A stretch of DNA of 64,000 bases from Ranitomeya imitator (taxonomy: Eukaryota). Positions 1 through 64,000 of this stretch are shown here, piece after piece (positions within the stretch are counted from its first letter, which is position 1; each line of letters opens with the position of its first letter). The DNA is taken from positions 271,002,001 through 271,066,000 of the forward strand of contig NC_091283.1 in NCBI RefSeq assembly GCF_032444005.1, written 5' to 3'. The position numbers and the translations under genes are program-made. The notes beneath the pieces are model-generated. The model was not told where the DNA came from. It saw only the letters and a program-made list of their open reading frames with translations, and did no database searches.

Positions 1-1621
1 TGTACATAGGGGCAGTATTATAGTAGTTATATTCTTGTACATAGGGGCAGTATTATAGTAGTTATATTCTTGTACATAGGGGCAGTATTATAGAAGTTAT
101 ATTCTTGTACATATGAGCAGTATTATAGTAGTTATATTCGTGTATATAGGAGCAGTATTATAGTAGTTATATTCTTATACATAGGAGCAGTATTATAGTA
201 GTTATATTCTTGTATATAGGAGCAGTATTATAGCAGTTATAGTCTTGTACATAGGGGCAGTATTATAGCAGTTATATTCTTGTACATAGGGGCAGTATTA
301 TAGTAGTTATATTCTTGTACATAGGGGCAGTATTATAGTAGTTATATTCTTGTACATAGGGGCAGTATTATAGCAGTTATATTCTTGTACATAGGGGCAG
401 TATTATAGTAGTTATATTCTTGTACATAGGGGCAGTATTATAGTAGTTATATTCTTGTACATAGGGGCAGTATTATAGTAGTTATATTCTTGTACATAGG
501 GGCAGTATTATAGTAGTTATATTCTTGTACATAGGGGCAGTATTATAGTAGTTATATTCTTGTACATATGAACAGTATTATAGTAGTTATATTCCTGTAC
601 ATAGGAGCAGTATTATAGTAGTTATAGTCTTGTATATAGGAGCAGTATTATAGTAGTTATATTCTTGTACATAGGGGCAGTATTATAGTAGTTATATTCT
701 TGTACATAGGGGCAGTATTATAGCAGTTATATTCTTGTACATAGGGGCAGTATTATAGCAGTTATATTCTTGTACATAGGGGCAGTATTATAGTAGTTAT
801 ATTCTTGTACATAGGGGCAGTATTATAGTAGTTATATTCTTGTACATAGGGGCAGTATTATAGTAGTTATATTCTTGTACATAGGGGCAGTATTATAGTA
901 GTTATATTCTTGTACATAGGGGCAGTATTATAGTAGTCATGTTCTTGTACATAGAGGCAGTATTATAGTAGTTATATTCTTGTACATGGGGGCAGTATTA
1001 TAGTAGTTATATTCTTGTACATAGGAGCAGTATTATAGTAGTCATATTCTTGAACATAGGAGGCAGTATTATAGTAGTTATATTCTTGTACATAGGAGCA
1101 GTATTATAGTAGTCATATTCTTGAACATAGGAGGCAGTATTATAGTAGTTATATTCTTGTACATAGGGGCAGTATTATAGTAGTTATATTCTTGTACATA
1201 GGAGGCAGTATTATAGTAGTTATATTCTTGTACATAGGAGCAGTATTATAGTAGTTATATTCTTGTACATAGGAGCAGTATTATAGTAGTTATATTCTTG
1301 AACATAGGAGGCAGTATTATAGTAGTTATATTCTTGTACATAGGGGCAGTATTATAGTAGTTATATTCCTGTACATAGGGGCAGTATTATAGTAGTTATA
1401 TTCTTGTACATAGGTGCAGTATTATAGTAGTTATATTCTTGTACATGGGGGGCAGTATTATAGTAGTTATATTCTTGTACATAGGAGCAGTATTATAGTA
1501 GTTATATTCTTGTACATGGGGGGCAGTATTATAGTAGTTATATTCTTGTACATAGGAGCAGTATTATAGTAGTTATATTCTTGTACATAGGGGCAGTATT
1601 ATAGTAGTTATATTCTTGTAC
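1..1621 (+). repeat. 35-bp satellite array (TGTACATAGGGGCAGTATTATAGTAGTTATATTCT)n, ~46 copies, runs off window start
   Basis: Direct 35-bp periodicity from base 1; same unit recurs inverted at ~5905-6680 and direct at 63677-64000. Confidence 0.97.
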
Positions 1622-3036
1622 ACAGTAGTCTTTTTTATTATTATTACCTCCATATTTTCGTTTCTTTGTGTTTCTTTTACCCTACATTCGGGTTTATGTG
1701 TTGTATATATCGCATTCTCAGCACAGCCGTGTTGTTATATAAAGATTATATCCTGTTGTTGTCCTCTGAGTGGCCGGAGCTCAGACGTTAACAATTCGCC
1801 TCCTGTGAGTCACTAAGTATGAGGAAGTGTGGTGGGAAACCCCGGAGAACAACTGCTGACGCCTCCGGTGACGTTTGTGTTCCTTGTTGGATCCAGGTTT
1901 AATTTTGTTACTCATCGATGAAATCTGATCACTCCATTACACGCGGTACGAGGCGGTGCTGGGATCAGGCGGGTGAAGCTTCGTCCTGTGAGCTTGGTCA
2001 TACAGACCCATCTTCGAGGATCAGATTTAGCTTTCAGGAGTCTGGGAAAGTTGGGTGAGAGGATTGAATTGTGATGAGAATTAAGAATAACAATAGGTTG
2101 AGTTTTTTGGGGGGGTAAATGGCGTCATTATCATTGCGGATTTATGTATAAATACTGGCGGTGATGTCATCTTTGGTCTCTGTGTACAGCCGGCGGTCAT
2201 GCCATAGTCTTCCTCTTTCCTGACCGCCGGCGATGATGCCATTGTCTCCATCTTTCCTTACAGACAGCAGTGACTCTGCAGAACGTGTCTTGTGTACCGG
2301 ACGGGAATCACGGAGGAACAGACCTTGATCTCCGGGGTGAGTGACTCTTCATGGCTTTGAATATTAATATGGTGAGAGCGGGGCGGCGTACGGGGAAAGT
2401 TCAGTCGAAAGCCACATACTGCCATATACTGTCTTGTAAGGTTTTGGTTGAGTTCCCACTTTTTGCATTGTGATAATTTTTGGACACAATTTTTTGCCAG
2501 TTTCCTTTAGTATATATATTTTTTTCTGACAATTCAACGTACCTTTGTTTTAAAAATCTGTTTTATTATATTCTTTTGGCTTTTTAAGTTTATAGTTTGA
2601 AAATAAAAAGTAAAGATAATTTACATTTTAGTCAATTTCTCCAATGATTGCATAGTGTTACGTGCTTATTTCTGGGCAATTGGATCAGCGATATAAGAAT
2701 GATTATTCTGAGCTTTTAGTCTTTTTTTTGCTGGAAGAGGTGGAACTATTTTATGTATAATTTTTCTTTGTGTTTATTTTTGGTTGATTTAATTTTGATT
2801 TTCTGTCTCCGGACCGGACAAATTTTTCCAAGGGTGATCTAGTTAGACCCCCTTCGTGGCCATCATGTCACCAATTCCACTCATTGAGATCACAGATTGG
2901 TGACCGCCCTTCTGTCTTCTCCCCAGGGTCCTGCTGAGCTCCAAACCTTATAAACCCTAAAACTTGGACACTCTAGATCTCAGTTTCAGCAGTGAAGGGT
3001 TAACTGAGGACAGATTATTAATGTCACTCACACAAG

Positions 3037-3370
3037 CCTCTGGACACTGTGGATGTCACACAGGACTCTGGACACTGTAGGCATCATAGAGGCCTCTGGA
3101 CACTGTGGGCGTCATAGAGGCCTCTGGACACTGTGGACGTCACACTGGCCTCTGGACACTGTGGACGTCACACAGGCCTCTGGACACTGTGGACGTTACA
3201 CAGGCCTCTGTACACTGTGGACGTCACACAGGACTGTGTACACTGTGAACATCACACAGGCCTCTGTACACTGTGGAAGTCACACAGGACTGTGGACACT
3301 GTGAACATCACACAGGACTCTGGACACTGTGGACGTCACACAGACCTTTGGCCACCACGGACGTCACACA
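3037..3370 (+). repeat. ~28-bp minisatellite (CTGGACACTGTGGACGTCACACAGGCCT)n upstream of the ADPRM coding exon
   Basis: Visible tandem periodicity; explains ORFs 3053..3304 and 3133..3558. Confidence 0.9.
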
Positions 3371-3746
3371 GGCATTACGGCAGCCAATCTCCCGCTACAT
3401 ACTGGTCAGCAGTCCTTCCCCAGTTGACATCACACATGGATGCATGTTGGGTCCCTTTTGCAGTCCCACCAGACTCTCCAGAGCCGAATCCTCCCGAGGC
3501 TGACAGCACTGGAATAATACACATACACACATCACCATGTGGCTTTTCTTGGACCTAAGCAGCCATGTTCACCTCATGTTGTAGTTTACAGCCATGAAGC
3601 CATCTTTCTCTGTGGAAACTTCTATATCAGGTCATGGTGGTGCCACCTCAAATCACGACCTACCATACTATTAAACCAGGGACTGCAGGATGCACGATAC
3701 ACCACCAAATCCTTTAAGATTATGTGTTATTTGTATTCTCTACAGG

Positions 3747-4347
3747 ATGGAAGAACCAAAGAAATACTTGAGAGGCTGCTCCAGGCACGGTCAACTTTAT
3801 TTTACGTTTGGGGTCATAGCAGATATTCAGTATGCCAATAAACCAGATGGACTTAGTGGCTGGAAAACCATGAGATACTACAGCCAAAGCTGTCTCCACT
3901 TCCAGGATGCCATAAAGCAGTGGAACGCGAAGGACATCAAGCCCAAGTTTGTGTTGCAACTTGGGGACATCATCGACAGCTACAACAAAAGAGCTGGAAG
4001 GTCAGAAGAATCACTTGAAATGGTTCTTTCCATGACCAAGGTGGCACTGATGCCTTTCCATCATGTCTGGGGTAACCATGAATTTTATAACTTCACTCGA
4101 GAATATTTAATGGACTCAAAGCTTAACACAACTTGGCTGCAGGACAAACAACAAAAGGAGCTGGAACAAAGTTGTGGAGGAACCTCAGATAACAAGGACT
4201 ACTACGCGTATCATTTCTGTCCTCATACTAAGTTCAGGTTCATTGTGGTGGACACTTATGATCTAAATGTCATTTCTGGAGAAATGTCCATTGAGAAACA
4301 CCTGAAGTCTTTAAATCTGATGGAAAGTAGCCAAGATAAATTAAATG
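3747..4347 (+). CDS. ADPRM: Mn-dependent ADP-ribose/CDP-alcohol diphosphatase, coding exon 1 of 3 (joined CDS 3747-4347, 4765-4872, 4966-5315; 352 aa)
   Basis: Acceptor ctctacag|G then ATG at 3747; motifs FGVIADIQ, LQLGDIID, WGNHEFYNF, YYAYHF match ADPRM/metallophosphoesterase; donor G|gtacgt at 4348 (phase 1). Confidence 0.9.
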
Positions 4348-4764
4348 GTACGTTCTTTAAAAGTGGAAGAAATTGCTGATGATTGGTCTAAGGGTGGAAG
4401 AGTCATTACATGTGCGGTCACTCCGCAGAAAAAAATAAATTAGATTTTTGGAAACCTTCATAATCCTTTGGGTGCTAGCGTATCTTCAACTCATGTCAAC
4501 ATGGTGTGCACACGGCCACCTCTATGTTGAGGGCTTAGTCTTCTTGTAGACCCTTACTTGGTTGACATGCTTTGGAGCAAACCTCTTACTAATGCCCCCC
4601 AAAAACCAAACCTCATGTTGCCATATATGTGGCACCTTAATTTCCTGGCAGGAGACAACAGTCACAGTCTTGGGAATTACATCTTGATTTTTTTAAATTG
4701 ATGTTTGTCTTCAGTAGATCCATGAGATGTGACTTTTATGTTATTCTCCTTTTGGACATAACAG

Positions 4765-4872
4765 GCTTCCACCTGAGGGAGTTTAATGGTGGCATGGGCC
4801 AAGAGCAGTTAGCGTGGTTAAATGATGTCCTCTCGTATTCCGACCAGAATGGTGAGAAGGTGATCATTGCTG
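4765..4872 (+). CDS. ADPRM: ADPRM-like coding exon 2 ([29 protein letters not shown])
   Basis: Acceptor ataacag|GC, donor G|gtaagt; phase 1/1 keeps the frame; matches the ADPRM FNGGxxxEQLxWLxxVL block. Confidence 0.88.
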
Positions 4873-4965
4873 GTAAGTTCTTCATCATTGCGGCTCATTC
4901 TCTTTTGGAAAATATTGTGCATCTCAATATAATTGTGACCCAAACTCAATGTTCCTTCTGCACAG

Positions 4966-5315
4966 GTCACATCCCCATCCACCCGAAAGCCATGCGTAGC
5001 GCCTGCTTGGCTTGGAATTATGATGAGATCCTCAGAACCATCTACTCTCACCAGTGCGTTGTGTGTTACTTTGCCGGCCACGACCACAGTGGTGGATACC
5101 ACCGGGACTCCCATGGAATACATCATGTCACTATGGAGGGTGTCATTGAGTCACCACCTGGCACCAACGCCTTTGGGACGGTCTTTGTGTACGAAGATGG
5201 GCTGCTTCTAGAGGGCAGAGGGAGGGTGAGGGACCGCTTCTTGCCCTATGATATGGGGGATACATTGGGCACCAGCTGTTTGACATGTTCAGGTGTTTCC
5301 TCCAAGGAAGGATGA
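4966..5315 (+). CDS. ADPRM: ADPRM-like coding exon 3 (GHIPIHP...CLAWNY...FAGHDH...EGVIE...GRGRV, stop TGA)
   Basis: Acceptor ttctgcacag|GT; metal-ligand His motifs GHIP and GHDH present; total 1059 nt = 353 codons. Confidence 0.9.
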
Positions 5316-5610
5316 GACTTGTGAAGCCAGAGTAGCAACTTCCTAATTATAGCCAAAGCATAGAAAAAAGATATGCCGAGAAAACTAGTGGAAAACACAG
5401 CGCCCCACATCGTCTGGTCACCAATGTAGACCATCGTATAGTGCCTCAAAGTGCCATAGACTTTCCAATAGTGCCGCCATTTAATGCCTCGATAGAACGT
5501 GCCTCATTGAGATCTTCATTCCCAGATCTCTAGAACTAAGCAGTAAACCACATGAGAAGATAAGGACTTGAGGCCTCATAGTGATCAGCTCTGACCTCCA
5601 GGAGGCTCCT

Positions 5611-5616
5611 AATAAA
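5611..5616 (+). promoter_or_regulatory. Candidate polyadenylation signal of the ADPRM-like gene (second AATAAA at 5714-5719)
   Basis: AATAAA ~300 nt after the stop codon; usage not testable from sequence. Confidence 0.4.
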
Positions 5617-5904
5617 TGATAACACGATACACGACCTGAAAAAGTCAGAGGAAGCGACAATCCTAACCATGACTGATAGGACTTTATGATGTCTGATTGA
5701 ATTACGTACGAACAATAAAAATTAACTACGCAACTAAAATACAGGAATTATTATCTCTTCATAAGATTGGACTCTAACAAACCTCAATAACTTAGATATA
5801 TATAGTCTGTCTGCCTGTCCCCCTCATCATTACATACATTGTACGCATAGCGGTTGTATCCTGTGAGTATCGTAAAAGACAATTAATTACTACTGCACCT
5901 ATCT

Positions 5905-6680
5905 AAGTACTATAATACTGTCCCCTATATACAAAAATATAACTACTATAATACTGCTCCTATGTACAAGAATATAACTACTATAATACTGCCCCCTATG
6001 TACAAGAATATAACTATAATACTGCCCCTATGTACAAGAATATAACTACTATAATACTGCCCCCTATGTACAAGAATATAACTACTATAATACTGCTCCT
6101 ATGCACAAGAATATAACTACTATAATACTGCTCCTATGTACAAGAATATAATTACTATTATACTGCCCCTATGTACAAGAATATAACTGCTATAATACTG
6201 CCCCTATGTACAAGAATATAACTACTATAATACTGCACTTATGTACAAGAATATATACATTATAATACTGCCCCTATGTACAAGAATATAACTACTATAA
6301 TACTGCCCCTATGTACAAGACTATAACTACTATAATACTGCCTCTATGTACAAGAATATAACTACTATACTACTGCCCCTATGTACAAGAATATAACTAC
6401 TATAATACTGCTCCTATGTACAAGAATATAACTACTATAATACTGCCACTATGTACAAGAATATAACTACTATAATGCTGCCCCTATGTACAAGAATATA
6501 ACTACTATAATACTGCCCCTATGTACAAGAATATAACTACTATAATACTGCCCCTATGTACAAGAATATAACTACTATAATACTGCTCCTATGTACAAGA
6601 ATATAACTACTATAATACTACTCCTATGTACAAGAATATAACTACTATAATACAGCTCCCTATGTACAGGAATATAATTA
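5905..6680 (-). repeat. 35-bp satellite array, inverted relative to 1-1621
   Basis: (ACTACTATAATACTGCCCCTATGTACAAGAATATA)n is the reverse complement of the 1-1621 unit. Confidence 0.95.
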
Positions 6681-7513
6681 CTGTAATTATATAATCCTGA
6701 CCCTATTATAACTGATGGAAGACAATATATTTAATCAACAGCTCCAGGACTTCAGCATTCAATTGTTATTTCTGGACTCCTCCAGTCCTGGAGGACAACC
6801 AATCTCAGCAGTTCTTGGAGACTTCCCGAATTAGCAGTCAAGGTCGTGATGGAAGTCCACCTTGTACCTTCTCAAAGGGTCTGTGTAAAGGATGGCTGAC
6901 TAAGGTGTAGGGGACCATACTGTCCTACAATGGGGAGATAGGGAATCATGGTAGCCAATGACCTGCTGCTTCAACTCCAAAAGCGCCAGGTGTCAGAGGT
7001 GCGTTTTGATGGAAAGATAAGGTTGAATAATTGGTGAGGGAAACAGTGGGTGGGTAAGGATAGAGGTTTCAGTAGGGCAGGAGAACATTGGTAGAGCTCA
7101 AGCCTAATTTTTGGTTGAAGGTGAAGATTCCGCTTGTCCTATACTAAAATTGATATTGCTTTTCCTTGTTTTCACCCATGATCTGGTTCATCCTCCATTC
7201 ACTCCATGATGGTAGGCCCAGTGTTACCCACCTACTGCCAGATGGGACCAACCTCATTTGGCCCCTCCATCCCCTCAGCTGCCTCCATGACTTAACTATT
7301 GATCACATTAGACAATGAGTGTTTGCTCAGATTTTGACGCAGCTGAATTTCAGAGAGTTCAGTAGAGTAAATCGATAGAAATCATGCAGATACATAATGC
7401 CCTCCCCACCCCCCCACTAAAAGGTGTTTCGCCTTATTTAACCTATTAAACATTTTTTTTAAATTACGTGGGATTCCCCCTTTTTTTTGATAACCAGCAA
7501 AGGTAAAGCAGAA

Positions 7514-7814
7514 AGCTTATATTATCAGGCTGAGAATGTCCCTGGTTATTGGCCCCTTCCCAGCCTAAAAATACCAGCTCAGTTTCCCCAGAAGATTGCC
7601 CTGGTGCGGTGATTTCTGCCAAACCACAGCTGCCCTCAACCCCAAGCCCTATTATCCAATTGCCACCGCACCAGGGCAATCGGGAAGAGCCAGGCAAAGC
7701 ACGAGAATTGGAGCATCTAATGTTATGCTCCACTTCTGGGGTGGCTGAGGGCTGGTATTTTTAGGCTGGGAAGGGGCCAATAACCATGGATCTTCCAAGC
7801 CTGATAATATAAGC
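7514..7814. repeat. Inverted-repeat fragment (probable MITE remnant)
   Basis: Perfect 35-bp inverted repeat 7544-7578 / 7751-7785 plus weaker outer arms 7514-7531 / 7798-7814. Confidence 0.65.
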
Positions 7815-8321
7815 ACACAGCTGTGTGATGAACGCAGCCTTAGGTGTCAGCCCTCGTATAGAAGACAATAAATCCTAGAGTAATGGATACTGTTTATTGG
7901 TTAACTGTAATTTACACGTAACATCACTCTCATCAACCGGATTAAGTGGTCCTTGGTGTCTTTTTTGGGTCATTTTCTCCATATTCTACAAAATAAAGCA
8001 AAGCTGATGTAAAGTGGGGCTAAAGTTGTGTCAAAACTCCACTTAATGTCTTAGAAAGTTGACAATCAGCACCAGTCAGAGATGGGCCTACTGGGCTTCA
8101 GGTCTGATGATAATCTGGATGTACAGTACATGTTTTTCACCTGCTAAGTAAATGGTGGGATGGAAAGGCTAGCTATTGTGACACTACAAACCAAGGACCC
8201 ACAGTTAACTGGTATGTCATCCATCTCTTAGAGAAGACGGAAAAACTTGGCTCTAGATCATATTGCTTCTCAATAACATAGACAGAAAATCCAGTTAATT
8301 CGATCTCCAATAGTCAAATTG

Positions 8322-9893
8322 TTAGTTTGTGATAGTCACAGAACCTTGGAAAACGCTGATGAGGACATGGAGGGGCTCGGAGAAGGTAGCGGTGAAGGTG
8401 TGAAGGAGTTTGATGGGGTCGCTCAGCTCATAAAAGGACAACTGCCCGGTCTCGTAGTCCAGATACACCCTGAATCTATTGCAGGTAATTCTGTGAAACA
8501 CGTCGATGCTACATTTGTTATGTATTAGTTTATAATCCTGATTGCTTCTCCGCAGACACCAGGATTTCTCGTTCGGACCACTGATGAAATGGTCACCTCC
8601 TCTACTTATACTGGGATAACACATCCCAACTCTCCAGCTATCGGAATCAGTGGTGTCCACTTCAAAGAAATGTTGTCCAGTAGAGAAGCTCCTCAAGCTT
8701 AGAACTTGATAGTCAAGAAACCTCTTAGGTGTATTGCCACGATTCTGGTAGACCTGTAATTTGGAGACTGTTTTCAAGTCATCCGATAGGAGTATATCAT
8801 TTGCGGCTGTACTTATATCCAGTACTATGTTTGTCGAGGTGTGCAGATACAGTCCTGTCCTCACATGATTGATCATATCAGACAGTGAGTGTAATGACTT
8901 GGTGATCAGAGCCATGTCCAGATCCTGTACATTCTGCTTTTTTTTTATGTCTTCCCACCATTTATCATCTCCTGCCTCTTCCGTATCACAGAAGTCATCC
9001 CTCTCCGATTCCTGCTCTTGTAGGATAGTTAATGGATCAGTCGTGTGGCACAATTTTTCGATGTGAGCCAACTTCTTGGACAACTCGGCCTTCTCCTCTT
9101 CGACCTGATTGATCAGTTTTGAGAATGTAGCTGACACCTCTTCCTCCTGCGTAGAGATCTCATTCAGGACCATCTTCTCCAGATCATCCAGGTGTCTCCT
9201 AAGGTCTCGGAATAGGTCCGAGACTTTCTCGGTAAGACCAGCTGCCTTTTTCTTATCATTTTTACTGCGTTCTTGTAGACCCTTAAATCTTTTGTCAGTT
9301 TGCTCTTTCTTAGATGCCAGTGTGTCCAGAACTTTTCTCAGTCTTTCTTTCTTTTTTGTAGACGCCTCATCAAGCATCTCCAGCTTATGTCCTCGATGCA
9401 ATATCTCTGAGCAATGTACACATATACAGGCCGCGTCCTCAAAGCAGTAATACTCCAAGATCGTCTTATGGATGGAACATTTTATGCTCTCAGGGTTAGT
9501 AATGAGGTCAGATAGCACGTGTTCTCGAGTCTTACTGTGGGCTCTTAGGTGGTCCTCACACAGAGAAGCTTCACAATGCAGGCAGGATTTAAGAGCAGGC
9601 ACCTGGGAATGAAGGCAGTAAGTGCAGAAGACTCCAGGCTTCAGTTCTGGCCGAGTAGGCCGTAAATGCTCTGCGATGTTATGTAGTGTGATGTTCCTGT
9701 GCAGCGCAGGACGCTCTGGAAACTCGGCTCTGCACTCAGGACAGGAGAAAACGTCTACTTGGCCCTGTGTGTCCAGCACCTGACCGACACAGTCCCGGCA
9801 AAAGTTGTGTCCACAGCTCAGGGTGACGGGATCCGTGTAGATGTTCAGGCAGATGGAGCAGCTTAGATCATCCCTCAAGTCAATGGAGGACAT
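8322..9893 (-). CDS. TRIM-A: TRIM25/finTRIM-like E3 ligase (RING, B-box1, B-box2, coiled coil, PRY-SPRY), 523 aa, single coding exon
   Basis: Likely ATG at 9893 (MSSIDLRDDLSCSIC) just after a splice acceptor (tctcctag|, exon from 9901); intact C3HC4 RING, both B-boxes complete, SPRY motif YLDYETGQLSFY. Confidence 0.92.
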   Translation of the reverse strand: MSSIDLRDDLSCSICLNIYTDPVTLSCGHNFCRDCVGQVLDTQGQVDVFSCPECRAEFPERPALHRNITLHNIAEHLRPTRPELKPGVFCTYCLHSQVPALKSCLHCEASLCEDHLRAHSKTREHVLSDLITNPESIKCSIHKTILEYYCFEDAACICVHCSEILHRGHKLEMLDEASTKKKERLRKVLDTLASKKEQTDKRFKGLQERSKNDKKKAAGLTEKVSDLFRDLRRHLDDLEKMVLNEISTQEEEVSATFSKLINQVEEEKAELSKKLAHIEKLCHTTDPLTILQEQESERDDFCDTEEAGDDKWWEDIKKKQNVQDLDMALITKSLHSLSDMINHVRTGLYLHTSTNIVLDISTAANDILLSDDLKTVSKLQVYQNRGNTPKRFLDYQVLSLRSFSTGQHFFEVDTTDSDSWRVGMCYPSISRGGDHFISGPNEKSWCLRRSNQDYKLIHNKCSIDVFHRITCNRFRVYLDYETGQLSFYELSDPIKLLHTFTATFSEPLHVLISVFQGSVTITN

Positions 9894-10779
9894 TGTGGAA
9901 TCTAGGAGATACAGGAGGAGCTTCTGGTGGACAATATTATCTGGTGGACGATCTTCCTGAAACCTGAGAGGTCCGGAAGAGACTGAAAACAATGTGTCTA
10001 GTAGAGGAAACCACCCAAAAGGCGGGAGGTTTGTTACCGAGTCACTGATCGATATTGATTGCTACTTCCAATAGGTGGCACTAGAGTTCTTCTCCTCTTC
10101 CTCTCTGAAGAGGCAATTTGCATGTTGAAAACAATACACAACTCTGCCAAGATGGAAAATGTTTCCAGTCCTAAGACCTTCTTCAGACCTCCAAACGTCC
10201 TCCTAACATCATACCTTGTTAGTATGTGGGTGGCCGGAAGGTTTGAAGAAGGTCCTAGGTCAAAAAAAAAACATTTGCCAAGTTGTAGACAGTAGAGTTG
10301 CTTGTGTACTGGATCTGGATTGGAAGTCTCCCCAGGTCTGTCTTGTGTCTTCCTATTGCGTTAGGGCAATCCGTTAAGCGCATAGCGCTAGCGGATTGCG
10401 CTAACGCAATGTTTCTTTTTGGTCCGCGTTCGCCGTCCCCGCTAGCGCAGATCCACGATCTGCGGCAGCGAGGGACGGACCTTGGACGCTGCAAGCAGCG
10501 TCCGAGGTCCGTCACAAAAGAACGGCACATCGCTAGCGCGTATATATATGTATATGTATATCTATATGTAATTGTCTAAGGGTCACTTCCGTCTTTCTGT
10601 CTGTCTGTCCTTCTTTCTGTCACGGATATTTATTGGTCGCGGCCTCTGTCTGTCATGGAATCCAAGTCGCTGATTGGTCTCGTCAGCTGCCTGTCATGGC
10701 TGCCGAGACCAATCAGCGACGGGCACAGTCCGATTAGTCCCTCCCCTACTCCCCTGCAGTCACAATGCCCGCCGTCCCG

Positions 10780-11870
10780 CTCCATACTCCCCGTAGTCAG
10801 TGTGCCCAGCGCCCGCTCCATACTCCCCGCAGTCAGTGTCCCCGGCGCCCGCTCCATACTCCTTGCTTTATACTCCCCGTAGTCAGTGTGCCCGGCGCCC
10901 ACTCCATACTCCCCGCAGTCAGTGTCCTCGGCGCCCGCTCCATACTCCCCGCTCCATACTCCCCGTAGTCAGTGTGCCCGGCGCCCACTCCATACTCCCC
11001 GCTCCATACTCCCCGTAGTCAGTGTGCCCGGCGCCCGCTCCATACTCCCCGCAGTCAGTGTCCCCAGCGCCCGCTCCATACTCCCCACTCCATACTCCCC
11101 GCAGTCATTGTCCCCGGCGCCCGCTCCATACTCCCCGCAGTCAGTGTCCCCGGCACCCGCTCCATACTCCCCACTCAATACTCCCCGCAGTCATTGTCCC
11201 CGGTGCCCGCTCCATACTCCCCGCAGTCATTGTCCCCGGCGCCCGCTCCATACTCCCCGCAGTCAGTGTCCCCGGCGCAAGCTCCATACTCCCTGCTCCA
11301 TACTCCCCATAGTGTGCCCGGCGCCCGCTCCATACTCCCCGCAGTCAGTGTCCCCGGCGCCCGCTCCATAGTCCCCACTCCATACTCCCCGCAGTCATCG
11401 TCCCCGGCGCCCGCTCCATACTCCCTGCAGTCATTGTCCCCGGCGCCCGCTCCATACTCCCCGTAGTCAGTGTCTCCGGCGCCCGCTCCATAGTCCCCAC
11501 TCCATACTCCCTGTAGTCATTGTCCCCGGCGCCCGCTCCATACTCCCCGCAGTCATTGTCCCCGGCGCCCGCTCCATACTCCCCGCAGTCAGTGTCCCCG
11601 GCGCCCGCTCCATACTCCCCACTCCATACTCCCTGTAGTCATTGTCCCCAGCGCCCTCTGCATACTCCCCGCAATCATTGTTCCCGGCGCCCGCTCCATA
11701 CTCCCCGCAGTCAGTGTCCCCGGCGCCCGCTCCATACTCCCCACTCCATACTCCCTGTAGTCATTGTCCCCACAGTCATACTTCCCGCAGTCAGTGTCCC
11801 CGGCGCCCGCACCATACTCCCCGCAGTCAGTGTCCTCGGCGCCCGCTACATACTCCCCGCTCCATACTCC
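10780..11870 (+). repeat. 36-bp minisatellite (CCCCGCAGTCAGTGTCCCCGGCGCCCGCTCCATACT)n with 14-bp sub-duplications
   Basis: Tandem periodicity; source of the Pro-rich spurious ORFs. Confidence 0.92.
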
Positions 11871-12189
11871 CCTCCGGTCACCGCTCACACAGGGTTAACG
11901 CCAGCTGTAACGGACCGCGTTATGCCGCGGGTAACGCACTCCGTAACCGCTGCTATTAACCCTGTGTGACCAAGTTTTTACTATTGATGCTGCCTATGTA
12001 GCGTCAATAGTAAAAAGATATAATGTTAAAAATAATTAAAAAAAACAAAAAACCTGCTATACTCACATTCCGTCGTCAGACGATGCGCTCGCGCCGGCCG
12101 CCATCTTCCATTCCCAGAGATGCATTGCGAACTTACCCAGAAGACTTAGCAGTCTCCGGGGGGCTGGGGAAGAACGCTGGGCACAGGGG

Positions 12190-13260
12190 CAAAAAGCTGG
12201 ACAGAGATGGGGCAGAGTGCTGGACAGAGATGGGGCAGAGTGCTGGACAGAGATGGGGCAGAGTGCTGGACAGAGATGGGGCAGAGTGCTGGACATAGAT
12301 GGGGCAGAGTGCTGGACACAGATGGGGCAGAATTGGAAACAGATGGGGCAGAGTGCTGGACGGAGATGGGGCAGAGTGCTGGACGGAGATGGGGCAGAGT
12401 GCTGGACACAGATGGGGCAAAGTGCTGGACACAGATGGGGCAGGATTGGAAACAGATGGGGCAGAGTGCTGGACACAGATGGGGCAAAGTGCTGGACACA
12501 GATGGGTCAGGATTGGAAACAGATGGGGCAGAGTGCTGGACACAGATGGGGCAGGATTGGAAACAGATGGGGCAGAGTGCTGGCCGGAGATGGGGCAGAG
12601 TGCTGGACGGAGATGGGGCAGAGTGCTGGACGGAGATGGGGCAGAGTGCTGGACGGAGATGGGGCAGAGTGCTGGACGGAGATGGGGCAGAGTGCTGGAC
12701 GGAGATGGGGCAGAGTGCTGGACGGAGATGGGGCAGAGTGCTGGACGGAGAAGGGGCAGAGTGCTGGACGGAGAAGGGGCAGAGTGCTGGACGGAGAAGA
12801 AGCAGAGTGCTGGACGGAGAAGGGGCAGAGTGCTGGACGGAGATGGGGCAGAGTGCTGGACAGAGATGGGGCAGAGTGCTGGACACAGATGGGGCAGAGT
12901 GCTGGACACAGATGGGGCAGAGTGCTGGACACAGATGGGGCAGAGTGCTGGACACAGATGGGGCAGAGTGCTGGACACAGATGGGGCAGAGTGCTGGACA
13001 CAGATGGAGCAGGATTGGAAACAGATGGGGCAGGATTGGAAACAGATGGGGCAGAGTGCTGGACACAGATGGGGCAGGATTGGAAACAGATGGGGCAGAG
13101 TGCTGGACACAGATGGGGCAGGATTGGAAACAGATGGGGCAGGATTGGAAACAGATGGGGCAGAGTGCTGGACACAGATGGGGCAGGATTGGAAACAGAT
13201 GGGGCAGAATGGAGACAGATGGGGCAGGATTGGACACAGATGGGGCAGGATGGATACGAT
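12190..13260 (+). repeat. 23/21-bp minisatellite (GATGGGGCAGAGTGCTGGACACA / GATGGGGCAGGATTGGAAACA)n
   Basis: Tandem periodicity with two interspersed unit types. Confidence 0.93.
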
Positions 13261-14457
13261 GGAGACAGATGGGGCAGGATGGGGAGATCACATGGGGCAG
13301 AATGGATACTCATGAGTGCAGGATGGGAGAACATATGGCTGGAGCCTGGAATGAGACACACGGGGGCCAGGAAGGGGAATATTATTACCATAGGGGCTAA
13401 TTAAGGGATATTATTATTGCAGTGATGTATTTATTTAATTTTTTTAGTATACTGTTTTAAATGGGGGGCGGTCCTGTTACTGTGTAGAGTGATACTATGT
13501 CGCCTTCTTCATGTGGTGTAATGTAGAGGCTGGGAAAATTAAGTAATGTGTTCTACAAGCGGAACTCGAGATAACTGTGTTATTTCCTGCAGAGACGAGT
13601 CCTGGCTGGATGAAGTGATGGCGGTCTGTGCTGGATGAAACATGAAGGACTTCACCTAGAGACGTCACTGGTGAGTCAGTGTTACCTATACACTGACACT
13701 ATACACTGTATACTATATACAGAGCTCCTGTGTATAATGTCACCGGTGATCACTGTATTACCTCTACACAGACACTGCATACTAATTACAGATCTCCTGT
13801 GTATAATGGCACTTATGGTGATAGTATTGTGGGTTTTTTTTTTATTACTGATCAGTATTGTAGTATTCAGTCATTGGTGGTAATATGCGGTCTGGTCATG
13901 ATGTGGTGGTATTTGTTCCTTGTATTTTATATTATTCGATCACTGTGGTGGTAATATGTCATCTGGTCATAGTGTTGTGGTATTTGTTCCTTGTATGTAG
14001 TATTATAGGTCATTTAAAAAAATGAAAAATAAATAAAAATATACCTAAATTGTATTGCATATTTTAACAAATATTTAATAGGTTACAGTAGAGTAGGGCC
14101 CGGCCAAAAGTGTCTACCGTGTTATGGTGGCGGCTTAAAAAATCTTTTGGCCAAAACAAAAGCTGCTGGCTATATGTGTGATCTGGTGATGGGAACTGTC
14201 AATGTGTGATAGGTGAGAAGTGGAGATTTTCCAAGAGAGCGGTGGGACTGTGGACAGTTCGAGGGGTGGAGCTTGGAGGCGGGGCTGGGGTGGAGCCTGG
14301 GCGGAGTCTCAAGGGGCCCCGAAAATTTTGCCAGTATGGGGCCCCAAAATTTGTAGTGGCAGCCCTGACTACAGCAGACAAAAAATACAAGGGACCGACA
14401 GCACTCTCTCATTCGGGCGCTCGTTCCATATCCAGGGAACCCTCCTGGGTAAGACAT

Positions 14458-14690
14458 CCAAATCTACACAAAGGAACAGCGCTCCACCGGGTGTATTGGT
14501 CCAAGAAAATCTTTATTCAGCCATATAGCATAAGCAACGTTTCAACCATATGCTGGTCTTTTTCAAGCATCTTTTTCATGCTTGAAAAAGACCAGCATAT
14601 GGTCGAAACGTTGCTTATGCTATATGGCTGAATAAAGATTTTCTTGGACCAATACACCCGGTGGAGCGCTGTTCCCTTGTGTAGATTTGG
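14458..14690. repeat. 233-bp near-perfect palindrome (113-bp arms, 7-nt loop)
   Basis: Arms CCAAATCTACAC...CAAGCAT / ATGCTTG...GTGTAGATTTGG differ at only 2 positions. Confidence 0.95.
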
Positions 14691-16190
14691 GCAATATACT
14701 ACGTGACTGGGCAAGATACTACGTGACTGGCCAATATACTCCGTGACTGGGCAATATACTACGTGACTGGGCAATATACTACGTGGCTCGGCAATATACT
14801 ACGTGACTGGGCAATATACCACGTGACTGGTCAATATACTACGTGACTGGGCAATATACTACGTGACTGGACAATATACTACGTGACTGGACAATATACT
14901 ACGTGGCTCTGTGCTGTATACTACATGACTGGGCAATATACTACGTGGCCGGGCAATATACTATGTGGCTCTGTGCTGTATACTACGTGACTGGGCAATA
15001 TACTACGTGACTGGGCAATATACTACGTGACTGGGCAATATACTACGTGACTGGGCAATATACTACGTGGCTGGGCAATATACTACGTGACTGGCCAATA
15101 TACTACGTGACTGGGCAATATACTACGTGACTGGGCAATATACTACGTGGCTGGGCAATATACTACGTGGCTGGGCAATATACTACGTGGCTGGGCAATA
15201 TACTACATGGTTGGGCAATATAATACGTGGCTGGGCAATATACTACGTGACTGGCCAATATACTACGTGACTGGGCAATATACTACGTGACTGGGCAATA
15301 TACTACGTGGCTGGGCAATATACTACGTGACTGGGCAATATACTACGTGACTGGGCAATATACTACGTGACTGGGCAAATTACTACGTGGCTGGGCAAAT
15401 TACTACGTGGCTGGGCAATATACTACGTGGCTGGGCAATATACTACGTGACTGGGCAATATACTACGTGACTGGGCAATATACTACGTGGCTGGGCAATA
15501 TACTACGTGACTGGGCAATATACTACGTGGCTGGGCAATATACTACGTGGCTGGGCAATATACTACGTGGCTGGGCAATTTACTACGTGGCTGGGCAATA
15601 TACTACGTGACTGGGCAATATACCACGTGGCTGGGCAATATACCACGTGGCTGGGCAATATACCACGTGGCTGGGCAATATACCACGTGGCTGGGCAATA
15701 TACCACGTGGCTGGGCAATATACTACGTGGCTGGGCAATATAATACGTGGCTGGGCAATATACTACGTGACTGGGCAATATACTACGTGACTGGGCAATA
15801 TAATACGTGGCTGGGCAATATAGTACGTGGCTGGGCAATATACTATGTGGCTGGGCAATATACTAAGTGACTGGGCAATATACTACGTGGCTCTGTGCTG
15901 TATACTACGTGGTTGGGCAATATGCTACGTGACTGGGCAATATACTACGTGGCTGGGCAATATACTACGTGGCTGGGCAATATACTACGTGACTGGGCAA
16001 TACACTACGTGGCTGGGCAATATACTACGTGGCTGGGCAATATACTACGTGACTGGGCAATTTACTACGTGGCTGGGCAATATACTACGTGGCTGGGCAA
16101 TATACTACGTGGCTGGGCAATATACCACGTGGCTGGGCAATATACCACGTGGCTGGGCAATATACTACGTGGCTGGGCAATATACTATGT
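14690..16190 (+). repeat. 20-bp satellite (GGGCAATATACTACGTG[A/G]CT)n, ~75 copies
   Basis: Tandem periodicity running up to the putative Helitron 3' hairpin. Confidence 0.95.
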
Positions 16191-16629
16191 GGACATGCAT
16201 ATTCTAGAATACCCGATGCGTTAGAATCGGGCCACCATCTACTATATATATATTATTGTATATATATTATATTACTTTTCTACTTGGCCGTCGTGGGCTG
16301 CCATTTTTGTTTGCTGGTTTATACGTTTCTGAGCACGGCACTTAGGCATTTACAGACAGCAAATGAGACAGCCACAGGCCAAAGGAGGTGATGTTCGTCC
16401 TTCATTTTCGAAGATGACCATGACTTCAGGGTTAGAAGAGAATTAGTAGTTATGGGTCCGGAGGTTTCTGATGAGTCCAATCCGAGCTCTGAAGGTTCGT
16501 CCACATACTTGACATAAGGAAGTAGATGTGATCAGTACCCCAGATTCTACTTGTGCCTTGCGGACAGCGCGTTGTTTTTGCAACAAAGATTTTCCTATCT
16601 TCTGTTGCACGTGCTCCTGAGGTGATCCT

Positions 16630-17075
16630 GCCCCGCCAACCTAGACAATCCAGGGCAAGCTCTTCCCATTCATTGGTGTTGATTCCAGGTTTTTGAGAGA
16701 CACCTTAAGGCAGTCTTTATAGCGCTTCTTCTGCCCCCCAACTGCTCGCTTTCCTTGGCACAGTTCTCCGTACAGCAGTTGTTTCGGTAGTCGGCTGTCA
16801 GGCATTCTAACCACGCGTCCAGCCCACCTGGCTTGGACTTTCAGCAGGAGAGTGTAAACGCTGCAGAACCCAGTTTGTTCCAGAATTGCCATGCCGTGTC
16901 CGGGATATTGTCTTGCCACCTGATGTGGAGGAGTCTGCGGAGGCAACTCATGTGGAAATAATTAAGCTGTTTAGCGTGCCGGCTGTACACTGTCCAGGTC
17001 TCGCTAGCATAGAGAAGTGTGGTGAGGACCACCGCGCAGTAGACCTTCAGCTTGGGAGGTAGTGGTTGGACGCCT
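16630..17075 (-). mobile_element. RTE-clade LINE fragment (C-terminal part of RT ORF, frameshifted)
   Basis: Peptides KLKVYCAVVLTTLLYASETWT...CLRRLLHIRWQD and RWAGRVVRMPDSRLPKQLLYGEL...GGQKKRYKDCLK in two frames. Confidence 0.85.
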
Positions 17076-17317
17076 GCCCTGTCACTGTAGAAAGAGCTTG
17101 GCGCCATTTTATTGTAGCCCAGCGCTAGAATTTCTCTGTCACTAGTAATTAACAAGGGCAGAGCTGCATCGTGAGCAGATCACAGTAGTTACCGGCGAGC
17201 TCTCATGTAGTCCGGGCACCAGGTCTCTGGTGGTGATTTCATACAGTGGTGTGTACACATCACTAGATGAAATTACCTCTGCAGCACTGGTGCCTGTACC
17301 CGATCACCAGGGATTTA

Positions 17318-18770
17318 AGGTACCTTCACACATAACGATATCGTTGCATTTTGTGACGTAGCAACGATATCGTTAATGAAATCGTTATGTGTGACAGCGA
17401 CCAACGATCAGGCCCCTGCTGGGAGATCGTTGGTCGCTGAATAAAGGCCCCTTCACATTAAGCGACGCTGCAGCGATACCGACAACGATCCGGATCGCTG
17501 CAGCATCGCTGTTTGGTCGCTGGAGAGCTGTCACACAGACAGCTCTCCAGCGACCAACGATGCCGGTAACCAGGGTAAACATCGGGTTACTAAGCGCAGG
17601 GCCGCGCTTAGTAACCCGATGTTTACCCTGGTTACCATCCTAAAAGTAAAAAAAAAACAAACACTACATACTTACCTCACGCTGTCTGTCCTCCAGCGCT
17701 GTGCTCTGCACTCCTCCTGTACTGTCTGTGTGAGCACAGCGGCCGGAAAGCAGAGCGGTGACGTCACCGCTCTGCTTTCCGGCTGACCGACGCTCACAGC
17801 CAGTACAGGAGGAGTGCAGAGCACAGCGCTGGAGGACAGACAGCTGTAGGTAAGTATGTAGTGTTTGTTTTTTTTTACTTTTAGGATGGTAACCAGGGTA
17901 AACATCGGGTTACTAAGCGCGGCCCTGCGCTTAGTTACCCGATGTTTACCCTGGTTACCAGTGAAGACATCGCTGGATCGGTGTCACACACGCTGATTCA
18001 GCGATGTCTACGGGGAGTCCAGCGACCAAATAAAGTTCTGGACTTTCTTCCCCGACCAGCGACAGCACAGCAGGGGCCTGATCGCTGCTGCCTGTCACAC
18101 TGGACGATATCGCTAGCGAGGACGCTGCAACGTCACGGATCGCTAGCGATATCGTCTAGTGTGACGGTACCTTAAAGTCCAGAACTTTATTTCGTCGCTG
18201 GACTCCTGCTGATATCGCTGGATCGGCGTGTGTGACACCGATCCAGCGATGTCTTCACTGGTAACCAGGGTAAACATCGGGTAACTAAGCGCAGGGCCGC
18301 GCTTAACCCGATGTTTACCCTGGTTACCATCCTAAAAGTAAAAAAAAAACAAACAGTACATACTTACCTACCGCTGTCTGTCCCCGGCGCTGTGCTCTGC
18401 ACTCCTCCTGTACTGGCTGTGAGCGTAGGTCAGCCGGAAAGCAGAGCGGTGACGTCACCGCTCTGCTTTCCGGCCGCTGTGCTCACACAGACAGTACAGG
18501 AGGAGTGCAGAGCACAGCGCTGGAGGACAGACAGCGGTAGGTAAGTATGTAGTGTTTGTTTTTTTTTACTTTTAGGATGGTAACCAGGGTAAACATCGGG
18601 TTACTAAGCGCGGCCCTGCGCTTAGTTACCCGATGTTTACCCTGGTTACCGGCATCGTTGGTCGCTGGAGAGCTGTCTGTGTGACAGCTCTCCAGCGACC
18701 AAACAGCGACGCTGCAGCGATCCGGATCGTTGTCGGTATCGCTGCAGCGTCGCTTAATGTGAAGGGGCCT
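17318..18770. mobile_element. PIF/Harbinger-type MITE, outer copy, interrupted by a nested copy of itself
   Basis: Termini AGGTACCTTCACAC ... ATGTGAAGGGGCCT; TTA duplicated at 17315-17317 and 18771-18773. Confidence 0.8.
17445..18172. mobile_element. PIF/Harbinger-type MITE, inner copy, opposite orientation
   Basis: Termini AGGCCCCTTCACAT ... GTGTGACGGTACCT; TAA duplicated at 17442-17444 and 18173-18175. Confidence 0.8.
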
Positions 18771-18978
18771 TTACTGTGATTTGAGCGTTGCAGCTGCATT
18801 GAAATGACTGCTGTGCTCAGATCTCTGTAAGGAGCAGTGACCAGCGCAGTGCTGATCAACTGATCCCCTCCCGAACGCCTTCCCCTGACGATCACCTAGA
18901 TCTCCTCTGTGATCTCTGCTGAGCAGTATACATGTATACAGGGAGGATCTCCTTGTAGGTAGAGCACCAGCTCAGGGG

Positions 18979-19308
18979 TGGGCTCACACAACACGTCTTC
19001 TGCTGCCTTGTTGGGCTCACACAACACGTCTTCTGCTGCCTTGTTGGGCTCACACAACACGTCTTCTGCTGCCTTGTTGGGCTCACACAACACGTCTTCT
19101 GCTGCCTTGTTGGGCTCACATAACACGTCTTCTGCTGCCTTGTTGGGCTCACACAACACGTCTTCTGCTGCCTTGTTGGGCTCACATAACATGTCTTCTG
19201 CTGCCTTGTTGGGCTCACACAACACGTCTTCTGCTGCCTTGTTGGGCTCACATAACACGTCTTCTGCTGCCTTGTTGGGCTCACACAACACGTCTTCTGC
19301 TGCCTTGC
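18979..19308. repeat. 33-bp minisatellite, 10 copies (TGGGCTCACACAACACGTCTTCTGCTGCCTTGT)
   Basis: Exact 33-bp period. Confidence 0.95.
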
Positions 19309-19964
19309 TGTTGACTCTCAGAAGCTTCTTCATGCAGATATGTTCTTACAGCAGGCATCTGGGAATGATGGGAGTTTATTTTACCTGTAAATCTTGCACA
19401 AGTGTCAATTTAAGACATTTATAAAACTTCTAGAAGGTCTTGATAAGTATCAGATCTCAATGATGGAGTCTCAGAGGGCTGTGTTAGCAGTACCCTCCGT
19501 CTCTGTCCTCCCGGTGCCCCTGTTCCTGGCAGAGAAGAGTCTGTAACGTCATCTAATATCACAGGCGGAAGGTTTTATGGCGGATATAAAGTGATGCACT
19601 CAGGAATGTGATTAGTGTGTCATTCTGGACTCGCTGTCTGCTCCTCTGGAGCCAGAGGAGTTATGGGGGAGTCTGCCATCTCGGTGCTGTCTCTGTAGAT
19701 ATTCCAAACATTGTGCAGAGCGGATGTGGATATTTTCTGTAACTGACACGAGACCGCCGTAGAGCATCTACCACCAAACACTGTGGCTCCCATACTCAAT
19801 GAGAAGCCAGGATGTGAGAAGGGGGAGGGAAAAAGGTTTCAGCCCCGCATAGATATATAGGACACGCCCCATTTATATATTAAAATAATAAACGTATTCA
19901 TTCTTCCCTTAGTATGTCACATACCAGGCGCCTTGTAAAGGACCTCATCAACACAGACCCAGAA

Positions 19965-20460
19965 AAAGACCCCACTATACAAACCCCAGACCAGACCCCC
20001 TGTATACAGACCCCAGACTAGACCTCCTGTATACAGACCTCAGACCAGACCTCCTGTATACAGACCCCAGACCAGACCTCCTGTATACAGACCCCAGACC
20101 AGACCTCCTGTATACAGACCCCAGACCAGACCCTCTGTATACAGACCCCAGACCAGACCCTCCTGTTTACAGACCCCAGACGAGACTTCCTGTATACAGA
20201 GACCAGACCCCCTGTTTACAGACAGAAGAGAACAGGCCCCCTGTATACAGACCCCAGACCAGACCTCCTGTATACAGACACCAGACCTCCTGCATACAGA
20301 CCCCAGACCGGACCTCCTGTATAAAGACCCCAGACCAGACCCCCTGATTACAGACAGAAAAGAACAGACCCCCTGTATACAGACCCCAGACCGGACCTCC
20401 TGTATACAGACCACAGACCAGACCTCCTGTATACAGACCCCAGACCATACCACCTGTATA
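19965..20460 (+). repeat. ~27-bp minisatellite (CAGACCCCAGACCAGACCTCCTGTATA)n
   Basis: Tandem periodicity; reverse complement occurs at 47150-48092. Confidence 0.9.
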
Positions 20461-20523
20461 GAGAAAAGGGAATTTGTTCGGGCTTCCTGGATCGCGCCGG
20501 CTTATCATCTGATCTGTGCTGCA

Positions 20524-23500
20524 GCTGCATGTGTCGCGGCTGTGAGACAGGCATAGACAGCCTGTGTATTGGGCCCTCCATACATGTGTCGCGGCTGTGT
20601 GACAGGCATGGACAGCCTGTGTGTTGGGCTCTCCATACATGTGTCGCGGCTGTGTGACAGGCATGGACAGCCTGTGTGTTGGGCTCTCCATACATGTGTC
20701 GCGGCTGTGTGTCAGGCATGGACAGCCTGTGTGTTGGGCTTTCCATACATGTGTCGCGGCTGTGTGACAGGCATGGACAGCCTGTGGGTTGGGCTCTCCA
20801 TACATGTGTCGCGGCTGTGTGACAGGCATGGACAGCCTGTGTGTTGGGCTCTCCATACATGTGTCGCGGCTGTGTGTCAGGCATAGACAGCCTGTGTGTT
20901 GGGCTTTCCATACATGTGTCGCGGCTGTGTGACAGGCATGGACAGCCTGTGTGTTGGGCCCTCCATACATGTGTCACGGCTGTGTGACAGGCATGGACAG
21001 CCTGTGGGTTGGGCTCTCCATACATGTGTCGCGGCTGTGTGACAGGCATGGACAGCCTGTGTGTTGGGCTCTCCATACATGTGTCGCGGCTGTGTGACAG
21101 GCATGGACAGCCTGTGTATTGGGCTCTCCATACATGTGTCGCGGCTGTGTGTCAGGCATAGACAGCCTGTGTGTTGGGCTTTCCATACATGTGTCGCGGC
21201 TGTGTGACAGGCATGGACAGCCTGTGGGTTGGGCTCTCCATACATGTGTCGCGGCTGTGTGACAGGCATGGACAGCCTGTGTGTTGGGCCCTCCATACAT
21301 GTGTCGCGGCTGTGTGTCAGGCATAGACAGCCTGTGTTTTGGGCCCTCCATACATGTGTCGCGTCTGTGTGACAGGCATTGACAGCCTGTGTGTTGGGCT
21401 CTACATAGATGTGTCGCGGCTGTGTGTCAGGCATAGACAGCCTGTGTATTGGGCCCTCCATACATGTGTCGCGGCTGTGTGACAGGCATGGGCAGCCTGT
21501 GGGTTGGGCTCTCCATACATGTGTCGCGGCTGTGTGACAGGCATGGACAGCCTGTGTGTTGGGCTCTCCATACATGTGTTGCGGCTGTGTGACAGGCATA
21601 GACAGCCTGTGTGTTGGGCTCTCCATACATGTGTTTCATCTGTGTGACAGGCATAGACAGCCTGTGTGCTGGGCTCTCCATACATGTGTCGCGGCTGTGT
21701 GACAGGCATAGACAGCCTGTGTGTTGGGCTCTCCATACATGTGTCGCGGCTGTGTGTCAGGCATAGACAGCCTGTGTGTTGGGCTCTCCATACATGTGTC
21801 GCGGCTGTGTGACAGGCATGGACAGCCGGTGTGTTGGGCTCGCCATACATGTGTCGCGGCTGTGTGACAGGTATGGACAGCCTGTGTGTTGGGCCCTCCA
21901 TACATGTGTCGCGGCTGTGTGACAGGTATGGACAGCCTGTGTGTTGGGCTCTCCATACATGTGTCGCGGCTGTGTGACAGGTATGGACAGCCTGTGTGTT
22001 GGGGCATCCATACATATGTCGCGGCTGTGTGACAGGCATGGACAGCCTGTGGGTTGGGCTCTCCATACATGTGTCGCGGCTGTGTGACAGGCATGGACAG
22101 CCTGTGTGTTGGGCTCTCCATACATGTGTCGTGGCTGTGTGACAGGCATAGACAGCCTGTGTGTTGGGCTCTCCATACATGTGTCGCGGCTGTGTGACAG
22201 GCATGGACAGCCTGTGTGTTGGGCTCTCCATACATGTGTCGCGGCTGTGTGACAGGCATGGACAGCCTGTTTGTTGGCTCTCCATACATGTGTCGCGGCT
22301 GTGTGTCAGGCATAGACAGCCTGTGTGTTGGGCCCTCCATACATGTGTCGCGGCTGTGTGACAGGCATGGACAGCCTGTGTGTTGGGCTCTCCATACATG
22401 TGTCGCGGCTGTGTGACAGGCACTGACAGCCTGTGTGCTGGGCTCTCCATACATGTGTCGCGGCTGTGTGACAGGCATGGACAGCCTGTGTGTTGGCTCT
22501 CCATACATGTGTCGCGGCTGTGTGTCAGGCATAGACAGCCTGTGTGTTGGGCCCTCCATACATGTGTCGCGGCTGTGTGACAGGCATGGACAGCCTGTGG
22601 GTTGGGCTCTCCATACATGTGTCGCGGCTGTGTGACAGGCATGGACAGCCTGTGTGTTGGGCTCTCCATACATGTGTCGCGGCTGTGTGACAGGCATAGA
22701 CAGCCTGTGTGTTGGGCTCTCCATACATGTGTCGCGGCTGTGTGACAGGCATGGACAGCCTGTGTGTTGGGCTCTCCATACATGTGTCGCGGCTGTGTGA
22801 CAGGCATGGACAGCCGATGTGTTGGGCTCTCCATACATGTGTCGCGGCTGTGTGTCAGGCATAGACAGCCTGTGTGTTGGGCCCTCCACACATATGTCGC
22901 GGCTGTGTGACAGGCATGGACAGCCTGTGTGTTGGGCTCTCCATACATGTGTCGCGGCTGTGTGTCAGGCATACACAGCCTGTGTGTTGGGCTCTCCATA
23001 CATGTGTCGCGGCTGTGTGACAGGCATGGACAGCCGATGTGTTGGGCTCTCCATACATGTGTTGCGGCTGTGTGACAGGTATGGACAGCCTGTGTGTTGG
23101 GCCCTCCATACATGTGTCGCGGCTGTGTGACAGGTATGGACAGCCTGTGTGTTGGGCTCTCCATACATGTGTCGCGGCTGTGTGACAGGCATAGACAGCC
23201 TGTGTGTTGGGCTCTCCATACATGTGTCGCGGCTGTGTGACAGGCATGGACAGCCTGTGTGTTGGGCTCTCCATACATGTGTCGCGGCTGTGTGACAGGT
23301 ATGGACAGCCTGTGTGTTGGGGCATCCATACATGTGTCGCGGCTGTGTGACAGGCATGGACAGCCTGTGGGTTGGGCTCTCCATACGTGTCGCGGCTGTG
23401 TGACAGGCATGGACAGCCTGTGTGTTGGGCTCTCCATACATGTGTCGCGGCTGTGTGACAGGCATAGACAGCCTGTGTGTTGGGCTCTCCATACATGTGT

Positions 23501-25092
23501 CGCGGCTGTGTGACAGGCATGGACAGCCTGTGTGTTGGGCTCTCCATACATGTGTCGCGGCTGTGTGACAGGCATGGACAGCCTGTGTGTTGGGCTCTCC
23601 ATACATGTGTCGCGGCTGTGTGACAGGCATGGACAGCCTGTGTGTTGGGCTCTCCATACATGTGTCGCGGCTGTGTGACAGGTATGGACAGCCTGTGTGT
23701 TGGGGCATCCATACATGTGTCGCGGCTGTGTGACAGGCATGGACAGCCTGTGGGTTGGGCTCTCCATACGTGTCGCGGCTGTGTGACAGGCATGGACAGC
23801 CTGTGTGTTGGGCTCTCCATACATGTGTCGCGGCTGTGTGACAGGCATAGACAGCCTGTGTGTTGGGCTCTCCATACATGTGTCGCGGCTGTGTGACAGG
23901 CATGGACAGCCTGTGTGTTGGGCTCTCCATACATGTGTCGCGGCTGTGTGACAGGCATGGACAGCCTGTGTGTTGGCTCTCCATACATGTGTCGCGGCTG
24001 TGTGTCAGGCATAGACAGCCTGTGTGTTGGGCCCTCCATACATGTGTCGCGGCTGTGTGACAGGCATGGACAGCCTGTGTGTTGGGCTCTCCATACATGT
24101 GTCGCGGCTGTGTGACAGGCATTGACAGCCTGTGTGCTGGGCTCTCCATACATGTGTCGCGGCTGTGTTACAGGCATGGACAGCCTGTGTGTTGGCTCTC
24201 CATACATGTGTCGCGGCTGTGTGTCAGGCATAGACAGCCTGTGTGTTGGGCCCTCCATACATGTGTCGCGGCTGTGTGACAGGCATGGACAGCCTGTGGG
24301 TTGGGCTCTCCATACATGTGTCGCGGCTGTGTGACAGGCATGGACAGCCTGTGGGTTGGGCTCTCCATACATGTGTCGCGGCTGTGTGACAGGCATAGAC
24401 AGCCTGTGTGTTGGGCTCTCCATACATGTGTCGCGGCTGTGTGACAGGCATGGACAGCCTGTGTGTTGGGCTCTCCATACATGTGTCGCGGCTGTGTGAC
24501 AGGCATGGACAGCCTGTGTGTTGGCTCTCCATACATGTGTCGCGGCTGTGTGTCAGGCATAGACAGCCTGTGTGTTGGGCCCTCCACACATATGTCGCGG
24601 CTGTGTGACAGGCATGGACAGCCTGTGTGTTGGGCTCTCCATACATGTGTCGCGGCTGTGTGACAGGCATGGACAGCCTGTGTGTTGGCTCTCCATACAT
24701 GTGTCGCGGCTGTGTGTCAGGCATAGACAGCCTGTGTGTTGGGCTCTCCATACATGTGTCGCGGCTGTGTGACAGGCATGGACAGCCTGTGTGCTGGGCT
24801 CTCCATACATGTGTCGCGGCTGTGTGACAGGCATGGACAGCCTGTGTGTTGGGCTCTCCATACATGTGTTGCGGCTGTGTGACAGGCATAGACAGCCTGT
24901 GTGTTGGGCTCTCCATACATGTGTTTCATCTGTGTGACAGGCATAGACAGCCTGTGTGCTGGGCTCTCCATACATGTGTCGCGGCTGTGTGACAGGCATA
25001 GACAGCCTGTGTGTTGGGCTCTCCATACATGTGTCGCGGCTGTGTGACAGGCATGGACAGCCTGTGTGTTGGGCTCTCCATACATGTGTCGT
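20524..25092 (+). repeat. 55-bp satellite, ~83 highly homogeneous copies (CATACATGTGTCGCGGCTGTGTGACAGGCATGGACAGCCTGTGTGTTGGGCTCTC)
   Basis: 55-bp period with occasional 54-bp variants; produces the many overlapping MESPTHRLS ORFs. Confidence 0.97.
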
Positions 25093-25113
25093 GCCTGTCA
25101 CACATGCAGCTGT

Positions 25114-25704
25114 AAAGGCACGGATGATTGACCTCGTGGAGACCAAAACATCCAACACCGCGGAGACACCATCACGTGTTTCTCAACGCAGTGATCCAGA
25201 ACTCTGCCCCCAAATATGCAAATGCGTGTAGAGGAGCTGCGGAGACACCATCACGTGTTTCTCAACGCAGGCAGTGAATAGCCAGGTCTTTCTCCCGGGA
25301 AGGAACAACCACGGGAAGGGCAGCATCCAATAAAGGAAAACATCCAATAATGGAAAACCACCTATGCCAAGCATGGTATCCATCCACAGACAAACACGTG
25401 ATGGTGTCTCCGCGGTGTTGGATGTTTTGGTCTCCACGAGGTCAATCATCCGTGCCTTTATAGACTTTCTACTAGGCACTGCTCCTGATAGCCAGTTTCC
25501 TACTCAACACTGATGAGGGGCAAAAACCCCGAAACAGCTGTCTGTGGATGGATACCATGCTTGGCATAGGTGGTTTTCCTTTATTGGATGTTTTCCTTTA
25601 TTGGATGCTGCCCTTCCCTTGGTTGTTCCTTCCCGGTGAAAGACCTGGCTATTCACTGCCTGCGTTGAGAAACACGTGATGGTGTCTCCGCAGCTCCTCT
25701 ACAT
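25114..25704. mobile_element. Retrozyme / Penelope-associated non-autonomous insertion (inverted plus direct partial monomers)
   Basis: Flanked by a 14-bp direct repeat ACACATGCAGCTGT (25100-25113, 25705-25718); 25228-25392 is the reverse complement of 25539-25702; 25114-25181 is the reverse complement of 25392-25459; contains a hammerhead motif. Confidence 0.72.
25505..25547 (+). ncRNA. Minimal type I hammerhead ribozyme
   Basis: ACA-CTGATGA-GGGG-caaaaa-CCCC-GAAA-CAGCTG-TC-TGT: canonical core, 4-bp stem II, palindromic stem III (ACAGCTGT), GUC cleavage triplet at 25540-25542, stem I aca/ugu. Confidence 0.8.
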
Positions 25705-26089
25705 ACACATGCAGCTGTGGCGCCAATCAGCTGATCGTCCTTCTTTTATATTTTTTCACAGTTAGGGGGTCTGGGGTGTCCTTACGTATCTCCTCTGTGC
25801 TGGTCTGGGGGTCGCAGGACTTGCGTGCAGACAGCGCTGTGGAACCACAAGGACCAGCTGATAGCGTAGTTATGGGGACGTGTTGCATGTAATAAAGGGG
25901 TCCACGCACATTGACCCTCTGCCTCAGGCTGTGGACGCCTCTGGCTTCTCTGCAGGACGATTCTGTCTCTGCCACTTCCAAAATAGGAATCAATCATAAG
26001 ACGTCTTCTTTTAATTGTTCTCCCCATCTTACATGCGATCCCCCAGGTGGTTGTGACTGGAGACAGTGACCGCGCGTTATACACCGTGT

Positions 26090-26520
26090 GTCATATACCA
26101 CACACAACATATCGCACAACACACTGCACGTAACACCGCACAACATATAGCATGTCACACACCGCACAACACACCGTGCATCACACAATGCACCGCACAT
26201 CACACATCGTACACTGCACAACACACTAAGGGTCACACACTGCACAATACACACCGCACATCACACACCGCACATCACACTGCACAACACACTGTCCGTC
26301 ACACACCGCACATCACACACCGCACATCACACTGCACAACACACTGTCCGTCACACACCGCACAACACACTGTCCGTCACACACCGCACATCACACACTG
26401 CACAACACAGTCCGTCACACACCGCACAATACACCGCACGTCACACACCGCTCGTCACACACAGCACATCACACCGCACAACACACTGCCCGTCACACAC
26501 CGCCCATCATACACCGCACG
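26090..26520 (+). repeat. Low-complexity CA-rich degenerate repeat
   Basis: (CACACCGCACAT/CACACTGCACAA)n. Confidence 0.8.
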
Positions 26521-26939
26521 CGGCTGCCCTCTATGCATTACTGTTTATTATGGCGGAGGCTGCGGTACACACAGGAGACGGGATTATCACAGCGATACAA
26601 TGATGGATACACAGACATTACAGAGGAGGCGTCCGGTTACACGGATGTGGCGATCACGACTGTCTCACCATGTGCAGATCTCAACTGTCAGTGAATGGAA
26701 ACGTCCTTGTTTAATGTTTCTGAGAGCTGGGGGTTTGCTGCAATGTATCAGTCCAGACGATCCTCTGCGAGCAGAATCATACAGGACAGAGACTCGTGCT
26801 GATGACGTGTTTGGCTCATGGAGGATTGTCCACATCAGTGGGGGGGTCGAAGCAACGGACTGAAATTAATTCTGCTTTATAATAAGGTTATAAACCACAA
26901 TATTCCTGGAATACACTCCACGTACCTTTATTAACAGCC

Positions 26940-28345
26940 CCCCCGCACAGTATGATGTCTCCACAGCCTCCCACACAGTATGATGTCCTCACAGCCCCCA
27001 CACACAGTATCATGTCCTCACAGCCCCCACACACAGTATGATGTCCTCACAGCTCCCGCACAGTGGGATGCCCTCACAGCCCCCACACAATATGATGTTC
27101 TCACAGCCCCCACACAGTATGATGTTCTCACAGCCCCGCACAGTATGATGTCTCCACAGCCTCCCACACAGTATGATGTCCTCACAGCCCCCCATACACA
27201 GTATCATGTCCTCACAGCCCCTCGCACAGTATGATGTTCTCACAGCCCCCTACACAGTATGATGTTCTCACAGCCCCGCCCCCCGCACAGTGTGACGTTC
27301 TCACAGCCCCCCCCCAGTATGATGTCCTCACAGCCCCCTACACAGTATGCTGTCCTCACAGCCACCCCCCCCCGCACAGTGTGATGTCCTCACAGCCCCC
27401 TACACAGTATGATGTCCTCAGTTCCCCCCCCCCCCCCGCACAGTGTGATGTCCTCACAGCCCCCTACACAGTATGATGTCCTCACAGCCCTTCCCCCCCC
27501 CCTCACAGTGTGATGTCCTCACAGCCCCGCACAGTATGATGTCTCCACAGCCTCCCACACAGTATGATGTCTTCACAGCCTCCCACACAGTATAATGTCC
27601 TCACAGCCCCCACACACAGTATAATGTCCTCACAGCTCCCGCACACAGTATAATATCGTCACAGCTCCCGCACAATATAATGTCCTCACAGCCCCCCCAC
27701 ACAGTACAATGTCTTCACAGCTCCCGCACAGTATAATGTCCTCACAGCCCCCCAAACAGTATAATGCCCTCACTGCCCCCACATAGTCTGATGTCCTCAC
27801 AGCCCTCGCACAGAATGTCCTCACAGCCCCCCGCACAGTATGAAGTCCTCACAGCCCCCCCCCCGCACAGTATGAAGTCCTCACAGTCCCCCACACAGTA
27901 TGAAGTCCTCACAGTCCCCCACACAGTATGAAGTCCTCACAGCCCCCCAGTACAGTATGAAGTTCTCACAGTCCGCCAAACAGAATGATGTCCTCACAGC
28001 CCCCCACACAGTATGAAGTTCTCACAGCCCCTGCACAGTATGATATCCTCACAGCCTCCAGTACAGTATGAAGTTCTTACAGTCCCCCACACAGTATGAT
28101 GTCCTCACAGCACCCAACACAGTATGATGTCCTCACAGCCCCAACACAATACGATGCCCTCATAGGCCCCTGCACAGTATGATGTCCTTACAGCCCCCAA
28201 AACAATATGTCCTCATAGGCCCCCTGCACAGTATGATGTCCTCACAGGCCCCCGCACGGTATGATGTCCTCACAATCCCCACACAAGGTATAATGGTCCT
28301 CACAGCCCCCCAGATATGGGATGATGGTCCTCACAGTCCCCACAT
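26940..28345 (+). repeat. Degenerate 27-30-bp minisatellite (CACAGTATGATGTCCTCACAGCCCCC)n; a related array continues at 29040-29640
   Basis: Tandem periodicity, interrupted by a solo LTR. Confidence 0.88.
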
Positions 28346-28360
28346 ATGGTATAATGGTCC

Positions 28361-29037
28361 TGTCATGACTTTGTTGCCGAATGTCATGGGACCAGGGGCT
28401 CCTTCCGTGTCCCTAATGCTAGGGGCGCTCTACCTCGCCCTGCTCCCCGGATTACTTCTGATGGTGAAGACGCAGGGGCCACATAACTTGCCTAAGCTCT
28501 TTAATTCTCCCTCAGTCTGTACCCTTCCCCCACCCCGGGAATAAGGGAGTAGAAGATACACCAACCAGACTAACAAGTTAATAGGGACAGGGATAAAGGA
28601 AAATACCAATCATCCAAATATACTCACACATATAGCAGAGGTAAACACCGGGGAGTGGAGGATGTGGTAAAATTAAAGTAGGAGAAGAAAGGGAATTATC
28701 ACACCCAAAGCCTAGCAATAGTCACAGATAAATCCACCAAACACCTTCTCCAATAACCACCACCACCAACCTCCAGCCATGCAGCATAAGCTAATTCTGA
28801 CAATGAGTGCTAGCCATGGCCCAGATTATATAGGAGATGTGAGTGGCTAACAGTGAACAGCTGAGAGCCTTCATGCAGGAAAGCTTCCAGGAGCAACTGA
28901 GCAGATTAACCCCTGCACTGCTAGAAGAAACCTGCACTGTTTAATAAGAAGGTGAAGTGCTTCTAATCTGTACAGGAGTAGGAGAAATCAGACCGTGCGG
29001 TCTTCGGGCTCCTCTCTGTTGTGGTAAACCAGTGACA
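28361..29037. mobile_element. Solo LTR (677 bp)
   Basis: TGTCA...TGACA inverted termini; imperfect 5-bp target duplication GGTCC/AGTCC; interrupts the host minisatellite. Confidence 0.7.
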
Positions 29038-30225
29038 AGTCCTCACAGCCCCCACATACGGGATGATGGTCCCCAAAGCCACTCACATATCATATAATGG
29101 TTCTCAGAGCCCATCACAAATGGTATAATGGTCCCCATAGCCCCCACATATGGTGTGATGGTCCTCATAGCTCCTGTATACACTATGAGCACACAGACAG
29201 CACCCTATACACAGTAAGAACCCAAACGCAGGTCCCCTATATACATTGAGTCCCCACATAGGCCCCTTATAAGCAGTATGAGTCCACGCATAGCTCCACT
29301 ATACAGTATGAGCCCACACATAGCCGCTTAGATACAGTATGAGCCCCCACACATCTCATCTATAAACAGTATGAGCCTCCACATAGCCCCTCTATATACA
29401 GTATGAGCCCACACACAGCCCCTATAAACAGTATGAGCCCCCACATAGCCCCCTATAAACATTGAGCCCCACACAGCCCCGTATCTTCAGCATGAGCCCA
29501 CACACAGCCCCTATAAACAGTATGAGCCTCCACTTAGCCCCTCTTTATACAGTATGAGCCCACACACAGCCCCTATAAACAGTATGAGCCTCCACATAGC
29601 CCCTCTATATACAGTTTGAGATCCCACACAGCTCCTCAAATGGTATGATGCCTGGATACATTTATATGTTTAGAAAATATAGCACCCTGCTCCAGTCTTG
29701 AGGCTCCGCACAGACATCATTGCTCTTGCTGTCTTAGTCCCACAGACTGAATGGTGGAAGAAGGAGCCGGCGGCTACCTTCCTCCATCACTATATGTACC
29801 GTCATCTACATCCCGAGGATTGAGATAGCAGAGAATTGGGATGCCGGTTGGAGGAGGGCGGCCAAAGGGTGCCACGGTGTTCAGTCCTTCAGTTGTCCCA
29901 GTCTACAGACTAGACAGGACAGCCAGAATACCGGATATGCCCCAAGGACTGCACTTTTCCCAGGTCTGGTCATGAACCCTCATGGCAGGAGATAGATGTG
30001 TTTAGTGCAGGTTGTCTAGACTGATACACTGTAACAAAGCTTTGCTATGGCTAATTATTCATTAGGATATCTGCTGCCATCTGTGACAACCCTTGGGGGA
30101 AAGAAATGGCTGTAATATTGGTTATGAGGTGACCCCTTACACCCAACGCTTGGTCACATGTCCAGCACTCCCCAATAGCTCTGCGCTGATCTATGGAAGG
30201 GCCACATGGAAAACTCTTAAGCCCT

Positions 30226-32088
30226 CTACAGGCGACCACCACCTACTGGCCATGCAGTGACATGAGGTCCACTGTTCTTCAGCATCATCCACGCCCCACC
30301 ATGTGAATCCAACCAGAGTCTGAAGATGGCGTGAAGTGGTTTGGTGAAGGTGGCGTGGAAGGAGAACAGGTGTCGGATGGGGTCACTCAGCTCGTAGAAG
30401 GACAGGTGACCTGCCTCATAGTCCAGGTACACCCCGAAGCGCTGGCAGGTAAACTTATCCGGCAGCTTGACCTCCTTGCAGGCATGCATCACCGAGTACT
30501 GGTTGTTCCATTTGCACAAGCCCCACGATTTGGTGTTGCACCCAATGTAGGAGCGGAAGCCTTTCCTGGCGATACTGGGATACGACATTCCCAGTCTCCA
30601 GTTTCCCCACTTACTTGTTTCCACCATCCAGAAATGTCGTCCCGTGGAGAAGCTAGAGCTGCTTAACACTTGGTGGTCCTTGAACCTCTGTGGGGTCTTT
30701 GGTTTTGGTTCATGTGTTTCTACCCAATAAAAGGATTTCAAATCTGGGAGGACCCGAATATTATTCCCAGCCGTGTCCTCATCCAGAAAAATGTCCGACT
30801 CTTCATTCATGAAAAGACCATTATGGGCAATGGTGACCAACTCAGCAAAACCAGCATGCAGAATCTCCGAGACCGGAGGTTGATCCAGATCGTGAGCAGC
30901 TCTAGAATAGTCCTGTTGGTCGTTACCACCATCAATGTTTTTTTGTTTCAGTCCCTTGAGGCCTGGGATTGGAATGGATGTGATACGCAGCTCCTCGATG
31001 GTGGGCATCTGCTTGGATAACTCAACGTTCTTCACTAACAGGTCTTTGAGGACTGAAATAGGATCAGATTTGGTACTCAGCTCCTCAATGGTGGTCATCT
31101 TCTTGGGCAACTCTTCCTTCTTAATTTCTAATTCATTGAGGACTGTGATAGGATCCGATGTGGTACTTAGTTCCTCAATGGTGGTCATCTTCTTGGGCAA
31201 CTCTTCCTTCTTAATTTCTAATCCATTGAGGACTGTGATAGGATCAGATGTGGTACACAGCTCTTTGATAATGGTCATCTTTTTGGACAACTCATCCTTC
31301 TTTGCTTCCAGTTCTTTGATCTCCTTCTGACATGGTGCTGAAGCTTTCTCCGCCTGCCTGGAGATCTCACTCAGGACTTTCTTCTCTAAAACTTCCATGT
31401 GTTTCCTCATGTCCTTAAAGACCACATTAACCTTCTTGTTAAGTCCCTCAGCTTCCAGTTCAAGCAGTTGACCATGTTTCTTCAGATCTTGGATTCTGTC
31501 TTCAGCTTCAGATCTTGATGACAACAGTTTCTCCAAGATATTGTTCAGCTCATGCTTCATGGGAGTCTCATCGACTGACTCCACCAGGTGTTCCCTTTGT
31601 TCGGCCATGCAATAAAGGCAGAGATAAGCGGCATCTTCTGCACAGGAACTTTCCAGCATCTTCTTATGGATGGAGCATCTTCTGACGTCCATATTAGGGG
31701 TTGGGTTGGACACGACGTGTTCTGCAGACTTGGTGTGGACTTTCAGATGGTCGTGACCTAGAGAAGCTTCACACAGCAGGCAGGATTTGATGTCAGGTAC
31801 CGGAGAGTGAATACAATAAGTGCAGATGGTGACAGGCACCTCCTCACCAGGCCTGGCAGACGGGGAGCAAAGGATGACATCACCCAAGGTCTGGTCCCTT
31901 CTCGGTGAGGAATTGGGTTGCGTCTTGCAGTCAGGACACTTATAGACTGCAGCCGCCCCATGCATCTCCAGCAGACGAGCAATGCACCCCTGGCAGAAGC
32001 TGTGCCCACATCTCAGCGATGAAACTTCCTTACAAATGTCCTGGCACAGCGAGCAGATCAGCTCGTCCCTCAGATTGTCAGTCGCCAT
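30226..32088 (-). CDS. TRIM-B: TRIM25/finTRIM-like protein, 620 aa, with four tandem 30-aa modules and partly degenerate B-boxes
   Basis: ATG at 32088 after acceptor cttctag|; intact RING CSLC...CGHSFCQGC...CPDC; PRY-SPRY with YLDYEAGHLSFY; 90-bp repeats at 30952-31311. Confidence 0.88.
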   Translation of the reverse strand: MATDNLRDELICSLCQDICKEVSSLRCGHSFCQGCIARLLEMHGAAAVYKCPDCKTQPNSSPRRDQTLGDVILCSPSARPGEEVPVTICTYCIHSPVPDIKSCLLCEASLGHDHLKVHTKSAEHVVSNPTPNMDVRRCSIHKKMLESSCAEDAAYLCLYCMAEQREHLVESVDETPMKHELNNILEKLLSSRSEAEDRIQDLKKHGQLLELEAEGLNKKVNVVFKDMRKHMEVLEKKVLSEISRQAEKASAPCQKEIKELEAKKDELSKKMTIIKELCTTSDPITVLNGLEIKKEELPKKMTTIEELSTTSDPITVLNELEIKKEELPKKMTTIEELSTKSDPISVLKDLLVKNVELSKQMPTIEELRITSIPIPGLKGLKQKNIDGGNDQQDYSRAAHDLDQPPVSEILHAGFAELVTIAHNGLFMNEESDIFLDEDTAGNNIRVLPDLKSFYWVETHEPKPKTPQRFKDHQVLSSSSFSTGRHFWMVETSKWGNWRLGMSYPSIARKGFRSYIGCNTKSWGLCKWNNQYSVMHACKEVKLPDKFTCQRFGVYLDYEAGHLSFYELSDPIRHLFSFHATFTKPLHAIFRLWLDSHGGAWMMLKNSGPHVTAWPVGGGRL

Positions 32089-32688
32089 CACCGATCACAG
32101 GAGGCTAGAAGAAGGTGTAGTGACAGGTGGTGGAGGTGTCCTCAGGTTTACACCCCTGGCAATAGTCTATGGTGTTTAGTTCGCAGCTGAGGCAGGGAAG
32201 ATTTGCAGATCTCATGCAGGGAGGTTCTACAGCCACATCACCATCACGTGGTCCAGGAGCTGCTGTAATAGCAGAACTGGAGACAGGAAGGGATGAGGGA
32301 AGCCATTATTGTGTGGTGACGCATGAGACCACACAGCATCTGTCCATTAACTCCATCCTGCCCGCTCCGAGCAGAAATTAAAGGGGCCTGAACAATTTTT
32401 TTTTAAATGTTAAAAAAAAAACCTGAAGAAGTCACCCTGACCTAACGGATCCTGGGACCCTCGGGTTTTGGCACATCTCAGGTCCCCTGCCGCTCTTTAT
32501 ATTTCTCACTCCTCAGATTTCATCCTGATTCGTACATCTATAAACTGAAAATTATTTTTTCTCCTCTTGTAGCTGGAGTACCCGTTAACGAAATACTATA
32601 TGGTCACTAAATTGCATCTGTCAAGAGTGTAAACCTGTGGACTCCTCCACCACCCATCACTACACCTTCTGCAGACCTTCTGTGGTCA

Positions 32689-34350
32689 ATGGTGGCGTGT
32701 GACAATCTGAGGGATGAGCTGACCTCCTCTCTCTGTCGGGACATTTGTATGGAAGCTTCATCCCTGAGATGTGGGAACAGCTTCTGCCAGAGTTTACAAG
32801 TGTCCTAACTGCAAGACGCCATCAAATTCGTCTCTGAGAAGGGACCAGACACTGGGCGATGACATCTATTGCGTCTCATCTGCCCAACCTGGTCAGGAGG
32901 CACCTGTCACCGTCTACCCTTACTGTATCCAGTCTACGGTAGCCGACATCAAATCCTGCCTGCCGTGTGAAGTCTTAAGAACACGTCGTTTCCAACCCCA
33001 CCCTTAACATGGACGTCAGAAGATGCTCCATCCATAAGAAGATGCTGGACAGTTAATGAGCAGAAGATGCCGCTTATGTCTGTCTTTATTGCATGGCCAA
33101 ACACAGGGAACACCTGGTGGAATCGCTTGATGAGACTCCCATGAAGAAGAAGGAGAAGTTGAACGATGTCTTGAAGGAACTGTGATTATCAAGATCAGAA
33201 GCTGGAGACAGAATCCAAGATCTGAAGAAACAAAGTCAACTGCTTCAACTGGAGGCCAAGTGTCTTTCGAAAGAAGGTCAATGTGGTCTTTCAGTACATG
33301 GAAATTTTAGAGAAGAAAGTTCTGAGTGAAATCTTCAAGCTTCAGCACCATGTCAAGAGGAGATCCATGAAGTGGAAGTGAAGAAGGATGAGTTGTTTAA
33401 AAAATCACCATCATTGAAGAGCTGTGCATCATATCTGATTCTATCATGGTTCTCAATGGACTGGAAATTAAGGAGTGAGTTGTCCATGAAGATGACCACC
33501 ATCGAAAAGCTGTGTAAGAAATCTGATCCTACCTCAGTCATCAAGCTCCTGGAAGAGAAGTTGTATTAAAAAAATTACCATCATTGAAGAGCTGTGTATC
33601 ATATCTGATTCTGTCATGGTACTTTATGGACTGGAAGTGATGGAGTATGAGTTGTCCATGAAGATGACCACCATTGAAGAACTGTGCATCACATCTGATT
33701 CTATCATGGTCATCGATGGACTGGAAATGAAGGAGTATGAATTGTCCAGGAAGATGACCACCATCGAAGATCTGTGTATCAAACCTGATCCTACCACAGT
33801 TCTTGAAGGACTGGAAGCAAAGAAGAAAGAGTTGACCAAAAAGATGGCCATAACTGAACAGCTGTGTAAGAAATCTGATCCTACCTCAGTCCTCAAGTTC
33901 TTGGAAGTGAAGAAGGATGAGTTTTCCAAGAAGATGACCACTATTGAGAAGATTTGTACTACATCTGATAAAATCACAGCCCTCAATGGACTGAAACCAA
34001 AAGAGATTAATGGTGATAACCACCAACAGGACTATTCTAGAGCTCCTCACAATCCAGATAAAGCTCTGGTCTTGGATTCTGCACACTGGTTTTGCTGAGC
34101 TGGTCACCATTGCCCATAATGGTCTCTTTATGAAGACTCGGACATCTTTCTGGACGATGACACGGCTGGGAATAATATCTCCCAGATGTTAAGTCCTTTT
34201 ATTGGATAGCAGTACATGAACCAAATCGAAAGACCCCCAAAGAGGTTCAAGGTCCACCAGGTGTTAAGCAGCTCCAGCTTCTCCATGGGACGATATTTCT
34301 GGATGGAGGAAACATGTAAATGGGAAGACTGGCAACTGGGAATCCCAGTA
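32689..34350 (+). pseudogene. Inverted TRIM pseudogene, closest paralogue of TRIM-B
   Basis: ATG GTG GCG TGT GAC AAT CTG AGG GAT GAG CTG (MVACDNLRDEL) parallels MATDNLRDEL; RING substitutions, deletions, frameshifts and stops; seven 90-bp modules at 33372-33990; SPRY truncated after WQLG. Confidence 0.9.
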
Positions 34351-34620
34351 TCTCCAGGAAACAGGAGACAACTAAACGCAACGTTCGTTACAATGTATCG
34401 GTCTGGTCAAAGAGGAATTCTGCACTGAGACATTGTAACAAACCATCAGCTGTCAAATATTAAACTCTCTATAACACTGTATACCCGCCTGAGGCCTCTA
34501 ACCATAAGACACCAGCAAAATGATAAAGTGTAGAAGCATGCGCCGTATAATCATCAGCCAACATCCTCTAGAGCTGCACTCACTATTCTGCTGTTACATT
34601 GTGTCTTATCCTCCAGGTCT

Positions 34621-35150
34621 TTTATTAAATAAAATAAAAATACTTTACATGACAATAACTGTGATACATTACAAATAAAACACAACAGAACAGAACATAA
34701 GAACAAAGCTCCAATCAGACGACAACAAACGACAAAAGCCACAAAGAAATAAACCGGAAATGGAACAAAAATGGAAAAAGTTCATGACCTACAAATCAGG
34801 GACGAGAAAGAAGAATTCCAATAACATAAAAAAAAAAAAAACTAAAAGACAACAAACAAAATACTCATAACTTACGTGAATACCTGTAAAAAATTATAAA
34901 TAATAAATAGTATAAAATCATGTAAGTCCCCCGGCCCAGCTTCATTCATACTACTATATACAACCCCAACTACATTCACACCGTCCTATATACAATATTA
35001 TATACAATATATACACTATAAACACATTATACTAAACCAAACACTATACAACACCACAAACAGAACAAAACCCTGCTGGTCCCACTGCCGTACCTTACAG
35101 CCCCCCCCTTACACCACCACATTCACCCTAAATACAATACAGTGTACAAA
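34621..35150 (-). mobile_element. Possible 5'-truncated LINE (Tx1-like) 3' UTR fragment
   Basis: A-rich composition and TATACAATATATAC motifs resemble 39700-39900; minus-strand AATAAA at its end. Confidence 0.35.
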
Positions 35151-37234
35151 ATTAACATTTGCTTTTTATTTATTTATTTATTTTATTTTTTTAACCCCTT
35201 AGTGACAGAGCCAATTTGGTACTTAATGACCGAGCCAATTTTTGCAATTCTGACCACTGTCAATTTATGAGGTTATAACTCTGGAACGCTTCAACGGATC
35301 CCGCTGATTCTGAGATTGTTTTTTTTCGTCACATATTGTACTTCATGTTAGTGGTAACATTTCTTCGATATTACTTGCGATTATTTATGAAAAAAAAAAC
35401 GGAAATATGGCAAAAAAAATTTAAATTTTGCAATTTTCAAACTTTGTATTTTTATGCCCTTAAATCAGAGCGATATGTCACAAAAAATAGTTAATAAATA
35501 ACATTTCCCACATGTCTACTTTACATCAGCACAATTTTGGAAACAAAAATTTTTTTGTTAGGGAGTTATAAGGGTTAAAAGTTGACCAGCAATTTCTCAT
35601 TTTTACAACACCATTTATTTTTAGGGACCACATCACATTTGAAGTCATTTTGAGGGGTCTATATGATAGAAAATAACGAAGTGTGACACCATTCTAAAAA
35701 ATACACCCCTCAAGGTTCTCAAAACCACATTCAAGAAGTTTATTAACCCTTTACGTGCTTTACAGGAACTGAAACAATGTGGAAGGAAAAAATGAACATT
35801 TAACTTTTTTTTGCAAACATTTTAATTCAGAACCATTTTTTTTATTTTCACAAGTGTAAAAACAGAAATGTAACCATAAATTTTGTTATGCAATTTCTCC
35901 TGAATACGCCAATACCCCATATGTGGGGGTAAACCACTGTTTGGGCGCACCGCAGAACTTGGAAGTGAAGGAGCGCCTTTTGACTTTTTCAATACAGAAT
36001 TGGCTGGAATTGAGATCGGACGCCATGTCACGTTTAGAGAGCCCCTGATGTGCCTAAACAGTGGAAACCCCCCACAAGTGACACCATTTTGTAAACTAGA
36101 CCCCTTAAGGAACTTATCTAGATGTGTGGTGAGCAATTTAAACCCCCAAGAGCTTCACAGAAGTTTATAACGCAGAGCCGTGAAAATAAAAAATCGCATT
36201 TGTTTACACAAAAATGATCTTTTCGCCCACAAATTCTTATTTTCACAAGGGTAACAGGAGAAATTAGACCACAAAAGTTGTAGTGCAATTTCTCCTGAAT
36301 ACATCGATACCCAATATGTGGGGGTAAACCACTGTTTGGGCGCACCGCAGAGCTTGGCAGAGGAGGAGTGCCGTTTTACTTTTTCAATGTAGAATTGTCT
36401 GGAATTGAGATCGGACGCCATGTCGCGTTTGGAGAGCCCCTGATGTGCCTAAACAGTGGAAACCCCCCACAAGTGACCCCAATTTGGAAACTAGACCCCC
36501 CATGGAACTTATCTAGATGTGTGGTGAGAACTTTGAATGCCCAAGTGCTTCACAGAAGAATGCAGAGTCGTGAAAATAAAAAAATATTTTTTTTCCACAA
36601 AAAAGATATTGTAGCCCCCAAGTTTTTATTTTCACAAGGGTAACAGGAGAAATTGGACCGCAATAGTTGTTGTCCAATTTATCCCGAGTACACTGATGTT
36701 CCATATGTGGGGGTAAACCACTGTTTGGGCGCACGGCAGAGCTCGGAAGGGAAGGAGCGCCATTTTGGAATGCAGACTTTGATAGAATGGTCTGTGGGCG
36801 TTATGTTGCGATTGCAGAGCCCCTGATGTACCTAAACAGTAGTAACCCCCCACAAGTGACACCATTTTGGAAACTAAACCCCCCAAGGAACTTATCTAGA
36901 TGTGTGGTGAGAACTTTGAATGCCCAAGTGCTTCACAGAAGTTTAGAATGCAGAGTCGTGAAAATAAAAAAATATTTTTTTTCCACAAAAAAGATTTTGT
37001 ACTCCCAAGTTTTTATTTTCACAAAGGTAACAGGAGAAATTGGACCCCAAAAGTTGTTGTCCAATTTATCCCGAGTACGTTGATGCCCCATATGTGGGGG
37101 TAACCCACTGTTTGGGCGCACGGCAGAGCTCAGAAGGGAGGGAGCACCATTTGACTTTTTGAGCGCAAAATTGGCTGTCGTGTTTGGAGACCCCCTGATG
37201 TACCTAAACAGTGGAAACCCCCCAATTCTAGCTC

Positions 37235-38140
37235 CAACCCTAACCCCAACACACCCCTAACCCTAATCCCAAACCGATCCATAATCCTAATCACTAACCC
37301 TAACGATAATCACAACCCTTACCCCAAAACAACCCTAATGTCAACCCTAACCATAACCCTAATCAAAACCCTAAATCCAACACACCCCTAATCCTAATCT
37401 CAACCCTATCCTCAAACCTAACCCTAATCCCAATACACCCCTAATCACAACCCTAACCTTAACCCTAATCCCAAACCTAACCCTAATCCCAAGCGTAACC
37501 CTAATGCCAACCCTAACCCTAATACCAACCCTAATCCAAACCCTAACCCTAATCCCAACTCTAACCCTAACTTTAGCCCCAACCCTAGCCCTAAGGCTAC
37601 TTTCACACTTGCGTCGTTTGGCATCCGTCGCAATCCATCGTTTTGGACAAAAAACGGATCCTGCAAATGTGCCCGCAGGATGCGTTTTTTGCCCATAGAC
37701 TTGTATTGCCGACGGATCATGACGGATGGCCACACGTCGCGTCCGTCGTGCACTGGATCAGTTGTGTTTTGGCGGACCGTCGGCACAAAAAACGTTCAAT
37801 GTAACGTTTTTTTGTACGTCGCGTCCGCCATTTCTGACGGCGCATGCGTGGCCGTAACTCCGCCCCCTCCTCCCCAGGACATAGATTGGGCAGCAGATGC
37901 GTTGAAAAACTACATCCGCTGCCCACGTTGTGCACAATTTTCACAACGTGCGTCGGTATGCCGGGCCGACGCATTGCGACGGCCCCGTACTGACGTAAGT
38001 GTGAAAGAAGCCTAACCCTAAATTTAGCCCCAACCCTAAATTTAGCCCCAACCCTAACCCTAAATTTAGCCCTAAACCTAGGCCTAACCCTAGCCCTAAT
38101 CCAAGCCCTAACCCTAGCCCTAACCCTAATTTTAGCCCCA
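37235..38140. repeat. Degenerate telomere-like (AACCCT)n array inside the piggyBac element, split by a MITE
   Basis: CCCTAA/CCCTAG/CCCAAA hexamers at 37235-37594 and 38013-38140. Confidence 0.85.
37595..38012. mobile_element. PIF/Harbinger-type MITE (418 bp)
   Basis: TIRs GGCTACTTTCACACT / AGTGTGAAAGAAGCC; TAA target duplication on both sides. Confidence 0.88.
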
Positions 38141-38883
38141 ACTGCTTTTCTCCTGCCGGCCGGCAGATGGCGACAGATGGCGGGCGCACTGCGCATGCGC
38201 CCGCCATTTTCTTTTGCCAAGAAGATGCCGGCGGCCAGGAGGAGCAGCAGGAGGACCCAGGGACACTGGTGAGTATAATAGGGTCCCCAAATCCCCCTAT
38301 TTCTCTGTCCTCTGATGTGCGATCACATTAGAGGACAGAGAATTACACTTTGCTTTTTTTTTTTTTTTTTTGCGGTCGCCGGTAAACAGTTAATCACCGG
38401 CGATCGCAAAACAGGGGTCGGTAAAACCGACCCCGATCATGTTCTTTGGGGTCTCGGCTACCCCTGGCAGCCAAGACCCCAAAGATTCCCCCGGTGCCGG
38501 CCGGCGGGCGCACTGCGCATGCGCCCGCCATTTTGAATATGGCGGCGCCCATCGGGAGCCACGAGGAGCACCGGGGGAGACAGGTAAGTATTGGGGGGCT
38601 ACCTGGGACCCCATTTCTCTGTCCTCTGATGTGCGATCACATCGGAGGACAGAGAAATTAAAAAGAAATCGCGTTTTTTTTTTTTTGCGATCGCCGGTAA
38701 ACGGTTAATTACTGGCGATCGCAAAAGCGGGGACGGTAAAAAAAACCCCGAATCATGTTCTCTGGGGTCCGACTCTGGGGGCGCTATTTACTTTTTCCAC
38801 AGCGCCGTTAATTAACGGCGCTGTGGTTTAAGTACCCTTAGCGGCCGCCGTTAAAAGGCATATCGGCGGTCGTTAAGGGGTTA

Positions 38884-38897
38884 ATATATATATATAT

Positions 38898-38956
<59 letters not shown>
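38884..38956. repeat. (TA)n microsatellite
   Basis: Direct reading. Confidence 0.97.
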
Positions 38957-38960
<4 letters not shown>

Positions 38961-39488
38961 AAACACAGCAGCACATGTATATGAATCTAGGCCATGTGAA
39001 AACACAGACAAATATTCGATATGAATCATACTACTCAAAAAAATTTTTTCATAAAACTTACAGTTATGGATAAAATGAAGATTCTTAGCGCATACATTGG
39101 CCAATTCATGTGTGCCCATGAACCACGGCAAGGTGATCTCCCTCTGATGGGTCCTACTCTACTGTACATGCCACTCTTGGGCCACCAGCCTACAACTTAG
39201 GACAAACATGTCACTCTGGGCTAAACCTACAATCTATGGGCAAGTAGAGATGATTACCGCCACCTGCAAGGTCAATGGGAGGAGTGCAAGATCAGTCTGG
39301 ATGCAGCCACATCCATACACTAAACAAAGAAAAAAAACCAACCAGCACTCCCAATGTGAACATATGCAAGCTGCAAGCTGTATCATATAGATATAAAGAA
39401 ACACAGCAGCACATGTATATGAATCTAGGCCATGTGAAAACACAGACAAATATTCGATATGAATCATACTACTCAAAAATATTTTTTC

Positions 39489-39532
<44 letters not shown>

Positions 39533-39914
39533 CTACTCTAACTGTCCCGCCACCCCTGATCCAGCTCTGGCCACAAAGTTCAGGAATCATCCGAGCTAGG
39601 ATCAGGCCCCAAAGTTTTTCCCCAGGCGGGGCCTGGGCCAGGCCAGATCAGTCTCTTATCACCGCCGTTGAACCCCCCAATCCCCCCACCCAACCTAACT
39701 AAGACCCTCTATTATACACACTATATACAATATATACAATACACTATATACAATATATACATAAACCAACATCACAGAACACAACCTACATACTCACCAC
39801 CCGAGGCTCAAGTTCGATGCCTGCAAACCTTCTATTCAGGGAACAGAAATACAAAACAAAAGTCTAGGGTGTTAAGACATCAGCCCACCACCAGGATATA
39901 GGAGCGCTAATGGA

Positions 39915-42900
39915 CTAAGGCACCTGGAAGGAGAAACCCCTCCAGAGATGGGCCGCCCTCCGGGCACCCAGTCTTTCGCACTCCAGAGAACGCACCTTCA
40001 CCAGGGCACCTAGGATGCTGCTACAAACTTCATCTACATGGAGGATTTTACTCTGCGTCGAAACTAAAACTCGTGCGTTCCACGTGAAATACCTGACCAC
40101 TGCGCTGACTAAGAATAAAGTGGCTCGGTCCCTTCTCCCGAGGTCTCTGAACGCTCCATAGGCCCACTCGGCATAGGACAGAGTGGCCAGCCGTGGCCAA
40201 CCAATGGAAGCGCCCACCCTGTTGTACACCTCTGTATTAAAGGGACAATGAAGCAGGAAGTGCTCCATGCTTTCCAGCATGGTAGTGCAAGCCTCACGGG
40301 GACAATTCCTGTCCACGGAGCTCCTGTGCTTCAAATTGTCCCTCACATACAACTTATCTTGGAAGCAGCGCCAAGTCAAGTCCCAATATTTCTTGGGGAT
40401 CCTGCTAGAATTTAACAAACTCAACCCAACCTCTAGATCCCGACTCGGGCAGTCCTTGAGGACCAATAATCTCTGAAAATGCGAAAGCAAGACCCGCATG
40501 TCGAGGAGTTTCCTCGGGAGGGACCTCACTTCCCACATTCCCAGACCCCACCGGCGCATCATTTTCAGAACCGGGGTAACATAAGCCGGGAGATGCCCGT
40601 GCGGTGTGCGAAGATCCTTCAATCTTCCCCCTGTCTCCCATTCCTGGAAGAAAGGCTGAAACCATCCTTTGCAGGAGAATACCCACGGAGGAGCCCTCTC
40701 TTTCCAGAGGTTTGCCACGTTAACTTTCATAAAGGTGTTCACTAGAAACACCACGGGGTTCACCATATTCAACCCCCCTAGTCTCCTCGTGCGATAAGTG
40801 ACCTCCCGTTTGACTAGGTTTAGTCTATTCCCCCATAACATCTGGAAGAACAGACTGTAGACCCGTGTCCAGAGAGGCTCCGGCAAGACACAGACGCTGC
40901 CCAGGTAGATTAGCAAGGGGAGCAGGAAAGCTTTGCACAGGTCAACCCTTTCCCTCAGGGTCAAAGACCAACCCTTCCATTGGTCCACTCTTTGGGCGAC
41001 ACCTTTGATTCTGCCTTCCCAGTTTTTTGTGGGGTAATCTCCCTGGCCAAATTCGATGTCTAGGACTTTGGCATGTTGTTGGGGTTCGGGGAGGGTGTCC
41101 GGAAGATCAAACGTGGGATCCCCGCCTCCCAGCCAGAGACTCTCACGCTTGTCCTGGTTGACCTTGGACCCGGATACCTCCGAGTAGCTCTCCACTTCTG
41201 ACATCACCACCATCGCCTCCTCTTGCGAAGAAACAAAGACTGTAACGTCGTCTGCGTAGGCCACTACCCTCAGGATAGCCTCTGGCGCCAACCCGTCCAT
41301 CCTCACCCCCGCCAACGGTCCACAATCAACCCTTCTGAGGAAGGGATCGATCACAAATGCGTAAAGCAAAGGGCTAAGAGGGCAGCCCTGGCGGACACCA
41401 GATCCCACCCCGAAAGGTTGTCCAATCCACCCGTTTACCAGAGGGAAAGTCTCAGCCCCTGCGTATAAGGTCTTAAGCCAGTCCACAAACCCTCCAGGCA
41501 GACCATACCTCAAAAGAGTGGACCAGAGGTACTCGTGGTCGACCCGATCAAAGGCTTTTGCCTGATCCAGGGTCAGCAAGAACCCCTTCCAAAGGCCTGC
41601 CCTGCCCCGCTCCATGGCCTCTCGGACACCCAGAACAGCACTGAAAGTGCTACGGCCAGGAACGAAACAGTGCTGGGCCTCCGAAAGGAGCCGTGGCGCA
41701 AACTTCACCAGCCTGTTGAAGAGTATCTTAGCCAAAACTTTCCTGTCCACATTGAGAAGTGATATGGGACGCCAATTCTCAATGCGTGACGGATCCTTAC
41801 CCTTTGACAAAATGATCAAAGCCGACCTCCTTAATGATCTCGGCAGAGTGCCGGAGGAGAAACACTCATTAAACACCTGAGTCAAGAGGGGGACCAAGGA
41901 GTCCATAAAGGTCTTAAAGAACTCGGATGTTAAGCCATCCGGACCTGGCGATTTTTTTGGGCCGGAGCCCATCGATCGCCAGTCTCACTTCCTCTTCTTT
42001 GATCGCTTCTGTCAAACCACCCAGCGAGAGGTCAGCCCCTGGCTCTGGAACAGCTTCAGCCAGGAAAGCCGACATCCTGTCACGATCCAGTTCCTTCCTT
42101 CCCAAGAGGTGCGAGTAGTATGAACTGACGACCTCCAAGATCCCTGATCTGGACCTTCTCAGGGATCCCGTACTGTCCATCAGCCCTGTCACTATCTTAC
42201 TATTCACTGACATCTTGCAGCTTCTGTAAGGGTTGGGTGAGTAGTACTTCCCGTAGTCCCTCTCAAAAACCAAAGATGCGTGCCTATCGTACTGACACCT
42301 CTTTAGCAAGGATTTCACACTGGAGATCGCCTCGCGGCTACCCCCAGTCGAGACAAGATGCTCGAGTTTCCTCCTCAGGCTCTGATACAGGCGATCCCTG
42401 TTCAGGCTTCTGAGGTTCGAGAGTTGCCGGAAGAATCTCGCCACCCGATGTTTGAACATCTCCCACCACTCAGACTTAGTGTTACTTAGGCCCAGCAGCG
42501 GTACCTGGCTCTGAAGAAATTCCTCAAAGGACCGTCTTACAGCTTCTTCCTCAAGGAGTGACGAATTCAGCTTCCAATAACCTCTTCCCATCCGAAGAGT
42601 CTCTGTAACGCTCAGAGAAAACATAATCAAACAGTGATCGGAGAATTCCACTTCCACAACCGACAACGGCGAGGAGACGGCCTGCTCCTTCAAATAAAAC
42701 CTGTCTATCCTAGACCTGCACTGACTACCTCTAAAAAAGGTGAACCCCGCGTGGCCTGTGTTGTGCCGGATGTAGACATCCACCAGGCGTGCCTCACTTA
42801 CTATCCTATTTAGCGTGACGCAATCGTAAGCCAGCCGGTCTCCGGAACCTCCTCTATCACAGGGTCTCGTGACGTTATTGAAATCCCCTCCAAAGACCAC

Positions 42901-43319
42901 CTGCCGGCTCGAAAATAAGAAAGGTTTGATCTTCATGAAGAGACACTTGCGGTCCCACTTGGACTGGGGACCGTAAATGTTAATGAGCCGAAGCTCCTGA
43001 CCCCCATGGAGACATCTAGGATCAAGCATCTCCCCATTTCTAACTCGATCAATCGTCTGCATTCAACCGCTGCGGTCTTAAAAAGGACCGCCACCCCGCT
43101 ATACGGCTCGGCTGCAAGAGACCAGTAGGAGGGCCCGTGCCTCCACTCCCGCCTTGCCTTATGCATGGTTGATAGGTCGGTCAACCTAATCTCCTGCAAA
43201 AACAAAATGTCGGCGTCAAGTTGGCCGAGAAAATGAAAGGCCATGTACCTTGCCGCTTCTGACTTTATGCTGGCAACATTAATGGTTGCCAGCGTCAACG
43301 GGGTGGGTGCCACCATCAT
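39915..43319 (-). pseudogene. Tx1 ORF2 (APE endonuclease + reverse transcriptase), ~1134 aa if two homopolymer indels are corrected
   Basis: TINVASI, ILFLQE, GGDFN, FSDH, WRPISLLNVDRK, LDQAKAFDRV, GVRQGCPLSP, YADD; frameshifts at ~43001-43005 and ~41952-41958. Confidence 0.9.
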
Positions 43320-46300
43320 GATTGATTGAATTAGATAGCGTTTTTCTTCCCACCCCCAACAGTTTCACCCTCTTCCTCTGACAATGATGAGTTTTTAGTG
43401 CACTTAAGACAAACAGACTCATCCATTCTCTCCTTACATACACTCTGGCCCTTGTCTGGTGGTCCTGAGGTAGTCCCCCCCAGAAGGCTTTGTATTTGCC
43501 CCCTGAGAAGAAGACCCAGCGACCTCCTGAGCCCCAACAACCTTGTCCGCAACCTCTGGCCCCGGGTCCCCATCGCCCCCCTCTGGAGGGGAGTCCTGGA
43601 GGGCCCGGATCGCACTCCAAGGAGGAGGCTCGAGGCCCGGACCCCCTCTTATCCTTAGTTGTTTTCCTGTTACTCTTTTTCTTTTGCTGTGACCACTCGG
43701 CCTCTCCCTCATCCAGACTGTCACCGGATGAAGGTTCCTGGGCAGACATGGCGTCCTTTTGCTCCTCCCTTTCAAGTCTCTTGACTTCCTCGCTCAATTC
43801 GCTGTCTTTAGGATCCTCAGCTGCAAGTGAAGCACCCGGGTCAGAGTTTAGGGTCATTACTCCCTGCCCCCTGTTCCCATGGCGCTGCTCCTGCCGCCTG
43901 ATATTGGATGGCGGCAGCCTGCTCCTCACCGGTTTCCTGCCTCCTCCGCCTCTGCTGGTCCCTTCACCGGCGAGATTGGTCCCGGCTTTCGCCTGTCCCA
44001 CACTCGCCGCTTTCAGGACCGCATTGGCAAAGGAACGTGGACAGCGACTGAACGGGTGACCGAGGTCACCACACAAGTTACACCTAATCCTGCCACAGGT
44101 AGCAGCGAGATGGCCGAGGTCCCCACACAGTGCGCATTTCTGGGTGGTACACTGCGCACTGAAGTGTGTGGGGCTGCCGCACCAGTGAGACCTTAGGCTG
44201 CCCCCGGTAGAAAATCAAGATCCTGTCCCTCCCCAAAAATGTTGAGGAAGGGATATGGGTAACGGTGTTTCCTGAACCCTTCAATTTCACCATGAAGGTC
44301 CAGGCTCCTGACCAGATACCATGCTCATCGAGGGTCTTCTCGGGAATACCGACGATGTCGCCGTATCGCCCAACCCAGGTGGAGATGTCGACACAGGAAA
44401 GTGACTCGTTACTGGTCAAAACGGTCACCTTCCTGACTGAGTTCTGGCGGGATATTGCTACAGCGAGGAAACCCCGCCATTCGGGGCGACCCCAAGCCAG
44501 CTCGTGGCGAGACCAGAAAAGCTCAAGGCCCTCCGGTCTCACGAAGCTGACATCGAAGTAGGAGGTCCCATAGGGATGGATCAAGGCAAAGATGTCATAT
44601 GCCGCGAAGCCCATCCCCAGCAGGAGCTCAGCAACCTTTGACCGATCAGGACAGGCATCCTTGCTTACCCACTGGAGACGGGCCACATTCCTACGGTTAC
44701 TCCTCTGCCCCGTTGTCGGCAGAGACCAGTCTCTGCCCCGCTATCTCGCAAGGCGGAAAGACCGTGTCGCTCTATCCAGAAAGACAGATCAACCTCCCTC
44801 CCCTCTACATTGATGGAACTCTCCCCTCTCCTCAGGGCGTCCAGGAAGCGCTGTTGCAAGTCACCATCCTCAGGGTCACCAGACAAGGGCGCACTACTAC
44901 CCCCAGCAGTGACAGCTCCTGAATAGCTTGGGGCTGAAGCCCCTGCCACCGCTGGGGGGGGCAGCGGGACCACTACCTGCTTCCCCTCCACCAACACCAG
45001 TAATGCTCTCCTCATTCACTCCACCACTACTCCCATCATTTGCAACATCACTACTCCCATCATTCACTCCACCACTACTGTCACCATTCGCTCCACCACT
45101 ACTCCCACCATTCACTCCACCACTACTCCCACCATTCACTCCACCACTACTCCCATCATTCACTCCACCACTACTACCATCATTCACTCCACCACTACTC
45201 CCACCATTCACTCCACCACTACTCCCACCATTCACTCCACTACTACTCCCATCATTCCCCTTACCATTGCCACCACTTCCCGTCACTTTATTACCAGTAT
45301 TGGCACCACCATTTTTCCCAGTGTTCTCTGCACCTTCCACAGTAACATCCATTCCTTCCTCACTTGTGCCTGGCTTCTCTGCACTCACACCTGCTGGACC
45401 GGGGGAGGGGTGCAGCACCACACCCGGTTTCCCTTGATTGGTGCTCTGTTGTGTCTCTGGAGCTCCTTGCCCCCCCACTGCAGCAGTTTGCATTTTATTA
45501 TTCTGGGCTCGCTGCTTGTTGGGGGGCGCCGCCTGCCCCGCACCCACAGACTTCGGGGTCCTGGTGTCACGTTTGGGCGCTGGAGCACTCTGTCCCCCCG
45601 TCGCAGCAGGGCGCCCAGTGTTCCCTGCAGTTGATTTTTCCTGCTTTTTTTTGTCCTTTTTGGACTCGCTGCTCTCCTGTCGCAGCCGCATGCCTCTTCT
45701 CTGCTGAGGCGCACTGCGCCGCTGTCACAACAGTGCGCCCCCCTTTCGCCGCACCAAGTTTCTCGGACCTGCTCCCCACAGGGCCGGCTCAGCCGTAGTG
45801 AGCAGGGATGGAGTCTGCCCACACCATCCCCCTTTCGCTAACGGCGTGGACATCCCCCTTGCCCCCCTCAGCCCCGGTGAGAACCGGCTTAGCCGCAGAG
45901 GGCAGTGAGGGAAACTTCTCGGGGTCCCCTATGTCCGGCTCCGTGAGTACCACCACAACCTTGCCCCCTGCACTGTTCCCCGCACAGACGGCAGCACCGC
46001 CGGACGTCCTCCTCCTCTCCCCACCTTGCCTATGCCCCGGACCCACTGCAGAGCCCATGCCTTTAGGTTTGGTGGGGTTTACACAGGAGGCGGTATGTGT
46101 AACATCATCCATCAGTACATATCTGTAACTCACCACCTCCCGTGCAGTCTCCTTCCTTGTCTTCTTCCTCTTCTTGGATTCCTCTGCTGGCTCGTCCTCA
46201 CCAAAGGAAAAGCGGTCCAGGTTCACTGGAGACTCCAGCTGTCGGATCTCCTCTAGCAGACCGCCCTCCTCCTCTTCCTCCGCTGACACTCCAGCCTGTG

Positions 46301-46959
46301 CTGTCGGAGTCCTCTGCCGTGCCGGGAGGCCGCTCCCCTGTTGTCGGCTCTGCGACTCACTCTCCCGGCTTGTTCCAGCTTGTAGGACTCCAGTCACAGC
46401 CACGTCGTCGTCGTCCTCCTCCTCGTCGCTTAGGACGCCGGCTGGCGGCTCTCCTGAGGTATTTAACCCCTTCATTTCTGAGAACCGCCGCTGGTTCTTA
46501 AACCTCTCCAGGAAGGGACCTGCGCTTTTCTCAATCCCCTCCCGGAAGAGCACTAACCGGACCACCTCATCTCTGAGGGCTCTGAACCTCTGGGAGGTCG
46601 CGGGTTTCTCTTTGTTAGAGGCTTGGGTGTTCAAGACCCGAGCCACCCGCAGCTTCTCCTTCAGCCCGGTCAGTGCTTTGCCGGCGTCCTCGTACTCACG
46701 TAGCATGGCGACCACTCGGGAGGAGAAGGTACTCGAGGACTCGCCGGAGCTCGTCTCCCCCCAGATGTTCTTGGGCTCTCCTTCCTGGGGCGCCCCTGTC
46801 TCCCTCTCTGGGCGGACGATGAGCCGTCTCAGGGTTGGTGTAGGTGGGTATGGTTCTTCTCACCCGTCCCGACCTCCTCAGTCCCTCTTGGGCCGGTTGC
46901 TGCTGCTGCTCTCTGTCCCCCGCCGGCACAGACCGGGGAACAGAAGCCTGGGAAGCCAT
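43279..46959 (-). pseudogene. Tx1 ORF1 (gag-like), fragmented by several frameshifts
   Basis: ATG in strong context at 46959; three CX2CX4HX4C knuckles at ~44035-44190 when reframed; FALIHPYG...FDVSF and RDRILIFYRGQPK segments typical of Tx1 ORF1; 24-bp repeat at 45010-45270. Confidence 0.75.
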
Positions 46960-47149
46960 GCCGGCCTCCCAGGAAGCCTGCCTCTCCCTGGGGAGAAGAG
47001 AGGCCGACTCTGGGCCTCCTGCTGGAAGTGCTGGAGCTCACAAGGCAGGTGCTGCTCCTAGCAGGGTGTGGCTGATTGTGGGCACCTGTCCTCCAGTCAC
47101 CTCCAGAGCTGCAGTCTGGAGATCTTTATACAAGGGGTCTGTATATAGA

Positions 47150-48092
47150 GGGTCTAATTTGTGCTCTGTATACAGGAGGGTCTCGTCTTGGCTCTGTATA
47201 CAAGGCGTCTAGTCTGGGGTCTGTACACAGGGGTTCTGATCTGGGGTCTGTATACAGGGGGTCTGGTATCTGTATACAGGAGGTCTGGTCTGGGGTCTGT
47301 ATACAGGGGGTCTGGTCTGGGGTCTGTATACAGGGGGTCTGGTCTGGGATCTGTATGCAGGAGGTCTGGTCTGGGGTCTGTATACAGGGGGTCTGGTCTG
47401 GGGTCTGTATACAGGGGGTCTGGTCTGGGGTCTGTATACAGGAGGTCTGGTCTGGGGTCTGTATACAGGTCTGGTCTGGGTCTGTATACAGGGGGTCTGG
47501 TCTTGGGTCTGTATACATGGGGTCTGGTCTGTATACAAGAGGCCTGGTCTGGGGTCTGTATACAGGAAGCTCTGGTCTGTTGTTTTTACACAGGGCGTTT
47601 GGTATGGGGTCTGTATACAGGGGGTCTGTAAACTGGAGGTCTGGGGTCTGGTCTGGGGTCTCTGCAGGAAGTGTTGTCTGGGGTTTTTATACAGGGGGTC
47701 TGGTCTGGGGTCTGTATACAGGGGGTCTGGTCTGGGGTCTGTATACAGGGGGTTTGGTCTGGGATCTGTATACAGGAGGTCTGGTGTGGGGTCTGTATGC
47801 AGGAAGTCTGGTCTGGAGTTTTTATACAGGGGGTCTGTAATCTGGAGGTCTGTATACAGGAGGTCCGGGGTCTGTATACAGGGGGCCTGGGCTGGGGTCT
47901 GTATACAGGGGTTCTGATCTGGGGTTTGTATATAGGGGGTCTGGTCTGGAGTCTGTGTACAGGAGGTCTGATCTGGGATCTGTATACAGGAGGTCTGATC
48001 TGGGATCTGTATACAGGTGGTCTGGGGTCTGTATACAGGGGGCCTGGTCTGGGGTCTGTATACAGGGGGTCTGGTTTGGGGTCTGTATACAG
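47150..48092 (-). repeat. ~27-bp minisatellite (TATACAGGGGGTCTGGTCTGGGGTCTG)n
   Basis: Reverse complement of the 19965-20460 unit. Confidence 0.9.
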
Positions 48093-48572
48093 CTGATGCT
48101 CCCTCCTCCATCATTGCTTTCAACTGTATTGGCATCTAGGATGCCGGGCAAAAGTGTGATTCCAGGCAGGTGACCTGCTCAGCATCGCGGGCCAAATATA
48201 CTCCCCCTGCAGGCCAGGGTTTAATATGTTTACAAGTCTAAACTAATACAGACCCCAGGCCAGACTCCCTCCAAAAAGGTGAGGTGCACAGCTTCCTTTA
48301 TTGTCCATGTGTATGGTGCCAGGCTGGGCAGTGGGCGGATGTATCTAGTCTGGCGGGGGGGCACATATACCAAGCGATGCTCATTCTCTAATTTTATTTG
48401 TCTGCACAGTAGTCACAAAAAATAATTATTTACATACATGTTACCATCAGCTCCCATCATTGGGTACAGATACAGATACGCAGGTGCCAGTGTGAGCGCA
48501 GCGCATGGACATAATCAGAATCACCGATCAGACATGTATCACACAACCTAATAGGTGATCTATGTCCTTTAA

Positions 48573-48947
48573 AGGGAATCGGGCATTTGCCATAAATCTG
48601 TCATTTTTTCTATTTGGTGTAAATGCCGCCGTTCTCCCGAATCCAGGGGTGTTTTTCTTTTGTCCCTACGCCTCTGTATTACAGACATATGGCCCTTTCT
48701 TCCCTATGTATAAATCTAGTTTATGTAGTCAAGGGGGGCGTGTTTCTAAGACAACCTCTCAGGAGGAAGAGTTCAGGACCACGCCCACAGTGCTAACAAG
48801 ACTAGATTTACAGACAGGAAAGAAGGGGTTGTATCTCAGGAAAGGAGAGGTGCAGGATCAAAAGAAAAACAGCGCCGGATTCAGGAGAACAGTGGCATTA
48901 ATACGAGTATACAAAAATACATATTTATGGCAAGTGACAAATCCCCT
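48573..48947. mobile_element. Kolobok/T2-type MITE (375 bp)
   Basis: TTAA|AGGGAATCGGGCATTTGCCATAAAT ... ATTTATGGCAAGTGACAAATCCCCT|TTAA. Confidence 0.8.
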
Positions 48948-49269
48948 TTAAGGGATAAAAATTTTAATTTTAATTGCCATTGCACAGTGCTTAATAGATT
49001 ACAATAGTTTTGCATTATAAGGTGGTAGTGACGCTGTATGACATTGTAAAGAAATCGTATGAGGCCCAGTGTACACCATATGGCATGATTAATTCTATAC
49101 TATTTAACTATGCACCACATAGTCACCAACACAAAAGGTAATACGCAGACACCATCCTGGATATGTTATCAGATAAACGTCCAATACTAGAATCACCTTC
49201 TTGATTGGGGCCAGTTTAGGGGCGCAGGAGCTTCATTAGGCCTAAAGTACTTTTAAGAGAAGTAAGTCC

Positions 49270-50838
49270 TTAGCTTTGGATTTGAATCCAGGCTGCAGAG
49301 CCATTACCATTTAACCAAAATGAAGCATGAAGAGGTTCGGTGAAGGTGGCAGTAAAAGTGTACAGGTGTTGAATAGGGGTGCTCAGCTGGTAAAAAGACA
49401 GCTGTCCGGCCTCGTAATCCAGATACACTCCAAACATAGCAGAAAGCAAATTATTGGTCACCGATAACTGGGCAAAGTTTTTCCCATGCACTGCTGCACA
49501 TTCGTTATAATTCCTCCACAAACACCAGGAGGCCTCACAGACACCATCTATAAAGGGGTAGCTCACACCAAACTTCCAGTTCCCCAATTTACTGGTGTCC
49601 AACACCCAGTAATGTTTCCCGGAAGAAAAAGTCTGGGTACTCAGAACCTCATTTTCTGGAGACCTCTCTGGGCAAATTGGTCGGTTTTGGTCTACGCAAG
49701 TAAACAATGCAGTCTTCAGGTCATCTGAGATACTTAGATTATTAGCGGCCGTGTTTACATCCAACGAGAGGTCCAAAGGATCCAGCAAAAACAGCCAGGC
49801 GTTCACATGGGCTGTCAGATCAGATACTTGGTCATGTATGGTCTTCTTGATCTGGTCCTCATCTAGATCACCTGTATCTATAATCGTCTGATCACACTCG
49901 TCTGCATCATTCTCTTGATCATAATGGACAAAGATTTGACAATTCGGGTCTTGTAAGACAAGTATGGGATCGGTCACCTTACACAAATCCTCGATCTGAC
50001 CCATTGTCCTGGACAGTTGGTTCTTCTTTGTCTCCAGCTCTTGGATCAGGGCTGAGACAACGTTTGACACTCGTTTCTCCTGGCTGGAGATCTCACTTAT
50101 GATACTTGTCTCTAGTTTCTCCAGCTGTCTTCTGATGTCAATGAACAGAGCCGAGACTTTATCTTGTATCTCTGCTGCTTTTTTGTTTTCATTTATCAGC
50201 CGTTCATGGAGATTCTGAATTTTTATTTTGGTTTCCTTCTTCTTCGAGGTCAACTTTTCCAGAACTTTGGCCATTTTTGTCTTCTTCTCCTCGGAGGCTT
50301 CTTCCAAGGATTGAACTCGGTGGCCTGGGTGGTCTCCATCCACCCGACAGTAGATGCAGATACAGGCCTCATCTTCAGGGCAGTAATACTCTAGGATCTT
50401 TCCGTGGGTCAAACATTTTCGGTTTTTCAGGGAAACGGTGGGGTCAATCAAGACGTGTTCCGAAGATTTGTTGTGGACGTCCAAGTGTTTTCCACACAGG
50501 GAAGCTTCACACAAGACGCAGGACGTCACGGCAAGCACCGGGCAGTGCAGGCAGTAGGTGCACATGATGGTGGCTTTACCTTGAGGACCCTCAGGGATCT
50601 GGAAGTATCTGACTATGCTCCTCAGGGTGATGTTCCTGTACAACGATGGCCGCTGACTGTACTCCTTCCTGCATTCGGGGCAGGTATAAATCCTGGTGTT
50701 GGAGTCCCTCTGAGAGTCCAGCAGACGAATGATACAGTCCTGGCAGAAGTTGTGTCCACATCTCAGGGTCACGGGGTCCAAGTAGATGCTCAGGCAGATG
50801 GAGCAGCTCAGCTCGTCCCTCAGATCGGTGGATGCCAT
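49270..50838 (-). CDS. TRIM-C: TRIM25/finTRIM-like E3 ligase, 522 aa, single coding exon
   Basis: ATG at 50838 (MASTDLRDELSCSIC) after acceptor tttcag|; all RING and B-box ligands present; PRY-SPRY with a shortened variable loop. Confidence 0.92.
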   Translation of the reverse strand: MASTDLRDELSCSICLSIYLDPVTLRCGHNFCQDCIIRLLDSQRDSNTRIYTCPECRKEYSQRPSLYRNITLRSIVRYFQIPEGPQGKATIMCTYCLHCPVLAVTSCVLCEASLCGKHLDVHNKSSEHVLIDPTVSLKNRKCLTHGKILEYYCPEDEACICIYCRVDGDHPGHRVQSLEEASEEKKTKMAKVLEKLTSKKKETKIKIQNLHERLINENKKAAEIQDKVSALFIDIRRQLEKLETSIISEISSQEKRVSNVVSALIQELETKKNQLSRTMGQIEDLCKVTDPILVLQDPNCQIFVHYDQENDADECDQTIIDTGDLDEDQIKKTIHDQVSDLTAHVNAWLFLLDPLDLSLDVNTAANNLSISDDLKTALFTCVDQNRPICPERSPENEVLSTQTFSSGKHYWVLDTSKLGNWKFGVSYPFIDGVCEASWCLWRNYNECAAVHGKNFAQLSVTNNLLSAMFGVYLDYEAGQLSFYQLSTPIQHLYTFTATFTEPLHASFWLNGNGSAAWIQIQS

Positions 50839-51925
50839 CTTGGCCTGAAACCAAAACTGCTCTACAGCACAATGTGCTTCCTGCCCTAGGAATGTGAGGT
50901 GGGGAGGAGACTCCCTCACCCTTTATTGGCCAGGCTGTGCATGCTGACCCTTTTTTTTTTTTTTTTTTAAAGGTGATGTTTCAGAGCTTATTGTTACTGC
51001 ACCTTAAAGGGATCCCAGAGCTTGGGAGGGTTTCTTCCAGAAAACATCCCCTATTGCTCTGGAACTGATAGAATTAAAAAAAAAACAACAACCTGTAAAC
51101 CCAGCAGATCAGGTTTCTCCATAATCAGTTGCTGGCCTCACTGGGAAGTGGTTTTAACTCTTTCCTTTCCAAATTGTGCTGCATTATTGCATTTATGCTT
51201 TTTTTTTGTGCTTATTTTTATATACCTTTTTTTTTCTTAATTTGAGCATTTTTTATGTCAATTTTATTTGTTTTTTTTTTTTGGTCCTTGAGTCCGATTC
51301 ATTAATTGCAACTTTTTTTTTTTAAAAAAAGGCAACATTTTTCTGGAGGGTTAACGCAATTTTTTGCGACATATTAACGAATTTGCGCTAAAAATTTGAC
51401 AACACGGGAAGATAGAAATAAATAGTATTTTTATTGGCGACATTTTGCCAAAAGACAAAAAATATAAAGAGACGATTCATGATTTTTTTTAGTCAATTTT
51501 CTGTTTTTTTTATCTGGCACTCAGACTTTTTTTGCGCCAAATTATTCTAGACGGCGCTGGATTTAATTAAAACTAAAAATTGTTCCTTGTTTTTGTTGTA
51601 AATCTTTTTTGCAGCTTTTTAGATCTTTTTGAAGAGTTTTAGGTGCAGAACTGCTCAAAAAAATCCTGAAAAAATGCTTGGAAAATCTTCATTTATATGA
51701 GAAATCCGCTTTGCTGTTCTTCATCATTTTCTAGAATTTTTTAGTACTAGAGGGACTAAAAAAGTCTAAATTAGATAATAAATGATGGTCAAAATCTAAA
51801 GTAAAGAAAAGATTAACACAAAGTAGAAAAGGCATGGAGGATGTAATCTTCAGAGGAAGACATTCCTCAGAAAGGAAAAATGTAGAAGCAATGAAGAAAT
51901 CCCTACAAAAAGGAGGTCATACTAA

Positions 51926-52308
51926 AGGTACCTTCACACTCACCAACTTTACAACGAGAACGACAATGATCCGTGACGTTGCAGCGTCCTGGATAGCGAT
52001 CTCGTTGTGTTTGACACGCAGCAGCGATCTGGATCCCGCTGTGATATCGCTGGTCGGAGCTAGAAGTCCAGAACTTTATTTGGTCGTCAGGTCGGCGTGT
52101 ATCGTCGTGTTTGACAGCAAAAGCAACGATGCCTGCAATGTTTTACATGGAGCCAACAACCAGCTACAACGAAAAGTGAGTAGCCGTTATGTCACTGGAT
52201 CGTTCCTGCATCGTTCTGGAGCTGCTGTGTTTGACGTCTCTACAGCGACGCTGCAGCGATCGGCTCGTTGTCTATATCGCTGCAGCATCGCTGAGTGTGA
52301 CGGTACCT
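51926..52308. mobile_element. PIF/Harbinger-type MITE (383 bp), related to 17318-18770
   Basis: TAA|AGGTACCTTCACAC ... GTGTGACGGTACCT|TAA. Confidence 0.88.
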
Positions 52309-52329
52309 TAAGGAGAGATGAGGGGCACA

Positions 52330-52820
52330 TCAAGGAAGCCACACCAAGAACACATGCCAAGGAAGACAAGCCAAGGAAGCCACGCCATGGAATCCACATC
52401 CAGGAAGCCATGCCAAGGAAGCCACATCAATGAAGCCACACCAAGAAAGTCACATGAAGGAAGCCACCCCAAGAAAGCTACACCAAGATAGTCATATCAA
52501 TGAAAACACACCAAGGAAGCCACACCAAGAAAGTCACATGAAGGAAGCCACACCAAGAAAGCCACATCAAGGAAGCCACGCCAAGAAAGCGACACCAAGG
52601 AAGCCACACCAAGGAAGCCACACCAAGGAAGTCACACCAAGGAAGCCACACCAAGGAAGTCACACCAAGGAAGCCACACCAAGAAAGTCACATGAAGGAA
52701 GCCACACCAAGAAAGCCACATCAAGGAAGCCACGCCAAGAAAGCGACACCAAGGAAGTCACACCAAGGAAGTCACACCAAGGAAGTCACACCAAGGAAGC
52801 CACACCAAGCAAGTCACATC
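52330..52820 (+). repeat. 15-bp minisatellite (CCAAGGAAGCCACAC)n, degenerate
   Basis: Tandem periodicity. Confidence 0.85.
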
Positions 52821-53349
52821 AACATTTTGGGCTTGTGCCCTCCCTCCCATGTTACGCCACCTCATTAATGTAGGCAGGTATGTTTAGAGGTGGTCGTTTG
52901 TAAGATTCCATATGGACGTTGTGATTCCATATGGACGTTGTGAACAATGGAGTCTTGGTCGCTCAGATCAACAGACGACCATGGAAAAGCAGAGTAAAAT
53001 GTTCCAAAAAATTGTGTGTAGAGCTCGTCTTTAGTTTTTCCAATTTGTAAAGTTAATTTTTACCATGTAACCTGGGATTGTCCTAGAACGTAAGCCTTGA
53101 TTCACTGGAGATTGTAGAGGGACAGCATGCATTGTGTACTGATGTAAGCCATGAGCTTAAAATGCAAAGTGCAAAGGTTAGAAAGCTGCTGGATCGACGA
53201 CCATCTGGCCAACAGCCGTCTTTTCAGGTGCTTCTGTGTTTTCCACTAGACTCCTCTGTCCAATGGGCTTGTTGGGTACCTTTAGGGCTCCCCTAGGCTC
53301 CAGGGCCTGGGTGTGATTGCAACCTCCGTACCTATTATAGTCATGCCCC

Positions 53350-54140
53350 TGCAGCTGTCTCTTCTAGACCCTGCTATCCCCTCCAGTCTCCTCCATATCC
53401 TACATAATGCCATGTCCCCTCCAGACTCCGTCTTTTCCTGACACCTCCATCCCGTACAGTCTCCCTAGACTCTTAGGTCTCCTCCATCCTCATTTGTTTT
53501 TTGCCAGACTCCCTGTCCCCTCTGTTCCTTCCAGGCTCCTCTGTTCTCCTCCAGAAGTATCTGTACCTTCCAGACCCCTCTGCCCTCTTACAGACTCCTC
53601 TAGTCTCCCCTGTCTTCCTCCAGACTCCTCTGTCCTCCTCCAGACCCCTTGGTCTCCTCAAGACTCCTATGTCTCCTCCAAACAACCTGTCCCCTCCAGA
53701 CTCCTCCTTCGTCTTACCAAATCCTCTGTCTCTTCCAGACTCTTCTTTCCTCTCCCAGACTCCTTGGTCCCCTCCAGACCCCTGTCTGCCTATGACCTGT
53801 CACTTTCAGAACCATCTGTCCTCTCACAGAATCTTTTGTCCTCTCACCTCTTCCAAACTCCTCTGCCCTCTTCAGTACTTCTCTGTCCTCCTCCAGGTTC
53901 CCCTGAAGACTCCTCTAGACCCCCTATCTTCCTCCAGATCCCTGTCTCCTCCAGTCCAATATGTCCATTCCCCAACAACCCTCACACAGTTTCCACCCCT
54001 CTGTCCCTTCTAGACCCCTCTGTCCCTTCTAGAACCCTCTGTCCCTTCCAGAATCCTCTGACCCTTCCAGACTCCTGCTTTCTTCTCCAGTCTCCCTGGT
54101 CCCCTCCATACTCCAGACTCCTCTGTCACCTCCAGACTCT
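53350..54140 (+). repeat. CT-rich degenerate repeat (CCAGACTCCTCTGTC-like)
   Basis: Low-complexity pyrimidine-rich tract. Confidence 0.75.
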
Positions 54141-55019
54141 TTTGGCATCGACTTATTTCCCGGAGAACAGTAAGATTGGCAGATGGAAGGCCACATTTGC
54201 TTTACCCTGTGTATGAAGATTGTGGGTTCAAATACAGGAATAACGAACAAAAAAGAAAAAAAATGACATTTTTGTAATTGCTTTTTATTATTTTTATAGG
54301 AACAAAAAAATCTGACTTTTTTTTACCTCTAGTATACAGGGAACATAGAGATACAGTGTATGTAGCAGTGTATTTCTATGTACCAGTATAATCTGCTTAT
54401 GGGCTCACTGCCTTCAATACAGATCAAGATTATCAAGTTCTACAATATTATGGGCTTTGGCTCATAGATGGATCTCGTGCCTGCGATTACAGGAGAAGTG
54501 AATATTATAATTTATGTCAGTGCAGAGAGATGCGGTCCCAGCCCTCGAGGAGGAGCAACAGAGCGATGACAACATCGGCGAGAGGTATTAGAAAATGGGA
54601 CAATTCCCTGACGTAACGGGACTGACCGAACCCTCAAATCGGGACAGTCCAGCTGAATCCAGTGCGGTTGGGAGTGATGCCTACACGTGCATGCTAGCTT
54701 CAGCTGAGCGTACATGTATTTTCGATATATTTGGTGGTTTATCCTCCCCGAGAACAAAAGGACCGTTCATTTAATTCCCTCTTAAAGGGAAGCTATGACA
54801 GAAAATGACATTTATTGCAGTGCTTTGGGGTAAATGTATTTTTGTTTCATTTTTGGAAATGTTTTTTCTTCTGTATCACAATCTGTACTCTCTATTGTAT
54901 ATAGAGGTGTTATCAGTCGTACAGCAGGAGGAGGTGAGCTGTGACATCACCTATTGTCAATGGTGGATCCTGTGTTAATCAGCTGGGTATAGTCATTGTA
55001 ATCCTGACTCTGATAGGGA

Positions 55020-56500
55020 AACCTGTATCGGCCAAAGAAGCCCTCGCTCTACAGGTATGAGCCAAAGAAGCCCCCACTTTATATGTATTGGCGTAAGATG
55101 CCCCCGATCTACAGCTATCGGCCAAAGATGCCCCCGATCTACAGCTATCGGCCAAAGAAGCGCCCACTCTAGAGGGATCGGCCAAAGAAGCCCACGCTCT
55201 ACAGGTATCGGCCAAAGAAGCCCACGCTCTACAGGTATCGGCCAAAGAAGCCCTCGCTCTACAGGTATCGGCCAAAGAAGCCCCCGCTCTACAGGTGTCG
55301 GCCAAAGAAGCCCCCGCTCTACAGCTGTCGGCCAAAGAAGCGCCCACTCTACAGGTGTCGGCCAAAGAAGCGCCCACTCTACAGGTGTCGGCCAAAGAAG
55401 CCCCTCTCTCTACAGGTGTCGGCCAAAGAAGCCCCTCGCTCTACAGGTGTCGGCCAAAGAAGCCCCTCGCTCTACAGGTGTCGGCCAAAGAAGCCCCTCG
55501 CTCTACAGGTGTCGGCCAAAGAAGCCCCTCGCTCTACAGGTGCCGGCCAAAGAAGCCCCTCGCTCTACAGGTGTCGGCCAAAGAAGCCCCTCGCTCTACA
55601 GGTGTCGGCCAAAGAAGCCCCTCGCTCTACAGGTGTCGGCCAAAGAAGCCCCTCGCTCTACAGGTGTCAGCCAAAGAAGCCCCCGCTCTACAGGTGTCGG
55701 CCAAAGATGCTCCCGCTCTACAGGTGTCGGCCAAAGATGCACCCGCTCTACAGGTGTCGGCCAAAGATGCACCCGCTCTACAGGTGTCGGCCAAAGATGC
55801 ACCCGCTCTACAGGTGTCAGCCAAAGAAGCCCCTCTCTCTACAGGTGTCAGCCAAAGAAGCCCCTCTCTCTACAGGTGTCGGCCAAAGAAGCCGCTCTCT
55901 CTACAGGTGTCGGCCAAAGAAGCCCCTCGCTCTACAGGTGTCGGCCAAAGAAGCCCCTCGCTCTACAGGTATCGGCCAAAGATGCTCCTGCTCTACAGGT
56001 GTCGGCCAAAGATGCTCCTGCTCTACAGGTATCGGTCAAAGAAGCCCCTGCTCTACAGGTATCAGTCAAAGAAGCCCCCGCTCTACAGGTGTCGGCCAAA
56101 GATGCTCCTGCTCTACAGGTGTCGGCCAAAGATGTTCCTGCTCTACAGGTATCGGCCAAAGAAGACAGGTATCGGTCAAAGAAGCCCCCGCTCTACAGGT
56201 GTCGGCCAAAGATGCCCCTCTCTCTACAGGTGTCGGCCAAAGATGCTCCTGCTCTACAGGTATCGGTCAAAGAAGCCCCTGCTCTACAGGTATCGGTCAA
56301 AGAAGCCCCCGCTCTACAGGTGTCGGCCAAAGATGCTCCTGCTCTACAGGTGTCGGCCAAAGATGCTCCTGCTCTACAGGTATCGGCCAAAGAAGCCCCT
56401 GCTCTACAGGTATCGGTCAAAGAAGCCCCCGCTCTACAGGTATCGCCCAAAGAAGCCGTTGCTCTACAGGTATCAGCCAAAGAATCCCTCCCACTACAGG
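55020..56500 (+). repeat. 30/31-bp minisatellite (CTCTACAGGTGTCGGCCAAAGAAGCCCC[T]CG)n
   Basis: Tandem periodicity with mixed 30- and 31-bp units. Confidence 0.93.
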
Positions 56501-57067
56501 TATCTGAGGTATATGACACCAGAAGATTGAGAAGAAATGTTTAAGAGTTTTGCCTCTTCGGTAAGTGAAACTTTTATATTTACAGTCACTTACTCATGAC
56601 CTTTACACAACTTTTAACAGCTCATTTACAGCATAATAAATACATAAAGATCTTTACCTTTATCTTATAATTTACACTCATATTTGGGGCCACTTGGAAT
56701 ACAATGATAAGGAATTGGATAGTATTAGAGAAGAAACAAATTTAACTTACAAGCATCTTTGACTCAATTTTTGGCCACTAAAATCAGGGGAAATATAATG
56801 GCTTGCAGTTTCCAAGACTCTCCAGGGGCTGCTGGATTGTTCTTTATTTTTTACCCTTCGTGAATATAGGGAGTTTTGCACATAAAAGTAGGAGGTTCAT
56901 ACATAATAGTAAATAGCAAAATTCACAACTGTATAAGTAAAAGACATTGTGTCCGTCCAACTTATACACACCCAGCATTAGTTCTTTGTGCCGATGTTCT
57001 CTTGAGAATTCCCCCACCCTGTGAGATTTGGCAGGTCAGAAGACATTACATTGGCAATGCTCTCGCA

Positions 57068-58648
57068 TCATTTTAGCTTTTGGTAGTGTGCTATTCTCAC
57101 CCTACAGTCTTCTTGGTTTTTACCCCCAGGTACCCAAAATGCGGCATGGAGGGGCTCAGTGAAAGTGGCCGTGAAGGTGTACAAATGTCTCTCCAGGTCC
57201 TTCATTTCATAGAAGGATATCTGCCCGGCCTCGTAATCCAGACTGATCTTCAGTCGGTGGCAGGAGATATTGTGCGGTAATATTACTGTCTGTTTGCCAT
57301 CATGCCTCATAATGAACTTATTATTAAACCCCCATAGACCCCAGGACTTATTATTGACCCCAATGACTGAGGAGTTCCCTTTTCTCTCTACACTGGGATA
57401 ACACATCCCGACTGCCCAACCTTCGGATTTACTGATTTCCACCTCCCAACGATGTCGTCCTGAAGAAAAATTCTCAATGCTTAAGACTTGAAAGCACTGG
57501 AATCGGTGCGGCGTTTCTGGACGATTCTGGCTTTCTTCTGACCAGGAGATGGTCCTCAAGTTGTCTGATATAAGCAGGTTATTAGCTGCCGTGTCTATGT
57601 CCAGCAATAAGTCTGTAGGTTCCCGCCAGTCATTGACTCCATCTGCAACGTCCATCATGTTAGATAATCCTACGTGCAGCATCTGTGAGATCAGATCTTC
57701 ATCCAGACCACCCACGACACATGGCTCCTTCTCATACTCGTCCTCCTCAATACCACAAACGTAGGTTTCATCTGGTTCCTGGAGAATTATCAGCGGGTCA
57801 ATGATGTTAAGAAGCTGTCCGACATGGTCCATCTTACTGTACAGCTCATCCTTCTCGATTTCCAGATGTCTGCTCAGATCCGAGACAGACAATGACACTT
57901 GTTCTACTTGTCTGGAGATCTCGCTTAGGACCTTGTTGGTCAGAACTTCCAGCTGTTCCCTCATGTCTCCTTGCATGGACCTGACTCTTCTAAAGACACC
58001 TGCTGCTTTCGCCTGAATCTTTTTGTCATGCCAGTTCAGGCTCTGAATCTTTAGCTCAGCCTTTTTCCTCTTGGAAGACAACTGATCAAGGATTTTTGAG
58101 AGCTTCTCCTTTTTACTTTTGGTCGCATCGTCTAGTGACTGAACGTGATGACCTTGGAGCTCACAATCTCGCTTGCACAACTGACAGAGACATACCGAGT
58201 TCTTGGAACAGAAATACTCCAGGATCTTCTTGTGATAAGAGCATTTTCTGCTCTCCGGAGATGTTTTCGGCTCAGAGAAGACATGTTTTGGTGACTTACT
58301 GTGGAATCTCAGATGATGGTCACAGAGGAAAGCCTCACAGTGCTGGCAGCAAATAACAGTGGCCACTTTGCCCGGGAGACAGTAGGCACAGAAGTTGTCT
58401 TCTAGCTGCAAAGTGTGGAAACGTTGGGCTATATTCGTCAAAGCCAAGTTCTTCTTCAGCGTGTGACGTTCTGGTAGACTTTCTCTGCATTCACGGCAGT
58501 TGTAGAACCCGGTTCTGTCCTGACCATCCAAGAAATTATCTATACAAATCTGGCAAAAGTTGTGTCCACAATGTAAGGTGACAGGATCTCTGAAGATGCT
58601 CAGGCAGATGGAGTAGTTTAGCTCTTCCCTCAGATCAGAAGATGCCAT
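57068..58648 (-). CDS. TRIM-D: TRIM25/finTRIM-like protein, 526 aa, first RING cysteine replaced by tyrosine
   Basis: ATG at 58648 after acceptor ccttcag|; LNYSIC instead of LSCSIC; open frame through a complete PRY-SPRY. Confidence 0.87.
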   Translation of the reverse strand: MASSDLREELNYSICLSIFRDPVTLHCGHNFCQICIDNFLDGQDRTGFYNCRECRESLPERHTLKKNLALTNIAQRFHTLQLEDNFCAYCLPGKVATVICCQHCEAFLCDHHLRFHSKSPKHVFSEPKTSPESRKCSYHKKILEYFCSKNSVCLCQLCKRDCELQGHHVQSLDDATKSKKEKLSKILDQLSSKRKKAELKIQSLNWHDKKIQAKAAGVFRRVRSMQGDMREQLEVLTNKVLSEISRQVEQVSLSVSDLSRHLEIEKDELYSKMDHVGQLLNIIDPLIILQEPDETYVCGIEEDEYEKEPCVVGGLDEDLISQMLHVGLSNMMDVADGVNDWREPTDLLLDIDTAANNLLISDNLRTISWSEESQNRPETPHRFQCFQVLSIENFSSGRHRWEVEISKSEGWAVGMCYPSVERKGNSSVIGVNNKSWGLWGFNNKFIMRHDGKQTVILPHNISCHRLKISLDYEAGQISFYEMKDLERHLYTFTATFTEPLHAAFWVPGGKNQEDCRVRIAHYQKLK

Positions 58649-59999
58649 CACAGAGAGCTGAAGGAAACAATCTGAAGAAACTCTTCCTCTTCTTCAAAAC
58701 TATATACAATCCTCCTTGAGATGACATTCATGGGATTTGCATAATTGTGAAGTCCAAGAATGTTAATGGTTTTACAAACTTTACGAGGAGAGATTACTGA
58801 TAATTCTGTTTTCTTCTGCACTGAAACTGTAAAGATGGAGGAAAGCTATTGGCACCTCCTGAACTTTGAAGCTGGAGGTGGAAAGCGATGAAGCTAGGAA
58901 TAAACTAATAAAAGTGTCGGAGGAGGCACGGCGGTCAATGACTCAATATTGTGTTCAGATTTTGGTGTCACTCCAGGGGCATCCGGAGAACAAGACCCTG
59001 CACATACTCGTTGAAGAGTATGGTGGAGCAGAGAGCCACAGACTCCCGGCTCCACCATGTATGCTCGTATGTCAAAGCCACACCAAGAACTAGGCCTATA
59101 TTGTATTAAGGGACAAAAAGTGGCACCTACTGGCTGGGGACAATGTGGCCCTACATTAGTTTCTTGGCCATTATTACTATCTGGGGCACTATAGGTGAGG
59201 AGTCTGTATAGAGGGGGGGTGTTTGCTGGAAAAAGTGAGGTGTCCATGAGGTCTGTGTGGCAAATTCTGCATACATAAGTAGCTAAAAAAAGTGTTCATG
59301 GTGGTCTGGGTCAGATGGAAAAGATGGAGAAAAAGTGACCAGCTCGAACCAGAGATGTCACCTCAGAACCTCAGTGTATCCAGCACCATATGGTCCCTGT
59401 TGGTGATCCTTGCCACCATGTGGTCCTTACATGGCGGTATTATTAATGATGGCCTTGGTGTTCGAGGTTTCGCTCAGTAACAGTGCAGTGGTCATATCTT
59501 CTCCTTGTGTGGTCTTATTATAAGCTGCTGCCTCTGATATTAGGGGAGACATGGAGGGAAGTAATTTTGGAGTCATCCATGTTGCAGCGTGTATATCGCT
59601 ATATGGGCACGGTATATTGTGGAGGTCGTTTGCTGTGAACTCTTAACCCGAAACTCACTTATCTTCTTTCTTCAGCTCCAGGAAATATTAGAAACAAGGT
59701 CAAGTAAGAGGCGGAAAAAAGGAACATGTGAACTCTGCACAAAGTAGGATACACGGCTTCATGCAAGGCTTCCTGTAATTCTACCGATTCCAGCCCTAAT
59801 GGCTAAAAATTACCAAGAGGACGAGAAAGAAGAAGAGACAAGTTCTCCGAGTGTCCAAGGGAAGGGGCCCAACACGTGCCGTCATGGACCCCATCAGTCA
59901 GGCATAAGAGACGCGTGGAGATCAGACATATGTCCACATCACCTGCGAGGCAGACTATTACATCATAGCTTGCACTTTTTTCCTTATTTCTGTATTGGT

Positions 60000-61120
60000 T
60001 CTACTGCTGACACTATGGCTGGTACTGTGTGCGCGCTATTGCCGGTGCCATGACTGGTACTGTGAGCGCGCTATTGCCGATGCCATGAGTGGTAATGTGG
60101 GCGCGCTATGGGCAGTACTGTGTACGCGATACTGCCGGTGCTATGACTGGTGCTGTGTACGCGCTACTGCCGGTACTATGACTGGTACTGTGTGCGCGCT
60201 ATTGCCGGTGCCATGACTGGTACTGTGTATGCGCTACTGTCGGTGCCATGACCGGTACTGTGGGCGTGCTATTGGCAGTACTGTGTACGTGCGCTACTGC
60301 CGGTGCTGACTGGTACTGTGTGCGCGCTATTGCCGATGCCATGACTGGTACTGTGTGCATGCTACTGCCGGTGCCATGACTGGTACTGTGTGCACGCTAC
60401 TGCCGATGCCATGACTGGTACTGTATACGTGCGCTACTGCCGGTGCTGTGACTGGTACTGTGTTCGCGCTACTGCCGGTGCTGTGACTGGTACTGTGTAC
60501 GCACTACTGCCGGTACTGTGACTGGTACTATGTACGCACTACTGCCGGTGCTGTGACTGGTACTATGTACGCGCTACTGCCGGTACTGTGGGCGTGCTAG
60601 TGGCAGTACTGTGTACGTGCGCTACTGCCGGTACTGTGACTGGTACTGTGGACGTGCTATTGGCAGTACTGTGTACGTTCGCTACTGCCGGTACTGTGAC
60701 TGGTACTATGTACGCGCTACTGCCAGTGCTGTGACTGATACTATGTACGCGCTACTGCCGGTACTGTGACTGGTACGGTGTACGCGCTACTGCCGGTACT
60801 GTTACTGGTACTGTGGGCGTGCTATTGGCAGTACTGTGTACGTGCGCTACTGCCGGTACTGTGACTGGTACTATGTACGCGCTACTGCCGGTGCTGAGAC
60901 TGGTACTATGTACGCGCTACTGCCGGTGCGGTGACTGGTACTATGTACGTGCTACTGCCGGTACTGTGACTGGTACTATGTACGCGCTACTGCCGGTACT
61001 GTGTACGCGCTACTGCCGGTACTGACTGCGCTACTGTGACTGGTACTATGTACGCGCTACTGCCAGTGCTGTGACTGGTACTATGTACGCGCTACTGCCG
61101 GTGCTGTGACTGGTACTGTG
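60000..61120 (+). repeat. ~35-bp GC-rich minisatellite (GACTGGTACTGTGTACGCGCTACTGCCGGTGCTGT)n; resumes at 62806-62965
   Basis: Tandem periodicity on both sides of the 61121-62805 insertion. Confidence 0.9.
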
Positions 61121-62805
61121 AAGACACAAAAGCGCAGAGAGGTAAAAAAAAATACTCTGTTGTAAAAAAGTCACAGTAAATAAGCAAGTGCTAGTCAAAA
61201 AATGAAAAAATACAGGGTATTTAGTTAATACGTTTTTTTTGCAAAAAAAGTATGTTAAGCTGCTCCAACAATCGCCAAGGTATACCCATAATAGAGCAGT
61301 CCTATCTAATGTATATAATCCCTATCTGATGTATTTAAAAACCTGATCATCTGTATAGTACCTGTATGAGCAGGGTTCAGAGAGAAAATATCCACGTAGA
61401 ACATGCGAGATGGAACAGCTACAATGCAAATGATCCACAGAGGAGTGGTGGACTCCCCAGTCTTGTAGAAACAAGAGAACAATTATAAAACAAAAAAACA
61501 CATGGGCTACTTGCACAGTGAACAAGTCTGTAGGAACCTGTTCACACCACCAAAGAACTTGAAGACACAAAAGAGCACAGAGAGGTCAAAAATACTCTGT
61601 TACATAGTAACATAGTAACATAGTTAGTAAGGCCGAAAAAAGACATTTGTCCATCCAGTTCAGCCTATATTCCATTATAATAAATACCCAGATCTACGTC
61701 CTTCTACAGAACCTAATAATTGTATGATACAATATTGTTCTGCTCCAGGAAGACATCCAGGCCTCTCTTGAACCCCTCGACTGAGTTCGCCATCACCACC
61801 TCCTCAGGCAAGCAATTCCAGATTCTCACTGCCCTAACAGTAAAGAATCCTCTTCTATGTTGGTGGAAAAACCTTCTCTCCTCCAGACGCAAAGAATGCC
61901 CCCTTGTGCCCGTCACCTTCCTTGGTATAAACAGATCCTCAGCGAGATATTTGTATTGTCCCCTTATATACTTATACATGGTTATTAGATCGCCCCTCAG
62001 TCGTCTTTTTTCTAGACTAAATAATCCTAATTTCGCTAATCTATCTGGGTATTGTAGTTCTCCCATCCCCTTTATTAATTTTGTTGCCCTCCTTTGTACT
62101 CTCTCTAGTTCCATTATATCCTTCCTGAGCACCGGTGCCCAAAACTGGACACAGTACTCCATGTGCGGTCTAACTAGGGATTTGTACAGAGGCAGTATAA
62201 TGCTCTCATCATGTGTATCCAGACCTCTTTTAATGCACCCCATGATCCTGTTTGCCTTGGCAGCTGCTGTTGTAAAAAAAATTACAGTAATAAGCAAGTG
62301 CTAGTGGTGTGAACAGGTTTCTACAGACTTGTTCATTATGCAAGTAGCCCATGTGTTTTTGGTTCTATAATTGTTCTCTTGTTTCTACAAGACTGGGGAG
62401 TCCATCACTCCTCTGTGGGTCATTTGCATTGTAGCTGTTCCATCCTGCATGTTCACATGTATATTTTTTCTCTCTGAACCCTGCTTATACAGGTACTATA
62501 CAGATGATCAGGTTTTTAAATACATCAGATAGGGATTATGTACATTAGATAGGACTGCTCTATTATGGGTATACCTTGGCGATTGTTGGAGCAGCTTAAC
62601 ATACTTTTTTTGCAAAAAACGTATTAACTAAATACCCTGTATTTTTTCATTTTTTGACTAGCACTTGCTTATTTACTGTGACTTTTTTACAACAGAGTAT
62701 TTTTTTACCTCTCTCTGCGCTTTTGTGTCTTCAAGTTCTTTGGTGGTGTAAACAGGTTTCTACAGACTTGTTTACTGTGCAAGTAGCCCATGTGTTTTTG
62801 GTTTT
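61121..62805. mobile_element. Insertion made of direct and inverted copies of a ~441-bp unit (Penelope-like terminal architecture), with nested CR1
   Basis: AAGACACAAAAG recurs at 61121 and 61562; 62306-62805 is the reverse complement of the unit. Confidence 0.6.
61602..62267 (-). mobile_element. 5'-truncated CR1 LINE (ORF2 C-terminus, 3' UTR, 8-bp repeat tail)
   Basis: KANRIMGCIKRG...YKSLVRPHMEYCVQFWAP...LERVQRRATKL...FFTVRAVRIWNCLP; tail (ACATAGTA)n; TGTT duplicated at 61598-61601 and 62268-62271. Confidence 0.93.
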
Positions 62806-63676
62806 GTGACTGGTACTATGTACACGCTACTGCCGGTACTATGACTGGCACTGTGTACGCATTACTGCCAGTACCATCAGTACTATGCCCGGTACTATGT
62901 GTGCACTACTGCCAGTACCATCAGTACTATGCACGCTACTGCCGGTACTACCAGTACTATGACTGGCAATGTTACCGAATCCATCTCTTCCTAATGTAAC
63001 TGGGCCACTATTCCCACTCAAACTATCCAGAGAAAAACCAAGTGCTCCTGAACTGTGCTGCCTCCTCCGGAGCTTCCTGCCGCCTGTCACAAGGATTAGA
63101 GGGGGAGAAAACATGGCTGCCTCCAGAGAGGAGCACACAAGGCTCGTCCCGCTGTGATCATGGACAAAGCAGCAGCAAGAAAGAGGAGTCTCTGTGTCCG
63201 GTCTGTTCTTTATTCCTTTCCTCAGGTTCATGGTCAGCGCTCCTTCAAGAAATTGACAAGACAGCAACAAACGTGTATCTTCTCCTCGTCTCCTTGTAGA
63301 TAAACCCAAACCGCCACTCTCTGCTGGAACCAAGCAAAATGCTGCAAAACGCTGCCATAAACCGCTGCATGGTCCCCGAAATGTGCTGATGGGTGGGAGC
63401 CGGGCCCAAAATATCCGCATGACAAGATGGTGGGAGGTGAGAAATCAGGACTCACAGATGTCCGCATTGTCCCCACAGACTCCTTCCATCTCCAGGTACA
63501 AGAGAACCGCCACCCCGCGTCTCATATGGCCGTCTTACAGTGCTGGGGCCAAGATGTCCTCATCTCCTTGTCAACGTAGATGTAGATCCAAACCAAGAGT
63601 GGAAGAACGGAGACCGAGACCGCCACAAATAACCTCACACCGCCAACCGTGGCTCTGGAAAACCGCAACAATATTA

Positions 63677-64000
63677 TACACAGAGGGCAGTATTATAGCA
63701 GTTATATTCTTGTACATAGGAGCAGTATTATAGTAGTTATATTCTTGTACATAGGGGCAGTATTATAGTAGTTATATTCTTGTATATAGGGGGCAGTATT
63801 ATAGTAGTTATATTCTTGTACATAGGGGCAGTATTATAGTAGTTATATTCGTGTATATAGGGGCAGTATTATAGTAGTTATATTCTTGTACATAGGGGGC
63901 AGTATTATAGTAGTTATTTTCTTGTACATAGAAGCAGTATTATAGTAGTTATATTCTTGTACATAGGGGCAGTATTATAGTAGTTATATTCTTGTACATA
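63677..64000 (+). repeat. 35-bp satellite (same family and orientation as 1-1621), runs off window end
   Basis: Same unit. Confidence 0.95.

Follow-up and report, generated by a model that had tools for sequence, protein, structure and literature searches.

In TRIM5alpha and TRIM20, a helix of ~105 residues leads through a short hairpin loop into short returning L2 helices, and the C-terminal L2 helix packs against the centre and sets where the B30.2 domains lie (PMC5667893, PMC4455283). In TRIM5alpha, this C-terminal helix docks the SPRY domain at the coiled-coil centre, and a 'molecular ruler' model has been described, the spacing of the tethered SPRY domains being important for avid capsid binding (PMC5667893). 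The finTRIMs of teleosts diversify by gene duplication together with positive selection in the B30.2 loops (PMC2657112). A partial literature search returned no title or abstract on tandem amplification within the TRIM coiled coil or L2. Here we analysed a 64-kb window of the Ranitomeya imitator genome, which contains four intact TRIM genes (TRIM-A to TRIM-D) and one pseudogene, and focused on TRIM-B. This protein has the architecture of TRIM5alpha and TRIM20, whose L2 varies by substitutions without repeated modules at the end of the long helix H1; the SPRY loops of TRIM5alpha evolve fast, whereas the SPRY domain of TRIM-B is strongly conserved. Human TRIM25 (4CFG, 6FLN) likewise shows the order RING, B-box, long H1, hairpin, L2 and PRY-SPRY, but carries the H1-end segment in one copy, while TRIM-B carries four copies and has two B-box zinc ligands substituted. 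The cluster resembles the finTRIMs, being composed of related RBCC-B30.2 genes in tandem with a pseudogene, yet in TRIM-B the module copy number varies inside the gene and the B30.2 domain is conserved. TRIM25 is the best full-length PDB sequence match, and the best fold matches are the TRIM25 coiled-coil-PRYSPRY structure 6FLN and TRIM72. 'TRIM25-like' is nevertheless a best-hit name, and orthology to vertebrate TRIM25 appears to be disfavoured, since TRIM-B is intronless and lies in a lineage-specific cluster.

The TRIM-B coding sequence occupies 30226..32088 of the minus strand, on which all TRIM-B features given below lie, as one exon; counted from the ATG, it has 620 codons followed by a stop codon. 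The single, uninterrupted open reading frame (30226..32091, 621 codons) includes the whole array. The window is free of N and is packed with minisatellites, and the exact TRIM-B product is recorded in assembly GCA_032444005.1. The gene models derive from genome annotation; no RNA-derived contig was found for the TRIM-B products, whose exact sequences matched only on genome assemblies. Assembly artefact was considered as the source of the array and rejected, because the array is present in four independent assemblies. From sequence, TRIM-B is an intact, constrained, protein-coding gene of the intronless, class-IV, TRIM25-like type. A simple motif look at the flanks, weighed as uninformative, found one TATA-like hexamer upstream and no AATAAA or ATTAAA in the 630 bp that follow the stop codon.

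Pfam recognizes RING, B-box, TRIM_CC, PRY and SPRY domains in TRIM-B. The RING finger (31927..32055, residues 12-54) matches zf-C3HC4, as expected for a class-IV TRIM, with E=2.8e-6 and 27.5 bits (cut-off 21); all eight zinc ligands are there, and 8/8 ligand columns are intact in four orthologues. Alignments place a B-box1-like zinc region at 31717..31824 (residues 89-124), where residue 111 is Gly in TRIM-B and Cys in 81/81 paralogues compared. B-box2 (31588..31677, residues 138-167) scores 21.4 bits with zf-B_box, below the curated cut-off of 24.1, and has Gln at residue 164, where 99% of the compared paralogues have His. A different B-box zinc ligand is gone in each orthologue. The B-box fold is recognizable, but zinc binding at one site per box is doubtful. 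The long coiled-coil helix H1 follows (31252..31563, residues 176-279), assigned by DSSP in two AlphaFold2 models at pLDDT 79-96 and by TRIM_CC (40.3 bits, cut-off 30). This 104-residue helix is succeeded by a break and then by the return helix of residues 403-426, the C-terminal L2 helix (30811..30882), which runs into PRY in both models. The PRY-SPRY or B30.2 domain (30289..30789, residues ~434-600) is supported by SPRY at E=1.5e-11 (44.9 bits, cut-off 26.3) and PRY at E=6.6e-5 (22.9 bits, under the cut-off of 27.5). Its model reaches pLDDT 88-97 across residues 431-600 and superposes on the PRY-SPRY structures of TRIM25, TRIM7 and TRIM21 with Foldseek TM-scores of 0.8-0.9. By analogy with class-IV TRIMs, an antiparallel dimer and E3 ubiquitin/ISG15 ligase activity would be expected.

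The array spans 30952-31311 and comprises 360 bp, that is, four in-frame 90-bp units of 30 residues each, covering residues 260-379 from the ATG (261-380 of the 621-codon frame). Tandem Repeats Finder (TRF) detects a period-90 repeat at 30956-31302 (3.9 copies, 82% matches, 0 indels, score 414), and DNA identity between units is 70-91%. Translation of the units reproduces exactly the four 30-residue peptides quoted in the original prediction, and the ~90 residues that it said had been added are borne out as 90 residues relative to the single-unit paralogues. Unit 1 (31222..31311, residues 260-289) contains the H1 end, a break at Asp-Pro and then a short helix; it is the canonical copy and the orthologue of the one unit that other TRIMs have. 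Unit 2 (31132..31221, residues 290-319) arose most recently, by duplication of the middle unit, which is unit 3 (31042..31131, residues 320-349). Unit 4 (30952..31041, residues 350-379) closes the array; it has diverged the most and contains a Pro in mid-helix. The module signature Leu1, Leu8, Leu18, Pro24 and Leu28 is kept in 32/32 aligned units, and Asp23 in most.

We placed the module structurally by alignment, AlphaFold2 and published helix boundaries (PMC4455283). Unit 1 corresponds to positions ~69-98 of the 142-position TRIM_CC model and, by phmmer, to residues ~281-311 of human TRIM25, which form the end of H1 and the turn. The AlphaFold2 runs covered monomers of the whole protein (85 sequences) and of residues 170-432 (67 sequences); in both models H1 stops at residue 279 (unit 1, position 20) and is followed by a 3-residue break and a short helix of residues 283-289. 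The final 20 residues of H1 are therefore the helical portion of unit 1. The agreement of the three lines of evidence upholds the earlier assignment of the module to the H1 end, turn and short helix. When the repeat region was searched alone (Pfam, E<=1), the units re-matched TRIM_CC positions ~65-113 in three matches. Other weak hits of that search, such as PliI and spectrin-like families (E<=1), were dismissed as chance, TRIM_CC alone being credible. Units 2-4 reach a pLDDT of only 31-76 and their helices are inconsistent between the two models, so we claim no fold for them; because just four sequences cover those columns, any fold of the extra units would be a guess.

Orthologues of TRIM-B carry four units in Dendrobates, three in Phyllobates, three in Anomaloglossus and one in the hylid Dendropsophus, whose protein has the same SPRY domain including the characteristic C-terminal tail. 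The reading frame of 589-620 codons is intact in four species at a whole-gene dS of <=0.35. As demonstrated by the identity matrix and the unit tree, the units are positional orthologues between species. Specifically, unit 4 has its orthologue in the last unit of each of the four species (79-90% identity, clade support 87/92, inner forks starred), and unit 3 in unit 2 of Phyllobates and Anomaloglossus (80-92% identity, clade support 82/72). Unit 2 is shared with Dendrobates tinctorius only; its identity is 91% with unit 3 and 93% with unit 2 of D. tinctorius, and the two unit 2 copies form a clade (support 80/95). Given this positional orthology and the counts of 4, 3, 3 and 1, three units are ancestral to Dendrobatoidea, predating the Dendrobatidae/Aromobatidae split, and one unit was gained later. 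The middle unit was duplicated on the way to Ranitomeya and Dendrobates, which is the one copy-number change seen in the four dendrobatoids. Across lineages at dS up to 0.5, the core of three units has kept both frame and register, with 0 units lost and concerted evolution absent.

TRIM-A (8322-9992), TRIM-C (49270-50919) and TRIM-D (57068-58651) each contain a single counterpart of the unit, and these intact paralogues are 33-34% identical to TRIM-B by tblastn and 38-41% in the multiple alignment. The statement that the module is single in the neighbours thus stands for these three genes and fails for a pseudogene that had gone unmentioned. This head-to-head paralogue of TRIM-B (32689..34343, plus strand) was recognized by tblastn, three-frame translation and inverted-repeat arms. 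Its tblastn pieces fall in three frames at 50-74% identity, and the arms are 73-92% complementary; it bears frameshifts, in-frame stops and deletions in RING and B-box1, and its SPRY domain ends at ~residue 510. A 600-bp spacer (32089..32688) lies between the divergent genes, its inner ~70-100 bp on each side belonging to the inverted duplication, and the repeat pair 31990-32161 / 32619-32790 is 83% complementary. The pseudogene holds an array of seven units (33372..33990, plus strand), as shown by TRF (period 90, 4.1 copies; period 270, 2.3 copies), seven nhmmer hits and the inverted repeat. TRIM-B units 1-4 are collinear with the final four; the initial three derive from duplication of a ~270-bp segment of three units and are interrupted by small indels. 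In the unit tree and identity matrix, the pseudogene units form a polytomy with unit 1, which gives no placement relative to the TRIM-B units. The partner pseudogene is decayed in 4/4 species, with unit counts of 0, ~3, 4 and 7. Going only by the unit counts, which in Anomaloglossus are 3 and ~3, the amplification may have preceded the inverted duplication.

Selection was estimated by the Nei-Gojobori method in four species (six species pairs). PRY-SPRY is the most conserved part of TRIM-B, with dN/dS of 0.07-0.12 in 6/6 pairs and 81% identity to a Leptodactylus protein; these regional values, averaged over the domain, gave no sign of diversifying selection of the TRIM5alpha type in SPRY. The whole gene shows 0.27-0.35, RING plus B-boxes 0.38-0.58, and the repeats 0.24-0.55, which is 3-5 times the PRY-SPRY value. 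Within the repeats, dN is significantly below dS in the Phyllobates-Anomaloglossus pair (Fisher test, p=2.5e-5), while the closest pair, Ranitomeya-Dendrobates, is not significantly below 1 (p=0.15). The three older units have been kept under purifying selection.

Other in-frame tandem amplifications at the H1 end and hairpin, among them a three-unit Pseudophryne protein, were seen at the protein level in TRIM25-like proteins of Pseudophryne corroboree (XP_063786711, XP_063791186, XP_063791170), Mixophyes fleayi (XP_075062167, XP_075062174) and Leptobrachium leishanense (A0A8C5PZB2, A0A8C5PWM7), and more amplifications lie at the L2/PRY junction. The units measure 24 and 87 residues in the myobatrachids, 10 and 26 in Leptobrachium, and 30 in the dendrobatoids. 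Since unit lengths, boundaries, genes and families differ, these are taken as independent events. Among these arrays, it is the dendrobatoid one that is shown here to have great age and positional stability.

The array is an in-frame tandem amplification of the H1-end/hairpin module, old and constrained, and we consider probable (roughly 0.6) the account in which it adds elements at the tips of the rod without displacing the SPRY domains. Its mutational origin would be unequal exchange or replication slippage, in a repeat-prone gene family and genome. The fourth unit was supplied by duplication of the middle one, and the gene was also duplicated head-to-head, with decay of the second copy. The extra units would most likely be amphipathic helix-plus-turn elements between the antiparallel-rod tip and the L2 return path, giving mass or slack at both rod tips beside the B-boxes of the partner chain. 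The SPRY domains would stay put, because the C-terminal L2 helix that docks them at the rod centre is retained downstream of the array in orthologues and paralogues. The B-box ligand losses would fit a remodelled rod tip, which is speculative. The array may instead be a tolerated passenger, a harmless slippage product without new function at a hinge and L2 that accept nearly any in-frame length, the modest constraint reflecting a need to stay soluble and helical. The independent frog amplifications, with units of 10, 24, 26 and 87 residues at the same hinge and more at the L2/PRY junction, agree with this idea, as do the minisatellite-packed window, the low AlphaFold2 confidence of units 2-4 and the raised dN/dS of the repeats relative to SPRY; the decaying pseudogene gained units as well, so expansion needs no selection. 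We nevertheless regard it as rather unlikely, given a three-unit core that kept frame and register without loss or concerted evolution, module core positions retained in each extra unit, and dN significantly below dS in the deep pair. If the extra units are inert, they would provide a case of minisatellite-type slippage within a conserved gene.

The original prediction went further and proposed an adaptive copy number that alters SPRY spacing or oligomer geometry and thereby diversifies ligand or capsid recognition, separately from the SPRY loops. Species do differ in copy number (3 versus 4), other frog TRIMs repeatedly show similar amplifications, and SPRY spacing counts for avid capsid binding in TRIM5alpha (PMC5667893). 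However, there has been a single copy-number change among the four dendrobatoid species, and the units have been stable for longer than Aromobatidae and Dendrobatidae have been separate. The strong conservation of SPRY, including its identity to the Leptodactylus protein, points to a ligand that has been conserved and not to an arms race, and virus-related evidence of any kind was not found. Diversified recognition therefore finds no support in the PRY-SPRY dN/dS, nor altered SPRY spacing in view of the retained docking helix, nor does AlphaFold2 fold the extra units with confidence, and we judge this proposal improbable. It is scarcely credible that TRIM-B itself is non-functional or unexpressed and decaying, with an array devoid of meaning at the protein level. 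The B-box ligand losses in every orthologue, the B-box and PRY scores below Pfam cut-offs and the lack of a nearby poly(A)-signal hexamer would be in line with decay, but the frame is intact in four species at dS up to 0.35, dN/dS is ~0.3 overall and ~0.08 in SPRY, and the adjoining true pseudogene displays what local decay looks like. The TRIM-B array is real and conserved, a variation on a known architecture, and nothing yet shows an effect on target recognition.

Repeated amplification at the hinge in several frog families suggests either a spot unusually tolerant of length change or a length change that is useful, and TRIM structural biology would learn from either answer. A tentative and unlikely extension is that the hinge of frog TRIMs is a recurrent, selectable 'length dial', tuning the rod tips (RING/B-box reach, higher-order assembly) or the SPRY tether; frog TRIMs would then diversify in a way separate from SPRY-loop substitution. 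The natural series of 1, 3 and 4 modules on a near-identical SPRY domain offers a ready-made test of TRIM geometry.

Tandem Repeats Finder detects a 90-bp period in the window at 30956-31302 (3.9 copies, 82% matches, no indels, score 414), which is enclosed by a single uninterrupted reading frame at 30226..32091 (-), that of TRIM-B; the ATG at 32088 gives 620 codons. Translation of the minus strand at 31222-31311, 31132-31221, 31042-31131 and 30952-31041 (units 1 to 4, from the N- to the C-terminus) yields exactly the four in-frame 30-residue peptides of the original prediction, and the pairwise DNA identity among these units is 70-91%. The domain order by Pfam is RING, B-box (below the cut-off), TRIM_CC, PRY (below the cut-off) and SPRY, and human TRIM25 is the top whole-length PDB sequence match. 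The AlphaFold2 model of TRIM-B (pLDDT 70, pTM 0.40) is closest in fold to the TRIM25 coiled-coil-PRYSPRY crystal structure and to full-length TRIM72, and its predicted PRY-SPRY superposes on the solved TRIM25, TRIM7 and TRIM21 domains with TM-scores of 0.8-0.9. TRIM-B, whose product is recorded in assembly GCA_032444005.1 of the poison frog Ranitomeya imitator, is a class-IV TRIM. The other three intact TRIM genes of the window, TRIM-A (8322-9992), TRIM-C (49270-50919) and TRIM-D (57068-58651), all on the minus strand, carry one unit each. Additionally, TRIM-D (-), despite an uninterrupted reading frame and a good SPRY score, has a Tyr in place of the first RING cysteine.

The structural identity of the unit was derived from several sources. 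TRIM_CC positions 3-97 of 142 match TRIM-B residues 194-288 counted from the ATG (195-289 of the 621-codon ORF translation), which places unit 1 at about model positions 69-98. When the repeat region is scanned alone, the TRIM_CC segment ~65-113 is matched three times, with no other credible Pfam match for this region. Unit 1 is aligned by phmmer to TRIM25 residues ~281-311. Both AlphaFold2 runs show one helix over residues 176-279 (pLDDT 79-96), followed by a three-residue break at Thr-Ser-Asp preceding the invariant Pro, and then a short helix at residues 283-289. In the solved TRIM scaffolds, a helix of ~105 residues is followed by a short hairpin loop and short L2 helices going back, of which the final one packs at the dimer centre and carries the B30.2 domain (PMC4455283, PMC5076470, PMC5667893). 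The Pfam, TRIM25 and AlphaFold2 mappings together with these scaffolds therefore support the assignment of the unit, as originally proposed, to the end of the long helix plus the turn and short helix. TRIM-B is a class-IV TRIM of known architecture with an amplified hinge, which is the new variant.

The module had been described as single in the neighbours of TRIM-B, which is right for the three intact paralogues and wrong for the nearest neighbour. The latter, a head-to-head TRIM-B copy at 32689-34343 (+), was recovered by tblastn as pieces in all three frames with 50-74% identity. On three-frame translation, this copy proves to be a pseudogene: its frame is interrupted by frameshifts and by in-frame stop codons, the RING and B-box1 have suffered deletions, and the SPRY is truncated near residue 510. 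It contains a second 90-bp array at 33372-33990 (+), as found by Tandem Repeats Finder, in which a nucleotide profile of the unit identifies seven units; the final four correspond in order to TRIM-B units 1-4, and the initial three derive from a 270-bp (three-unit) duplication. The arms of the inverted duplication lie at about 30587-32161 and 32619-34343, with 73-92% complementarity. In each of the three other species, the orthologue has broken remnants of the partner upstream, at ~9135-9381 of the Dendrobates locus (L001), ~8376-9458 of the Phyllobates locus (L002) and ~5452-7115 of the Anomaloglossus locus (L003). These partners hold 4 units in Phyllobates, ~2.6 in Anomaloglossus and 0 in Dendrobates, where most of the partner has been deleted.

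Close orthologues were located in these three species by word-index search: Dendrobates tinctorius (89% identity to TRIM-B, 4 units), Phyllobates terribilis (83%, 3 units) and Anomaloglossus baeobatrachus of the Aromobatidae (75%, 3 units). Cross-species identity is 86-94% for the first units, 80-92% for the middle units and 79-90% for the last units; the extra unit is 93% identical between Ranitomeya and Dendrobates, and that of Ranitomeya is 91% identical to the adjoining middle unit. The maximum-likelihood unit tree contains a last-unit clade (support 87/92, inner forks starred), a middle-unit clade (82/72) and a clade of unit 2 from Ranitomeya and Dendrobates (80/95). Judged by their sequences, the units are positional orthologues. 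The identity matrix and the tree together indicate that three units are older than the Dendrobatidae/Aromobatidae split, that one unit was gained in the Ranitomeya+Dendrobates lineage, and that no concerted evolution of the units occurred. Further out, a Dendropsophus (Hylidae) protein (P0037) has one unit, the same SPRY and the same characteristic C-terminal tail, its C-terminal ~350 residues being 59% identical to TRIM-B, and the SPRY of a Leptodactylus protein shows 81% identity. The PRY-SPRY of TRIM-B (30289-30789, -) and the unusual tail are conserved across Hyloidea (P0035, P0037), which is unusual for a gene within a fast-evolving TRIM cluster; such conservation hints at a conserved ligand.

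Next to these comparisons, the four orthologues were codon-aligned and dN/dS was calculated by the Nei-Gojobori method. The values are 0.27-0.35 for the whole gene, 0.07-0.12 for the PRY-SPRY, 0.24-0.55 for the repeats, 0.25-0.40 for the linker, 0.21-0.87 for H1 (the coiled-coil helix), and 0.38-0.58 for the RING plus B-boxes. For the repeats, the excess of dS over dN reaches significance in Phyllobates-Anomaloglossus, the phylogenetically independent deep pair (Fisher p=2.5e-5), and does not in Ranitomeya-Dendrobates, the close pair (p=0.15). Across 32 aligned units, of which the four orthologues contribute 14 and other frog TRIMs 18 single ones, Pro24 never varies, and conservation is 90% or more at Leu1, Leu8, Leu18, Asp23 and Leu28, extra units included. 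The conserved positions and dN/dS indicate that the extra units behave as constrained coding sequence. All eight RING ligands are kept. At least one B-box zinc ligand is lost in each of the four orthologues (31588-31824, -; P0002-P0004), namely C111G and H164Q in Ranitomeya, C111R in Dendrobates, H114D, H164N and H167Q in Phyllobates, and H118Q in Anomaloglossus, while these ligands are conserved in 99-100% of 81 paralogues. This pattern suggests that the B-boxes are no longer constrained in the TRIM-B orthologue group.

Our data show that the in-frame amplification of the H1-end/hairpin module is real and old, and that the module has been retained in a constrained gene with a highly conserved SPRY. 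The array probably arose through unequal exchange or through slippage, and its extra units are each probably an amphipathic helix with an Asp-Pro-capped turn; units 2-4 have pLDDT 31-76 in the AlphaFold2 monomer models. The extra units lie upstream of a retained C-terminal L2 helix (residues 403-426), by which, in TRIM5alpha, the SPRY is docked at the centre of the rod (PMC5667893). Because of this retention and docking role, the extra 60-90 residues would more likely make an excursion at either end of the rod, close to the B-boxes of the partner chain, than alter the SPRY spacing. The eroded B-box ligands are compatible with such a remodelled rod tip, as a correlation only. Length-based diversification of recognition, which had been put forward for the array, is unsupported and, on three counts, unlikely: a single copy-number change separates the four dendrobatoid species, the SPRY is under strong purifying selection, and the pseudogene array grew without any selection.

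A word search with only the repeat region as query yielded no proteins besides the four orthologues at E<=1e-3. When the 30-column unit alignment was run as a profile, exhaustively, against 1.84 billion representatives, 159 proteins passed E<=1e-3; tandem units were sought in them by a script for adjacent matches and then by inspection. The 30-residue array is restricted to the dendrobatoid orthologues among these proteins, and independent in-frame amplifications are found at the same end-of-H1/hairpin hinge of other frog TRIMs. In Pseudophryne corroboree (P0122, P0075, P0087, P0139), the repeated unit is 24 residues long and occurs 2, 3 or 6-7 times, depending on the protein; Mixophyes fleayi (P0137, P0048) has a 24-residue unit twice and an 87-residue unit twice; Leptobrachium leishanense (P0135, P0132) has a 26-residue unit twice and, inside H1, a 10-residue unit about 11 times. 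More in-frame amplifications occur at the L2/PRY junction in Leptobrachium (P0073, P0049, P0085, P0105, P0079) and Pseudophryne (P0080, P0052, P0087). These junction proteins show a 10-residue unit at the first PRY strand in 3 to ~12 copies, or a duplicated ~25-residue L2-helix/PRY-start segment. The amplifications at both sites indicate that the hinge-to-PRY stretch is repeat-prone or length-tolerant in the family of TRIM-B. By title or abstract, and within partial literature coverage, no publication on tandem amplification within a TRIM coiled coil or L2 was found. The TRIM-B array is one case of a tendency that recurs in frog TRIM genes and is apparently undescribed.

Beside the TRIM cluster, ORFs at 3690-4379 (+) and 4698-5315 (+) resemble metallophosphoesterase exons, with Pfam Metallophos on the first. 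A LINE-type retrotransposon at 39915-44686 (-) comprises a reverse-transcriptase ORF, matched by Pfam RVT_1 and zf-RVT, with further ORFs upstream of it, and degenerate telomere-like (CCCTAA)n tracts lie within the chromosome arm at 37234-37594 and 38011-38129. Much of the intergenic space of the window is occupied by large minisatellite arrays (20528-25098, 14688-16192, 1-1622, 5904-6687, 63677-64000 and 55028-56501), whose units include 55-bp x83, 20-bp x75, 30-bp x49 and 35-bp in both orientations, and which yield long spurious ORFs.
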